Notes under the pieces: model-generated | The model's database searches: none | Told to the model about the DNA's origin: nothing | What the model saw: only the letters and a program-made list of their open reading frames with translations | NCBI GenBank assembly: GCA_051362555.1 | Contig: CM120641.1 | Location: 1,426,001 to 1,490,000, forward strand | DNA: 64,000 bases | Reading direction: 5' to 3' | DNA from: Lingula anatina | Taxonomy: Eukaryota; Animalia; Brachiopoda | Translations under genes and position numbers: made by a program | Shown here: positions 1 through 64,000 of the stretch, piece after piece | Layout: the number at the start of each line of letters is the position of its first letter | How positions within the stretch are numbered: position 1 is the stretch's first letter

Positions 1-2173
1 GGAATTTTCACTTTCAAAGTCTATAAATTAGAAAAGAGAGGATCAATCAAAATTTCTTAAAAAGCACTTTTAGAGCATACTGTTCATAATTAGCATGGTG
101 AATTTGGTCTCCCTCAGGTGTACAGGTAGATAGTTAAAGCTTGTTAAGATAACGCTATCTCGTCAATATTGAAAGCAAAGAAAACGAGCAAAAACCCTTT
201 CAGTGAAGTTAATTGTCCATATAAGCAAATAAAATTGTTGACAGCTTTACCTGTTATCATTCTGACGATCGCGAAGATGGGTACTCTTTTGCCGGTTGAA
301 ATTAGCTTGTTTGCATGTATTTGGATGTCAGAAAATCTTATTTTTGTATCAATCTCACCTCCTGTTAGTAACTTCAAGGGGTTACCGCTAGCACTGCCAG
401 AATGATTGAAAGGCAATCAAGTAAGCCCTAATGACCCAAGCAATCAGTGGCCATGTCAATTGCCGTCGGGGCAAGTGTTAGGGATGCGCTCTAGGATGTG
501 CACACAATAGCAGCATCGCATGCGGTCTTGTCCACATTCGCCAAGCGAAAAATGGTTCGAAAACACGGTCGTGTTACAGGACGCCGATCGGACCACCAAC
601 AACAAGAAATAGACGCAACCAGAAAGGCTTTGTTAGAGGAAATGTCTAAAGTTGGGTGAGTCAGGAAAAATTCTGCGATAATTGTTGAAGAAAAAAAAAC
701 ACTATGTCGGCCTTTAAAGTGCGTACATGAATCCAGAACTGTACCTAGAATTGATGCTAAGGCTAATTCTCCAGCTCATAATTCGGAAAAGTCAAAATGT
801 TTATAATAAGCTCTTTCGTGACCTCAGCCTGATATAGTTCGCGCGGAGTCTAGCGATATCATTAGATTTATTTGCTTTACTTTCTTTAATGCACATGTAT
901 TGAACCTATGCGCCACCCAGTGAATAATTATGCTAGAGTGTGGGCTCAAGTCCTGTATTTACGCAAAACAATCTTGTGTGTTATTCCAGTATATTCCATA
1001 CAGGTGACTTTAATAAGCAGAGAATTTCTTTATATTCCGTGAAAAATACACTAAATTTATATAAAATAATATCATGGTTGGCCAAAAAAATGTACGCACA
1101 GTGCATCCGTGCGTATGCCTAGTTACCCCCATGTATATTTTTAAAATCTAACACTAAACTGCATCGACCTGTTGGCGAAAATGGATAGAAAGAATGACGA
1201 TTGTTGTCACGGGTAGCAAGCAACGGAATTTTCTTCTTTTCTTTTGCGTATCTCAAAAAGTTAACAAGAAAATCGAAAGAACGCGTGTAACAACAAGCAA
1301 TATACAAGGGAGAACGAGTATTTCGAGCAAATCCAATGTGTCGGAAAAGATTCATCTTAGCGCTGATCACAATCAAGAGAGACTATCAAAACAGCTTAAG
1401 CGGAACAATAGGCACTGCTTTGCCGATCGCTGTTTATGACAAAGGGGGCATGGCGCATCCCTGTTCTATTGTTTCCCTAGACGTGCTGATGCTGCTAAGG
1501 TCCGCCCACCGAGTTTACCCATGCCAACGGCCCTTGACAACGAAGGCGGGGCATATACCAGGCCACCGCTGTCGATGTGTGCAGCATCAGAATAATCAGA
1601 AAAAACAAATTTTTTGTTCAAAATGTAAAAAATTTATTCTGTTAAACGTTAAATACACGTTTAACCAATAATCAGACATAAAAAACCAAAAATGGCTATT
1701 TTTAGCTATATTTGGGTACATCCGCTCCTTAATTATCAGCTTGTGTTTGTACATGTGCGTGGAGAGTTTTGTACATGTCAGTCTTTATTTTAACCAATGC
1801 AACCTACTACAAACAAATATGCTCTGAATTACAACGGAAAGCACTCATTCAAAGTCCGCAACATTGCGAATAAGAATTTATAACATTTAGACTTGACAGC
1901 TGTGAAAAAGCATGAAATTAATCAAACGTAATGGGTATTCAGCATTGCGCACTATTTACACTTAAAGTAGCCACATCAATATGTTAGTTTTGTCAATTTG
2001 GATTTTTCAAATGATATCGGTTTTCAAAATTCAAGCATAGAAGTAGAGAGAAAAAAGGAGAAACGTAGATGGATGAAAAGCAGGGATGAAGAGGGACACC
2101 CTAATTTTCTAACTATTCTGCCACTGACGGTTTAAGAAAACAACTTCGTCATTAGGCGTCTTGATATGATATT

Positions 2174-2335
2174 CAGGCCTGTAGCCGGGGCGTTTGAAGC
2201 AACCCACCCCTCCTTTTTGCTGGGAAAAGATCCCCTCTGGTTAAAATTTTATTAGGGCACATGCAGGTTTCAGGGTAAAAGATCCACTTTTTCAGAAAAA
2301 GAACTCCCATTTTGAAATTGCTGGCTACGGGCCTG
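2174..2335. mobile_element. hAT-like MITE
   Basis: CAGGCCTGTAGCC...GGCTACGGGCCTG termini with internal AAAAGATCC repeats. No clean 8-bp TSD. Confidence 0.65.
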
Positions 2336-5300
2336 GATATCGTATCTCTTAGAGCCCAGCGGAAATCTCAGATATAGTGATACATTACTTCCCAGCAGAA
2401 CGATTTCCAAAATGTTTGCTCGACTTTTTTACAAAGCAACATTTCCATTCAAACCTGCAATCAAGGTCAATATAGATCGAGCTTACATTTTACTGCTTGA
2501 ATAAACTTATCTGATAAACACTGGTGTTTTCTCAAAATTCAAACAATTATGTGAAATACGATACCACAAACAGTTAAACATGTAACAAACATATTGCCAC
2601 TGCTTTGATTAGTTAAATTGGATATGAAATCGCTACATCAAATTTTGATTAAAATGTAATCATTAAAATGAAATATATCATCCAGAAGCAGAATTCACAC
2701 AATAGACTCACGTTATTATTATTTATCAATGGGTCACCAGCTTAAATATCCCAAATATCTTTTTAAAGCCAGGCAATTGTTATGGAGAGGGTTCCTATTA
2801 CTCTCTACGTACGTATTGCTAGTCTGCGTAAGTGATACACACACACAGAAACATGAGTTAGACGGCTGCCGTGATCAAACACGAAGTTACATATGCTCTG
2901 TACACAGTCGCTATATACCTTTACACATGTTTTTCAACAAAAAACTGATAAGAACTTCCCCGTCGATATAAATTCTCTGAAGGGAAGGAGGTATTGACTT
3001 TCAAGACATTCCTTTAATCTGGTCCGGTGTTTCATTGATTCAAAAAAAAAAACATTGAAAATGAAAAAAGAACTAATACACACGGATTTCTTTTATGTAT
3101 GTATTTGGAAATATATATATCAAAAGAGTGTGGGCAGGAATTGATTAAGAACTACAGGGGTTGAATGTTCTCCACACAACTGATAGGAAGAGGGGGGATC
3201 ACGCTGTTTTGTCTAAATAGATACTAGACATACAAGTAGATACGTCCGCTGAAGAGGTCAAGCGGTTTTATAACCTGTACATACCTGTACAAGAAAACGT
3301 ACTCCGAGTAAAGAACACCACAATAAAAATACCAATGTGTACAGAAAAAATCTTGACGTGTATCATTGTTCGTATCGTGAGGTTCGTATCAACAAAATTT
3401 TAATAATAAACATTTCATGTAGTTAAATATTCACACGCTTACTGAAGTTCTGTTACTGCTCTAAAAGAAAAGGAGACTAATTAGTAAGTTCAATTGACTG
3501 TAAAATGATGAAATCAATACAAAATACCAGAACGATTTTATACCCATAACACGAGATCATAGAGTTTCTACGATATCTTATGTAAATATTATAGGTAGGC
3601 TTCCCATTGTTGACTTGTAGAAGAAGATAAAGCAAAAACAAAAACGCAATCATGCAGTATAACGCAGTAGGGCTATACTATATTAGGCCGAATTGTCACG
3701 AACATCTGCGCAATAAACGAGTGCGCAACGTCAGGACAGCTGGTTCAACTGGACTTCATTGACCACTTCACTCTATACACATGTACTTGTGTTATGTAAG
3801 ACAAGTCACCAAATATATCGTTCACATTGAATATATTACCATCAATAACGGGGACGCATGAATAATTGAGAAATTATAAAGATGAAGTACGTTCATTTTA
3901 CTTTTGCAATTCGGTGGCTCAATTACCCCTTAAATTAGATCGTTTAAATATAAGTAAATCTACTAATACAACTTACTAACTCCTCTTAGGGCGCGTTCCG
4001 TCTAAAGTACCGTTCTCCCGTAGGTCAACAGCGACTCTCCAACCTCAACAAACACCAATGAAACTTTGCGCAATAATACCCTAATAAACCCTCGCTTTTA
4101 ACGCCGATATTGGCTCGAACACCTAATCACTTGCCCTGAGGTGATTAACAATGATTCTCTTAACGCCTGGCTTTCTGGAAACTGTTGATAAGAGGGTGTA
4201 AATACTCCGATGTCTCTGAGCGAGCGGAGCCGTTTAAAAGCTAGTTAATAGATGTAAACGTACTCACCCGTAGAGCAAAGTATATGTCCGAGTAGCTTAT
4301 AAGTGGTTAGTCTCTAGCCGCTACTTATATGCTTGGATATATATGTGAGCGTGCACAGGCTGAAGTATAGGCTATATATATATGAGACCTCTTGATAATG
4401 AAAACCAGTCTCGCATAGCTTATCGCGTTTTATTCAGAACGCATTACGTAACAAGCATTGGCCCTGCTTCAAGTATGGATTATTTTAAATATTACGGTAT
4501 CGTGAGCAATTTCACCTTGCATATTTAATACAGGTGCCTTGTTAGACTATGCCCTGTCGTCGTTCGATTGGATACGTGATTGATATTTGGAGTTTCAGCT
4601 GTAACCTCTGACCAAATACGGGTGATTTTGCCTCACCAAAATAGGGGTTAATGTGAGCAAGTAAAAAGTCCTCAAATAATCTGCTGTTTAATCGACTGAA
4701 CTGGAAAAATCTTCTATTTAAAATCACGTTCAATAAACATCGATATAACATTGATATGGATAATATACATTGTTAAATGCACAAGAACTGCTAGCTGGTT
4801 CAAACTGTTAAGTAACAGTTTGCGAAATGTGTTTAGCGGAGAAATGCAGGTGGTCATGCATAAATAAAGAGCCCTTGATCAAACACAGACAATAAATAAT
4901 CTAGATACTACACTGAGGCAAACATTCATTGTCTTGAATAATACTACTGCAATAACGCATATAAATATGAACTAAAATGTGTGTGTCGGAATCGGCGAAA
5001 AACTAACGACTTAAGGGTTACACGGCAAGTCCCGTTATAGATTATTGATAAAGTCATTTAGGACGCGAACAACAATTGACCAAAAACATCAGGAAAACCA
5101 TTCAGATCGGCCAGACGTTATACAAACAATAACCCACGCTCGTGCCAAGCATCAACACATAGTAACATCGCTAAAACAACAGAAGGCAATATAATGCTGC
5201 GTCGCGCCACGCGTGTCTCACCTAACGCATTTTAGCACAACCGGAGCTCTGCTAAGGTGAATGTTCTGTCAGAGTAAATGGAAGAGTAAGGACCTTGCGG

Positions 5301-6666
5301 TCACATTCGAAAACCATAAAAAAGCTGAAGATAAATAAGAAGACGCTCAGTAATCAAGTATTGCTAAGCGAGATTCACCCTTAATTTCCTCTCAGGTCCA
5401 TCAGCGAGCGTACGCTGACACGCACGTGCGTAGTTTTGATGGTCTGTTAAATACATGCAACCCACGCAGTGTATATAAAAATGCTGACAATGTCTATATC
5501 TGTCCATATAATGCCACATATAATGGGTACAAAACATATCAAAGCTAGCTGCGCATCAATTGTATTTAGACAAACACATTATTGTTGGCAAGCTACAATA
5601 CAATTTTACCGGGAACATGCAAAAGTGTGCATATCGGACAGAGATAATTGATTTAGGTCTGTAAATGGGAATTAACTGAGGCCAAAGACAATTGACACAC
5701 CTCCAAAATGAATTATATGCTTGAACGCTGAATCACTGCACATCAGCGAAAAACTGCACATTAAAGGGATAACAACAGTTCGTATGAAATTCACATTTCC
5801 CAATAAATACATTGCAAACAACTCATAGAAATAAAATAAAATATATTTTACCACCAAATCGGCGGTTAACATAATTATTCTGGAATTTGTGCTTACCATC
5901 ACATCACGTGACCTCCATGGATGGCTACACTCTGTAATAATCTCTCAAGAAAATATTACAAAAAGCCAAACTTTTTAGAAAAAAAACCAAGGACTAACTT
6001 TGAATGTCGGAATGGATTCATTAACCATTGGTAAGTATATGTGTGAGAAAATTGTCCTTTACCCCAGGGAAATCCGTGTTTTGGCCAAAATGAACAGTTG
6101 TTATCCCTTTAAGCGAAACGAATATAAAAGGCTCGCTCTAGAGACGAATCGCTGACCAAACCAACATTAAGGGTTAAGATCCATTGTTTAAGAGGAAAAT
6201 AGTGATTGGAAAGTAAAAAGACAAAATCCTGGATCGCAACATTCTTACATAGATAAAACAAAACAATACTACAACCAAGTTTTCAAAATAATCGAATATA
6301 TAGTTCTTTTGCCAGAAAAAAAAGATTAAAATCAGAGACCGATGTTACTAGTACGTGTACAGAACTACGTCTGTCACGGAAACATTTTCCTAACGAGATA
6401 CACCATTTAAGAGGGTTTTCATGCCAACTTCCTCCATCATTGCCAAATTGCTTTTAGGTGAAAAAAATAAAGTAAAGTAACTCCTACACCTAATTACTTT
6501 ATCCTGGAGAATACTTACATAAGTAATCTTCATATGGCGTGTGGCACACTATATACCATATTCCTACATGATATGTCACTGACGGTATTCACCCGCCTAC
6601 TGGTAACTGTGCCTTAAGAACCAAGTTACAGGCATTAACAGCATTAACTGACCAAGGACCCAGTAT

Positions 6667-6894
6667 AAGACCCCATTCCCATTGATTTTAGATCGATCTA
6701 TAACTGTGGGGAGTCTCACTAGATTACTGTCAGCTTAGCCGGTTTAAGCGTCTGTCCCGCCTACTACAAGCTGTAAGGGGGTAATTAACTATGGTGTGCG
6801 CTCGGCTGACTGCAATTTAGCGTAAACCCCCCGGGAGTTAGGTCGATCTAAATCTTAATCACTGGATCGATCTAAATCTCTGGGAATACACCCT
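6667..6894. mobile_element. MITE family A, diverged copy 1
   Basis: CCCCATTCCCA...AGATCGATCTA, GTCTGTCCCGCCTACTACAAGCTG, GCAATTTAGCG...GGAGTTAGGTCGATC, and CTGGGAATACACCCT end. Confidence 0.65.
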
Positions 6895-7038
6895 AAGATA
6901 ACCCGTTAACATTGCACAGAGCGTTGCATCGTTCTCGATGTAATTCTCTTTTGTGCAGCCATATAATACTCCATGTTTTCCCCTACGATATAGATGATAG
7001 AAGAGTGATTGTTTCGTTGTCTATCCTGAATATGTTCA

Positions 7039-7064
7039 CCCCCCCCCCCCCCCCCCCCCCCCCC
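7039..7064. repeat. Poly-C tract (26 nt)
   Basis: Homopolymer seen directly. Confidence 0.9.
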
Positions 7065-7175
7065 GCGCTTATTACAAGTCTACAAACATGAGCTAAACTG
7101 GTTTACAATTCTGAAATGCCATCACATAAACAAATCAGTTTTCTGAGAGAAGTTAGAGGCATAAAATGTACTAAA

Positions 7176-7384
7176 TGACCGTGAACAATGTTTTGTAGAC
7201 CAAGTCAATGCGCTCTAGCTCCACGGGGACTCTCGCTGAATGCAATCAGATAATTAGACTAACACGTCTCCTCCTGGCGTCGAGTAGAATATGGAAAGCT
7301 GGATAATCCGATTACATTCAGCGAAAGTCCCCGTGAAGTGAGTGCGCATTAGCTAGATCTACAAAATCCATTGTGAACGGCCCT
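7176..7384. mobile_element. Hairpin MITE (Harbinger-like)
   Basis: ~85-bp imperfect inverted arms: CACGGGGACTCTCGCTGAATGCAATC and GATTACATTCAGCGAAAGTCCCCGTG; TTTTGTAGA and TCTACAAAA. Confidence 0.75.
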
Positions 7385-7983
7385 ATTTACTGATTCAAAC
7401 CACTGAGACTGACAACAGTTTTCTGGCCAAAACGCGAAGCCACAAAGTGCAATTGCTAAACCACGGCTTGGCTTGCACTTGAGCGCTTACAAGGCACTTT
7501 ATTGAGCTATTCTACATGTAAAGTCCGTCATTGCGTGGTAACGTATGTGTCAAGCACCGCGGAGTACAAATTGTTTACGTCAAATAAAGAATTGCACTGG
7601 ATTAACATCAACATTTACAGTATGATTCTGGTTAAACAAAACAAAAACATGAACAGAGCTTTTTTTTGACCGACTTCTTTGTGGCCTGTCTTTAATCGCT
7701 GATAGGAAACGTAGTCAGTAAGCAGAAAACAAATTTATTCAAGGTCACAATTCAAGATCTGTTTAACATTTCCACAATCACCGTTTTACCACGTTCGAGA
7801 AATACTTCCGCGCTGTCCAAAATGTCATCAGTAACCGAGCGTCTGAGACACGAGTAAACAGTCATTAAGTCTTAGTAGGTTTTGACTGATTGATTGCCTT
7901 ATAGTTTGATCAGCCGCCACTTAAAGAGAGAGCTCCCCACAAATGTTTGCGATATGATTGTCCTGCTGCGTGGAGTCTACACT

Positions 7984-8242
7984 AGGACTGGATTCCCATA
8001 CCTAGATCGAACTAACAGGATCGATCCATCTCCAATGGTTTTCTCACTAAATTGCTTTCAGCTTAAGCAGCTTAGATGTCTGGCACGCCTACTGAAGCTG
8101 TTAAACGATAGTTCATTACCCCTGGCAGCTTCAGTGGGTGCGACAGACATCTAAGCCGCTAAAGTTGATTGCAATTTAGCGAGAATCCCCTCAGAGTTAG
8201 ATCGATCCACAGTTAGTACGATACGGTTTGGGAATGGGCCCT
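7984..8242. mobile_element. Palindromic MITE family A, copy 2 (Harbinger-like)
   Basis: AGGACTGGATTCCCATACCTAGATCGA...GGTTTGGGAATGGGCCCT. Internal arms GCTTAGATGTCTGGCACGCCTACTGAAGCTG and CAGCTTCAGTGGGTGCGACAGACATCTAAGC. Closely similar copy at 28336-28595. Confidence 0.85.
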
Positions 8243-11200
8243 AAAACAGGTATAACGGCCACGTCAGTACACATCATAGCGGACTTTGGATACAAACTTC
8301 TAAATAGCGTTACACTTTTAAAAAGCTGACATTATGGTGGTAACTCACTTAATTCGAACAAAACTGTTGCACTTTATTCCTTAGCACAACGATTTCAGGT
8401 AATACTTGACACTGGTACAATGACATAAGTGATTTTTAACAAGAGAGACTGGATCTTGTCAGAAAATACGTTCTTATTAGTGACTCAAAGCAATAATAGT
8501 TGAGGAAATAAAATATCGTAAAATGCGACATGTCTGGAATGTGTTAGTTATCGCAGTGGTAATTTCTATATTCAGATCAGTTATGCGACACAGGTTGAAA
8601 TATCAGGTTACAAACACAAATCTTAAATATCAGGTTTGGAAATGTCATTAAAGTATCGCACTTGTTCTTGTCACCGAGTTTGGTAATTCCGATATGGTAC
8701 CTTTACGTGTTCACCAAATCATACGAGTATATTGAGTACTCCATGGAAAAGCAGTTGAAATAAAGACAGAATTTGCTAATTTATTTTTAAATGCCCAAAA
8801 TAACTCTAAACAAAGCTGTGTGGCAAGATAAAGTGTTTTTCTTGCAGAAAAAAAATGAATGGAACCAAAGAGAAAGGATCACCATCTCTTTAATAGAACT
8901 CACCGCTACCATTTTGTCATCACATTTATTGCGCAATTCGAACTAAAATTACGTTGAAGCGTTTTCTTAAGTGTATTTATTAGTTAAACTGACAAGCTGG
9001 GGTCCATGACATTAACGTGTGTACAATGCCAGTTACCATGTTAAACCGACCACTTCAGCCTCATGCCAAAGACTGTATTTATAGCCAAACACATAAATGT
9101 AAACGTCTTAATATGGGAATATAGCAGTGTTAACCTGTTATTTTGACAGGTGAGTATGAATATTAGATAAGCGATGGCCAAGACTATGAAGACACAGAGA
9201 GGGCAACTCGGGTTACGTCCAAACAAACAATGATTATACAAGGAATCTTTCAGTAAAGTGGCAAAAATAGAATCTCATGTACTGTGGCCGAGTACTTGAC
9301 AATGAGAAAGTGTGAACAAGCAGGGAGAAAACCAATACAATTAGAAGATATCGAAAGAATTGGGGTTTTATTTTCCGTATTGCGACAAATAAAAGATTCC
9401 GGTTAAGATAATTTTATTATTTCAACCAGCTGAAATATGCAAATCCTAAGACAAAATATGCCTACCTGAATGCTTACTGACAATGATTTTGCCTTCAGTC
9501 CTGGTTTTTTATGCTAAATGATAATTTTTTCTTCGTGTGTCCGCTATTCTCAATGATGCCTTTATTAAAATACATGCGTCAGTTATCAGTAATGTCCATA
9601 AGTCAAACCACGGTCATTTTAAAGTGCCACTATGTGCAAACAAATCTCGACAAAGTTAACTTACTTTAAAAAACTGGGTTCTCTATATAATCTTGTAAGA
9701 ATAAAACGTTTTATCCGCCCAAGATATAAAAGATTAGGGAGGGCCTGGTATAGGATATCATACGTAGACGTCATTAGCGATTATCATCGGACGTAGCAAA
9801 AGGTGTGGAGAGGTGTGTGGCTTTGTATCCAGTAACTAGCAGTCGTGCGTTACCTGCCTTGTGTCGCTCCGTTTTAAGACGGTGGTCTTTATCTTCGGAC
9901 TTGTCTAACTGACCGGAAAACTTCCACGCACCTCTCCAACCATAAATATGATGACACTAGTGTCTCAAACAGTGGCCGAGTACCAGACATGCGGTTATTT
10001 TGTCTGTTATTTTTATATTCCACTTTGACTACTACATGTACCTAGTGGTTAGACGTACTTACCGAAAAACACCATACCCAGCGTGTGTATGCTAGTTTAA
10101 CAACAAGATAATGGCCATTTAACGCGTGTTCTCTGTGGGCTGGGCGTGATGGTACTAGAGAAAAACTAAGTGGTTGACTGGACATTCATGTCCGTGACTG
10201 ATATAAAGCTCTCTCTCGTGATCAAGGTCATTTCTGTTGAAAAAAATGCAACAGGAGAACATTATATGTTATTTAGCTCGAACACAAGACTGTATCCGCC
10301 GATACAAGAAGTAACGGGGGGTGGGGGGGATACTCAAAAGTGAAAATGTATGAAATAAAGTGCCTTACAGTATTCAACATCATCAAAAATGTCCATCAGT
10401 TTTTAATAAAGAAAATGTCTAAAGATCGTTATTTGAACCCAACAAAACATTGTGAAACCTACACGTTAACCCGGGCGAAGGCCTTCATCAGACGAAGTAG
10501 ATGTTACTAATTGAACGCTAGGTTTAATTATATTCATAATGGGATTAAACCGTCGCATGGGAAATAATCGCCAATGGACAAGAGGGGAAAAAAGGACACC
10601 TATGAAATATTGATAGACAGATCTGGGAAAGTCTGACAATATATATACCGGTAGAAGATACTAGCTCTGGCTCTGCTGTAAACGGGCTTTTTTCATACAG
10701 TTGTTCTGAATGTTATGCAATTTAAATAATGTATGCAGCAGCTCAATTTACAGCTGAATTATAAACCGCTGAAACTGCATACGATGAACAACTTAACTCT
10801 CTCGGAAGTTAACTAGAAGTGCCTGCGCGTGTGTGCGCGTACGCGTGCGCATGTTTGATGTTTTGATCAATCAGATGAGAGATTACCAAAGATGTAGTGC
10901 ACAGCTTTGAAAATGACAGTAGGATAAACAAAATCTAACGGGAAGAACTGAATTTCAGACGTAATATTAAAAAACGATCGTTTAAGTTGACGATTTATTC
11001 TCACGCATCGAAGCCAATTAATGGCGCGTGATCTTTCATAAACAATGCCGGATTAATAGCCTTGGCACACTCACATTTTTCATAACGCAGCACGGGTAGA
11101 AAAAAACTTAGATTTTAAGAAACAGATGTGAATGCCCTACAAGGAATCTCGGCGGCTAAGGGGATTCCGTCAAATAAATTTGCACAGAAACGAAAAGGGA

Positions 11201-11544
11201 GGCCTAAATTTCATGTTAATCCTAAGAGTGGAATGTTGATGTTTTTAATTTGAAAAGCGGAGCCTCTGACTTAGGAGTCCAGATAGCTGTACCCAAACCC
11301 ATCCCAGTGTCCAAGCACAGACGTTTTCCCTCACTGCTTTTATTATCAACACCGGGCTAGTGAGTTTAAATTGACATATTTGCAAGTGATGGACAACTTG
11401 AATACTGAAATACTAACGCCATGCACTGACATGCAGGGGACTTCTGAGAAAAACATACACAATACCTAAATCATTTCCCTGTCATGAGAGACTACCAGAT
11501 GTTCATGTCCACAGTAATAACCCCGGGGTAAATAACGTACTTAC

Positions 11545-11788
11545 CTCAGTCTTCACTACAGCGGAGAGTAAATCAGTGGTGTAATATACAAGGAATCCCC
11601 GTCATAACAACCCACGGAGTCATTTAGGGTGCTAGAAAGCTTCCACACACTGTCCCTGGGCAATGTATAGCCTTGGAGCGAAGCTGTTATAGAGTGCCTA
11701 ACTATGAGATATCCGGAGCGTTAGGGTCAGTTGGCCGTTTCCCGTTGGTCACTCACTCAGTGAATCATGTGCTGTGCTCGGTTATATA
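11545..11788 (-). promoter_or_regulatory. Putative TATA promoter and ~210-nt non-coding first exon of an unidentified minus-strand gene running off the left edge
   Basis: TATATAA at 11788-11782, Inr-like TGAGT about 31 nt downstream, and consensus donor GAG|GTAAGT at 11544. The upstream region is CpG-enriched with GTAAATAA, GGATTA (x2) and TGACGTAA motifs. Confidence 0.4.
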
Positions 11789-13068
11789 GGTCAACGTGGC
11801 ACGGTCATTGCCTCAATAGCACCGCACTGGACACCGTAAATAACCACAGGTTAACCCTTCGCCGTATCTTATCAACCCCTTAAAGTTATGTCATCGGCGT
11901 CTCAGCAAACGGTGACACTTTCACAGGGCAGCGACCGGTCAGGATTAACTCTCAGTATTGAGCTGAACGCGGCGTCGAGTGACCGAGGCGTTTTAACGTA
12001 GCGGTATGTTTAATGGATTAAGTAGCGTTCCGCGCGGGACGCTCTCAGCACAGTGAGGCACACACAAACTGTACTAACAATACTCTACGCGCCAGCAGCT
12101 GGCCGGGGCTAGGTCGATGACGTAATATGTGCGTGTTTACGTACCGTTTACCTGTGGACACAGACATACATTTGTATGTATTGAGATGTGCACAGCTGAA
12201 TGTTGGGGTATTTTAACAAAATGAAACAGCGGGTGGTAAATCAATCCCCGGGGATAGCTTTTAGACCCAGGGGATTTAGGCAAGGGGAATGCATATCGCC
12301 TTTTTCGTATGTCCCCAGTTCCCGATGTTTAACTGAAGTCGGCAAAATAGACAAAAGTACAGCTGTTACCATTACTCGTAAATAATTTTATCACCTCACT
12401 CAGATTATAATTTCTTTGTTTCGTCAATAGCATACATCATAAACGTCTGTCATAAAACATTGTTGAACAAAGATTCTGATATAGATACTGACTAGGAACA
12501 TTTTGCAAACTTAATTCGTCACAACAAAATATGAAATGGTAAATAATTTGCCGTAGTAAACCATCCAGTCTACAAAGGATCTTTAAGTAAACCAGTATAA
12601 ACAATTAGTTGTGTGTGGACCCATACCTAACCCCGGTTCTAGGTAATGCTCAATTCACAAGAACTGATATATTTTGGTTTCAACAGTTGCTGCACATTTT
12701 CTATGGTTTGATCTGAATCAGGGTCACTGCAAGTGAAACTGAGTAAAATAAATACGGTGTGTTTTTAAACAACTGACTTAACTTAACATAAACTATTTAT
12801 TTGCAATGGGATTAACCCTTTTCTCCGTTCACGTGGATTATATCACATAGTCGCCGAGTCATGTAAGGCGTTACTAGAAGTTGTAAGATCGCTGTACCAA
12901 AGTCGAACATTTCCTGATTCGACGTGTTTTTCCTGAATTACATGTGTTGACTTGATCGAAACACGACGTGTGTCTCGCTGTATTAGGATAGTGCTGCGAC
13001 GCATGGGGATTTTACGAGAGATAAAACTTATCAGTGCGTGCTTTGAATGTCTATCACTAGCTACTCTG

Positions 13069-13199
13069 GGCTCCGTATCTCGAAAGGTTCGCTATGTTGC
13101 GCACGAGTGTCTCGATTCCATAACCGATTCTATTTCGAGATACGGGGCCATGGAATCGAGACACTTGCGCACGTAGCGAACCTTTCGAGATACGGAGCC
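13069..13199. mobile_element. 131-bp palindromic Harbinger-like MITE with CTG target duplication
   Basis: CTG|GGCTCCGTATCTCGAAAGGTTCGCTA...TAGCGAACCTTTCGAGATACGGAGCC|CTG. Confidence 0.85.
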
Positions 13200-16100
13200 C
13201 TGGATGGAAATTCGCCTTTCCCTTCGCCGGAAAAATGTTTTTTCTTTGCGCTACAACTGTATTACATAAAACCCTTGTTCACTGTGCTCCCGCCTCGGAT
13301 ATAAAACACACTATTGAGCAGAGGGCACGCCTAGATTATTAGCGTAAGATTTTTTTACTCAGTCTACGGAAGGCATCCAATTAATTGGAACCTTCCATGA
13401 AATAAAACTTCAACTTACATTTCCTCTTTTCTTCTACAAGGATTTCCCGAGGTAAGGTGTTGCATAGTAAAATTTTGTCTCATTTTCTTAGCTGGATACT
13501 AATACATATAATCAGTTACAAGTCACTCCACAGTAGAAATACCCTCACTAATATCCTCCGCCATTTGGATTTTTCGACTTTTCACATCCCATTAAAACGG
13601 AAAGATATAGGCAATTAAAGCTCATATCAATTCTTTAAAAATTACTAGGTCTTTAAGGTCACTGGTAGAGTTAAAGGTGTGTCTTTCAGTACACCAGGAC
13701 AACCATCAGTGGAAGTTTTTGGACGGCCTACGTCTTCAAATCAAAAGCCGTAAACAGTATATAGGAGGTATTATCTGTGGGTGTGTGGAAAAGAGGTTTT
13801 GATATCAAAGTATTGTATTTTTTAAAGGAAATGCGTGTGCGTTTGACATGAAATATGGAAATAAAGACCCTGTAACCCTTGTTAATTCAGAATTATAATC
13901 GATAGAAAAGCTATCGAAACCACGACCTGACGGGGTTTCGTTCTTAACTTCACTTCATCATTGAAGTTTCGCGTGATCAGACTTTGCTTAATGATGTTCC
14001 TCAAAGGACGTAAAACAAGCCAATCTCAGCAAACACGTGCCAACACTTTAATGACATATTCGCTCAAGTGCACAAGCAGTCTAAAAATACGTACAACCGC
14101 ACACCCGTTCATAGGTGAACACAAGCGCGAGCACACGTTAAGGTATGCGTAACTTGTACATGACTAACGCGCGCAAGCAACCCTTTGTATGATCCTACGA
14201 ACCAAAAAATGTCATCGAACATATTTAAACATGCAGGCTTCAGCAGCTTAGGTAGTGCGCACAATACACACGAATATATCTACGTGGAAATCACGGCCAA
14301 AAGACGGTCAAAACAGTCGTTTATATTAGATAGGACTACTAACACCTTCGACTCTCGTGAATTATTGTGATATACATTGACAAAGATGCTTTACGACGCA
14401 ACTTGTCGTTGCCTTGTATACTATTATAGTCAACAGCGCTGGTACGCATGAACTAATGCAGACAGATACGCTAAAAGGGATCAACCAAAATCTTTTTACC
14501 AATTTCAGCGCTAATATACGAGCAAACATTACCATTTCAAAGTATTTCCTCTGAGATTTTATTCTAAGCAACTGAGAAAAAAGCTCACCTTTCAATCCAA
14601 ACCGCCTTTTCAGAAATTCTCTCTTGCACGCTGAGATCCGATCAGAGGCCCAATCGCTCAGTGTGTTTGATACGGGGCAACCGCCGCTGAACGACGCTTT
14701 ATTAGAAAATCTGATTGAACTTCACGGGTATAATGTGCAAGATGCAGTAATCTGCGCTCACGCCGAGAGAGCTTATTCTTTTATTTATCGACGCTAGTGG
14801 TAATTTATACACTGAACCCGACAGTCAAATTAAATAAGATAGAGCGCTGGATATGAATACACAAGAAAAGACGAGAAAAAGTGAAGCGACGCCGGGTGTC
14901 AGATAGTCTACGTGTTCGTGTGGTAACTCTACCCAATGTTATATTAGGGAGTCTTAGTAAACAACATTCCGACATGGTTGCCAGAGAAGAGCTTTCTGTA
15001 ATTAAATTTCAGTAAACATTTCATATTTTCCTTTTCTTTTATCTGAATATTGAAGCAACTGCTGCCTCGCCAGCCGTGTGTGTTATGAGGTAATGTGGTA
15101 TATTAGGTTTCTCCCGGGGCAACACGCACGTGCGCCCACACACCCTAACTCACCCCCTTGGGAAACCAATCACCCTGAAGCCACACTGAGGGGAAATAAG
15201 GCCCAAACCTTTACCATCAAGGCAGTGGGAGATCTCCCTAAACCGTCCTCTGCGTAACACCTCCCATATATGTTCAGTTGCGGCTATTGATCGGTTTGCA
15301 CGCCGGGTAGAAACACCACTACTACTTTCAGCTGGTAAAAACGCGTGTATATTTGTTATTCGGTCGTCTGGGAGGGCGAGGTTCTAACCATAACAATTCT
15401 AACGAGACGCGGCTTACCCAAATAACGATTGCGTAGGGCTGGGTACAGTGTAGGAGGGGTTTGGGTCTAGCCTCTACCTAGGCCAGAGAGATGTTTCACT
15501 ACATATTCACATAAATGAAAATTATCAAACGCAAGCCGAAATACTTTCATACCGTTAGCTTACGACCAACATGGGCGAAGGCCTTCATCAGACTGATGTG
15601 AGAAGATGTTGACACTCACTGACCGCTAGGTGGTACAGCGGCCAGGATCCTCTTATAAATTAAATTATTTATTTACTAGCTGTGCACAGTTCTGTCCAGC
15701 GAATAATTTTTTCACCACAACTGAGTCATGACAGAGCCTGTGGTAAAGAGTAGACTGGATTGGCTTTTTGTGATTAGACATAGACATAGTAATCACGCTA
15801 TGTGCAAAGAGAGCAGGTGCTTAGTTAACCGTCCCAGTTTGTCTGGAAATACGACCAAATATGCCTTATTATTTTTTTTCTAGACGTAGAGATTTATAAG
15901 AATCTGGGAGACAGGGATAGTTATGTAAACTGAAAACAGCTATCTCTTCTTTTCTGAGACAGCACAACGGCAAAATATATTCACTTGATTAAAACACGCA
16001 AAATTATTGAATATTCGGAAGGAATACCAACGCTGCTATTGCTACAAGATTAAACTTTTTAAGAAACACACACTTTGACCATTTATTCTTCCTTCGGATA

Positions 16101-19100
16101 CGCAGTGAGCCTTCGATCTTCAAATTTGTCGATCATAATTTCAATTGCAATCGCACACATCTGTGACAGAGACAAATGTGCACGTGACCTTTCGTTCTGC
16201 CGAGGTGTGTCCCCAGGGTATTGACCTCGAACCACCTATAGTACATTATACTTCAGGGCTTGTTCCACCTCCGTGACTTAAACATTGATTAATACTTGTA
16301 GTCCTTGCTGTAGCCAGGTATATCAATATTCTTGTGGGAATGGCGCAGTAAAATTAAGAAAAATGAATTTATGTCCAGTTTTCGAACTGTTCCACCCTGC
16401 AAAGACGCAGGGGTTGAGGTATCACCTGCTAATTTCAAATATATTCAAATTGATATTAAATATCTGAAGAGGGAAGGAATTACCTGTTTTATGGGGGATT
16501 ACTTGATGTAACACTTTGTGCATACCATTCGTGAAATTCTATTATCTCAGCCCGCTGACTAATGCGCAATACATTGGCATCTTATCCTTGATATAAAAAC
16601 GATGCTTTGCTTAAAACAAACAAGGTTTTCCCTCTAGAAGACGAGGTGAAAGGGACAGAGTAAGGCATTGTTGGTAAAGATAGACTATGGCCGAACCTCT
16701 TCAACAATTTGAAATGTCTCTGCACCCAATCTTCGCCGCGACTGACGGTTTTGACCACAAACTACTCATTAAAATACCATTACAGTTATCTTCACCTTTA
16801 TGAAAAACCCCTTCTAGACTCTGAGGCTGCCCAAGTCCCAAAGCATGAATAATATTCAACCTGGTGGGAGATCTCAGTATTTGTGTATGGTCTAGTAGAG
16901 TTCATTCTTAGTGTTTCTGAAACCAAGATCTTTTTTCGTCTGTTACGGGATATGTTTTGCTTTGTGTAATGACTTTTGAACTGACATTTCCCATGGTCAA
17001 ATACGTCTCCCTGGATGTACAGGGCTGTGATTTAACATGCAAAACTGTGGGTCGAACACGAGTTAACATTCTGGTTGATCCCTAGCCCGGGTTAACCATT
17101 TTCGCAGCACGTGCGAGTAAATTTACAAAGCACACCAACGGAAAATTGTTTCAAATTCGAATTTAACGAAACTGATTTACTCTGTTTATTTTAACAATGA
17201 GATAATGACGTCACTTTAGGTAACAACCGCCTTAGATTTTTGGCGATTAGGTTTTGCTTTTGATGTTAGATTAGTAAATGTGAAGTTAATCGTTGTTTTT
17301 TTCCTGAAATAGCCCCTGTGTGTGACCGACTCCCATTGCCGGTTAAGTAACTGATCACGAGGGTCATTTAAAAAAAAAACGCATATACGACATTTTCCTA
17401 TTGCCAACAAATATGTAAAAATACATTTTAAAGGCATTTATTTGCTAAATGCTCCATTTCGTCACTGATTAACTTTCTTACTTGCCATTCACTAAATGAA
17501 TAATATTGGTGTCACAACAAATAAATAAAAGGGTGAATAAATGAAAAATATACAATCAAACTATGGATGGGTGTTTTTAATTTGATTTATGAAGAATTTC
17601 AAAGTTTCCAATCCAGCGGGGACCGGTGTGTGTGGTGAACGTAGATGGGAGGAATTAAATCAATTAAGACGCCTGAAAGGTTGAGAGACTAAGCGAGCTG
17701 AAATAAGATATAAACAAAAGAATTAAACCGATAAAATAGAAAAAAGAAAAATCGATGACATTTAAATCTAACAGGGAGGTTTTGATCAAATGGGAGGCAT
17801 CGGGTATGTGGCGGTCGTTATTTTTCAATATTAAGATTACCCCTCGCAGCCGCGTTTGTATACAGCACTAACATAACGGACGCAATAAGAGCCAAAAAGT
17901 CGTATAATGGGACGACCACGAAGATGGGTGTTAATAAAATGAAACATTAACCGCGATCGATCTCTACCGCCCAATGTGCGTTCAGAGTCTCTCAGGTGTA
18001 CTTGCTATTGCCCGTTCATCACACAATCTAGGAAATAAAGTTTAAGAGCGCCTCCCTTTATGTCATGGAGGTGAACATTAAACGCTGCGTTGTTTATATT
18101 CGTACAACACTTTATTTTTCCTTTAATTTCCATTGCATGCTATTGCGCTACGATCCTAACCTGAACAATGCCCATGTGTGAGGCAAAATTCGATTTATGA
18201 ATATCGACGGCGACGTAATATGATTGAAAATATAACAGCTTCACCAAGCAGAATTTTTAGAAGTCAAATAATTGATAACTGTTGTCGTAATGCGCTTATT
18301 TTTTCTCGAGCGCTTTTTTTACAAAATTGTTTCAACTAGACCATAAATCAAATAAACGGAAACCGCGTGCGCGCACTGTTTCTTTTATTCGGTTTATTTG
18401 AAGCTCTTTGGGATTGGATCAAAAGGTTGCGTCACCTAGGGTATATAAATATTGTGGCGGTGCTTCAGACGGCGCAAAGGCACGGTCGCAAAAATAATAC
18501 CACGGGTTTACGACAATTTGATGCATATTTTTATGTCTTTACAAGAATGTCAGATAAACTTACACAGCCTTAGTAAATTCACAACCTACCTTCAATTTCC
18601 TCGCCCACTCCAGATTCACGTAGGAACTAATTATTTCTAGCGTAAATGCGATTGAGTTAAAAGACGGCAATTGCTTCCTTGCGCTCTGCCGAGGAGAAAA
18701 TTTTCTATCAAAGTAAATATACGAACCGAGATACACTTTATAGGAATGGAAACGTAACACAAACAACACCAGAATTTTGCTTTTTGTTAACAAATCAAAA
18801 CAATAAAATTCTGAAAATGATAACAGAATGACCTGGTTTGACTTGACTCGGTACAAACCTTAAACGATTACATTCCATAAACGATCTGCAGCAGACAGTC
18901 GCATTGTAAAAAAGTCTTTCTCCTTCGTGTTAAAGATGTATAACTAAACAGTTGCAGGATTGACATGAAGAGTTTGCGTGAATTACAGTAAATAACACAA
19001 GAATCCTAACTTCCCCCCGTGAGCTGAACTGGCAACGTGCTATAGCCAAAACTTGTCCCCTTAATCACGGCCAACCCGCGTGTATCGTGTACACGCGATT

Positions 19101-21939
19101 CCAAACACTTGGTTCATGTTACAAGGCAGGACTGCAAGGATTCACACATGATCCGCGGGGAGGGTGCATTGATACATTTAATGAAGACAAGATTCGCGAC
19201 ATGGACGCTGTAATGAGATTAACTCGGTGGAGATGCACGAGAAAATGCCACAAGGATACCAAACCAATAAGAGAAAAGACAATAATTATCATGTGTTGCA
19301 AATAATAATGTTTTTCTCGGCAGATTGATGAAAAACAGATGCTTAATTCTACCAAGATATCTCTGGAACGAATAAATCTCCAAAAAAATTGTCTACAATA
19401 ACAATTTCATATAGGCTGAATGAGTAATGCGATTTACTCCCAGAGATGCTTTGGATTTCGAAATCTTGCTGCACGGAAAAACGCTGTACTGTGTGGGGCA
19501 AACGAATCTCGCCTCAGCCAAGGAGGTATTTTAACCTGTGCTTTTCCCACCACAGACGTAACAGTCATCATCTACCTGGGGGTTTCCTGAGTATTAAGTG
19601 AAGGCGAATGGATATGAGCGCAGCGATCTGCCGGAACGATTAACGGAATTCGTAGCATAGATTGCCACAGCTTCGCGTTCACTTCAACTGGTGCACGTTT
19701 AAAATGGTCTTGATGTGCACCTTGTACACAAAATGTATTTTCTGTTTGTTTTAAATGAAGTTTGATCCACGGACACGCTTTGATTTTCCGATACATTTAA
19801 TACGCTTAACTTCCTATCTCTGAGTCCAGGCTTTCCATAATGACTGAGTGAATATGAAAATGGAATTTTCTTTTTAAATTATGAAGTGAGTTACTGACAT
19901 CGTTGAATAAAAAATAATTTTACTAACACTTCAACAATCACACCCTTAGATATCTGATGTAATGTGTATGACATATCGTCCCACCCGAGATAAAAATATG
20001 ACCAAGTAGGAAGGTTCCCTTTCATCACTCATCATTATACAACCAAGCAATGGCAATAGATATTCCTTTTTATCTACCAGAACAATGATACAATAATACG
20101 GTCATTTGATTTACGAGCGGTAACTCTCTGTACACAGGGTCGGTAGGTGAAATTTATTTATTTTTTATTTCTATTTCTTTTAACATATGATTACAACGGA
20201 CATACATAGCAGCTAAATTTTAGAGTCGGGCAGTTGATTGTAAGGTGAATGTGCTTTCCACTGGTCAATTTTTGAACATACAAAATGTTTAAGCTTTTTT
20301 CTTGGGTCAATTTTTGTAATTTTCCCAATGACCATTGCATTTTGCCATTTGAAAAAAAAGCAGGTGCGACAAAAGAAATTCTGATTTCCTCAAATATAAA
20401 ATCGGTCGGGTTCGATATTAACCATCTCATCGATTCTGTCTGGGCCAACATTATAATTTCCGTTTCATCAAAGGGCACCTAATTGGCTATAAAGACCATA
20501 CACATATTTCCTTGATTAAGTCAACGGCCGGACTGTCGCTAGCTTTAACTGCCTTTTACGACTGGGATAATGTGCAAATTAACTTATAATGGAAATAAAA
20601 GCTTATGCTTTCCAAACGTTAACAATATCCATCTCTTGCCCATTCTATTGAATGCCTTTCCAAAGGAAATCGCTAACAATTCCCAGCACACACGCTGTGG
20701 TGATATACTGTAAAGGGTTCGTCATCCAGAAGATTGATACAGACAGATAAAAAGTAGAAAGAAAACTAAGGAACCTGACAGAAAATTTTACAACTAATAA
20801 ATCAATTAAAATTTAGCGCCAATCTTTGTTAAGTCTATACATTTTTTTTTTTTTTGAGTAAAATTTCTGTTGCAAGTCTGCGAGTTATTATTTATAAATC
20901 TAGCAGTATAAAGAGAAAACTGCAGCAGCCTAGTACGAAACGTTATACCAAATTCAGTGACTAACTACCTGCCTAAATATATGAGTAAATAAGACAACAT
21001 ACGGCACACAACATTCCTCTGTGTCACTTGTTCAGAATACTGAACAGCACAAGGTCATAATCCCCTTTTGGTCCTCCATAAAATCAAGATTTGTACAGTC
21101 AGCCTGTAAGTTAAAGACATTCTATTTTAGTAATACATAATGTCTAAATGAAGCGAAATGTGGAAAGAGGAAGCCAGAGGAAGTATCTATTCACAGAATG
21201 TTTGGAAATCAATTGGAATCGTTTCAGGTAAAAGCATGAAAATAAAAATAAGTGGATCATGTCAGGTTTAACATCAAACACAAACTTGAAAATAAACTTA
21301 CGAATCTACGAAATAGGGGTTAGTGAAAGGGTAAATAGCTGCCTACTAGGAAGCAAGAAAAAAAACAGAAAATCTAATATGCGCAGCAACAGAACAGATA
21401 AATACTACAAAACAACTTGTTTTCAAAGTTTCACTCGGAATTAAGATATGGAATGCAGATACGCATTTAACTTCTCAGTCCAGGATTACGACCAGTTAGG
21501 GTTGGTTCAGTCACATTGCTTTAACTGGTCCTCCTTAATCGGATGAATTACAACATTTGGATAAGTAACAACACTTTAACCCTCTCTGACCCGATGAGGG
21601 GAATGAATGTTTTGATGTCGATATAAAAAAACAGGCTTTATAAGTGGGTAACCCAAGCAGTTGGTGGGATATGACCACGGGGATCTGACTGTTCTACAGA
21701 GTAAACACAACCTACAACAACTAAACACTTAGTAATCGCCTTTTGTTGATTTTAATGTTTTCGAGGCACCCCGTATCAAGCACTTGACCAATCGAATAGA
21801 AAAACACGTATGCTCTACACGAGAGAATACATGTAAGGTTAGGCCATAATGAGGCCATTATTTGGAGGGTCCAACCAGGAAGTCATCCGACTACCAGGAC
21901 CCTGTCCAATTAACGGATTGTAGACACTCTTCATGAAAC

Positions 21940-22099
21940 TTCCCATACCTAGATCGATCTAACAGAATCGATCCATCTCCCAGGGGTTTCTCGCTAAATT
22001 GCAATCAACGGCTTAGATGTCTGTCACGCCTACTGAAGCTGCTAGGGGGAAATTAATTATCGTTTAGTTAGATCAATCTAGGTATGGGAACCCAGTCTT
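21940..22099. mobile_element. MITE family A, internally deleted copy 3
   Basis: TTCCCATACCTAGATCGATCTAACAG...GCTTAGATGTCTGTCACGCCTACTGAAGCTG...CTAGGTATGGGAACCCAGTCTT. Confidence 0.75.
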
Positions 22100-24153
22100 G
22101 AAAATATTTGGTGTTTTGTGTGAGTGAATACTTCTATCAATTTTGATCTGTTGGACATGTACATCGGAAACAGAGACCAAAGTAACCGCGAATTACGTGT
22201 GAATTCGCAGTAGAATTATGTAGACAGTTTACCGGGAATCACATCTTTACAGAGCTGCTTGGAGCACGTTTATAAGTGAAAAAGGCAAAATGAAGAAAAA
22301 ATGTGTTTGTTACTTGTGGCATCGTTATATTTGGCGTTGTGAATGAATGGTACAAAAACGAACCTATTTTCAGAAGTAGATGTATGGTCCCAGATGCAAC
22401 GACTTCATGCCACTCCAGTTCATCAAAACGGTTCTCATTTCTCAATTCATATATGTTAATCTAATTCTAATACGGTGCGCTGAGACCCAATGTCACAAAA
22501 GTTCTAATGTATAGTTTAGACAGCTGCAATCGAATAGCCTTCCTTATGAAAGCGACTTTAGAACATTGGTCTAAGAGCGGTTCACGAACCGGTTGATTAA
22601 AACGTTAGCTGACTTCCGATAGCAGGCGAAATTATGAAGAAATGCAGGTATTCGAGACAAGCCAACTGCCCCTGTCATAGTTAGGTGGAATTTGGTGGGA
22701 ATTACTACAGTATCCCTACATGATTAGTTTGAAAAGTATACGTATACGCTCAACGTCACTGTATTCTGAGGCAATGGAGGTGGCCAAAGAGTGAAACGCA
22801 TGCATGGAATATTGTTGGTAAAATATCAGGTAAAACTGAAAATAATCGTAAACAATCTTTCTGGCACCGAGTAAGTTACAGAAGGTATTTTCTATTTGAA
22901 ATACTGGGGTATCCACTCCTGGTTGCTTTATTTAGGTAGGAAGTTAAAGATTTTGCTTGCCTGGCAGCAGACTAATATGAATTTGGGTTTATGCGCTAAT
23001 AAGCTTTAAGACAAGAACTTTAAAAAGATTTTCTGTATAACGCCCTTACTTGGTTTTATTTCAGCAGGGAACACTTTTAGTCCAAAAATTGATTTTAGTT
23101 TTTTATGTGAAACAGAGTCCGGGACTTTAACATGGTACCTAAAAAACAGCAAACTTGTCTGGGTCATTTTTAATTTTAATTTTTTATTTTTATTATCTAT
23201 TTATTTCATGTTCCTCAAAAATGATGTCATTAGAATTCATGGGAATATTCACATGATACTGCCTCTTAAGTACATCAATATGGGCAAGCATGCTTCACTC
23301 TCTAATAAACGAAACACGAGGTAAAGAATCGGCGCATCCATCAGTATATTCCGCTCACTCAGGAACGCTAATAAGCCATCACCAATATTACCCAATTAAC
23401 TAAAAATATAACGAAAACAGTACATCTCACCTGCCCTTTAAGAGCATATCTTCCTGCCTAAGGTTACACCTACGAAAGCCTACTCCAAGCTAAGTAATTA
23501 CTGTAATGAGTTGGGTCGTAACCCCCTAACGCTTTTAGGAACCGACAATACTGCGTGGCACTGGTTCTTATTTTCACAGGCAGTAATAGAACTTGGAGCG
23601 ATTTGGCACAGGTGGTGTGTTTTGTCTATTAAATCTTTTCTGTTAATTGAAAATAGAAGCTAATGCCAGTAGAGATTGTGGAGATTGTGCATTATGACGT
23701 GTGTTGTGATTGAGGCAATGGGGATGTACGGGGAGGGGGGGGCTGTCTTAAATGGTGTTCCTCTTTCTTTTCATCTCGAGTCTTACAGTGCTGAACGCGA
23801 TGGCATGCTCTCCCCTTCTGTATCTGCTCAAACTGTCTTTACTTGATATTCCGAGCTACGTCTAGACAATGTACAATGGAGTTAATCACAATAATTCCAA
23901 GTTGATAAATCCTGTGTAAGGTTCTAAGAAATAGCTTTATGTTTCAGATGCACCAAGAAGCCCGTAGGGAAACATGAGTACATTAGATGCTCTGTTTAAG
24001 TCACTGGGTACATACGCATCTATAATCGTTTGGTAAAGGTGTTATATATTAAATCAGAAATTTTTTTTATGAATAAGTTTGGGGAAGGTACATTTGAAAT
24101 GCATGACTTTTGCTACATAGAACATGTAGAAACAGCACTCTAAATTGGAATAA

Positions 24154-24253
24154 CCCAGCAAACGGAACGTTATTATAACGTTACCAAAACGTTCATATAA
24201 CCAAAAAACGTTATGGTAACGTTATGGTAACGTTATAAAACATTTGTGTTTAC
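24154..24253. repeat. Remnant of an EnSpm/CACTA-like MITE with AACGTT subrepeats
   Basis: CCCAGCAAAC start, five AACGTT words in a quasi-palindrome, and a degenerate GTTTACT end. Confidence 0.5.
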
Positions 24254-27200
24254 TACAAAAGACATATCTAAAAGATGCACTTGGTATTCTAGTTAACTAA
24301 ACACTCTTGGGTTTTTTTTAACCAATAATATTTTTTGGGGTGAACAAAAACCAGCAGTTATTGTTACAAGTGCAACTTTTACTTATATCAAAACCATGAA
24401 CTGAGTCATGCATTAACTATTATGATATTTTCTCAAGTGCTGCATTGCGAATGATTGCGATATTTCTGGAAAAGCACCTACCATTACCCACCTACTGTAA
24501 TACACACAAACGAAACAAAGAAAATGGAAAAATGGGAGTTTAGAAAGTGAATTAGGTTCCAGAGTTTGGTCGCAGCAGGGGCCATGCTTCCTTTGAAAGT
24601 GGTCGGGTGGTGGTGGTGCGTGAGAATGATTCTGGCGGAGTTCCTGGGGTTCTAAATGCGTGTTTGCATGTTTGACTTCACCTCCAAACACCGTGGACTG
24701 TTTGTTTTACTAGTTAAGGACATCTTTTTAGGAGGCTAAATTTTTTTCAGGTTTGAAAGTGTCGTTGTTTGCTGGTTTTCCTGCGTGTTAACCGGAGAAA
24801 ACACGTTTTGCCATCGGTCTGCTAAATGTAGTTATTGTCTATTGGATATCCGGGAAATGTTCGGACTAAGTAAACGATACATCTCTACCATTTTGGCGGG
24901 AAATTTCCACCTGATTTTCACACCTTTTTCCTGTCAGAATTATTTTAGCAAAAAGATATTATGACTATCAGACATGAGGAAAACAAAAGTCATTTTCTTG
25001 ACACTCGTCTGCAAAATACCTGAATACATTTGTTCAATATTGTATTGTTTACAGTGCGTACTTTTCATTCAAAAATGGGAAAAAAACGTCTCATATACAA
25101 TCTGTATGATCTATCAGAATGATATAAATATATATCGCTGAGAAGGTAATGATAAGATAGAAATATGTACTGTACCTTTCTACAATAGTCGTCCACAAGT
25201 AAGCCGTAACAATGTAAACCAGGTGAGAGTCCTAAGGAAAAGCGATGAGTGAAATGTAACTGCGATCAAATCAATAATGATCGACGTAATTCATTCAATC
25301 TCCAACAGGTGTCGCATTTCTCTTTTTTTTTTCAAGACGTGCCAACTTTGTGCAGCTCCTTTGTGTTATTGTAAATCATTGTTGCTAACAGATCTATTTG
25401 GATGGAGGAACTGTTGGGCTCTGACCTTTTGAGTTCAGCGATGGATAGAATCGGTTTGCCTCAAAGGCTTTTTTCAGGAAGTTGTCCTAAGGGAAGCATC
25501 TGTAACAAGTGTTCGGGAATTTTCAACAAGATGCTTTTTGTTGCCTTTGGCGCTGGTCTAGCGTTTATTTCTGACTAACAAAGCTTAATGACATGATTTC
25601 AACGCTAATGAGCTAGAAACAGAAATATTTCGGATCATTAATGTACGGTAGATTTGCTCTGACACATGTAACAGGCAACAACTGTTCAACAACTTTAACC
25701 CTGTCAGCTTAACTGGCACTTAAATACCGCAGATTACTAGAAAGGAGTTGCAAGCGTTTAAGAAAATTCAAAGTTAACCATATTTATTTACTACTAATAA
25801 GCTAAAGTGGGAACGAAATTAATTGCAGGTGATGCTACCGTTTTCCTATTGATGTTGTATTGATTGATAAGTAGGAGAGGAGGAAATGAGAATATGGGAT
25901 CACGTTAAGAATCAATCATGCGGTGACATCGACGGTTTGATAAAATAACGTGTTAAACATGTTGTTCTGTTGGATTTTTTTTTTTTTTCGTAAAAATATC
26001 ATTATTTTTTTATTCAAATGTTTTACTCCGTGACCTTATTTCTTAACTGTTGCCCCCAACAGTTTGTTAAGGAACACTTATTTTCCTTCCCCTACCGTAC
26101 CGTACGAATTCGTTTTTTTTTTCTATGTCTGATAGCTGTAATTAGTGTGTCTCCGATAGACTGATAAGAACGTTTGAAACCACCTCAAATATAGACACTT
26201 ACTTTGATTGCTATTTCTAAAAATACACCAAAGGCTTTAAAACCAAAACATGGCAAAGGAATATGAAATTAAGCCAATGGGTCCTGCGATTTTATTACAG
26301 CAGTGTTTAAATAATGAGAAAAATGTCAAACATAAAAACCATCTTGCGTCAGTGCCCCAGCGATAAGAAAAAGGCCCAGAGATTCTTGGCAGCGCGTTTT
26401 AAACTCGGAATATTAGCGTTTATGCCGTTTAACCTTCGCTGCAAGTGTTTCGTAATTGCTAGCAAGTTAACTGCTGATGCAACTGTGAATCAATTCATTT
26501 TTTTGGTGGTCTCCTTATTGAATAAATACCTCTTTGGCAATCTATTCAACCGGCAAAGATCAACTGCCTTGTTATTACTGACATACGCCCCCATGGAGCA
26601 AACTATTTTTACGAATGTAACAAGTCATCGCGCCCGGATAGTTAAAGGCAAAATATCTCGCCGCTATGCCGAATACCTAATTATTTCTATACACCAACAC
26701 GGCAATGCCTTAACCAACGATAGTCCTGAGTGTGCTTCCTCACTGTAGAAAGTCGTACTATGAGTTAAATCTTTAAATCGTGAAACGGTACATGTATTTA
26801 AAAACAATAAGACTTGTCTCGGTCTAAAATGCCAATGGTGAAGCAAGTAGGGCCTTTTTTATATCGAGTGGGATACTTTAGCGATATCTGTATCGGCGCA
26901 CTTTGAGAGATCCTAACATGCAGTTACTCTCTAGGGGTTGGCGGGGGGGGGGGGGAGGAGAGTACCCACTTTCACGAGTTGGCACTTTACTGCTTGTGTG
27001 GTAGTTTATTGATCGACCGTTTTGTGTGCGAGCCATACGTCAATGTACTCAGGGTGTACCGGTACAGTTAAAAGTATACCGCTAAGTGTGAATATGACCT
27101 AACCAACTTGCTTGCAGTTGACTATTTCTCAATGGGATAATTTCTGTTTCGCTTTCTATAGTAATGCCAGTGTAAATTTTGTGTGTTCCTTCATTGACAG

Positions 27201-28335
27201 CACGCGAGTCAAGTGTCAATTTCACTTATATTAAGGACCAGCTTATAACGAACTCATCAAGAGCCTATGTGTACGCACTGTGTCGCTGCCGTTTTGTATC
27301 AATTGTGCTAGCTCCGATATTAAAGACTACCATAGTGTTTTTCCTTAATAGAAAACTAACATAAATCATGTCAATAAAAAGCTTCTTTTGGGGACTGAAA
27401 TGTATCAACATACATTTTAGTTATGGCGTTACCTGTGTCACAATTACTTAGTTCAACTAATTCAGTCTAATTGGCATTTAAATGAAAAACTTTTTAATTT
27501 GGACATTTTAATTTGGAAATACTTTTTCATTTGAAATCTTATCACTGATAAATTTAACGGTTTTCCGACATGTTACATAATCAGGTATACATTATTTACT
27601 GTCTTGTATTTTAAGATTATTTATAGATTTTAAAATTTTAAAAATGCTGTGAATATCTTATGGCTTGAACATAAAGAAATCCACAATAAAGCCAAGGGCT
27701 GAGATGCTTCAAACGTTGCATTCTCACAATTCTCCCTAACTGTCTCTTAAGATTAAGTTTCAGAAGATTATCCGAGAAATCTAACTTCCTTGATATTTGC
27801 CAACATTTATTCACTTTAATTGGCATACATGTACCACTATCTTATCTGTCACTAAGGACACAGGAGTATCACATTTTCAGCAGATATATTTGGCGGCTTT
27901 TAAGATACATTAAGTGTTCTTGGTACTAAGATCCCTCCTTGGTGTCTGGTCAAAACAAGTGATGTATCGTTTAAATTTGCCTTTACTGTTTCCCTTCACT
28001 GTTGAAGTCAATACAATCAAGTGCACTACGTAAAGAAATAAACATAAAAAAGAAATAAACATGCCCAGTAAGTGGCAAAGGTAAATTTACTGAATGTGGT
28101 CCTCGTGACTTTTTTTGGAACAGAACCATCTTGGGGTACCTTTGAACAAACATATTAGGTTGTATCCAGTTTTTTGTTGGGCGTCGAATGTCGCTTATTT
28201 AACTGTACACAGGGACAAACCAACCGCCGGCTTGCTACAAACATTTCTTTGATACGTCTGGTGTTTGACAGGTGGTGTTGGTATTCTGACATTTTCTTCT
28301 TGAGGGTGGTCATACCCTGGTCGCACACCGTTTCT

Positions 28336-28595
28336 TAGACTGGGTTTCCATACCTAGGTCGATCTAACAGGATCGATCAATTTCCGAGGGGTTTCTCGCT
28401 AAATTGCTTTCAGAATAAGCGGCTTAGATGTCAGGCACGCCTCCTAAAGCTGCTAAATAATAATCAATTACCTCCTAGCAACTTCAGTAGGCGTGACAGA
28501 CATCTAAGCCACTTATGTTGATTTCAATTTAGCGAGAATCCCCTTGGAGATAGATCGATCCACAGTTAGTACGATAGGGTCTGGGAATGGTCCCT
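28336..28595. mobile_element. Palindromic MITE family A, copy 4
   Basis: Colinear with 7984-8242, including GATCGATCCACAGTTAGTACGATA and the same hairpin arms. Confidence 0.85.
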
Positions 28596-31500
28596 GGCTA
28601 CTGCGGCGCTTGTTAACCAATTCAAATTTAAAATACGTGTTTATATTGGATTATTTCGAATATGCAACAGGGAGGGGGTGATAAACAGAAAACGGTCGAA
28701 AATGTCCATTTCAGTAGCCATCCCCTACAATCCTAACAAAAATCTAAATTGCGTGAGATTTATTAGTTACATGTGCAACCCATGAGAAGATTTTCATGAG
28801 AATGGTTATTGGATAGATCTATTTATAGCTCGAGCGGCTTGGAATCCTTAGAAAAAAATATCAATTATCATTACGGCTGCTTAACCCCTGCTCCTAAGGT
28901 CAACAACGAAAGGTGGTCAGATTTTGTTGAAATTGTCTGGCCGGCAGCTGAGAAAATGATCTCAGATGAGAACAAACTCGATAAACGTCAAATATCAACA
29001 AAACAATTTGGTACCGATGGACGCAGAATTACCGGTGCGTGGTTTTTAATCAAAACCACCGCGTCTCCCCAAGTCCAGCGCAGGATGATACACGTTGACA
29101 TGTGTATTCTCTGCGCCTCCGGCAACGTGGAATATCATACATGTGTGAATCTCTCAATATTAGATTTTGAAGATTTTTATGTTGGTGTCAAAATACTCAA
29201 AACTTATTTTAAATCCATTTATATTCTAGGTCTTCAGATTTCTGAGTTAGATATCTTCACAGGTGATGACAACTTGTATGCATACATTTCTGAGGGTCAT
29301 TTCACAAGAGAGTAAACAGAGTCAAGTCTGTTCGTGTAATACATGCATAATTATGCCTTGTCCCCTTATTTGTTTTACATGTATACTATAGCTTCCTCTA
29401 ACAAGAAAACAAATCAATTTCCTGAAATAGACATAAAAATCATGTAAGACACCATAAATCAAAAATAAGCACAGGTACCAATGGCAAAAAATACAGCAGT
29501 ATTTGAAACTAATCGGAACATCGCACCACTAAAAGAAAAAGTACCGGAAGGCAGCAACAGAAGGATCCTGTCATGGTAAATAGGACTTAATACTCTTAAA
29601 CGTTGAATCTTATCTGATCCGTGACATTAGTATCTTAATTTCATTTCACCTTAAACGCTTATCAGTTCACATCATTTCAGGTCGCTGACAAATATAATTA
29701 ACGTAACTCACAGAAACATTGCCTCTAATATCGCGTTCTCAAATAGATTGCAGGCGGACTAACCTCCCCATCTTGGAAACGAAGCCATCTTACAGTAATA
29801 AACGTTTAATTTTACTGGTGCATGATAACACTATGCTAGTAGACAAACTGTTCTGCAGTTGGGGATTTCCGGAAGAGGTCGAATATCTTATTATAAAGAT
29901 TGAAGAGGCACTAAACCTTACATAAGTAACTCGAAACAGCGTACGGGCGTGTGGGTTTGTATTGGAACTCGGCACAAAAGCGACACAAAAGGATGAACTG
30001 ACAAGCGTATCACAGAAAATGACTTTTAAAGCGCACCCAGACTGATAATCTGAGTGTAAAGAGACGGATCACTATTTAATAATGTTAAATATTCACTTCC
30101 TATTCCGGTCGTGTCAGATTCAATTTCAGAGGTTATTTATAACACTTTTAGTACATTGCATTAGGCTTTTGACCTTAACTGCCCCTTGCCCTTTCCAGTG
30201 AATGTGATATATTGGCAGTTTATGCAAATAAACTCTATACTTTTACGAAACACAATTTGTGCAATTTACCTCATAGATATATTCATCGAGTCTCGAGTAC
30301 AGAAAACGGTTAATTTCTACTTGCACAAGAACTGTCATTTTGTATTCGTTGCACTCATTAGATTTGATTATTATAACCATCTATACATATAATATTATTT
30401 CCACTCTTGTTAACACCTATTTGGCAAACACTTCTTCCTAATAGTTCTCAAATACAGACGTGGGCAAAAGATCTCACAGTCTGAGTTTGAGACATTCGGC
30501 ATGAGCTTTTTTTCATACATCTCTTAAGGAGGTGGTAGGCATAAAAAACAACAGCAAGTGCATTGGGTCGCTTAACGTACATCTAGGAGCATTGCGAAAA
30601 AGTAGGCATTTTATCAGACGGATATCTACACGTATTTGACACATCATTTGGATAAAACTGTTTGTTTCTCCCTCAAAAGCGTAGAATGAGTGACACCGTT
30701 CAATAGCCTATTATCAAGATTTGATGGAGATAACTGCAGTGATTCCTTTTAAACGTACAGTATAAGCTTCCCTAGGCTAAAAAAAAAAAGAATGTAAAGA
30801 AACGCGCAGTATGTACGTTTTGGGTGAAGTTCAAACTATTTTGGTCGGTTTGGAGGCGTTGCTTGAATCCTTGAACAAAAAGTTCTAATACCTAGGACTT
30901 AGAAGTACCTACAATTAGTTCGCTCAATAAAGGTATCCCGTACGCTTTGGAAAATGTCCTAATGTAGGGCCACTGAGCTATGAGGTGAATACGAGGCATT
31001 CCCCATTGCAAGGCTGATTGCAATCTAAATTTGGCACAAAATTATTTAATCAGGACATTACAAAACGCCCAAGTGCAGAGACGTATCGAGAAATGGCTCC
31101 TGAGTAGGCGAGTTTCCCCTTTTTCCTGGGGGAAAATTCGATTTTGTTCGAAAATGCCCGATAGAATGTTTTTAACATTGAGCAATATTTGAAAAGGACA
31201 AATGTGAAATGCTGTAATCGCCATAATGGTTATGCGAAGGCATGCATTTGAAAACGTGCTTCGATTTTTGATGAAGCTGACAGAGTAATATCAGAATGTT
31301 TTCAATTTGTGATATTTAGGCTACTTGTATATAAGTAGGCATTGGCGACAGCGTACTTAGAATAACATCTATTTTGCAAGTCAATTTTACAGACAAATCG
31401 AAAATTAATAAAACAGTATAACAGACTTCCCCATCAGCGCCAATGCTATCAGTACATAAGTTAATACGACGGGATATTACTTTTCTGTTCAGAAATAAAG

Positions 31501-34500
31501 TGAAAGATCGGTTCCATATTTACGTAAACATGCCAAGCGGAAAATTCGTCGGGGACGGTCCGACGTGATAGATGTTATTGAATTTCGATTTCAATCGCCA
31601 TAGCAACGCAAAGTGTCGCTTGCTAGGAAATTGGGAACACGCTTTCTCTGGAGAGGAATGTTTGTGGAGTCACGACCTCAATAACTAAAAGACGGGAGTA
31701 ATATATACATTAACAAAAACTTCACTTGTGTAAAAATAAGCTTGTAGCTGCAAGGTGTTAAACCTGCTGTGGCGAGGGAATTTCCACGCGGAGTCGATGG
31801 CGCGTGAGGGTGTTACGTGATCGCGATAAAACGTAGCATTTACTTTGGCGTAGCTCTTTTGTTTTTCGCGCAGTCTTGAATGCTTCACACGTTGAAAGCA
31901 TTACTAGGGTATACACACAGGTGAGTACCAAATATGATGAAGGATTATTTCACAACTGAAACATGGAGTTCCCCTGTTTTTAGAGTCAACTAACAATGAA
32001 GATAAACATGGAAATTTGAACTCCAAACGTCTGGAGGGCACTGGAATCAAAGGAGGAATTGACGCAAAATCAAACACAATAAAAAAACAACTTTGATCTT
32101 TATTTCGTGATTTTCAGCACTTTCGTCGTACATGCTGGGACGTAATGAAGGTTTGAAAGTGGCGTGTTTTTCTGAGATTTGACTACGTTGAAAAATAAAC
32201 AGCAACTCCCGGAAGGAAAACGTCTTCAGGCAATACACGCATCTGGATTACCCCAGATATGACCAAAAAAATCCCTCTTAAAATGCACATCTCAGTAGCA
32301 ATTTGATATTTACATGAAAACGCCAGCGTTTTTGTGGTTTATAATAGCAAAAGAGGCACGCGTGTCAGGGAGAGAAAATAGAAAGCGGATAGTATGCCCT
32401 GTGTCGTCGTTAATCAGGTAAAATGGGATTTGACGAATAAACGACATTCACTACTGGGAGATAGCTGGGCGTCAGAGTTTGGCAGGTCCATCTTGAACTT
32501 TTGACCACTCAATGTAATAAGTGTACCCTAAAAGCCTCCGTTACTTGAGCAGCCCTATTTTTTCAAGAGTAAAGAGAATTAAGTCAAAACTGTGAAAGTT
32601 GAAACTTTAAAAACAAAAACGCACTCAATTAAGCCTCTCATTCTGAGGAAAATATACTCTTTCCAACGTAGAAGCTGGTTTTTATCCGATTTAGGTTTTA
32701 CTATCACGCACTACTTCCACTGATATATCTCACCCCCGCCGCTCTTAGAGTTCACTTTAAATATCAGTGTGATATTATTTCAAGTAATTTTTTCTTCAAT
32801 AAAGATAAAACAAACCTCATTTTAGTCTCATAGAAAACACAACCATACGAACAGTATTTTACATACACGTTTTACAAACCTCGACTAAAATATCAATCAT
32901 ATTTCCAATCGTACACAAGCTACAGGCGCAAAAGGCAACACCCCAGGGCACTGCCGCCCCTTCCTTAAGCTCACTTGGATTTATCAAATGCAACATATAA
33001 AAGTTTTGCCGTTGGTAATCGTTTTCATAAAACAAAACAAAAAATTTTTAATTTTTATTCTAATTAGATATCATGAGAAGAGACGGGATTGCAGGCAGTT
33101 GCATAAAAAACTTCGATGTGCTAACAACTACTTTTGAAAAACGCGTTTTTTCCCGCTTGGCATCACACCTGATCTGACAACGCCACGGTAATCTGTGTAA
33201 GCCTCATGCTATCGAATTCACTTACGCCATAAAATAACGCATTATTAAAACGACCAGGCTCATGAAAAAATTAAAAGCGAGTGGCATATCTCATATAACG
33301 AGTACGCACGACCAAATTATTTTCACTTACCTGGTAAAAGCAATATCTCCTGTAAGTACTGGCCTGGAAGAAAACCTGACTTCACTGGTAAACGGCAGAC
33401 ACACCACACAAATTATCGGAGCTTTCTGGTCCTTGTCATACACCACTTTGCTGCCAGAAGTCAAACGCGCAGTTGATTCATTATCATTAACTTAAAAAGT
33501 AATAGCATAGCTATTGGATATCGCTGAAGTGAAACTGCAGCGCGTGCTTCACCGCCCAAATAAACCCAGCACTAGTTTCCAATAAGACTTCTTTCCTTTA
33601 ATGTTCTTCGCAATAGGTTATTGAATGAACGGTCAGAGGTCATTCCACGGCGATGTGTCTGAGTGTTGCCCTATACCAAAACAGAGTCGTTTTCGTGTTG
33701 TTTCTTTACCTTTGTCATGTCAAATAGCAAAGTCAGAATCATTCATAATTTTGTGCTACTGTGCCACACACTCTTTGGGTCTAAACTGCTTATAGTTGAT
33801 CACGTGGTTTCATTTCCGTCTCTGAGACAAAACTATGTTCTCTAACGTGAAATTAAATGAATTCGAATTATGGATATTTTTTTCCATATTTCGTTAAATA
33901 AAATGACATTGCACTCCGTGTCATTTCAAATTGAACGATTCACACCGAAATATGTTTTCATACACTTTTGACTCCGTCTACTTCAAGCTCAACATGAATT
34001 CTGCTACTCCAATGGGACAGTGGGGATTCGTTAAAAGCTTTTTTGTGAAACAGCCATTTTCTTTCCGAAGAATAAAATCGAAGAACATCTTTCCTTCGGC
34101 GACAATAAAGTAGCCGTTAATCTAATCACGATCAAGACGAGATATTAAGAGAATTTCCCACAAGTTCCATGGCCTGCGCTCTCGTTTTAGGTTAGATTAA
34201 TCGACATTTCATGCAGCAAGTCGTGCAGATTATCACATTCAGTAATGCCCACTTTTATCCTGGGCAGGACAAAATAGATTCAGATACAAAAAAATCCATA
34301 TTTTCTACCACTTTGATGAGGAAAAGATAAACCCCAAATACGAATGGATTATCCCTTCCTACTGGTGATAAAACGTATATGTAATATTACATTCCTAATC
34401 ACAGATACAGAATATCCTAACGGGAAATATTCGGAGTTTTCAATCACAATAATACCTGAGAAATTGAGATTTTCTGGAAGAGAAATCCATACTGATCAAA

Positions 34501-35654
34501 GATACCCTGCTGTTTCAATACAAAAGTCTTTCAGCCCGCCATTTTCAAGCCTCCTGCCCCCAATCCTCTATCACCTTCATCAAAAAAACGAGGCACGTTT
34601 TCAAATGCTTTAATTAGTTATTTGAACCTTGCATTTGGTCGGTAGATTGCCTACAAGGTAAGCCCAAGCCAGGGAACATTATATAGAAATAGGAGCTTAG
34701 CATACCCCAATGAGTTAAGATACGATTTCAACAACTTAGTAGAGTCTGTCAAACACAGAGACGTACAGTGCATGTCGAACTCAGAGAGAACATTTCATCT
34801 CACTAGAGGGGAGAACAGTCAGCTCGAATCAGATCAGACATCTTCTATCTTGCAGAAAGACAAGTCTTAAGCATATCTAAAGTTCAATCCAGTAATTCCG
34901 ATAACTATCATATATCAAGATATAATCAAATCTATCAAACATCCTTATATGGATTATAGTGGATTAAAAAAAAGCTCAAATATCATTGCTTAAGTGTGCT
35001 TTATTGGTTTCGCGACTCAAATCGACTGGTTAATATTCTCAATGGGGGACAACCAGAGTTAATAACTTGGTTTTAAATCATCGTTGATTTCACATTTTAT
35101 CACAAGCAAGTGTATTCCATACTCACTTGTACGTTGGTAATCAGAATCGTCCTCCTGTCTGCAGGATGCCTTTTGGTTCCCTGCTTCAGCGCCGTTTTTC
35201 TTATCCATCAGCCTGAGATACCTTCATCTAAAATATCTACATAGATATGTCGTCCTCCTGTGATATAAGAACTATTATTCCTAATCATCACAATATGTTT
35301 GGCGTCAGTCACCCTGAAGGTCGCTAAACACAACATTCAGCGTGTATATCTCATCCGTTACACCAGGGTTTAGCTACCGTCACTTTTAACGTGTGAGAAA
35401 TTAACGCAAGGGTGGCAAAAAGGAAGTGCAAGCTTCAGCTTCGTGAAGGCTTGAACTGTTAAGTTAAACCTGGTGTGAACTGAACTAATTCAGTCCCCCA
35501 CCCATTACCACGTGCTGCGACACCAAACCCCGCTTCACTGGGGCTACCATGTTATAGCCCAAAACACTCGATACATTGTATGGGTAGACGACGATAGTAG
35601 GAAGTCTATAGCTAAATATATAACATGTAATCAATTTCTAATTACACTTAAATG

Positions 35655-35695
35655 CACACACACACACACACACGCACACACACACACACACACAC
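35655..35695. repeat. (CA)n microsatellite
   Basis: About 20 CA units with one CG interruption. Confidence 0.95.
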
Positions 35696-37531
35696 TGTTA
35701 TTATTATTTTAGTACTTGACTTGGGATATGGTCGATTATTTAGCTTTTGGAAATACAGGACCTACGTATAATTTTAAGACTTAATTTAGGACATTTTATT
35801 CACCATTGCGCAGTGCAACATGTAGATAGATCTCTTATAGGAGAATTCCTCTTGAACATATTTTGATTTTTTAAGAAAACTGGAGCAAGAATAAGAGCCA
35901 ACATAAAAAACTCTTTGATAGGCAAAGAACCTAAAAAATTTAAAAAAAAAAACATGAGTCACCTTTTTTTGCAGTTTTTTTCCTGAAAACAAGTATTTGC
36001 CTTTTGCTAGTCTGATTGTGTAAGTCACCTTCGGCATTCGATAAAGATATTCAAACGTCACTTAGATTAGGCTTGACACACAACAAATACCTCACGTTGA
36101 AGAACACGTCTTAATAAATACACGTCCGTAGTCCCGCCTAGAAGAAACAAAATGCACTTCCCTGAAAGGTCTGAATATCTTTATCGAATACCTAAGGTGA
36201 CTGACTCAGGAATTAAAGCGGTGGCACTTTCGTGAGATTCACAATTAAGGGTTGCTTGGATGTTGGCATAATTTAATGAATTTAATGTAAATCAACCTTC
36301 CTTTAAGGCAGTTTGTTGGTGAATGAAACATTGTAAGAAAAAAAATGACAAAATACAGCACTTTTGTGCCCCTCAGTGCCCGTTCCGTACATACAAAACA
36401 GTGTTTTGTCAATATTTTGATAAACCCGAGACACGCACTCACCTTATATGGGTGATCTGAAATCTCATCCGACAATTTTTTCGACAGTTTGGCACGGCCT
36501 CAAATTAAGCGTACATTTGTAGTCGGTCCTCGAGGGTATTTTGAAACCTCTTTCCGATTTGTGATCCGCACAAGGGTCAGAATCTACACACAGTAAAAAC
36601 CAGCCTTGTTACAGGATAGGCCAATCTAATTGAAGATGTTCTAGAACAAGGAGTGAGACAAGTTACTGAGATTATCTAACCGAGAAAATTTGGTCCAACC
36701 TTTAGAACCAGACAGAAGCCATCGCCTGCTGAATAGTTTTAAATGTAAAAAAAAGGTGTCTGCAAAGAAATAAAAATCGAAGTGAAGTAGTTCTCATAGT
36801 GCGTTTGCATAAAGTTCTTTGTGGACTACTATCATCTGAGACCGAAGGGAAGACACAGGCAAAAAATGCGTTAAATAGCAAGAAAAATAAAGTAAAACAG
36901 GTGAATATGCTTGGTATAAAGGAACTGCTTTAACTCGTGACACGAACGCCGAAACAACATGCACCTATTTCACACGACTCCGAACGTCGTGGATTGCTCT
37001 ATTGGCATGTGTTTTTATCAAACGGTCGTGTCTAGTTCGTTTGTGTATGTTTCATAACAGTCAAATTATTGAATAAATACACTAATGATACTTCAAAACA
37101 CTAAGAAAAATTGTCCAATAAATTTTAATTATTATGGAAGAGGTTATTCATGGTTTCTGCAGTAGGTAGGATGATAAAATAGAATTATTTTTTACTTAGA
37201 TTCTAAATAAAGTAGTGTTTTAAATGCTATTCAGTCTCTAAGCAAAGAACTACTCTATTTTAACAAATTTAAACTAGTCACAAAATCTTAAAATGGCAAG
37301 CCATGTTATTGATAGTATAGTCTGAATAGGGGGAATGAAAAAGCACTTAAGCACAATTTGCATGATATGAAAACGTATGTCGTTCATATGCAGGATCAAT
37401 AAATTAGGTCAAAACAGCTGAATAAAATTAAATAGAGTTAGATATATCCATTCAATCAAATTAAGATTTCAGAAAAGAGAAATAATTTTTTCGATAACAC
37501 ATTCATGGATACATAGCGGGTATAGCATTAT

Positions 37532-40101
37532 TAGGGGTGGGCAAATGAAAGCTTTTTTGGGAAATTTAATTTCAGACAAGTGGATTCTATGGCCATTTTG
37601 CCTGCTGAATACAAATCTAATAAGTATTTTCATTTTAAATTGCATCTGATATTGGTATCAAGTGATTTTTCAAAATGGCCACCAAACGCTCCCTCAAATC
37701 ACATATTTCTCATGTAAATCTTTAAATATCAGTTCAAAGATGGCTTGTTATATGTCTAACCATATGATTTCATGATCAATGAGCGCAAATAGATACATCA
37801 TTTCGGTTGGGTCACTTCATTTTGGGTTAAAAATAGGATTTTTTGGTCATTTTGAGGTGAAAATCACCCCAAACTCACCATTCCTGTGTACATAAATACA
37901 AATGTTTATAAAACATGCACCTGTGGCTTTTAAGTTAGGAAAAATAATATTACAACAAATATGGTCAATATTGTTCAAAGATCACATGAAACTGAAAAGT
38001 TTTGACATATAGAATAGGTATAATGTTAGTTACATACGGGAATATTTACAGTAGAACACTCAGTAGCAGAGCATCAAGGATATTGTTACTCTTTATTGCC
38101 ATCCAGATCCAGATACCGAAAATGAGTTTTTTCCTGTATCTAATTATTCAATAATGTATCTGTCTTTGTGCTGCTTTGAAACAATGAACAAACTCTTGAA
38201 AATATGAAATATCAGCGTTTATATTTTTTCGTTGCAATGTATAAGCATAAGCAACTCAAAACTTTAATCATCTATTTAACAGCTTTCCTTTTTGAGATTA
38301 GTTAACAATCCATATGGGGCTTAACTTCATCCCTGAACAAGATTTTATCACGAAAATTGGCCAATGTACCACAAGGGCATGAGCTACAATCCCATGCCAA
38401 CTTTTTGGTTTAAATGCTTTTGTTATGGAGTTATGAGTCCGTAATGACTGATCTTCTAAAAGCAAAGGTATTACTTTGCTTTATCAACGATCAAATCTGA
38501 ACTAAGGCTTTAAAAAATCGCTGGCAGGGTTTTGGGGTACTAAATGGTGTCATTAAATTGGCTTTGAAATAGTGATCACGGGTGTTCAGGTAAAACAGAA
38601 ATCGGAGAAACCAATTTTTCAGTTTTTACCCCCAAACTGCAACTGTGTAAATGTTAATTAATGTAATCACTGAACACTGAAAATTTATTTATCACCAAAA
38701 AGAATGTATGTAAGGCAGTAAACAAGGAGTTTTGGGTGAACGGTGACGATATCCTTATTATCTTCATTTATAACCTAGTCACACTAGAGGCGGAATGAGC
38801 TAGAATGTAGTCGGAATGAAAATTTCTTGTTTATTCCTGGATATTTGAAGTATCTAAAAATTCTAAGCGCATTCTAAATGTTTGGGTCCATTCTTGTGTC
38901 CTGTTAAAATATTTTGCTCATTCTCAAAACTTTCGAAGTGCATTGCAAGTGGAAAAATATCGAATGGCATTCAAGTGTATTCTAACTGCACTATGAGCGC
39001 ATTCTTAGATTCTTACGAAATTCCAACAGCATTCGAAACATTTTGATCACATTCGAGGGAGAACCGAAATGGCAAGGCGCTTCAAATCTTGTCAGAATGT
39101 TCCACATTGTGCCTCCAATGAGCAGGAATGCAACTCGAATGCATCTTGATTGCAGGCCGGAATTCAGCCAGCAATGAAACCACACTTGTATGGCATTTGA
39201 AGTGCAATCTAAATATTCTCACTATATTTAGACAGCATTAACGATATTCCTTATGTGTTCCAACTACATTCGAGCTGCATTTGAGAGCTAATACAATACA
39301 ACCAAAATGTGCACGAATCATTCCAGGTGGGTTCGAAGCACATTTTGAGGTATTCTTACTGGAATTAAGGTCAATTTGATATTACCCAACGAATGTGGCG
39401 CGAATTTTGAAAATTCTTCATTATGGCTCATTCTGCTTGATTACTTCAGATTCCAAATAAGTGTGACAGGGGGCTTTACAGTGCCTTCTGGTCTCAGTGT
39501 ATTTCTTGTTGATGCTTTCATGGTGGTGGTGATATACCCTTAAACTACGCAACTGAAACTAAGTACTATTCCAAGGTCAAGAGCTTAGAGGTTGTAAGAG
39601 GTTGATGTCACCTGACAAAGTTTTACCTGTTCTGAAGAAAAGGAAAATTATACAGCAAAAAATTTGTTGGTACACATCCATGAAGGTATTTTCAGCATTG
39701 TTTTTATACTAAACTGTAATCCATGAATTCAGCATGTACATAATGGCCATTATTTATATTTATCTCAGGCTCGAAGTGTGTATTTTATGTATATGTTTGT
39801 TTTAAATAACATATTTTTACAGATGTCACCCTAACAATATTGCCAATGTCTTGAATATGCTCATATTTGAACTCAGCAACCCTCAAAACATATAGAAAGA
39901 CGTATTACACATCATTTTTATGTACTTTACTGTGAAAATATGGCCAAAAAGCCCATTTCCCGCCTTTTTTCACAAACAAATAGCAGATACCAATATAAAT
40001 CTTTAGCTTTGGTAAAAAATATTGTCAGATTTGTGTTCAGCAGCAAAAATGGCCATAGAATCCACCTGTTTTAAAAAAATTTTGTCATTTGCCCACCCCT
40101 A
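37532..40101. mobile_element. Non-autonomous TIR DNA transposon (hAT-like TAGGG termini; Academ not excluded)
   Basis: TAGGGGTGGGCAAATGA...TCATTTGCCCACCCCTA with ~100-bp imperfect TIRs sharing GTGGATTCTATGGCCATTTT. Flanking duplication GCATTAT at 37525-37531 and 40102-40108. No intact transposase ORF. Confidence 0.8.
38771..39476. mobile_element. PIF/Harbinger-like MITE nested in the 37.5-40.1 kb element
   Basis: Imperfect termini ..CCTAGTCACACT and AGTGTGACAGGGGGCT. The interior is dense in GAATG, CATTC and TTCGAA words. Confidence 0.5.
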
Positions 40102-43100
40102 GCATTATGCCCACACTCTATGGCGTCATTGAAAAGCGCACTTGCATGAATAGCAATTACTGAAGTAATCACACTATTGGCACCAGGAAAACATTAGCTT
40201 AACAAGATTACCTACAGCCAGAGAGGCCAAGGGCCAATCTTCTTGACTAGATAAAGGATTGGCGCCCTGAAATAGATACGCAGAAGGCTCGGCTAGATTT
40301 AATTCAACAGGCTCCGGGTAAAGAAGTATGGACACCTAGATAATAATGTTAGGTACAATGACACTTCAACGCGGAAATCAACACTGGAAATCTCAACAGG
40401 TTGCGTACAAGGGGCAGTTGTTAATTACCCCCAGTGATACGTAGACTGGTGGAACTCTTCCGCCTGCGCTGCTTACTTGTGATCAACGCAGAAGTTTGAT
40501 GTTCGTCTCGGGAGGCGATGAGAGACAGAGAGATAACTTCATTACTTCCATGCTCCAGGAAAGAAACAGAGCCGGTGTATTGACTTACAACATGAGGTCA
40601 ACCGCGCAGCTCCGGGATAATACTCCAGGAAACGACAGCCACAGGTGTATCCAGACCGTTGACGGGTCAGGTGCTTTGCACTGGAGAAAAACATCGAAAT
40701 TTCTGAGAAGATATAGGGAATGACAGTTCCTCTGACAGCAGCAATATTGAGCCATTTCAGGCATTTGGTGCAGTAATAGACCAGTACTTAGAAAAAACTT
40801 GTTTTCAATTTGTTTAACAGGGGTGCAGGTCAATTTTTTCCTCGGTGGTAATCGGTGAGGTCAACCACAAATTGCTGAGTTTACATGAGAGCCTTGCAGT
40901 TGATTAAAGCTGTAAACATGAAGACATTTGTTATAGTTATTAACTTATGTTTTAACATACAACCTACTTAGGAATTTATTACAAATTTATTACGGGTTTA
41001 GCTTATAGTAAAATATAAGAATATTAAGGATAAAAACATAAATATGTAAGCCCAATAATATACATGTGGTCTTCCGAGGAAAAGGACAAAGACGGTTAAA
41101 CGAAACTGAGGGCCCGTGTAATAGAAAGTTATTGCACCCTCCATTTTTAAAATTTAAAAAAATTTTAAAATTAAAATTACACAAGTTAGGGTGAGCTCGA
41201 CGTAAGTGGGTCAAAACCTTACCTGTGCAAATTGACGGGAACCGGACTTTCTATCATGGGGGGCTTTCTGTCACGTCACACCTGTCATCAACGTTCAATT
41301 GTAATAACAGTAGAAATGCAGAAAAAACTAGAGTTGTTTATCACAATAGTCAAGAGTGCTTCATTTTCGTTTCTTACAATCACTACTCTTGCATAATCAT
41401 TCCACTTCACAGACGGTTTGGTTTTGTCTACGCCCATAAAAGCAACCAAACTCGTGGACATTATATAACAAGATGCCCTGCTTTGTATTCTGTGGACTAG
41501 GGTAATTTTGTTCGAGACTATCTTTGTTCAAATGTTGGTGAATGTGCATCCCTTAGCGCGAAACTGGTGAAAACGTTTTGCGTACCATGATGATTTTATG
41601 TACAGGTTTACGTTTACCAGGGCCCGGCTGTACCCCCAAGGAATCTGTCTTGGTTCCCAAATTATGTGATAAACGCTTTCTAGGCTTTAATTGGAGAATG
41701 ACACGCATAAGGTGGCTCAGATTTATTAAGAAAATTATATGAGAGATCTGAGGTTCAAAAATCATTGTACATTCCCAAAAGAGACGAAAACCATGAAAAA
41801 AGCCTGTAGTTTTTTTTACTGTATTTAAAATCGCGGAAACAGGGTTGATTAGTTTTGAATTAAAACGCTAACACACTGTGCCTGCGGCTCGGTTACACTG
41901 GTGGCTGCATGCCCGTATGCTCTAAATTTATCAAATATTTCACATTTTTCTAAATTAAAAAAGAAAGTAAAAGCAACGTATTATTAAAAATAATTCAGGA
42001 ATAAAGAGCAAATAGAGGGGGGGGGCTTAAATTTCGAAATTACGATCTGTTAAGGATAGACTCGGAATTTAAAATACACGTCGTTTTACTGAATACTTGA
42101 TAAAAAAAAATCCGGAATAAAGCACTGGGGATTGACAAGATGGCCCCATACTATCCGATGATTTCGTGATCATTCTTTCTGTTGACTTTTAACCCTAAGT
42201 ACATAGTTTTGGTAATCGTTTTACTATACAGATACGATTAATGAATGATAGCCTAATAGCATGTTTGAGAGCAATTCACGCCGCTCCTCAAGACCAAATA
42301 CGGTGATCTTTATGCAGCTTAACATTACGTAATTGTCATAAAAAAACGTATTCCCTTACATTTGAACCATGCAAGCAATGTTTACCGACCATATGTGATT
42401 TAATTTGGCTGATAACGTCTCCGTGGCTTTCACATCTGTTTCTATCTTGTTAACGTATGTTTGATTTAATAGCACAATGTGAAATACATGATGTGGCAGA
42501 ATTGCGAGTCATCTTCTCTGACGCAATGCGAAATAACCTGTACTTCTGTTTCTTTGTTCCCCTTGCAAAATACATATAAAAATATGACACAAAATCAAAT
42601 CTGGGGATAATATGATATTTGATCGGTTTATATTTCTGAAAGCCACTAATGCGTATAAAATTACACTTCTCTAAGATGAACGTCGGTCAGTACCACTTGC
42701 CATTATATAAGCACAGTCAACTATTATTGTCCGTTTTTCTTCGAAGTCAAAGTACCCCTTTCCTTGTAAGGGCGGTGATATAATTGCCTGCAATTAATCA
42801 ACTACCAACCAATGACTGATCCTCTTGTAATTGGACTTAGATGATGCATAGACTGGCTGTTGTAACAGTATTTCCATAACACATGCAGGTGAATAGAAGG
42901 GCTTAATAACTTGTTCCTGGTTGGGCAACGAGCCTGTTGGCTAACAAGAAAAGCAACGACAAGATTTTTACATGGTAGCAGTTACGCGAACACTGAGGCA
43001 AAGGCTCCTCTGCCTAGACCTAGCTTTGACCACATTTGCACATTTCTGTGATTTTTTGCTGAAAGGCCGATCGTTTCATCAACCTGATGCACAATTTCCA

Positions 43101-44202
43101 CTTTACCGCTTGCATAGGCTGTACCTACCTGTTTCGCAAAGGAAACTCTGCTATTGAACCTGAATGCTTTCTCAAGAGCCTTCCTGTGCTGGCAATTTTT
43201 CTACCCATCAATACCAATTGATTTCACATATAGCAAATACATTCCATTACAGATGCCATTTAAAGGTCGACTTACTTTTAAATTATACCCCCTCATAAGG
43301 TCAGTGGGGCATTGATAATCAGGCATGGGTTAACCTTTCCGGAGCACCTGTCCTCATCGGGTCAGGCCGGCAATTACTATGAATACTTCCAATGGCATCG
43401 TTGTATGGGTTTTTGAGATATCAAAAAGGGCTTTTTGCGATGAATCTACATGTATAATTTAGTGTTTTTTTAAGTATACGGATATTTGACGCCAAATGAA
43501 ATACAGTTGGCGAATTTACCCCCATCCCCAAAGGTGGAAATAGTATTGAGTACTTAAATATTATAGAAGCCCAAACTAAAATAACTTAAGATCTAGGTAT
43601 CATTTTTGCTTTGTACGGCTTAAGCCGAATAAGATTACTGCATTGTTAATTGCGTTAAATGCAAGCTTTGCACAAGGGTATCGATCTCATTGTTGTTTCT
43701 AAAACATACAATGCGTCTTTGGGGGAATGTCACTCCTTATCTATAAAGATAAAAGAAAAAACCCACGTGCCGTCCTCTTGAAAAGGACGAAAATAATTTA
43801 AACAAGACAAAAGCGAATGTCCCATTTATAATTGAATAGAATCATTTGAAGGCATTTTTGGCAACTGACAATTCGACAAATGCTCGGAGAATTACATGTA
43901 GTTGCTAACTGCACTGTCCAGTGTTACATTTCAGAAATTTTGTGTTTAGTATATCACTTTAAAAACAGGACAGTTAATTTTTTTAGTTCTGTTTCCAAAA
44001 AGTACACTTTACTTTTTTCATTAATCAATTGCCAGCATTAATCGTAACATGCATGAACCAAATAATAGTTTTAATTGAAAATTCTAGCTTAATGAACTAC
44101 CAAATATTTACAGTCACCACAATTGTATGCTTAATAAATAATGTTAATAAAGTAAGTATGTAGATATTGTTAAATTTATAGACATGTCAAATTTAAATAT
44201 CA

Positions 44203-44208
44203 TTTATT
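44203..44208 (-). terminator. Candidate polyadenylation signal of the PKS gene
   Basis: AATAAA on the minus strand about 155 nt after the stop codon. The region is very AT-rich, so this could be chance. Confidence 0.4.
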
Positions 44209-44362
44209 TATAGTAATCCCTAACTTTTAATCAAGAATATTATATATTCTAATGAATATAAATAATGTTTAAGTAAAGTTCACAAAAATGTCGCGTTTTT
44301 CGCTGGATACATTTTTCAGATCCAGTGGTTGAGAAAGTGTCGCTGCATTATCATACAAAGTT

Positions 44363-44484
44363 TTAATGTAAAGTCAATAACACAATTTTCCGCAGCTCAT
44401 TCGCCCAGGTTTCTGCGGCGTGATAGTCCTTGGCTCGGAACACGTACTCGCGATCCTTCCCTTCGATATGTAGACTGGACCAGC
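44363..44484 (-). CDS. PKS terminal coding exon (C-terminal half of PH domain)
   Basis: GWSSLHIEGKDREYVFRAKDYHAAETWANELRKIVLLTLH*. Acceptor cttatttccattccAG. Matches the PH beta6-beta7-helix pattern with the conserved Trp. Confidence 0.85.
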
Positions 44485-47400
44485 CTGGAATGGAAATAAG
44501 ATATAATTCCCACTGATGACCGTTTTTATTTGGTTGTTTTATTAAGCTGATAAAGTTGTAAGATGGCATAGCATGTAGCCCGCTGTATGTTTTCAATCAC
44601 TTTTGAAATCATGTGCTTCGTGTCGAACGTAGCTTTTGCATCGACCTGTGCTTCCCTCTGTTAGAGAAAACACGTACTAAATATGGTCGAAAACATATGG
44701 AATGAAGATGTAAAACTCGATTATTATATGAAAATGATTAGGAAACACTGTTTATAATCTTGCAAGTTGGTGTCATACATACTTACCTTTTGACTGAGAA
44801 AATCCGACTTTTTCAATGAGATTTATTGCAATTGATTTGGATTCTTTAGAAATGCCGGTGTCGTCTGCCTTTTCTGACCACACCAGTTGTGGCCAGCCGC
44901 CATTTTGTGAAGAGATCACTCGGACGAAGCGTTTGTGTCGTATACCTTTAGGATTCACCTTAGTGAAAAACATCCCTGGTGAATAACAAAAGATGAAAAT
45001 GCATAAATTATAAAATTGTAAAAGGACTTGAGTAAAAATTTTTTCTACTACGTTCAACGATTTAGTCAGATAATTAAGCTTATCATTCGACAAAAATGTT
45101 TTTTATTACTCTTACTGAGTAAGAAATCCCTGTTAATGTAAATTATAGGTCATGTTTAAAAAAGACTACTATTTCTTTCAATTATGTCCAATGAAATTTA
45201 ATATAACAATTGCCTTGGCAGGGGCATACTTAAATAAGGAGGCATTGACCGTGACACCTACCTGTACGTAATATTTCTGATATGTCAGGCGGAGCATGTG
45301 TCGCGTTACTATACTGGTGGATACCATTGCCGTTGGATGCGTTAGCTGTAGCCGAACTCTGGGACAGAATCTCCACATTACATAAGGCAATAGTTCTTTG
45401 TGGGTCACTTGTGACCAAAGACAGCAAATATTCAAAGTTCGAAACAATTACTCTGGCTTCTTTTTCACTAAGGAGGTCGCTAGAGTAGTCCAGAGCTAGG
45501 TCTATCTTTTCCCTTTTCTTATCATAAAGAATCCGAAGCCTCGTCTCGTGCGTAAGAATAAGTGTGCGCGCATCTTTCATATAAGCTTGCTTTTCCCGGC
45601 TCTCACTCTTGTCAGAGTACTTCTCAAACAAATCCTCCTTGAAGGACGACGCTTCGAGGATGATTTCATGGCGAGTCAAGTAAGGGCGGTCTTCTGGCGC
45701 AACCAAATTTCTGATATTTTCAAATGGGTACAGGCTGTTCTGGATGCACTGTAGGATGCTTTTGGCATTTCTACATATGTAGCTGGCGATGGTTTCATGC
45801 GCATCATCGGGGAAGGAAGCGGGCAATGGAATGAAATTGACGCAGTCGGTGACAGTGCGCAAGAGGCCGGGGACGTGCATGCGCAGATCAACTGGGTTTG
45901 AGACAACGACGGTATCTGCACTGCATAACTTGTGAAGAACCAATTGATGCACACTAGCTAAAACCTGAAAAACGGTGACTTTCTCTCTTTTGCAAAATTC
46001 GCTGAGTTTTTTCACAATTTCTACTGACAAAGGCCGTTCAAGCGTAGAATACTCGCCTGAGATCTTTTCGAGCGGAGTTGATTCCTTTGATAACCGTACG
46101 TCTGACATTTTATCTGGAAGAATGCCGGACCAGAATTCCTGGAGCTCCTTCATTTTGGTCGTTGTCAATACCTTCCCTATTTCCTCTGCAATATTCGGAA
46201 CATCTGCATTCTTGTAAGCTTTCATGGATATACCGCTAGTTTTGGCTGCTACAACAGACATAAGATCCTGAAATATGAGGGGCACTGAAGTCATATCGAG
46301 GGCGCTGTGGTGAAAAACAAACCTCAAATAGCTTCTCGGTTCGGTAAGAACGAAGGCCACTCGCCATGGAGCCTCTCTGATGAGATCGAATGGCGAGCGA
46401 GTGAATGAATTCAGCGAGGGTGTCACTTTAGTTTCAGACCCCTCTAGTGTGAGGAAATCCACAGGAGCATCCTCAGGCAGGAAAGATATTTTTACCTCGT
46501 CTATTCCATCGCCCGTACCAGGAGTCCTGGGAACAAAGACTGCTCTTAGCATTGGGTTGCGGCGTGCAACTTCATTCAAAACTTCTTGCCAGAACCCGGA
46601 TGTTCCAGGGTTTTCTGGGAGTACCAGTGTCATGACCACGTGGGCGCTGAGATCGGATGGATTTGCCCGGTTTCTTTTGTACGAGGAGTACTGCATGAAT
46701 GATGGTGTCAGCAGAGGCCCTGTGGGTGAGGAATTGGCAGACACGGAAATTGGTAAATGAGCAAGTGCTTCTTTCGTTCCCTGTGGCTTGGGCTTGGTTT
46801 CCTGTTTAGCAAAATCGCCAGGGAGTCTCTCGTCTATGAAACTAGCAAGTGCGGCCGCGGTGACATCCTCACTTAGTAACACCACAACTGGTATTGTGAC
46901 CTTCAGCTCCTGGTTCACCCTGTTGATCAGAGACATGGCAATCATGGAATCAATCCCCATGTCTGAGATCGAGGCATCGGCGTGGACGGCTAAAACGTCC
47001 ATGCCAAACAGAGAGGCAACAACACTGCGGGAGTATTCGACCAGTTTTAGGTAGCGCTGCTCCGCACTCAGCGACTTCAGTTCTCCTAACGTCACGGTGC
47101 ACTGACCCTGGTCTGAGTGTGCCTTGTTTTCAGTGGAAGCCGCGCCGCTGTGCAGCTGCATTATGGTGGTGTACCGAGCTCGAATTGGGGAGTTTTCTGC
47201 TCTCTGTAACTCCTGCACCATCTTATTCCAGTCGAAATTGCCATAGAGAACTTGAGTCTCGTTCTTCAATAGCGCGTGGTGGAGACACTTCACAATCTCA
47301 GGTACCGTAAGAGAAGCGTGTCCCATTACCTTAAGAATTCTCTCTGCAGCCTCGTCGCCTTTCAGAAGACCAATCTCTAGAGCGCCCCAGTTTATAACTT

Positions 47401-50400
47401 GCGCTACCATATTCTGCTGTCGTCTGTAGAAAGCAAGGGCGTCCATAAACGAGTTGCCGGCTCCGTAATTTGTTTGACCTCCATTTCCCATCAGTGACGT
47501 CACGGAAGAATGCATGACAAAATAGTCGAGACTGTACTCTCTCGAAATAAGGTGAAGATTCCATGTGCCAATGATCTTGGGGTTAGTTGCTTTCTCAAAC
47601 TTTTCTTGATCAAGATTCAACAAGATGCCATTTTCTAGAACAGCCGCCCCGTGGAATATACCTTTAAGGGGAACGCCGGGCAACGTCTGATCCAATGATC
47701 CGAAAGCTTTCTTCAAAGAGGAGAAATCCATGACGTCAGCCTGAACGCAAATGAACCGCACGCGGTGCTCGTTTTCCAGACGCTTTATGCTGGCAATTTG
47801 TTCACTGTTCGGGGCCCGACGTGACATAGACACGATATAACCTGCTCCGTTCGCTGCCACATATTTGCTGATTTCCCACCCAAGGCCAGTTAGACCACCG
47901 ATAATGAGGTAGCTTGCGTCCCGTCTGAATAAATCATTAGGGCCGGCATACACAACTCTGGACATTGCTTTCTTGTGGAAACGCACAATATCCACAACGT
48001 CATCAGGGCTGTGGTCGTGTTGGTTTTCAATTCTTGCCAGCATGGTGCTGCCGAAATCTATGCGCTTGTGTAGATCTACAGCTTCAAGCTTCATTTCATT
48101 CACCGTGATATTTAGGTTAAGCTGGGGCTTTGATTTTAGTTTCTTGAACCAGCGTCGGAGTGGCGGGATGGTAGCCCGAAGGCTCGGTGGGTTGAACGTG
48201 TCACGGAGGAGACAGGTGTGTATCTGGGTATTCGGTAGGTGACCTGCAAGTGCATTAATGATAGGACCAGAGACCCATTCCTCCACCACAATCAGGGACT
48301 GGGGATTCTGCCAGGAACCAGCCAGACATTTCACATCCAGTAATCTCAGCTCTTCCAGAAGGACAAGGGTTCTATGTTCCAGTTTCTCGCGGTTTTGAAG
48401 ATCTTTTCTGGGGATGATCTCAGCCGCCAGGTTCTTGTAGCCTGCGAATGTTTTAAACAGCTTGCTCAAAGCAGAAGTTTCATGTGTGTGGACAATACCA
48501 ATCGTCCCAAGTTTTGCAGAAACCAAATCGAGAACTTTCCTGACTAAGATAAGCTGAGCAAGCGATGTCTTGGCAAATTGCGGAAGATCTTTAGTGCGGA
48601 ACACGCAGTCCTCTGGAACCTTAAGTATGGACGCTGCTTTTGTGGGATAACATGTCAGCACCGTCTCTCCTACTCGGAAACTGGATTTGGGGCCAGTTTT
48701 TAAAACCTGTCCCTCCACGCTTAAAGTGAGGACATCATGCCCCGGTGCCTCAGCAGTTGGCCAGTAGGAGTAACTTGACTTTAAGTCGGAAACGGTTACT
48801 GGGAACAGCAACGGCTGATGGAGATATACAAGATTGGTCGATACCAACAGGTGCCCTTTCCCTGCGTTGAGATCACTGGAGTCACTTTGATATTGCAGGT
48901 GGACATCTTTTAGTTTCCTACTGTGGCAAGACACGAGCTTCACTTTACTATCTTCCTCGGATATATTTTCCCTGTATTGAATGTAATTGAGGTTTTCAGT
49001 CACTGGCATGATTTCATTGAGGTAGAAAGATCCTGCTGCGACCACAGTTTCGGGAAACTGCTTGACAAATGCTTCTATGTTCTTCAAGGCATTGGATACC
49101 GCTACCAGACTCTCTCTGCCTTCTTGCACGTCGACAAGACTGACTGCGTCATACGTATACTCTCTGAGGAGACTCCGCACCATCCCCCACATCTGAGATC
49201 CGACTGGACTCAACGTGGCATTGGATGATTGGCTTACACACTGGCAATTTCTGGTTAGAACCACAATGGGCACTTTGCAACCGGCTCCGTGAAGCAATTT
49301 GATGAGCTGCCTAAATCCAGAACATGCTATTTGACAAGCGTCGTTGACTTCTTCAGCTGTTGGGAAGATTCCTACGTCCGCTATTCCCCAGGCAAAGACC
49401 ACTCCACGTAATCGTGCTAACTCACTGAATGTATTACTTAGGAGATCTTGCAGTCCGTTTTCATCGCGCACCTTGCCTTTGAAGGCACTACGAGGAATGC
49501 GACATATTGGACCTTCTAGTCTCTCTGCAATATGTTCTGCGACTTTGCAGGGATCGGTAAGTACTAACCAAGAGTCACCCCGTAGTCCCAGATCCGCGTC
49601 ACCAGATGGCGCTACTGCAGAAGCCGCAGGCATCTTATTCCACTGAAGCTGATAAACAAAAGCTTCCTCAACCCGCTTGCTCTCTGAAATGAACTTTGTG
49701 ACGTAGTTATGGGTCTCCACTACCACCTCTCCATCTTGCGTCAACAACATGGCGTTGAAGTGAGCTATCTCGTGTGGTTTATCATGCATCAGTCTGCAGT
49801 AAGCGTACAGCTTCCTCTGAGGCGGGCGCCTGACGGTCAAACTACCAATACCCACGGGAATAGACGGGTCCGTCGCCTCGTTACCTACGTAAAATATTCC
49901 TGGGTTCTGAAAAAGACCATCGAGAATGGCGGGATGGATGGTGGTACTGTACATCTGTTGGCACACAACGTCTGGGAGCTCAATCGAGGAGAGACACTCG
50001 ACCTTGTTTCTAGATGCTCCAGTGATGACTTTCATACTTGGCCCGTACATGAACCCCAGCTTCTCCAGTGCCCCGTATATGACCTCTTCCGTAAGGTGTT
50101 CCGTGCACCTGCTCTTTATTTCCTCTATATCCACTGCCTTGACGCTGTGGATGTCCTCCGTGTAAATGACGCTACCTCGGGCGTGAACTCTTTTGTCTGA
50201 TTTGATGGTGAAATCATTTGAGCAGTGCTCCTGACCTAGGTCGTCTGCAGAGCCGAAATCAACTTCCAGTTTAGCACCCTTCCCGGGAGACAAGATCACA
50301 GGACGAACAAAGTCAACGTGAACCAAGAAGTTTTGCACGGGTTTTTTGGTCGAGGCAACTGCAGCCGTCAACGCAATTTCTGCATAGAAGGCGCCCGGTG

Positions 50401-53400
50401 CGACCACCTTTCCTCCCATATAATGGTCATATATGAACGGTGTCAAATTATTGTCAATGACTGCGGCATATTTAATGCCGGCACTTGGCAACCTCTTTAC
50501 AAAGGGATGGGCAAAATGGGAATCACTGTCAATTCCAGCGCGTTTGAGTTTAGAGGACTCTGGTTCAAAATAGTTCCAAATCCTTTTGAATTGATACTTT
50601 GGAGCATCAACTATAGCAACGTTTTTCATGGAAACGACGTTTTTCCACAGTGGATTGAGTCCCAATGTGTAGATTTTTGCCACTGCTTCACTTAGGCAGC
50701 TCAGCTCGCTACCTTTTTTCATAGACGGTATCACGGGTACGTCGCTTCTGTCTCGCATGTGAGCGCGCAGCACTGGGTGTGGTCCTATTTCAATAACGAT
50801 GTTGTCATGATCGTCCGTAATAGCAGCGTCTACAGCTTTTTTGAACTGAACAGGCTGACGCACGTTTCTTCCCCAGTACTCGGCTGTGACAAAATCTTGG
50901 TCTGACGCCAACTCTCCAGTCACTGTGGAGAATATAGGCACGTCTGGCGTTTTGCCTTTTAATTCCGATAAAGCAGCTTCTACTTTAGACTTGATATCTT
51001 GCATATGGTGACTGTGGTAGGCGCACTCAGTTGGCAGGTCTTGGACATACACACCATTAAAACGGATCGTGTCCCGGAGGGTCACTTTCAGATCTTCTAT
51101 GGCGTCTGCGTCCCCTGAGACAACGCACGATGTCGGGCTGTTAAATACTGCGATGTTGAGTCTACCCGAGTATTTTTCTGTAAGGACTTTCTCCAACCAG
51201 ACCGTTTTGTAATTCATCACAATACACATCCTTCCCCCTTTGGCTTCTGACAGAAACTTGGTGCGATAATAGATGGTTGTAACAGCATCTGGGAGGGAGA
51301 GAGCACCGGCCACGTGGGCGGCTGCCACCTCTCCCACAGACTGCCCAAGAACTGAAGACGGCGTTATACCCCAATGACGCCACAGCGCTGCTAGGGCCAC
51401 CTGGCAAGTGAAAATGGCAAGCGGGGCCACGTCAGCAGACGACAAGTCTTGATTCTCTTTAAATATCTCTAGTATTGACCAGTCGGTCAGGGGCTGCAGT
51501 AGATTGTCAATTTCCTGGACTTTATCTCTGAAGACGCCTTCTTCCCTTATCAAACCCCTACACATGCCTTGCCACTCCATTCCCATGCCACAGAAGACAA
51601 AAATGGCGTTTTTGGGCGCCAGACCCACTACTGGCTGTTCTGGCAAATTGGATACATCCGATTCCAGTTTGCGAATGCATTCCTCGATAGATGTCGCTGT
51701 GGTTGCAAGTCGGTAATTGTAATGAGTTCTCCTACAAGTTGATGTGCGCGCAATATCTCTCAAACTGTATTCCTTATTTGAAACCTTTTCCATGAGGTTT
51801 TTAGTAATCTGTTCAAGGGACCACTGATTTTGAGCTGAAATTGCAATGATTTCTGGGGATTTTTCAAATGCCTCTGTGGCCTCATCTGTCATATCAATGG
51901 ACACATTCTCACTGCCCAAATCCTGACATGTCTCATGACAATTTCTCTCTTGTGTGGCGTTTTCGGTCATCTCACTGTCAGTTTCTTCTTGTTCAATACT
52001 CATAACTGGTTTTTGGATGGCTTCTCTACTAAACTGCATGACCACGGCGTGTGCATTGGTTCCTCCAAAACTAAATGAGTTGACACAGGCAAGACGGGGC
52101 TTTCCCTCGGGCGGTGTCCAGTTCATAACCTCTGTAGGCACTCGCAGTCTGAGCTCGGGAAAATTAATCTTCGGGTTGGCCGGCCGGCCCTTGAAGTGCA
52201 AGGAAGGGACGATCTTCTCGTGTTTCATCATGAGGAGCACTTTAATGAGACCCGCTACACCTGCCGCCGATTCAAGATGGCCGATGTTGGTTTTCACTGA
52301 GCCTATATAACACTCGGATGCTCCCCTCGCCTTTCTGTCCAGAAAGCTGCCAATGGCGTTGCACTCCACGGGGTCGCCAGCTTGGGTCCCTGTCCCTATT
52401 TACGGGACAAGAAATAGCAATGATGATGTTATATGCAAAGCATGTGTATAAAACTCCATTAAATATCAGTTAACATTAATCATGTTCATATAACATTTAA
52501 ACACAAAACCAGTAATTATAATTGTGCTCATATTGCAGTAATACTTTGTACATCATTTCTTCTATTTATTATTACATACATATTATATTCTATTAAGGCT
52601 TGTTAATTTATGAAATTCGTGTAAAATATATGTATATATTTACCATGAGCCTCCACATACTGGATATCATCTGAGTTGACGTGGTACTTTGCAAACACTT
52701 CCTTGAGCAGTGCAGCTTGTTGAGAGCCTGACGGAGCCGTGATAGGGTGAGCCGTGCGGCCATCTTGGTTGACGCCTGTACCAATGATGGCCCATATTTT
52801 GTCTCCATCTTTTAACGCCTAGCGAATTCGACATGAAACATTATCAGATTAAAATAACATCATCAAAATGGGAAGTCGGACAATAGTTTTTCCTCCGTGT
52901 GAGGGTTCCTTGGATGTTTAAAGTAAATAAACCCTATGCAAAACAAAAACTCTGTTTGCATTTCTCCAAAAGATGACTTATGATCATCAGTTTGTTTTAC
53001 GTATATACAGCATTGGTCAAAAAGGTTGTCCCACCCCCATTTCCATGTACTTTTATTTACAAATGATCACCTCGCAGCTGTGAACTGTTAGAAATAGTGC
53101 TTTTTATCACGGATACCGTGTCTAACATGATTAATGGTTAAAAAAATACAAAATAGTGGTGAAAATATACATATTTTATACCATTTAGTAACATTTATAA
53201 GAGGTACCCCCTCAAATCGACTGTTTCACTGTTACTTCTACAGATGTAAAGAAATGTCTATAAAATTGAAAAGGTGCCATCAAATGTCACCAAATTCACA
53301 CACAATTAGCATTAGGGTGTGCTTATTAAAGATCACGTGCCTAACAGCGTGTGCCTCTACCGCGTACTGCAATTATCTCCTGTAGACGGCGCGACAAGCC

Positions 53401-56400
53401 TTCAACACGGGTAACAATTCTGTTATGTGGGATATTGTCCCATTCATCCTAAAGAGCGTGGCGGAATTGGTCAAGATTATTTAGGAATTGGTTCTCCTCT
53501 GCAATGCACATTCTAATTTATGCCACAGGTGCTCAGTAGGATTAATATCAGGACTCAAAGACGGTTGTCCCATCCTCAGAGCCCTGTGTTTCTGCAACAA
53601 ATCGTTTGCCAGACGAGAGCTGTGAGCAAGTGCGTCGTCACAATGAAACCAGTAGTATCCCTGAAGTCACCTCTTGCAAATGGAGTGAGATTTCTGTTGA
53701 GAATGTTACATCAAAATGCCCCTGTTACGTTTTGTTCCAAAAGGAACAATGTACTAATACTATGGGCTTGGGATGTTCTCCAAATGCGGATTGATCTAAC
53801 ACCTCAGGCGATATTATCCTGCACACACCCTTCCAAGAGGCATTTTTTAACATGTCTATGGACCCTCTTTGACCATCGATGGGATACAAGAAATAATTTG
53901 ATTCTGCATCAAAATCAACTTCCTTCCAGTGATGGATGGTCAGGTTCAGGTGCCTGTGGGATCACTGAACGTAGCATTCTCAGCTGATATCTCATTCCAT
54001 CTTCAAGAACTGACTTTGGGGCTAACTTCAGGCTTTATCATGACTGCACACTTGCTCACACCTCTCGCCTGGCAACTGTTTGTTGAAGAAACATAATGGT
54101 CTAAGGATGGAACCACCATCTTTGAGCCCTGATATCAAACTTACTAATCAACTGTGACATGTATTGGAGTGTGCAATGCAAAGGAGAACCAACCCCATAA
54201 AAACGTGGATCAACTCCCCCAACTTGTTTAAGAAGAATGGGACAATATCCCACATAACAGAATTGTAACCCGTGTTGAAGGCTTGTCGCGCCGTCTACAG
54301 GAAATAATTGCAGTACGCGGTAGCCGCACACGCTGTTAGGCATGTGATCTTTAATGAGCACACCCTAATGCTAATTGTGTGTGAATCTGGTGACATTTGA
54401 TGGCGTCTTTTTAATTTTATAGTCATTTCTTTACATCTTTAGAAGTCATAGTGAAACAGTCGATTTGAGGGGGTACCCCTTATAAAATTTACTAAATGGT
54501 ATAAAATATGTATATTTTCACCACTATTTTGTATTTTTTAAACCATTAATCATGTTAGACACGGTATACGTAATAAAAAAACACTATTTCTAACAATTAA
54601 CAGCTGTTAGGTGATCATTTGTAAATAAAAGTACATGGAAATGGGGGTGGGACAACCGTTTTGACCAATGCTGTAAATGTGCCAGAACATTTCGTGTTTT
54701 ATTAGCTTTCAATTAGACACATCCTACATGTAAAGGTACACAAATGTACACAGTGCAGCATTTTACCGATATGAAAAATTTGTTAGACAGATGAATACCA
54801 CTATTACCTCCAATATTAGCGCAAAACAAATCATTCAGATTAAAGTTGCTATGTTACTACAAATATGTATCTCTCTTTGACTAAATATAAAACATGTATA
54901 GCAGTAGTCACTCACGTCTTTAAGCCTTTTCAGCACCACTATGCCACACCCCTCACCACGTGCGTATCCATCCGCCGCGGATGAGAAGGCTTGGGACTGT
55001 CCTGTTGGCGACACCATCCGGGCTTTACTGAGAGGCACGTGCATCGTGGGCATCATGATAGCGTTCACACCGCCACAGAGCGCCATGTTGCACTCACCTG
55101 GGAGATTTGACAATAACAAATTGTTGAAATATGTCGTTTAAGACAATAGATCGCAAATATGGATATTTCGTTTGCATATCCGTTACATATTGTACACACA
55201 TGAGTCTCCTCTAGACAAAAACATACGAGATGATTCAAAGATGTTCTTTAAATATGATCAACACCTAAAAAAATAATCGTATTGGCAGTTGACGGACGTG
55301 TGGGTTTCATTGATTATCCAGAAAAAATTTAAGTTGAAATTACCAAAAATATGTTGAAACTGTCTACCATTCATTTTGTCAACTTTTTCTGTTTGTTACA
55401 CAATACAATTACAATCAAAATTTCATTTTTATTACAAAGCCAACGGAACGAGGACCTCAATATTTAACTTCTGTTAGCTAACCATTTTGAGGGGGGGGGG
55501 GGAGGGGCGTAGGGGGTCCGAAAAATTATAAAAGCAACAAACCATTCTTCAGTGCCTGGCAGCCAAGATGCGTGGCCACCATGGCCGACGAGCACGCGGT
55601 ATCCACGGACATACAGGGACCGAGAAGGTTGAACACGTAGGACACCCTGGCGGCAGTAATGCTGTTTGAGGCTCCGGTTAGGCTGTAGTTGTTCATGGAG
55701 GACACGTCCGTCTCAAACATGTCCGCAAAGTCGTTATTCATGACGCCTGTAAAGGTAGGAATGTAATAGCCAGCTGAAACTTTTTTATGTTTTTCAATGA
55801 AGCGTGTGTTTGATTTCCCTTAATCGTTCCTTTTCATGTAAAGATAACTTTTAGCTTAAAGTATATATCATTACATATAGGACTTTTTCAAGATAGGTAA
55901 TAAACAAGCTTAGCGGATTTTTAAGTTTACAGAATGCAAGGAGAGATACAACAAACTAGCTTTCTATAACATTTTTATGACGCCACGTTCTATTTTTTCT
56001 TTCACTTCGAACCAATAGTCAGCTCAAGCTCATGCACTTGATAATGATTTATTGTATTGCTGGTTCATTCGGCTTTCAAATGCGGTATACCCACGTACAA
56101 AGCCGTATCATTCTGATTCGATGTAGAAGTGTATATAAAGCGTGACAACCAGATACAACGATGATATTAATGTATCTATGAGGGTCATTACAGTAGAACA
56201 AATAAACACACGAGACCTCATCAACTGCTACATGATTTAACTGTTGCGCGATAAGATGTGTACGTCATCATATAGTAGGGCTACACTATCCATTGTAGAT
56301 AACGGATTTCCGAGATACACGTAAAATTATAAGATTATGTACTTATGCCAGTCCCTAACCACCGAGCGAAATTACACAGGCATACACCCTACTTTAGTAT

Positions 56401-58290
56401 TTGTTTAAAAAATGATCTAGAATAATGAAAAAACAATTGAATCAACTGGAAGTTGTCATCCACTGCTTACCAACATACACCCCGGTCCGGCTTCCCTGTA
56501 TATCCGGGGTCGGTATCCCAGCGTTCTCCAGCGCCATGTAACAACAGTCCAGTACAAACCGCTGCTGGGGGTCCATCCTCGCCGCCTCCAGGTCGTTGAC
56601 CCCAAACAGCCGGTTATCCCACTCTATGTGACTCCTGAGGGAATAGTGGATTTTGATGTGAAATTACGCTTTAATACGGTAGATTTGTTAGGTCGATGAT
56701 ACAGCGATAAACGTTATTTGACGTGCAAAAAAAGCAGACTTCTGTGAACAACACGTTTGGGGAGACCGGGGCTAGTTGGACCCCGGGGTAAGTTGCCCCC
56801 CTCCCACCCATCAAGTCTTTTTAATATTGTTACTTTAAGACGCTAAATTGTTTCATTTGGACTCACTGCCGACGCTTTCTTAGCACTATTGGATACGGTC
56901 ATTTTACAAAATGATGTGGTCAATTCTTTTATCCCATAGTTACTTTGTCATAAATTGATGGGGGTCCAACTTACTCCGGGGTCCAACTAGCCCGTCTCCC
57001 CTATTAAAAGCACATCTAACTTCTATCGTTCATTATTTCTATTTAGTGATTGTTTTTTTCTTACCCACCACGTCTGTTCTGGGTATCATTTCCCCATTTC
57101 ACTTTGCTTTTTGGTCTTATATACATATATTTCTAGCAAAAGTATCCTACATGTGTTCTCTGCCTTTCAACAGCACTAGCTTATTGTTTGATCTAAATGG
57201 TGCATCTTCAACCTGCAGTCCTGCCTTTCATACAATTGATTACATTTTATATAATACATCATGAAAGGTGAGAAAATTTAGATTTACTACAAACATTAGC
57301 TATTAACACAGTTATTTTTATTATCTTTATTTATTTATTTATTTGCGAAAACATTTTATGTGTGATTTCAAAGCACTCTGCAGTAAGGACGATGTGATAT
57401 GAAATGGAACTTTGCGCACTACACCAAAAGTGAAAGCTTATGTTTACTACGACCGCTCGCTGTATCAGGTTAAATGAAACGCGAGATGTATCAGGTTTTG
57501 TATCTAATCTAATAATTTGTGTTCCTTATTGTGCGCCAAACGAGCATTTGATCCGTTTTAGCTTCGATGGCCATAGTCAAATATGTATTATGAATTTGAC
57601 AAAAGGAAGAAAGAAATGAAGGAGTTAGATTTTGTGGTGCTTTCAAATAACAGCTACTGATGAGAATGAGCGATGTTACAAATTTCCAAATGAAAAAAAC
57701 TTATCGATAAGGAAAGTGAAAGTGAAAATAAAAGTGGACTGCGAGGCAGGGAGAGGAGGTTGGCGCACACATTCTTCAAATATCGTACTTGTTTCAAACT
57801 TTAACCGTGTACAAGTTTTCTATAAGTTAAGTTTGTGCCCTAACAAAACGATATTCTTAAAAGCACTCTTTTTAAAAACGCTTTGCTTTCCTTGAACAAA
57901 GAAAATAGTACCCATTGACGTGTTCATGGTGTATTTCTACGTCTTTTTACTACAACTTATAACTACGACACTTGCTCATAAATGTATTAGAATTTTTAAC
58001 GAGACTGCGTAGCTGATCTTCCTAAAACTGCTTCTTGCATCAAGTGAGAATGGGGAAGAAGATCAAAATTTCACCTACCCTTTAACAAAGCCAGCCCGAG
58101 TGACGTAGGTTTTGCCAGGGGCATCTGGGTCAGATGAGAAGAAAGCGTCATTATTCCATCTTTCTTTTGGTATATCAATCACGTGGTTCTCTCCATTTTC
58201 AAGAACTTTCCAGAATTCATCAATGTCGTCTGCTCCGGGAAAGCGGCAGCCGACGCCGACGATGGCGATAGCGTCATCGCCTAACATCAT
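44363..58290 (-). CDS. Animal-type iterative type I polyketide synthase with C-terminal NRPS condensation and PH domains (KS-AT-DH-psiKR-ER0-KR-ACP-C-PH), about 2793 aa; join of 58290-58079, 56634-56471, 55746-55543, 55097-54916, 52818-52644, 52395-45262, 44975-44787, 44484-44363
   Basis: Manual splicing. All 7 introns within the CDS are GT-AG with matching phases (2,1,1,0,1,1,1). The summed length of 8382 nt is divisible by 3 and ends in TAA. Motifs: IAIVGVGCRFPG, MDPQQR, DTACSS, EAHGTGT, KTNIGHLESAAG (KS); GQSVG and AYHS (AT); HYMGGKVVAP and HPAILD (DH); GGLTGLG and NYGAGN (KR); GIDSM (ACP); HHSALD (C); C-terminal PH pattern. Confidence 0.93.
44787..44975 (-). CDS. PKS coding exon 7 (N-terminal half of PH domain)
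   Basis: GMFFTKVNPKGIRHKRFVRVISSQNGGWPQLVWSEKADDTGISKESKSIAINLIEKVGFSQSK. Acceptor tttgttattcaccAG, donor G|GTAAGT, phase 1-1. Confidence 0.85.
45262..52395 (-). CDS. PKS coding exon 6, giant 7134-nt exon: KS C-terminus, AT (~50650-51610), DH (~49700-50510), psiKR, dead ER, KR (~47250-47925), ACP (~46825-47050), C domain (~45385-46715)
   Basis: Corresponds to the 2379-aa track ORF, extended to acceptor AG|GG ACA GGG ACC (completing HGTGT). Donor ACA G|GTAGGT at 45261. Domain boundaries are approximate. Confidence 0.95.
52644..52818 (-). CDS. PKS coding exon 5 (KS, first catalytic His)
   Basis: ALKDGDKIWAIIGTGVNQDGRTAHPITAPSGSQQAALLKEVFAKYHVNSDDIQYVEAH, in a different frame from the track ORF at 52608-52808. 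Donor G|GTAAAT. Confidence 0.92.
53008..54673. mobile_element. Foldback non-autonomous Tc1 (DD34E) derivative in a PKS intron
   Basis: TA|CAGCATTGGTCAAAA...TTTTGACCAATGCTG|TA termini with ~700-bp inverted arms. The left arm on the minus strand encodes HCDDALAH...SPDINPTEHLW with 34 residues between D and E. The right arm encodes EEWDNIPHNRIVTRVEGLSRRLQEIIAVRG, a Tc1-like C-terminus. Confidence 0.88.
54916..55097 (-). CDS. PKS coding exon 4 (KS)
   Basis: ECNMALCGGVN...ADGYARGEGCGIVVLKRLKD. Acceptor tctcccAG, donor GAC|GTGAGT. Confidence 0.92.
55543..55746 (-). CDS. PKS coding exon 3 (KS active-site Cys)
   Basis: VMNNDFAD...GPCMSVDTACSSAMVATHLGCQALKN. Acceptor cctttacAG, donor G|GTTTGT. Confidence 0.92.
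56471..56634 (-). CDS. PKS coding exon 2 (KS; absent from the ORF track)
   Basis: Translates as SHIEWDNRLFGVNDLEAARMDPQQRFVLDCCYMALENAGIPTPDIQGSRTGVYV. Acceptor ttccctcAG, donor G|GTAAGC. Confidence 0.92.
56759..57001. mobile_element. MITE in a PKS intron
   Basis: TIRs GGGGAGACCGGGGCTAGTTGGACCCCGGGGTAAGTTG and CAACTTACTCCGGGGTCCAACTAGCCCGTCTCCCC. Confidence 0.8.
58079..58290 (-). CDS. PKS coding exon 1 (KS N-terminus)
   Basis: MMLGDDAIAIVGVGCRFPGADDIDEFWKVLENGENHV...AGFVK. Acceptor catccAG just upstream of the ATG. Donor GG|GTAGGT at 58078. Confidence 0.92.
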
Positions 58291-58525
58291 AAACTACTGG
58301 ATGATGAAAAATAATAAAACTAAATAAAAGAGTCAGAATATCTAAAATATTTGAAAAAGAGTCAGAGATGCAAAAAATGAAAATGTAAGCGGAACAAACG
58401 AAACCATTTAATTATGAGTACTGGAAAAAAACATCTAATTATATTTAGAAAAATATCTGAGATGTTCAAACAAACAAGTTTACAAAATATTAAGAATTCT
58501 TTTGAGTATTCAGTTTGAACCTTAC

Positions 58526-58578
58526 CGGCTGAGAGCTTCGATCGCGACTAACGCTTCTTTGATAAGTGCCTATTTATA
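58526..58578 (-). promoter_or_regulatory. PKS core promoter (TATA box plus initiator) and ~24-nt non-coding first exon
   Basis: TATAAATA at 58578-58571. Inr-like TTAGTC with its A at 58549, 29 nt from the first T of TATA. Donor CCG|GTAAG at 58525, splicing to an acceptor near 58297. Confidence 0.7.
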
Positions 58579-59909
58579 ACATCGAGGTATCTATCAGCAT
58601 GACAAGCTAATTGGAATCCCTATCTTTATCATTCTATCCATGAAATTGATTAATATGATTACATCTCATTGATCATAACAATAATATTCAAAGCATTGTC
58701 CTGACTTGCAATTTAATTTGCAGTGTCATGGCTGACTTTCAGCATTACGGCACTCACACTGCGCGACTGAAAGGCATCGGCAAAATCGGACACTGCTAAA
58801 ATATCATCGTCACCATTATGTAGCCGTTTATTGGATTAAACGCAATCCATCATTGGAAATTACGACTACCGTGTGCGTCGGGATTACTAGTACGACCATT
58901 GACACTAGTTCAAACACCAGTAGATATCATATCTTTATCGGAATACCGTATGCCAATCATGATGACCATGGTTTACGTTTCTCATATTTTGTTCATTGTT
59001 TTTGATGAACAGTCTATGGGGGTCTTTGATCGCGTCTGGCGTTCAATAGATTGCTGATGGATTATCATTTTAAAAGAGTGGCTCTAAATTGACAACTGGC
59101 GTACAACAATAGCTTTCTGTGTCCAAAAAGAAGTAAAAAGCATAAATCATAAAAAGTAAGTACAGAAAAAGCAAAGAAATTGAGGCTACGATACCAGTCG
59201 TCATTTATCCTTAAAGGGGTAATACCTCTTCGTTTCGGCCAAAAAATGAATTTTCCTGGAGCAAACAATAATTTCCCCATACTTACCAATGGTTAATAAA
59301 TCCATTTTTACATTAAAAGTTAGTCCCTGTTTTTTTTTTCTAAAAAGAGATTTTAACAGAGTATAGCCATCAATGGAGGTCACATGGTCTAAAGACAAGC
59401 TCAGATATCAGAATAATGGCTATAACTGCCGTTTTTGTGGTAAAACAGAATATATTATATTTCTATGAGTTATTCACATTGTTTTTATTGTGAAATATAG
59501 ATCTCATACGAAGAGTTATTATCCCTTTAATTGACAGTCACTGGGCACCTGTGGTTGAAAGATGTAAAGTTATATGTACATAGATCCACAATGGTGGGTA
59601 CAAATTCAGGAACGATACAATGGCATAAGAAAAAAAAAGCGAGTTATCCCTTCACTCGGTATCTTTCAATGAAAGAAAATTTTAAAAAAAAGCTTTTACA
59701 GGAAGACGTCGTTCCCTCTACCACACACACATACACTGGAGCATCCCATGATATACATAAAAAGATCCCAACAGCAATTCAATTTTAATTCAAAGGGCAC
59801 GAGAGACGTTATATTCTTCAAAATTATGGAACTGGTTTTAGTTTTTTATTACGCAAATTATTTATGTCCTAAGCACCATCATTTTAATTTCAAAATATGA
59901 ATACACACG

Positions 59910-60821
59910 CTATAATCCAATCGCGAGAAAAATATCAAATTCAACACCTAGATTCGTGTGTTCTATTAAAGGCACCCAGTTGTTAAACCTCAGAGCAATC
60001 ACACTTTTCAAGAACTTTCTGCTTGCTTCTGACAACGAGTCATCGGACATCAAAGTTCTGTCAATTTTGGCACAAGCCACGTCGATCGTGTCTATGAACT
60101 CGTCTTGCTCCAGCTTTCCCCCTACACTGATGAGCATACTGGCAACAGTCTTGATAAGATAGTCCATTGGGTCGTCTAGCAGGCACTCTATGACTTCCAT
60201 TATACTGTCTGCTAACACCAGTCCCTTCGCATACATCCGGGCAATGAAGATACCCAAATGTTTAATTTTCGTCGTCAATGAAGCTATTTGTTCAGCTGTT
60301 CTTTCCATTGAGGTCTCCAATCGGATCTGAGACGACCGGGAGTGTGAAGAGTAATCCTTCGTCGACAAACGGGCATACGAATTCAGTTTGCTCTGGTATA
60401 AGTCCAACGTAGAGTGAAAGTCCTGTTCGATTTTGTTTACAATGGCGTGGGTAATTCGCAGCTGAGCCATCTTTCCTCCTGAAGTGGGATTTGTGAATAC
60501 TCGCATCTCAGTCTGGTAAATACTGGCTATAAGTTGTACAACTGGGCCTCCGATTAAGACATCTGATTTGACATTTTGTAATATCAAATATCCCAGAACG
60601 TCTATTTCTGTACGAGTGCACACTTTCTCGAAAACAACCTTAGTGAATTGTTTTGTGATTTCCTTCATTGCGCTCTTATTTGGCTTGAAAGGGTCTATCT
60701 TTTTCGAAACAAGATCTAGAATCTTCTGGATATCCTTTCCAAGGGGCGAATTCTTTGCCATCGCCTCCACAAAGCTGTCTTGGTCAACTCCAAGGCGACT
60801 GTCAGACTCTGAGAAATTCAT
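59910..60821 (-). CDS. Intronless 303-aa MIF4G-domain protein, divergent eIF4G middle-domain-like
   Basis: The C-terminal half (HLGIFIARMYAKGLVLADSIMEVIECLL...IKTVASMLISVGGKLE...SRKFLKSVIALRFNNWVP) follows the eIF4G MIF4G pattern as I recall it (GNIKFIGELFKLKML...LECLCRLLTTIGKDLD...RIRFMLQDVLDLR..NWVP). AIVNKIEQDF resembles LLLNRCQKEF. The 912-nt ORF is uninterrupted in AT-rich DNA. Confidence 0.8.
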   Translation of the reverse strand: MNFSESDSRLGVDQDSFVEAMAKNSPLGKDIQKILDLVSKKIDPFKPNKSAMKEITKQFTKVVFEKVCTRTEIDVLGYLILQNVKSDVLIGGPVVQLIASIYQTEMRVFTNPTSGGKMAQLRITHAIVNKIEQDFHSTLDLYQSKLNSYARLSTKDYSSHSRSSQIRLETSMERTAEQIASLTTKIKHLGIFIARMYAKGLVLADSIMEVIECLLDDPMDYLIKTVASMLISVGGKLEQDEFIDTIDVACAKIDRTLMSDDSLSEASRKFLKSVIALRFNNWVPLIEHTNLGVEFDIFLAIGL

Positions 60822-60908
60822 TTTCCGTGTAAAAAAATATTAGACATTTAACCTTATTATGATGAAAGATTATTTAACTCACGACAAAGTCCGCGTTACA
60901 CAGCTAGC

Positions 60909-60990
60909 TACGTCAGTAAACGTCATTGCGACGCGATTCTGACGTCAACGGACACAGTACGTGGCGCCACCTTTTTCACACGTCACTAAC
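60909..60990. promoter_or_regulatory. Cluster of CRE/ATF-type sites upstream of the MIF4G gene
   Basis: Perfect TGACGTCA at 60940-60947 plus ACGTCA half-sites near 60910, 60920 and 60981. All lie about 90-170 nt upstream of the ATG in a CpG-rich patch. Confidence 0.5.
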
Positions 60991-61029
60991 CATATCATAT
61001 TTATGCCATTCCATTCCAACAATTAAATA

Positions 61030-61280
61030 CAGGGGCGGATACAGGATTATTTAAAGGGGGGGGGGGGGGTCCGCGGATGCGAAGCCGACCCCCCCCCCCC
61101 CCCCACTGGGGGGTTCGGGGCCCCCTTAAATTTTTTGGTATTTTAGAGGGCGAATAATGCCATTTGGTGCGGTTTATAATTATGATTCAGCTAGACAAAA
61201 TTCTTATTTCATGAGGGGACCAGAAATCGAAGGGGGGGGGGGGTCAGGACCTCCCTGACTCCCCTCTAAATCCGCCACTG
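61030..61280. mobile_element. hAT-like MITE with G/C tracts
   Basis: CAGGGGCGGAT...ATCCGCCACTG termini and internal poly-G/poly-C runs. TSD not evident. Confidence 0.65.
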
Positions 61281-61761
61281 AAATGTTTAGGCTGGTTGTT
61301 CACAACTGAGCCGACTGGTATTTTTTCATAAAAAGAAATAACGACCATAGTAAGCTAGAATTATTTTGTACTTAATTCAACTATATGTTTGTTGCTGCAT
61401 TAGTAAAAATGTCCCTCGGTAATCGTTAAAATGAGATAATGGTATTTATTATTTCATTAAACATTTGAGGAGTCACACGTGCATGAAACAATTACTATCA
61501 CTTACAGAGAGAGGAGAGATATTTTTCTGTAAAATTAACCCTCATCCACCTTTCAGGGGCCTCGCAGGCCGGACCCATGTATCTTTTGCTCTCTCTTCGT
61601 TCGCATGAGGTTTTGAGCCTGTTCCTTTCATGTAATCCTCAAGCAACTTATACCCCATCAATGGATAAATAATTAGTTTTGAAATAATTTACACCATATG
61701 TAGAAATTAACTTTTCCAAAAGTTAGTCCCATTTCCTGGAAACCGGGCCTCTGAGGCCCGG

Positions 61762-63192
61762 CGTAACATGAAAATCTGACTCCCCCCCATGAAAATTTGA
61801 CTCCCCCTCCACAAAACTTCATAAATCTTATTTTATTTGAGTATATGACTGTGATCTTGTAGAATGTAAAATGGAGGATACATTGGCACTTTTTTCTAGT
61901 TTGCATGTGTATATTTTCATGAAAAAAAAAGAAAATTAAAAATGTGCACTTAACCGCCCATTGTCTCCCCTATGAAGAAGCTATTTATTTGATATTGGAT
62001 GATCATTTCTACATCTTTCCTTAAAATTAACTTTATGAAGATTATATTGGAAATATTTGAAAGTTTGATGGTGAACTATTGGGTGAAAAAACTAAAAAAA
62101 AAACATGAAAAATTAGAAAATTAAAAATGTTTATTTTATCACCCAATAACTCCCCTATGAAAAAGCTATCTATTTAATATTTGATGATCATTTCAACACC
62201 TTTCCTTAACTTTTACTTTATGAAGATAATATTGGAAATATTTGAAAGTTTGACGATAAAATATTGGGTGAAAAAAACAAACAAACAAAAAAAAACATGA
62301 AAAATAAGAAAATTAAAAATGTGCATTTTATCACCCAAAACTCCCCTTTGAAAAAGCTATCTATTTAATATTTGATGATCATTTCAACACCTTTCCTTTT
62401 AGGGTACTTTATGTGAAATATATTGGAAATATTTAAAAGTTTGATGATAAAATAGTGAGTGAAAGAATGAAAAAGAAATCATGAAAATCTTCATTTTTAT
62501 ACCCATGAAATTTGGACTCCCATGAAGAAAAGGACCTATTTTATATTCAGTCACCATACCATTGTTTTCCACATAGTTTGCACAAAGATGTACATTTTTT
62601 TATTATTTGAAAGTTTGGTGATGAAAATTTTGGTGAATATTTTTAAAACAATTATTTATCTTACTACCTGTAGGTTTTGCACTTCCATGTCAAAACGCTA
62701 CATTTTTAACTGAAGAAATTGGCCCCATCGCCTTTTTACTGAATTCTTCTTATATAGCATACCCAGTAATTTACCATTCAAACTTTCAAATATTTCCAAT
62801 ATATTCTTCATAAAGGATCCTTAAAGGAAAGATGTCAGAATGATCATCAAATATCAAATAGATAGCTTTTTCATAGGGGAGTCATTGGGTGTTAGAATAA
62901 TAAATCCTTAATTTTTTCTTATTTTTTAATGTGTTTTTTTCCACCCAATTTTTTACCATCAAACTTTCAAGTACTTCCAATATAATCTTCATAAAGTAAC
63001 CTAAAAGGAAAGATGTTGAAATGCCCACCTGCAAACTAACAAAAAGTGCCAATGTGTCCTCCATTATGCATACTGCAAGATCATAGTCATTTACTCAAAT
63101 TAAGTGAGATTTATGAACGTTTTTTTTTTTTTTTTGGGGGGGGGGGGGGGGGAGTCAAAATTTCATTGGGGGAGTCAGATTTTCATGGTACA
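61762..63192. mobile_element. TIR element nested in the piggyBac (Ginger-like, CCGG target duplication)
   Basis: CCGG|CGTAACATGAAAATCTGACTCCCCC...GGGGGAGTCAGATTTTCATGGTACA|CCGG. Removing it restores the host subterminal repeat. The family assignment rests on recalled TGT..ACA termini and 4-bp TSD and is less certain than the insertion itself. Confidence 0.8.
61915..62540 (+). repeat. ~190-bp tandem repeat (about 3 copies), with inverted copies at ~62770-63020
   Basis: The unit start CTCCCCT(A/T)TGAA(G/A)AAGCTAT recurs at 61965, 62150 and 62341. Its reverse complement ATAGCTTTTTCATAGGGGAG occurs near 62862-62881. Confidence 0.85.
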
Positions 63193-64000
63193 CCGGTCCC
63201 TTGATAATTTTACACATGGGAGCATGTGTATATAAGATATGTGATGCATTGTTGGGTTTTACATTTGTGTGGAGCTTAGATCAAACAATGTCTAGAAATG
63301 TATTTGAGGCAATTGGCAACATGCTGCCAGATAGGGGGAACAACAGTGACCTGTCAGATAATTCCTCTGGGAGTGATTATGTGCCATCAGATAGCTCATC
63401 AGAGTGTGATCCCGAATCATTCAGTGAAGTTAATTATCTTATGTTATGAAGTTATATTACATCAAATATCTTTGCTATCAAATGCTTTACACAAGCAATA
63501 TCATGTGTGCTATGACTATCAGTATGGTCAATGAAATCTGCCTGTGAAAGATTCAAGACCTGGAGAAATTATTATTTATGAGTAATCGGTCACCTTGGTC
63601 ACCTGTTATGGAGATATCAGTTTAAATCTATCATTATAACATACTTGATAGACTGTGCTAGCTTTGCGAAACTTTCCATTTTGAGAAATAAAATGATTTT
63701 TCTGCATGTTCCATACACTGTGTATACTCACCCAGGTGGAGGTAAAGCGAGCAAGGGACCGGGCCTCCGAGGCCCGGTTTCAGGGTTTACGTAGGGTTCC
63801 ATTTCCTTGTGGATGAGGGTTAAAAGGATAACGAGATCTATATTTCATAATCTATAATAAAATCAATGAATATACTGCTCATGGATAAGCCCCATATAAG
63901 TAAGACAAATATAGGAAAAATAGAAAATGGTTTTATTGATATCTGATATCATTTCACATTATTGTTCACATTCTCTCTCATGCACACTACATTTATTCTT

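Follow-up and report, generated by a model that had tools for sequence, protein, structure and literature searches.

An animal-type polyketide synthase of Lingula anatina ending in a condensation domain and a predicted PH tail

How thioesterase-less animal polyketide synthases (PKSs) release their chains, and at which subcellular site they work, are both stated to be unknown in two papers (PMC10764717; PMC6334511). A gene in a 64,000-nucleotide stretch of Lingula anatina DNA, referred to here as the window, appears to join an intact condensation (C) motif and a PH tail in one protein, in which both questions could be tested. A preliminary description read this gene as a KS-AT-DH-ER0-KR-ACP-C-PH megasynthase of an undescribed kind. 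Here, we ask what the locus encodes, how much of its layout is new, and how such an enzyme might hand over its product and be positioned in the cell.

Gene model and PKS core

Splicing the eight minus-strand exons (Table 1) yields 8382 nt, or 2793 amino acids plus a stop. The spliced frame contains no internal stops and all seven introns have GT-AG ends, bearing out the intact gene that had been described. Exons 1 to 5 match the Pfam KS profiles in consecutive register, and the exon 6 ORF passes the curated cut-offs for KS_C, AT, DH, KR, PP-binding, and Condensation. Cys174, His312, and His352 of the KS are in place, and the catalytic residues of the DH, KR, ACP, and C motifs are present as originally noted. 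The AT is predicted to be malonyl-type from its motifs. Altogether, a single KS-AT-DH-KR-ACP module with its catalytic residues intact corresponds to what defines an animal iterative type I PKS.

Table 1. Features of the PKS gene and one intronic element, in window positions
Feature	Position	Strand	Description
Exon 1	58079..58290	-	212 nt coding; KS start; ketoacyl-synt 3e-16, profile 2-66
Exon 2	56471..56634	-	164 nt; KS; profile 70-120
Exon 3	55543..55746	-	204 nt; KS including catalytic Cys174; KS profile match
Exon 4	54916..55097	-	182 nt; KS; KS profile match
Exon 5	52644..52818	-	175 nt; KS to first catalytic His; KS profile match
Exon 6	45262..52395	-	7134 nt; KS end, AT, DH, degenerate psi-KR/ER region, KR, ACP, C
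Exon 7	44787..44975	-	189 nt; predicted first part of PH; basic beta1-beta2 stretch
Exon 8	44363..44484	-	122 nt; predicted last PH strands and C-terminal helix, conserved Trp; stop 44365-44363
AT	50705..51604	-	Pfam 8e-59; motifs GQSVG, FCGMG, AYHS
DH	49685..50485	-	Pfam; His and Asp motifs HxxxGxxxxP, HPAILD
Probable ER remnant	47960..48890 (approximate limits)	-	no recognisable NADPH motif; weak evidence
KR	47378..47917	-	Pfam 5e-51; GGLTGLG, YGAGN; Lys, Ser, Tyr, Asn present; LDD motif is LEN
ACP	46835..47029	-	Pfam 1.5e-11; motif GIDS
Condensation domain	45386..46700	-	Pfam 4e-34; HHSALD; catalytic His2342, codon 46309-46307
Long-TIR DNA-transposon remnant	53003..54678	.	intron 4

The earlier label of an inactive ER is tentative. 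Neither the Pfam scan of the exon 6 ORF nor our own six-sequence ER profile gave an ER match, and no active ER was found; an ER remnant is suggested by an hhalign match of P 0.021 over 32 columns only.

The proposed affinity to animal PKSs was upheld by a KS-AT tree, in which the Lingula sequence, a scallop protein, an unnamed animal-type ORF, and an icefish PKS fall on one side with an SH-aLRT of 100. This tree consists of the 4 animal rows and 38 bacterial rows, the latter kept from 119 that matched. The KS is 51% identical to that of the icefish PKS. By protein word search with the KS-AT region, one named animal protein appeared among the 120 matches listed of 7835, in a list crowded with bacterial proteins. 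Bacterial contamination or recent transfer can be rejected because the gene has spliceosomal introns in common with molluscs and is placed in the animal clade. Intron 4 also holds a non-coding remnant of a DNA transposon with long TIRs, which lies outside the protein.

Relatives and published PKS-C proteins

A close counterpart is a scallop protein (Argopecten irradians XP_069131978.1, P0208), to which residues 5-2786 of the Lingula model align with residues 5-2644 in one BLAST alignment at 33% identity, extending into exon 8. It has the same domains, with a KS 60% identical, a PH-fold tail, and the catalytic His of the C domain. A chiton model (Liolophura sinensis XP_064600727.1, P0199) has DH-KR-ACP-C in common with it, along with the first-half PH pattern, but lacks KS-AT and the second PH half. 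Animal-type PKS-C proteins numbered three among the best 150 of 13,746 matches, and more may rank lower. A metagenome scan gave 99 pattern matches, of which none was confirmed, and word searches, crowded out by bacterial proteins, were uninformative on the prevalence of PKS-C-PH: exon 7 gave 0 of 8 candidates among longer proteins, and for the C region, the 120 matches listed of 164 were all NRPS-type at 18 to 27% identity.

Among published systems, the mollusc "clade 6" PKSs, which carry a C domain (Lin et al. 2024, Nat Commun, PMC10764717), are very similar in layout. They have the KS-AT-DH-KR-ACP-C order and the FCGMG, GQSVG, and AYHS motifs, and their introns are confined to the KS part, followed by one exon of approximately 7 kb. 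Exons of 161, 204, 182, and 175 nt and then about 6800 nt compare with 164, 204, 182, 175, and then 7134 nt in Lingula; exons 3 to 5 of the Siphonaria and Aplysia genes (204, 182, and 175 nt) are identical in length to ours. This likeness was judged by eye and from the scallop and chiton matches. Unlike the Lingula gene, which adds two 3' introns and keeps HHxxxD, the clade 6 examples inspected end just after C, without a PH domain, and the catalytic His is missing from their C motif. The paper gives no product for them, and 12 of the 18 supplementary files contain neither "pleckstrin" nor "PH domain" nor any of four short motifs, although line breaks can hide motifs.

A C domain after an animal PKS was listed as early as 2015 for lancelet and the acorn worm Saccoglossus (PMC4604110 Table 2). 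As compared by description, an adenylation domain follows or a thioesterase precedes in these models, some being given as ...ACP-C-AMP, and no PH domain is listed in that table. Vertebrate enzymes, namely medaka OlPKS (PMC4604110), budgerigar MuPKS, and duck ApPKS (PMC6334511), share the KS-AT-DH-(inactive ER)-KR-ACP core but end at the ACP, with neither C nor PH. Fungal LovB, which had been offered as the precedent for the C domain, is also an iterative PKS with a dead ER and a terminal C (PMC7870829, compared by description), but it has an active methyltransferase and a trans ER and lacks a PH domain. It is not the nearest precedent, given the animal PKS-C proteins already in print (PMC10764717; PMC4604110 Table 2).

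Because animal PKSs ending in C have been published, the PKS and C layout is known and the PH tail alone is the new part. The earlier impression that no PKS-C-PH protein had been described held in our literature search, which in part judged papers by title and opening of the abstract and left subscription journals largely outside; passages of PMC11869996, PMC12833800, PMC10951248, and PMC10531068 do not contain this architecture either.

The predicted PH tail

Scanned alone, each of the two terminal exons falls below the Pfam cut-off, unlike the Condensation domain. The sole match of exon 8 is PF00169 (E 0.097, 13.6 bits against a cut-off of 25.1, profile positions 77-103 of 105), and the exon 7 ORF matches PH_31 at E 0.17. 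Atlas assigns PH clusters to exon 7 at 0.81, which is a lead only. Comparison to relatives is what carries the assignment. When the scallop and chiton tails were combined into a profile, the exon 8 frame ranked first among the 2195 peptides from a six-frame translation of the window and exon 7 by itself fell outside the top 8; the spliced Lingula tail aligned to this profile over positions 4-96 of 100. None of 2000 shuffles equalled the score of exon 8 against the scallop tail; for exon 7 by itself, 1481 of 2000 did, a result without significance. Identity between the Lingula and scallop PH regions is about 22%.

Structure prediction gives the scallop tail the seven strands and the helix of a PH domain (pLDDT 83.6). 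All rows listed by Foldseek for this model are PH-fold proteins, with a TM of 0.74 to the DAPP1 PH domain and no E at or below 0.001, and VIA gave a Z of 13.8 and an rmsd of 1.7 over 91 residues. By sequence, the scallop tail scores 14.5 bits against PF00169 (cut-off 25.1), and querying the PDB by sequence with exon 7, with exon 8, or with the tail of the scallop protein returned nothing significant. The tail of the chiton model shows the first-half PH pattern. Carried over by alignment, the seven-stranded sandwich with a C-terminal helix is likely also the fold of the Lingula tail, and the full architecture including PH is very probably correct. The PH domain of the preliminary description is thus retained on the strength of the scallop fold, the profile, and the shuffles (the last for exon 8) and not of exon-by-exon Pfam matches. 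The two exons do not represent a separate gene, as the stop codon ends exon 8, exon 7 lies only 286 nt from exon 6, and the fusion also occurs in scallop.

Docking on phosphoinositides, as originally suggested, is weakened by the sequence of the tail. Canonical phosphoinositide-binding PH domains have a KXn(K/R)XR motif at beta1-beta2 (PMC4975593). In Lingula, the beta1 Lys and beta2 Arg are present with a His at the (K/R) place, departing from the strict motif, and neither the scallop nor the chiton domain has the basic residues, the Arg being missing in both; net charge is +6 in Lingula versus -1 in scallop. Because the motif is only nearly matched in Lingula and absent in both relatives, phosphoinositide binding is, judging from these residues, not a conserved trait of the PKS PH tail, and canonical binding by the Lingula domain itself is doubtful.

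Proposed chain release and alternative readings

Our preferred reading, put forward tentatively and at slightly less than even odds as a whole, is that of an iterative, clade 6-type PKS-C whose C domain would transfer a polyene-type chain to an amine or alcohol acceptor while the PH domain would place the synthase at a membrane or on a partner protein. The AT would load malonyl-CoA, and the KS, KR, and DH would cycle with a dead ER so that double bonds remain, as in budgerigar MuPKS, which has an inactive ER and makes polyenes (PMC6334511). We consider a polyene-type product reasonably probable. The C domain would then release the chain onto a free acceptor in the manner of OaaC, a bacterial stand-alone C protein that transfers an ACP-bound acyl chain to a free amine (PMC13310621, compared by description). 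We assign release to C, by a narrow preference, because no thioesterase, reductase, or adenylation domain stands behind it. The PH domain is likely a targeting module that would direct the enzyme to a membrane or a partner protein, and a protein is no less likely to be what it binds than a phosphoinositide, given the lack of conservation in the lipid-binding motif.

The state of the C domain bears directly on this assignment. The structural model gives the whole two-lobed C fold (pLDDT 67.8; Foldseek E 3e-27 to the LgrA C domain) and HHxxxD is intact. Both proteins with a whole PH domain, Lingula and scallop, retain the catalytic His, and scallop keeps the Asp as well. On the other side, the final Gly of HHxxxDG is Met in Lingula and is substituted in all relatives inspected. 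The complete fold and the retained residues count against a non-catalytic C that serves for structure or docking, with release by hydrolysis or a trans enzyme and with C and PH together forming a partner-binding tail. Such a role is reportedly that of the LovB C domain. It gains weight from the loss of the second His in four of the six inspected relatives that still have a whole C domain (the chiton, P0141, the Data-11 example, and Siphonaria 6-2), from the long branches of the C tree, and from vertebrate relatives that function without a release domain (PMC4604110 Table 2; PMC6334511). On balance, we consider it unlikely, though the strongest of the alternatives. A split PKS-NRPS, in which C would condense the polyketide with an amino acid carried by a separate adenylation-carrier protein that PH helps to recruit, an ancestral adenylation domain having been lost or replaced, is less plausible still. 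The ...ACP-C-AMP models of lancelet and Saccoglossus would fit it, as would the best bacterial C matches, 86 of the top 100 being elongation C domains after A-PCP, a figure near their overall share of 805 in 1031. However, the animal C domains, four in all, group as a separate clade (support 100) whose long branch falls outside the LCL, DCL, and E groups, and they nest in no bacterial subtype, the subtype labels being rough and assigned by context. Adenylation and peptidyl-carrier domains were likewise absent after C in the gene and from 109 candidate peptides of the remaining window, a search that short exons would escape.

It is also conceivable, with a probability as low as that of the split system, that the main transcript ends within intron 6 and encodes an ordinary PKS-C, in which case the PH exons would belong to a minor isoform or to a tail in decay. 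Unless the donor at 45261 is used, the exon 6 frame reads on for 10 codons to an in-frame stop at 45230, with the hexamers ATTAAA (45202) and AATAAA (45107) beyond, and the published clade 6 examples do end after C, one of them from a 9341-nt transcript contig (PMC10764717). Nevertheless, polyadenylation-like hexamers are common in A+T-rich introns, and the splice sites are near perfect: within 45500-43600, the exon 7 donor is the top consensus match among 98 GT sites and the exon 6 donor is tied second, and the acceptors of exons 7 and 8 are tied first and third among 44 YAG sites. The terminal exons also have open frames, exon 8 is coding-like (GC3 of 0.58 versus intron GC of 0.29-0.35), and PH occupies the corresponding position in scallop and, as far as its first half goes, in chiton. 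We mapped eight of nine listed raw RNA read runs on 43600-52950, covering 6 to 30% of each read set, and five gave no read. Run X9 gave 19 reads, all in 46720-52335 of exon 6 and none at least 99% alike, which could derive from a different allele or from a close paralogue. Across the eight runs no read fell on exons 7 and 8 or crossed any junction, which is in the direction of the shorter transcript at a depth too low to test it.

Implications

Returning to the preferred release by C with PH as the targeting module, a wider and more speculative possibility, which we rate as rather unlikely, is that PKS-C-PH proteins form an old, overlooked invertebrate subfamily spanning at least bivalves to chitons, in which an animal signalling module recruits the synthase to a membrane or organelle and C acylates a membrane-resident acceptor with a newly made polyene. 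If so, the acceptor would be the head group of a lipid, a long-chain base, or an amine on a protein, and the PKS would be placed and switched by cell signalling. Literature on a link between shells and polyenes yielded nothing relevant. Enzyme engineers could likewise make use of a eukaryotic targeting module fused to a PKS. Further cases may be hidden in databases: Pfam reported no PH on the whole scallop and chiton proteins, whose names ([quoted passage not shown] and "uncharacterized protein") do not mention it, and because the tail lies below the Pfam threshold and goes unnamed in these two models, PH domains may be concealed in other invertebrate PKSs.

Gene structure, core domains, and transcription

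The minus-strand gene (58290-44363) is real and intact. Six-frame reading and splicing give a model of eight exons, 8382 nt, and 2793 amino acids, with all seven introns GT-AG, no internal stops, and a G+C content higher in exons (0.42 to 0.59) than in introns (0.24 to 0.39). Exons 1 to 5 match Pfam KS profiles in consecutive segments, and the ORF of exon 6, a single exon of 7134 nt, matches KS_C, AT, DH, KR, PP-binding, and Condensation above the curated cut-offs. Catalytic residues are intact in the KS, AT, DH, KR, and ACP domains, and the condensation (C) domain carries HHxxxD. Frame, introns, profile matches, and residues all agree with the cleanly spliced 2793-aa gene with KS, DH, KR, ACP, and C motifs of the preliminary description. 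The C domain also matches solved C domains in sequence (1.4e-12); its predicted structure, built on an eight-row alignment, is a whole C fold (pLDDT 67.8) that matches the C domains of LgrA, Txo, and SrfA-C (E down to 3e-27). No active ER was seen in the DH-KR stretch, where the sequence weakly suggests an ER remnant.

An acidic stretch at about 52000-51860 (minus strand) marks a KS-AT linker with ~40 more residues than that of the scallop Argopecten irradians. An acceptor-like AG at 58294-58297 (minus strand) lies directly ahead of two tandem ATGs, with a TATA-like stretch 290 nt upstream of these, at about 58578 (minus strand); together they point to a possible short noncoding first exon.

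Eight of nine RNA runs with the same species label were compared with 43600-52950. Run X9 gave 19 reads, every one on exon 6 (46720-52335), run X6 gave two, and five runs gave none. Nine of the 13 listed differences between the X9 reads and the window fall at third codon positions, as another allele or a close paralogue would be expected to give. Run X8 gave four reads with a loose end on a conserved KS motif; three reads at 52305 continue unlike the window, and the reads probably represent a second expressed PKS paralogue in Lingula anatina. This gene or a near copy of it is transcribed, at a low level.

A candidate PH-fold tail

No reads from the eight runs covered exons 7 and 8 or any junction within 43600-52950. 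When donor 45261 goes unused, the exon-6 frame stops at 45230, and a short isoform ending there in place of the PH splice is possible, with polyadenylation-like hexamers lying downstream of that stop. Within 45500-43600, consensus matching of 98 GT sites places the exon-7 donor at the top and the exon-6 donor in a tie for second; among 44 YAG sites, the acceptors of exons 7 and 8 rank tied first and third. Taken singly, exon 8 has a weak Pfam PH match (E 0.097) at the fitting section of the profile and the exon-7 ORF a weak PH_31 match (E 0.17), PDB and protein database sequence searches with the exons gave no match, and Atlas scores for the PH exons are at most 0.81. Comparison with relatives provides the decisive evidence.

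The C domain was queried against 1.84 billion representatives. Among the best 150 of 13,746 matches, three contain a single C stretch, all of them (KS-AT-)DH-KR-ACP-C proteins: the scallop XP_069131978.1, the chiton Liolophura sinensis XP_064600727.1, and an animal-type ORF on an 8-kb contig. The scallop protein aligns continuously with model residues 5 to 2786 at 33% identity. Folded from its single sequence, the scallop tail is predicted to form PH strands and a C-terminal helix (pLDDT 83.6), superposing on PH domains with Z 13.8 and rmsd 1.7 (TM 0.74 to the DAPP1 PH; 0 Foldseek rows at E 0.001). Its Pfam PH score is also below threshold, so annotation overlooks it. Exon 8 scores better against this tail than 2000 of 2000 shuffles. 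With a two-sequence profile built from the scallop tail and the chiton tail, the window sequence being left out, the exon-8 frame ranks first of 2195 window peptides, and the spliced window tail aligns over positions 4-96 of 100. The gene thus likely ends in a PH-fold tail, the fold being modelled on the scallop and assigned to the window by alignment. The earlier proposal of a C-terminal PH-pattern domain is supported by the predicted scallop fold and by exon 8, but exon 7 alone does not rise above 2000 shuffles against the scallop tail and Pfam scores stay sub-threshold.

Among the three relatives within those best 150 matches, PH is whole in the scallop and present as a first half in the chiton, and at least one species besides Lingula anatina shares the PH-fold tail; the contig ORF ends, by eye, close to the same exon boundary, and its PH state is not readable. 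The chiton model lacks KS-AT and exits the PH pattern midway, as if its last exon were mis-predicted, and re-annotation would be worthwhile.

Relationship to known animal PKS-C proteins

In a KS-AT tree with 38 bacterial rows, FAS and fungal PKS left out, the window, scallop, animal-type ORF, and icefish PKS sequences group against bacteria. In the C-domain tree, the four animal sequences make up a single clade on a long branch, apart from the bacterial groups. Identity to the scallop is 60% in KS, 49% in KR, 44% in AT, 26% in C, and 22% in PH. The icefish model (P0346) has a second KS-AT copy after its ACP and is probably two tandem genes fused.

Lin et al. 2024 (PMC10764717) describe a mollusc PKS clade whose members occur both with and without a C domain and whose introns crowd at the N terminus. 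A Data-11 example there is KS-AT-DH-KR-ACP-C and visibly like the window protein throughout, but it terminates just past C, whereas the window model adds the PH tail. Exons ahead of the large exon measure 161, 204, 182, and 175 nt in Siphonaria/Aplysia clade 6 (the mollusc clade) and 164, 204, 182, and 175 nt in the window. Judged by architecture and exon layout, the window gene is a mollusc-type PKS-C member. Table 2 of Hojo et al. 2015 (PMC4604110) lists lancelet and Saccoglossus PKSs carrying C or C-AMP. Since both papers report such proteins, the PKS-C layout was already known in animals, and half of the newness claimed earlier for PKS-C-PH falls away. The literature searched on polyketide synthase with PH or pleckstrin, in which subscription journals are little covered, yielded no description of a PH-tailed PKS-C, and the PH-fold tail is what sets this gene apart from published PKS-C proteins. 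The fusion is odd, and through it chain release and cellular location could be examined directly in animal PKSs.

Predicted chemistry and role of the tail

We take the window AT motifs to be malonyl-type. Malonyl-CoA extension, then ketoreduction and dehydration with enoyl reduction absent, would leave a predicted polyene acyl chain on the ACP, which would exit through the C domain. This polyene inference is modelled, together with the domain set, on the vertebrate iterative PKSs MuPKS (budgerigar) and ApPKS (duck) as treated in PMC6334511. The gene contains no TE, reductase, or A domain, and the searched flanking peptides contain no A domain; C is therefore the sole release candidate. OaaC, a bacterial stand-alone C domain, shows that such a domain can pass the acyl chain of an ACP on to a free amine (PMC13310621). 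Against C-mediated release counts the loss of the C-domain catalytic His in four of six relatives inspected. The window and scallop proteins, both with a whole PH, retain that His, a number too small for a correlation. Pigment, signal-lipid, and biomineralisation roles are alike possible and indistinguishable here.

The canonical lipid-binding PH motif is KXn(K/R)XR, according to PMC4975593. Lys2696 and Arg2706 are present in the window PH, His stands at the middle (K/R) position, and the net charge is +6 (scallop, -1); the motif Arg is absent in scallop and chiton. Phosphoinositide binding, as suggested earlier, is possible for the window copy despite its incomplete motif but is not a conserved PH role; a protein as docking partner is just as probable.

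Other features in the window

The intron-4 element resembles a Tc1/mariner remnant, and its 156-aa ORF has no Pfam match. Among the 109 flanking peptides, two match Pfam (CLN6 and H2TH only).

Coordinates of further features in the window
Feature	Position	Strand	Remarks
Element bounded by terminal inverted repeats of about 660 nt	53003-54678		Intron 4; repeats 78-93% alike; TA flanks both ends
309-aa uninterrupted ORF	59910-60839	-	1.6 kb upstream of the gene, same strand; weak MIF4G match, E 0.0046
About 185-nt tandem repeat	61813-63122		Inverted copies facing
Palindromic MITE-like repeat	7986-8242, 21940-22067, 28338-28595		Three copies
Weak CLN6 match	18563-18859	-	Pfam E 0.0025
Weak H2TH match	60852-60986	+	Pfam E 0.0011

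What the first reader, a model, noticed from the sequence alone, without database searches (positions are those of the whole stretch)
44363..44975. Cryptic PH domain split over two terminal exons, apparently added by exon shuffling
The ORF track shows two unrelated-looking ORFs. Splicing 45262>44975 and 44787>44484 gives ILRTGMFFTKVNPKGIRHKRFVRV...LVWSE...KSIAINLIEKV...LHIEGKDREYVFRAKDYHAAETWANELRKIV. This has the basic beta1-beta2 signature (K-x-n-K/R-x-R type) and the helical Trp of PLC-delta/Num1-like PH domains. Both introns are phase 1, the phase commonly associated with metazoan module shuffling. A low-complexity linker (SQSSATANASNGNG) precedes the domain. Phosphoinositide binding is inference.
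Basis: partly seen in the sequence, partly recalled or inferred. Interest (0 to 1): 0.75.

Follow-up and report, generated by a model that had tools for sequence, protein, structure and literature searches.

The report
Polyketide synthase with hidden PH tail
An animal polyketide synthase gene ends in two small exons predicted to splice into a PH domain, a tail also found in clams, acorn worms and lancelets, which likely tethers this lipid-building enzyme to membranes.

Summary
The exons end an intact 8-exon, 2,793-aa animal iterative PKS (KS-AT-DH-KR-ACP-C). The same tail ends PKS models of bivalves, a hemichordate and lancelets. In two bivalves, intronless contigs carry PKS and tail in one ORF. 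A family profile hits only PH proteins in the PDB (29 of 29 at E<=1), and two homologous tails are predicted to fold as PH domains (best Z 14.2). The interpretation needs correcting. The fusion looks ancient, not a local shuffling event, and phase 1 is uninformative: 5 of 7 introns in this gene are phase 1, and one cuts inside the domain. Lipid binding is untested. This copy keeps the beta1 Lys and beta2 Arg, but only 4 of 15 tails keep the Arg, whereas G-x-x-H is invariant. RNA reads did not cover the junctions. PKS-C enzymes are published; my searches found no paper on the PH tail. Verdict: a real, new variant of a known enzyme kind.

The parts
58079..58290 (-). PKS exon 1 (start codon, KS N-terminus)
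   Evidence: tblastn with animal PKS homologs; gene model open
56471..56634 (-). PKS exon 2 (KS)
55543..55746 (-). PKS exon 3 (KS, catalytic Cys motif DTACSS)
54916..55097 (-). PKS exon 4 (KS)
52644..52818 (-). PKS exon 5 (KS, first catalytic His)
45262..52395 (-). Giant exon 6, 7.1 kb, phase 1 on both sides: KS C-part, AT (51604-50705), DH (50485-49685), KR (47917-47378), ACP (47029-46835), condensation domain (46588-45386), linker, first residues of the PH domain
   Evidence: Pfam (coordinates converted from ORF residues); intron phases
46295..46312 (-). Condensation-domain active-site motif HHxxxD, intact
   Evidence: PDB sequence hits are NRPS C-domain proteins, best E 1e-11
45275..45385 (-). 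Ser/Ala/Asn-rich linker between the C domain and the PH domain
   Evidence: sequence; unconserved in homologs
44976..45261 (-). Intron 6, 286 nt, phase 1, at the N-terminal border of the PH domain; bivalve genes have a phase-1 break within one codon of this place
   Evidence: genomic versus intronless ORFs of Ruditapes and Mytilus
44787..44975 (-). Exon 7, 189 nt: predicted PH strands beta1-beta5, with K2696 (44961-44959), H2704 and R2706 (44931-44929)
44485..44786 (-). Intron 7, 302 nt, phase 1, inside the domain (predicted beta5-beta6 turn)
   Evidence: short genomic ORFs of relatives leave the alignment at the matching Gly
44363..44484 (-). Exon 8, 122 nt: predicted beta6, beta7, C-terminal helix with Trp2780 (44407-44405), stop codon
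   Evidence: (Pfam PH E 0.13, below cut-off)
44203..44208 (-). Candidate polyadenylation signal AATAAA
   Evidence: use not shown

Best explanation
The two exons are predicted to splice onto an intact animal polyketide synthase and give it a C-terminal PH domain, a tail shared with bivalve, hemichordate and lancelet synthases, which likely tethers the enzyme to a membrane through basic residues. Shown: splice signals, open frame, catalytic motifs of KS, AT, DH, KR, ACP and C, and homologous tails in other phyla. Predicted: the PH fold (on two homologs). Inferred: splicing in this organism (about 0.88); one ancient fusion in bilaterian PKS-C genes with later losses (about 0.75); anionic-lipid binding by the beta1-beta2 pocket (about 0.5). 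Proposed working: the enzyme builds a partly reduced acyl chain iteratively on its ACP. It has no thioesterase hit, so the terminal C domain (HHxxxD intact) would release the chain onto an amine or alcohol acceptor. The PH domain, on a flexible linker, would hold the release end at the membrane where the lipophilic product is inserted or exported.
For: Gene model of 2,793 aa without internal stop, all catalytic motifs present; no thioesterase among 13 Pfam hits. The spliced tail matches the last 200 aa of 3 of 13 animal PKS homologs (z 8.6, 6.2, 4.8; 0, 0 and 3 of 2,000 shuffles). A tail profile against 1.84 billion representatives gave 61 hits. Of 23 examined, 10 carry PKS domains plus the tail (named Sinanodonta, Mytilus, Argopecten, Pecten, Mya, Branchiostoma), 3 are short models with the whole tail (Lingula, Mytilus, Owenia), 7 are single-exon genomic ORFs and 3 are ordinary PH proteins. 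Logan contigs of 8,466 and 8,240 nt hold 2,715- and 2,689-aa ORFs from KS to tail, hence intronless. Genomic ORFs of the same clusters break off at the PH start with a read-through Gly, as a phase-1 intron gives. Profile A2 against the PDB: 29 of 29 hits at E<=1 are PH-domain proteins, best E 5e-4. AlphaFold: Lingula tail pLDDT 95.4, Glandiceps PKS tail 85.3, both seven strands plus a C-terminal helix. Best structural matches: ARAP3 PH Z 14.2, rmsd 2.0 over 95 residues; DAPP1 PH Z 13.6; Foldseek probability 1.0, TM up to 0.76-0.78. The window's domain has net charge +6 and keeps the beta1 Lys and the beta2 Arg ten residues on. The beta1/beta2 loop is the main inositol-phosphate site of PH domains (PMC4735990, passages).
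Against: No junction read. Four runs laid no read on the gene. Of four more, only X9 covered exon 6 (0.2-1.7x over 46484-52764), and it had nothing at 44200-46483, although it is an oligo-dT library. With about 11 fragments (my estimate from depth) that gap has a chance of about 0.1: weak, but not in favour. The window's own spliced domain was not folded; both models are homologs at 30% and 19% identity, and the better one is a 213-aa Lingula model not shown to belong to a PKS. No Foldseek match reached E 0.001, and no tail reached a Pfam PH cut-off (best E 7.6e-5, 6 of 19 rows). The beta2 Arg is kept in only 4 of 15 tails and is Val in all 10 bivalve rows; net charge ranges from -1 to +10. 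The tail is absent from 6 of 6 gastropod and 4 of 4 vertebrate proteins in the tree and from both Lingula PKS models. The C-domain HH motif is degenerate in most molluscan homologs. Product and acceptor are unknown.
Confidence: 0.55

Rival explanations
1. The PH domain is real and part of the enzyme, but it is a protein-docking module (for a partner enzyme, transporter, G protein, or the C domain itself), not a lipid anchor.
For: The family's invariant residues are Gly and His of G-x-x-H (15 of 15) and a beta3 Trp (14 of 15), not the lipid-binding Arg (4 of 15). The best sequence hit is the GRK2 PH domain, seen in G-beta-gamma complexes in the PDB titles. FERM, PTB and other PH-like protein-binding folds score within 2-3 Z of the top.
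Against: The window, Lingula, Owenia and lancelet copies keep the Lys and Arg of the pocket, so a basic pocket is likely the older state. 14 of 15 tails are net basic. The top structural matches are inositol-phosphate binders, though a shared fold shows no function.
Confidence: 0.3
2. In this organism the PKS ends at the read-through stop after the linker (45230), and the two exons are vestigial or belong to a separate or minor transcript.
For: No RNA read on either exon in 8 runs, including the one run with some PKS reads. PKS-C models without a tail exist in gastropods, Lingula and Argopecten. The closest tails (Lingula, Owenia) are annotated as separate short proteins.
Against: Both exons are open, have consensus splice sites, keep the family's invariant residues and give the best of 9,271 models. 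Bivalve intronless contigs join PKS and tail at a phase-1 break in nearly the same place. Coverage was far too low to test.
Confidence: 0.1
3. One reading: the PH module was added to this lineage's PKS by phase-1 exon shuffling.
For: A phase-1 intron does lie at the domain's N-terminal border. Lin et al. [quoted passage not shown]
Against: The tail is present in protostome and deuterostome PKSs, and the KS-AT-KR tree roughly follows animal phylogeny. Five of 7 introns in this gene are phase 1, against a background of 33% in human genes (PMC3632108, passages). The second intron splits the domain. No donor family stands out.
Confidence: 0.05

Closest known systems
Mollusc PKS clade with condensation domain (Lin et al. 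2024, PMC10764717)
   Same: KS-AT-DH-KR-ACP-C order, few introns concentrated at the N-terminus, one very large exon; 27-38% identity to bivalve, gastropod and brachiopod members.
   Different: A C-terminal PH domain on two extra exons. The paper's main text and 17 of 18 supplementary files hold no 'pleckstrin' or 'PH domain'. The window's C domain keeps HHxxxD, which most mollusc homologs here do not.
Vertebrate PKS OlPKS and lancelet/acorn-worm PKSs (Hojo et al. 2015, PMC4604110)
   Same: Same KS-AT-DH-KR-ACP core; the paper's table lists C-containing architectures in Branchiostoma and Saccoglossus, including XP_002610053 (KS-AT-DH-KR-ACP-TE-C).
   Different: OlPKS stops at the ACP. XP_002610053 (P0311) carries the PH tail by my HMM (84.5 bits), which the table does not list.
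Canonical PH domains (ARAP3, DAPP1/TAPP1, GRK2, PLC-gamma N-terminal PH)
   Same: Predicted seven-strand sandwich plus C-terminal helix, Z 12-14, rmsd about 2 A; helix Trp in 11 of 15 tails.
   Different: 6-20% identity, below Pfam cut-offs; family-specific G-x-x-H in the beta1-beta2 loop; attached to a biosynthetic megaenzyme, not a signalling protein.
NRPS condensation domains
   Same: Pfam Condensation E 4e-34; 15 PDB hits, all NRPS proteins; HHxxxD present.
   Different: Terminal position with no adenylation domain after it; followed by a linker and a PH domain.

Membership tests
PH domain (fold) | Seven-stranded beta sandwich closed by a C-terminal helix | tested here: met
   On two homologous tails, not on the window's own spliced domain; matches
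PH domain (fold) | Conserved Trp in the C-terminal helix (feature recalled) | tested here: met
   Trp2780 in the window; 11 of 15 aligned tails
PH domain (Pfam PF00169 and kin) | Score above the curated cut-off | tested here: inconclusive
   Exon ORFs separately E 0.13-0.17; homologous tails best E 7.6e-5, below cut-off; the spliced form could not be scanned
Phosphoinositide-binding PH domains | beta1 Lys and beta2 Arg of the K-x(n)-[K/R]-x-R motif (motif recalled) | tested here: inconclusive
   K2696 and R2706 present, but His at the [K/R] place; Arg kept in 4 of 15 tails
Phosphoinositide-binding PH domains | Measured binding to phosphoinositides or membranes | not testable with these tools
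   needs liposome or cell assays
PLC-delta/Num1-type PH subfamily | Closest profile or structure match to that subfamily | tested here: inconclusive
   Mcp5_PH weak in 2 of 19 rows; PLC-delta PH at Foldseek rank 46; top rows are near ties
Animal iterative type I PKS with C domain | KS-AT-DH-KR-ACP-C order with catalytic residues | tested here: met
Animal iterative type I PKS with C domain | KS-AT-KR groups with invertebrate animal PKSs | tested here: met
   Sister to a Lingula PKS, support 0.98, next to mollusc PKSs (25 hand-picked rows, no FAS row included)
Animal iterative type I PKS with C domain | Expression and polyketide product | tested here: inconclusive
   Low RNA depth on exon 6 in 1 of 8 runs; product not testable
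Class 1-1 shuffled module | Domain bounded by phase-1 introns on both sides, in excess of gene background | tested here: not met
   One boundary intron only (terminal domain), one internal; 5 of 7 introns in the gene are phase 1

The most novel reading that the evidence does not exclude
Bilaterian animals inherited a membrane-docked polyketide-lipid synthase. The PH tail reads a phosphoinositide on a secretory membrane, the terminal C domain hands the polyketide chain to a membrane acceptor there, and skipping of the phase-1/phase-1 giant exon yields a KS-PH mini-protein (annotated in Mya) that regulates it. This would give a location code for the animal PKS products linked to biomineralisation and defence.
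Probability: 0.2. Interest if true: 0.8.

Novelty: new variant of a known kind. Interest (0 to 1): 0.56.

Why it matters
Animal PKSs make pigments, defensive compounds and a factor needed for otolith and spicule mineralisation (PMC4604110), yet where in the cell they work and how TE-less members release product is largely open (PMC10764717 says so for most mollusc AFPKs). A membrane- or partner-binding module on a clade found in several phyla gives a small, expressible handle to test localisation. It also means that heterologous expression from truncated gene models would omit a domain. Pfam misses it, and gene calls that stop at the giant exon lose it.

Tried and rejected
No whole genome is held for this window, so paralogs were not counted. 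No RNA holder was listed by index. Four of 9 same-label runs laid 0 reads on 43600-52900, which is no test. A homolog search with the C domain alone returned multi-module NRPS-type proteins at 18-27% identity in the 120 listed of 162 hits, none with an animal name. Ten of 13 homolog C-termini did not match the tail. 36 of the 59 new hits (long, multi-stretch, mostly partial matches) were not examined. The search for longer proteins with A2 gave only 3 hits. The Atlas answered for the last exon only: best PH cluster 0.85, a lead only; it did not answer for exon 7. The wide structural library was busy, so only the Foldseek-ranked second look was run. Whether the PH domain docks on the C domain is left open: no verdict. 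The tree was not put through a one-clade test, and the vertebrate position has support 0.29. Literature: searches pairing polyketide synthase with pleckstrin or PH domain gave 0, 2, 71 with at least 3 of 4 terms, 20 listed, and 12 papers. By title and abstract start none concerns an animal PKS tail; I did not open them. Subscription journals are not covered. Three look-ups of earlier findings returned nothing. Rejected: chance ORFs; lineage-specific shuffling.

Full report
1. Observation. The upstream 2,389-codon ORF is a polyketide synthase: KS C-part, AT, DH, KR, ACP and a condensation (C) domain. Five further KS exons up to 58290 complete an 8-exon, 2,793-aa model with no internal stop. It has KS Cys-His-His, AT Ser, DH His/Asp, KR Tyr, ACP Ser and C-domain HHxxxD. 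Alone, the two small exons give only sub-threshold PH-clan hits (E 0.17 and 0.13), which is why the domain is cryptic.

2. Is the tail more than chance? A whole-length homolog search gave 710 hits at E<=1e-100, 120 listed. I printed the C-termini of 19: 3 end in a similar tail (Glandiceps, Ruditapes, Branchiostoma belcheri). In shuffle tests on 13 of them these 3 scored z 8.6, 4.8 and 6.2 and the other 10 did not. An HMM of 14 homologous tails scored the spliced model 47.8 bits, the exon ORFs 24.8 and 21.5, the best of 1,000 shuffles 9.3 and the best other window ORF 7.0. A strict HMM from the 2 tails found without the window's tail kept the last-exon ORF and the model on top, narrowly.

3. 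The family. A profile search of 1.84 billion representatives gave 61 hits; I examined 23 of the 59 new ones. Ten carry PKS domains plus the tail: Sinanodonta, Mytilus (3), Argopecten, Pecten, Mya (3) and Branchiostoma floridae (KS-AT-DH-KR-ACP-TE-C-tail). Three are short models with the whole tail (Lingula, Mytilus, Owenia; UniRef calls the last two 'PH domain-containing protein'). Seven are single-exon genomic ORFs and three are ordinary PH proteins. The Lingula and Owenia tails are the closest to the window's (30% and 28%). In Ruditapes and Mytilus, Logan contigs barely longer than the coding sequence carry KS-to-tail ORFs (8,148 of 8,466 nt; 8,070 of 8,240 nt), so they are inferred to be spliced transcripts. 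Genomic ORFs of the same clusters stop matching at the start of the tail with a read-through Gly, the mark of a phase-1 intron. That break lies 4 (Ruditapes, Mya), 5 (window) or 6 (Mytilus) codons before the conserved Lys: close, not identical. Six short genomic ORFs stop matching at about the Gly that corresponds to the window's second junction. The two-exon layout is therefore likely shared with bivalves.

4. Fold. Profile A1 hit 7 of 7 PH proteins at E<=1, and profile A2 hit 29 of 29, best GRK2 at E 5e-4. AlphaFold models of the Lingula tail (pLDDT 95.4, pTM 0.86) and the Glandiceps PKS tail (85.3, 0.74) show seven strands and a C-terminal helix. Foldseek ranks PH domains first with probability 1.0 but E only about 2e-3. 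VIA-align gives ARAP3 PH Z 14.2 (rmsd 2.0, 95 residues) and DAPP1 PH Z 13.6. HHalign of A2 to a four-PH cercozoan protein gives 93.8% over 92 columns, including the K..G..H-K-R stretch. The window's own spliced domain was not folded; the fold is carried over by homology.

5. Origin. A FastTree tree of 926 KS-AT-KR columns (25 hand-picked rows, rooted on 3 bacterial PKSs) puts the window with a Lingula PKS (0.98) beside molluscs, with hemichordate and lancelet PKSs outside. The tail is on 6 of 7 bivalve, 3 of 3 invertebrate deuterostome, 0 of 6 gastropod and 0 of 4 vertebrate rows. The simplest reading, inferred and not put to a clade test, is one fusion before the protostome-deuterostome split, with later losses or missed exons. 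The organism is likely a lophotrochozoan; I did not determine it. The phase argument fails: intron phases are 2,1,1,0,1,1,1, and the last intron maps to the beta5-beta6 turn. Ancient shuffling is not excluded, only unevidenced.

6. Mechanism. Shown: an enzyme with all catalytic motifs and no thioesterase hit. Inferred from general PKS/NRPS knowledge (recalled): iterative, partly reducing chain growth, then release by the terminal C domain onto an amine or alcohol. The PH domain follows on an unconserved linker. In the window it has net charge +6 and keeps K2696 at the end of beta1 and R2706 in beta2, though His stands where the recalled motif has K/R. The beta1/beta2 loop is the main inositol-phosphate site in PH domains (PMC4735990, passages). 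I therefore commit to membrane tethering as most likely (about 0.5 for that step). Against it, the Arg is kept in 4 of 15 tails and replaced by Val in all 10 bivalve rows, while Gly and His are invariant; this keeps protein docking a serious rival (0.3).

7. Expression. Eight of 9 same-label RNA runs were laid. Four gave no read. Of the other four, only X9 touched exon 6, at 0.2-1.7x, with nothing below 46484 and no joint at the junctions. This is too thin to test the junctions. The empty 3' fifth has a chance of about 0.1 with about 11 fragments (estimate) and counts slightly against.

8. What is known. Lin et al. 2024 (PMC10764717; passages, section 8, and a term search of 17 of 18 supplementary files, the image-only file 8 not seen) describe mollusc PKSs with and without C domains and N-terminal introns, and do not mention a PH domain. 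Hojo et al. 2015 (PMC4604110; passages and section 17 part 1 of 2) list lancelet and acorn-worm C-containing PKSs without it and tie fish and urchin PKSs to mineralisation. Passages of PMC10531068 and PMC12833800 have no 'pleckstrin'. PMC3632108 (passages) gives the phase background. Four searches pairing PKS with PH terms listed no paper on this tail (listings only); subscription journals are outside the library.

9. Verdict. Real feature, correctly spliced on paper, PH fold well supported through homologs, ancient rather than newly shuffled, ligand unknown. New variant of a known kind; interest 0.56.

Noticed in passing
window 53003-54678 (PKS intron 4): 1.68-kb element with inverted arms of about 600-650 nt (88-93% complementary) and a stop-riddled frame that resembles a Tc1/mariner transposase end (likeness recalled). 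Reads from other copies pile on it.
   Followed up: partly
window 59913-60839, minus strand: Single 309-aa ORF with a weak MIF4G match (E 0.0046, below cut-off), about 1.6 kb upstream of the PKS start; a few RNA reads in 2 of 4 runs.
   Followed up: partly
window about 59210-59530: Short high-copy repeat with internal inverted arms and very high RNA read depth (up to about 1,700x bin mean in X9); likely a MITE-like element.
   Followed up: no
window 45262-52395 and protein P0283 (Mya RefSeq isoform X2): The giant exon is phase 1 on both sides and could be skipped in frame. The Mya model joins the KS N-half directly to the PH exon (413 aa). Its RNA support was not checked.
   Followed up: partly
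proteins P0124 (Argopecten), P0144 and P0315 (unnamed): These PKS-C proteins end, after a linker, at or just past a Gly that looks like a read-through splice donor; their PH exons may have been missed. DNA not seen.
   Followed up: no
window 46312-46295 versus homologs: The C-domain HHxxxD is intact here, in Lingula P0121 and in B. floridae P0292, and altered in all 12 mollusc rows that have a C domain (6 keep the second His); release chemistry may differ between lineages.
   Followed up: partly
proteins P0131/P0321 (Branchiostoma): The same tail also follows an adenylation domain in a KS-AT-DH-KR-ACP-A architecture, so it is not tied to a C domain.
   Followed up: partly

Follow-up and report, generated by a model that had tools for sequence, protein, structure and literature searches.

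Organization of the Locus

The window analysed here, a 64,000-nucleotide stretch of the Lingula anatina genome, bears on its minus strand a PKS gene whose predicted product joins a KS-AT-DH-KR-ACP assembly line to a condensation (C) domain and, beyond it, to a C-terminal tail resembling a PH domain. The gene model and the encoded domains comprise the following features.

58079..58290, minus strand: exon 1, start codon and N-terminal part of KS (in-frame GT-AG model)
56471..56634, minus strand: exon 2, KS (GT-AG model)
55543..55746, minus strand: exon 3, KS with the catalytic Cys in DTACSS (GT-AG model and motif)
54916..55097, minus strand: exon 4, KS (GT-AG model)
52644..52818, minus strand: exon 5, KS with the His of EAHG (GT-AG model and motif)
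45262..52395, minus strand: exon 6, 7134 nt, with the end of KS, AT, DH, middle region, KR, ACP, C, linker and the start of the PH-like tail (ORF, Pfam, gene model)
50705..51604, minus strand: acyltransferase, Ser in GQSVG (Pfam E 8.2e-59 and motif)
49685..50485, minus strand: dehydratase, His and Asp motifs present (Pfam and motifs)
47933..49660, minus strand: 576-aa middle region (no Pfam or PDB match)
47378..47917, minus strand: ketoreductase, NADPH motif and catalytic Tyr present (Pfam E 4.8e-51 and motifs)
46835..47029, minus strand: acyl carrier protein, GIDSM at 46957 (Pfam PP-binding E 1.5e-11)
45386..46715, minus strand: condensation domain, HHSALD at 46312-46295 (Pfam, PDB match, AlphaFold2/Foldseek)
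44976..45261, minus strand: predicted intron 6, GTAGGT donor, 29% GC (gene model)
44787..44975, minus strand: predicted exon 7, with the initial two thirds of the PH-like tail (gene model)
44363..44484, minus strand: predicted exon 8, last strands of the tail, Trp-bearing C-terminal helix and stop codon (gene model; Pfam PH E 0.097)

Joining of the eight exons yields a single open frame of 2793 aa, all seven introns being of the GT-AG type with compatible phases. Five introns are located within KS and are followed by one 7.1-kb exon, while two further introns are predicted for the tail. The GC content of exon 6 is 47-49% against ~38% for the window. The C domain resides in a long minus-strand ORF of 2389 codons (52399-45230), whose last 10 codons lie past the AG/GTAGGT donor, and its stop at 45230 is predicted to result from read-through into intron 6. 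Three homologues represented by genomic ORFs terminate where this intron begins, and in our reading the same intron is probably read through in them. An AATAAA is present at 44208, beyond predicted exon 8. The uncharacterised RefSeq model XP_069131978.1 (P0241) from the scallop Argopecten irradians aligns with the Lingula model end to end, the tail included (5-2786 against 5-2644, 33% identity), and the KS domains of the two are 59% identical. The architecture KS-AT-DH-KR-ACP-C-tail can be regarded as very probable.

To the eye, an AG-flanked stretch at 44646-44657 (minus strand) within intron 7 might be a micro-exon of 12 nt that keeps the frame and has a weak donor; the model is complete even when this stretch is omitted. 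A 309-codon ORF on the minus strand (59910-60839), which lies 1.6 kb upstream of where the PKS gene starts, bears a weak match to MIF4G (Pfam E 0.0046, below the cut-off) and none in NCBIfam. An Rfam search gave 0 matches.

Inspection of motifs in the model finds the active-site residues of KS, AT, DH, KR and ACP all in place, and neither an ER NADPH motif nor a methyltransferase SAM motif. The middle region, with no PDB match below E 0.38, is likely, judging by its position, a pseudo-KR plus a dead ER. The ACP lies ~45 codons upstream of the C domain in the same ORF (exon 6). The first-pass annotation had presented the C domain as lacking any A, PCP or TE partner. As to A and TE, this stands: tblastn of the window with 16 proteins, among which A and TE domains were represented, detected neither domain, lancelet TE and A domains used as phmmer queries found nothing in the gene model, and the search of the window for a downstream A, PCP or TE exon found none. 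A carrier partner does exist, namely the ACP. The A and PCP that follow C in a canonical PKS-NRPS hybrid occur neither in the model nor in the window. Thus, the C domain is provided with a donor carrier but has no acceptor carrier.

Transcript Evidence

RNA data were examined for eight of nine same-species runs, with 6-30% of each covered. Three runs gave zero reads on the locus and four gave reads on intronic repeats only, save for one faint bin, so that the coding exons in seven of the eight runs show nothing beyond this bin. The remaining run, X9, contributes 22 reads (88-99% identity, ~5% divergent from the window) that are spread over exon 6 between 52500 and 46710 and end at the start of the C domain. 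Among the differences listed, 9 of 13 are at third positions (p 0.009) and 9 are silent, a pattern that a frame under constraint would produce. In the eight runs, no read crosses the C domain or the joints between exons 6, 7 and 8; hence, the splicing of exon 6 to exons 7 and 8 is predicted. The probability that 11 X9 fragments would all miss the C domain and the tail is ~4%; the stop may be due to chance, or else to transcription of an allele or paralogue whose 3′ end differs. The transposon-like repeats in PKS introns 4 (52819-54915) and 1 (56635-58078) are covered by RNA reads originating elsewhere in the genome, and these reads include opposite-strand joints at 53079/53505 and 53610/54336.

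The Condensation Domain

The C domain is genuine. The eight motifs that had been recognised in order at first pass are all found in one minus-strand frame, and the assignment is upheld by Pfam Condensation PF00668, which matches far beyond chance (E 1.5e-35; 123 bits against a cut-off of 30.6) and spans both lobes (profile positions 45-442 of 456). A PDB search with the C region retrieved NRPS C domains at E 1.1e-12. An AlphaFold2 model built from a 15-row alignment (mean pLDDT 68, with 50-70 in the N-lobe near the HHSALD motif) led Foldseek to LgrA, Txo2 and other C domains (best E 7.4e-24), where a TM of ~0.55 and an rmsd of ~8 Å indicate likeness at the level of the fold only.

The active-site motif reads HHSALDM: both His residues and the Asp are retained, and Gly is replaced by Met. 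The first-pass annotation had pointed to exactly this pattern, and the reading is correct, although the Lingula copy is not alone in having DM in place of DG. Gly is kept in none of the eight aligned animal homologues, so its loss is a family trait, while Asp is invariant in all eight. The second His is present in five of them (the window copy, the scallop and three lancelets), which share it despite ~75% divergence, while the other three have Ser, Pro and Ser instead. In the scallop, the first His has become Asn.

Mollusc PKSs with or without a C domain, their introns concentrated at the N-terminus, were described by Lin et al. 2024 (PMC10764717), who noted that offloading is unknown for most animal enzymes devoid of TE. 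The domain order KS-AT-DH-KR-ACP-C and the N-terminal introns are common to the mollusc PKS-C and the Lingula gene. However, in the mollusc example, as read by eye, the motif is without His and C is the last domain, whereas the Lingula copy keeps HHxxxD and bears the predicted tail. The portions of that paper covered here give no product for the mollusc enzyme.

The PH-like Tail

The protein is not predicted to end with C, since two further exons, overlooked at first pass, would encode a PH-like tail. The predicted tail comprises ~100 aa specified by the end of exon 6 and by exons 7 and 8. When its last 105 residues were compared with the C-terminus of the lancelet PKS-NRPS hybrid P0002, the score was 90, the best of 500 shuffles reaching 61. 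A profile made from lancelet sequences only places exons 8 and 7 at ranks 1 and 3 among 2195 stop-free segments of the window, with E-values (0.27 and 0.89) of which neither is significant alone. The scallop protein XP_069131978.1 carries the whole tail (profile E 1.4e-6, the best unrelated among 302 proteins compared being at 3.4), and the direct similarity between this tail and the window tail is weak, the score being reached by 1 of 500 shuffles. The chiton model XP_064600727.1 contains the first half.

A tail-like region was found in 13 of the 16 family proteins examined; ten of these are lancelet near-copies, so the 13 represent four lineages. The remaining three are the genomic ORFs mentioned above, which reach no further than the start of intron 6. 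In all 16, ACP is followed by C, TE or both. One lancelet protein has the order ACP-TE-tail with neither C nor A, indicating that the tail is kept independently of C; a protein of this kind is what would be expected if C and TE were alternative exits. By eye, no tail is seen in the mollusc PKS-C that Lin et al. present, which means that the tail is not universal in the family.

As to the nature of the tail, Pfam PH matches five of seven aligned tail rows, with the best E of 0.0016 lying under the 25.1-bit cut-off. Exon 8 alone gives E 0.097 and exon 7 alone no match; the scallop tail alone (E 0.055) and the lancelet P0142 tail (profile positions 7-100 of 105, E 0.2) are both below the cut-off, which is passed by no tail match. 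With E allowed up to 10, a PDB profile search with the tail gave 15 chains (best E 0.0071), of which the first 11, including IRS1, PLC-delta1 and centaurin-delta1, can be recognised as PH-containing. The scallop tail alone gave three PDB matches, with no named PH chain among them. The top Atlas match of the tail is a PH cluster (0.88), to be taken as a lead only. The Trp of the C-terminal helix is conserved in the window, scallop and lancelet tail rows. In the window and the lancelet, the first 35 tail residues include 6-7 basic against 1-2 acidic ones; this basic N-terminal patch is missing from the scallop tail. Several concordant matches, each below its threshold, make it quite probable that the tail is a PH domain.

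A full-text search of the literature, with most subscription papers outside its reach, found no PKS-PH fusion, judged by the titles and opening lines of the abstracts among the papers listed. PH or pleckstrin terms do not occur in the 11 of 18 supplementary files of Lin et al. that were covered, and a PH-like tail is not among the domains in Table 2 of Hojo et al. (PMC4604110). The PKS-C architecture is already known but uncharacterised, and the new part is the PH-like tail, which is shared by molluscs and lancelets and has apparently not been described before. Public databases may already be flagging a PH-like fold on the records of homologues.

Relatives and Origin

For the C domain, a quick tree was built from 8 animal rows, two of them assigned to animals by inference, and 45 microbial-type rows, with no fungal, nematode or rotifer rows. 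The eight animal rows hold together (SH-aLRT 99) and stand apart from the 45 microbial-type ones, which points to old vertical inheritance. The window C falls among mollusc-type rows (SH-aLRT 98), with the lancelets as a sister group. A KS tree, made without FAS or AFPK sequences or the HMMs of Lin et al., has the same shape, and in it the window KS pairs with the scallop one (SH-aLRT 100). Single-domain scores are the highest for animal PKS-C (86-152 bits), others reaching 63 at most. Whether the domain is an ancient possession or a horizontal acquisition had been raised at first pass: the grouping of both C and KS with mollusc and lancelet homologues argues against a recent transfer of this copy.

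A recent bacterial origin of the C domain, or contamination, is therefore highly improbable. It would agree with the 7.1-kb intron-free block of exon 6 and its raised GC content, and with the fact that 147 of the best 150 matches in a representative search are NRPS-type, multi-C proteins. These observations are set against seven spliceosomal introns in the gene, the N-terminal clustering of introns typical of mollusc PKS genes (PMC10764717), the advantage of animal PKS-C in score and the separate animal group. The other three of the best 150 are single-C proteins, namely one Logan ORF, the chiton XP_064600727.1 and the scallop XP_069131978.1, and so small a share among the best 150 listed suggests that the PKS-C family is undersampled. 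A word-indexed search with the C region gave 155 matches, and the 120 listed are all of the NRPS type, with no animal PKS among the matches listed.

Lancelet and acorn-worm PKS-C-AMP proteins (e.g., XP_002598380 and XP_002589000) were listed by Hojo et al. 2015 (PMC4604110, Table 2). The lancelet hybrids possess homologous KS, AT, DH, KR, ACP and C domains and the same PH-like tail as the Lingula gene, but add TE, with its Ser, and an A core that is truncated and has a degenerate P-loop; the Lingula gene has neither. In P0002, P0138 and P0141 this core is situated between C and the tail, with no sub-domain or PCP, and the 'AMP' domain of these hybrids is likely inactive. In the simplest reading, the ancestor was likely a PKS-(TE)-C-dead A-PH hybrid that predated the mollusc/chordate split, and the A remnant would have been deleted in the Lingula lineage.

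Proposed Mechanism and Alternatives

The features described above suggest the following scheme. An enzyme KS-AT-DH-KR-ACP-C-PH, with its active-site residues intact in one frame and without TE, A or PCP, would extend a chain iteratively, reducing and dehydrating it but leaving the enoyl step out, so that the result would be a polyene or an acyl chain reduced in part, as with the budgerigar MuPKS, whose polyene product has been shown (PMC6334511). The vertebrate MuPKS, OlPKS and ApPKS have the same KS-AT-DH-KR-ACP core, with an apparently inactive ER (PMC6334511, PMC4604110); unlike the Lingula protein, they have neither a C domain nor the tail in the descriptions covered. The C domain would then condense the ACP-bound chain with a free amine or alcohol to an amide or ester, by analogy with the fungal PKS-C TwmB of the wortmanamides, whose C domain is reported to make amides with free amino acids (as cited in PMC11153888). 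A PKS with a C domain, a free nucleophile as the acceptor (proposed for Lingula) and no PCP are common to both, although TwmB ends in C and is fungal whereas the Lingula protein is from an animal. Finally, the PH-like tail would dock the enzyme at a membrane, placing a hydrophobic product beside its acceptor or exporter. To our knowledge, TwmB has no PH tail.

The retained second His and the missing TE favour release by C onto a free nucleophile in this copy, which we consider somewhat more probable than its opposite. The full mechanism, with membrane docking added, is put forward tentatively, as a possibility that falls a little short of an even chance. Since the second His is lost in three of eight relatives, release by C would not be family-wide, and a LovB- or ClaE-like role may apply instead. 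In the fungal LovB-like PKS-C ClaE, the Asp is essential and the position of the second His dispensable (PMC13492342). ClaE resembles the Lingula enzyme in having C after ACP with no amino acid loaded, but differs in its HRxxxDG motif and separate TE, against HHxxxDM and no TE in Lingula (PMC13492342). Mechanisms of the TwmB and ClaE types would both fit the active-site pattern.

The same architecture could thus house a non-canonical C domain that serves in folding, docking or chain shaping, with release occurring spontaneously or in trans; we hold this to be unlikely, though it is the alternative to be taken most seriously. The ClaE precedent (PMC13492342), an invariant Asp beside a replaceable second His and the universal loss of Gly all agree with it, as do the TE that stands with its Ser beside C in lancelet members, the vertebrate PKSs without any release domain (PMC6334511) and the mollusc PKS-C of Lin et al., in which the second His also appears by eye to be replaced. 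Persistence of that His in the window, the scallop and three lancelets across ~75% divergence, and the lack of TE in the window protein, speak instead for release by C. The location part of the scheme has its own rival, a tail that would bind protein and recruit an aminoacyl carrier, an adenylating enzyme or a transporter supplying the acceptor for C. Phosphoinositide binding is weak or absent in most PH domains, and protein binding is frequent among PH folds. Moreover, the lancelet tail occupies the place of the A sub-domain and PCP after the degenerate A core, and the basic patch is not conserved in the scallop. On the other hand, the window shows no gene for such a partner, basic residues outnumber acidic ones in the first 35 of the Lingula and lancelet tails, and the top PDB matches include the PH of PLC-delta1, so that a protein-binding tail appears rather improbable.

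It may also be supposed that translation goes no further than the read-through stop at 45230, or that the tail is not a PH domain, which would leave an ordinary mollusc-type PKS-C. None of the eight runs contains an RNA joint between exons 6, 7 and 8, a transcript-derived mollusc PKS-C ends without a tail and every PH match is under the curated cut-offs. Still, the splice sites are canonical and in phase, spliced scallop and lancelet records bear the tail, and exons 8 and 7 stand at or near the top of the window segments by the lancelet-only profile (neither being significant alone); we judge this reading improbable.

Implications

Among the mollusc PKS-C and lancelet PKS-C-A enzymes, no characterised member was found in the literature covered, and the portions covered of PMC12833800, PMC11414698, PMC11869996, PMC10531068 and PMC12652611 give no function for a PKS-C. 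Two pks genes rise jointly with a patched3-like gene in the purple nacre tissue of a pearl mussel (PMC12652611).

The gene bears on how chains leave animal PKSs devoid of TE, and on the cellular site at which these enzymes act. Owing to the intact HHxxxD and the compact ACP-C-PH end, release and location are testable in one construct. The tail would escape gene calls that end at the giant exon, as well as domain scans run with standard cut-offs. In a broader and more speculative view, which we consider fairly unlikely to hold in full, bilaterians may have inherited a membrane-targeted PKS-C-PH family with a signalling-type PH domain having taken the place of the NRPS A sub-domain and PCP; docked on a phosphoinositide membrane, the synthase would use its C domain to pass a polyene straight to a lipid amine or alcohol, and the products would form an undescribed class of animal lipids acting as a pigment, a signal or a mineralisation factor. 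Apart from that view, a eukaryotic signalling-type domain retained by molluscs and lancelets at the C-terminus of an enzyme derived from PKS-NRPS would illustrate the fitting of a microbial-type assembly line to animal cell biology.
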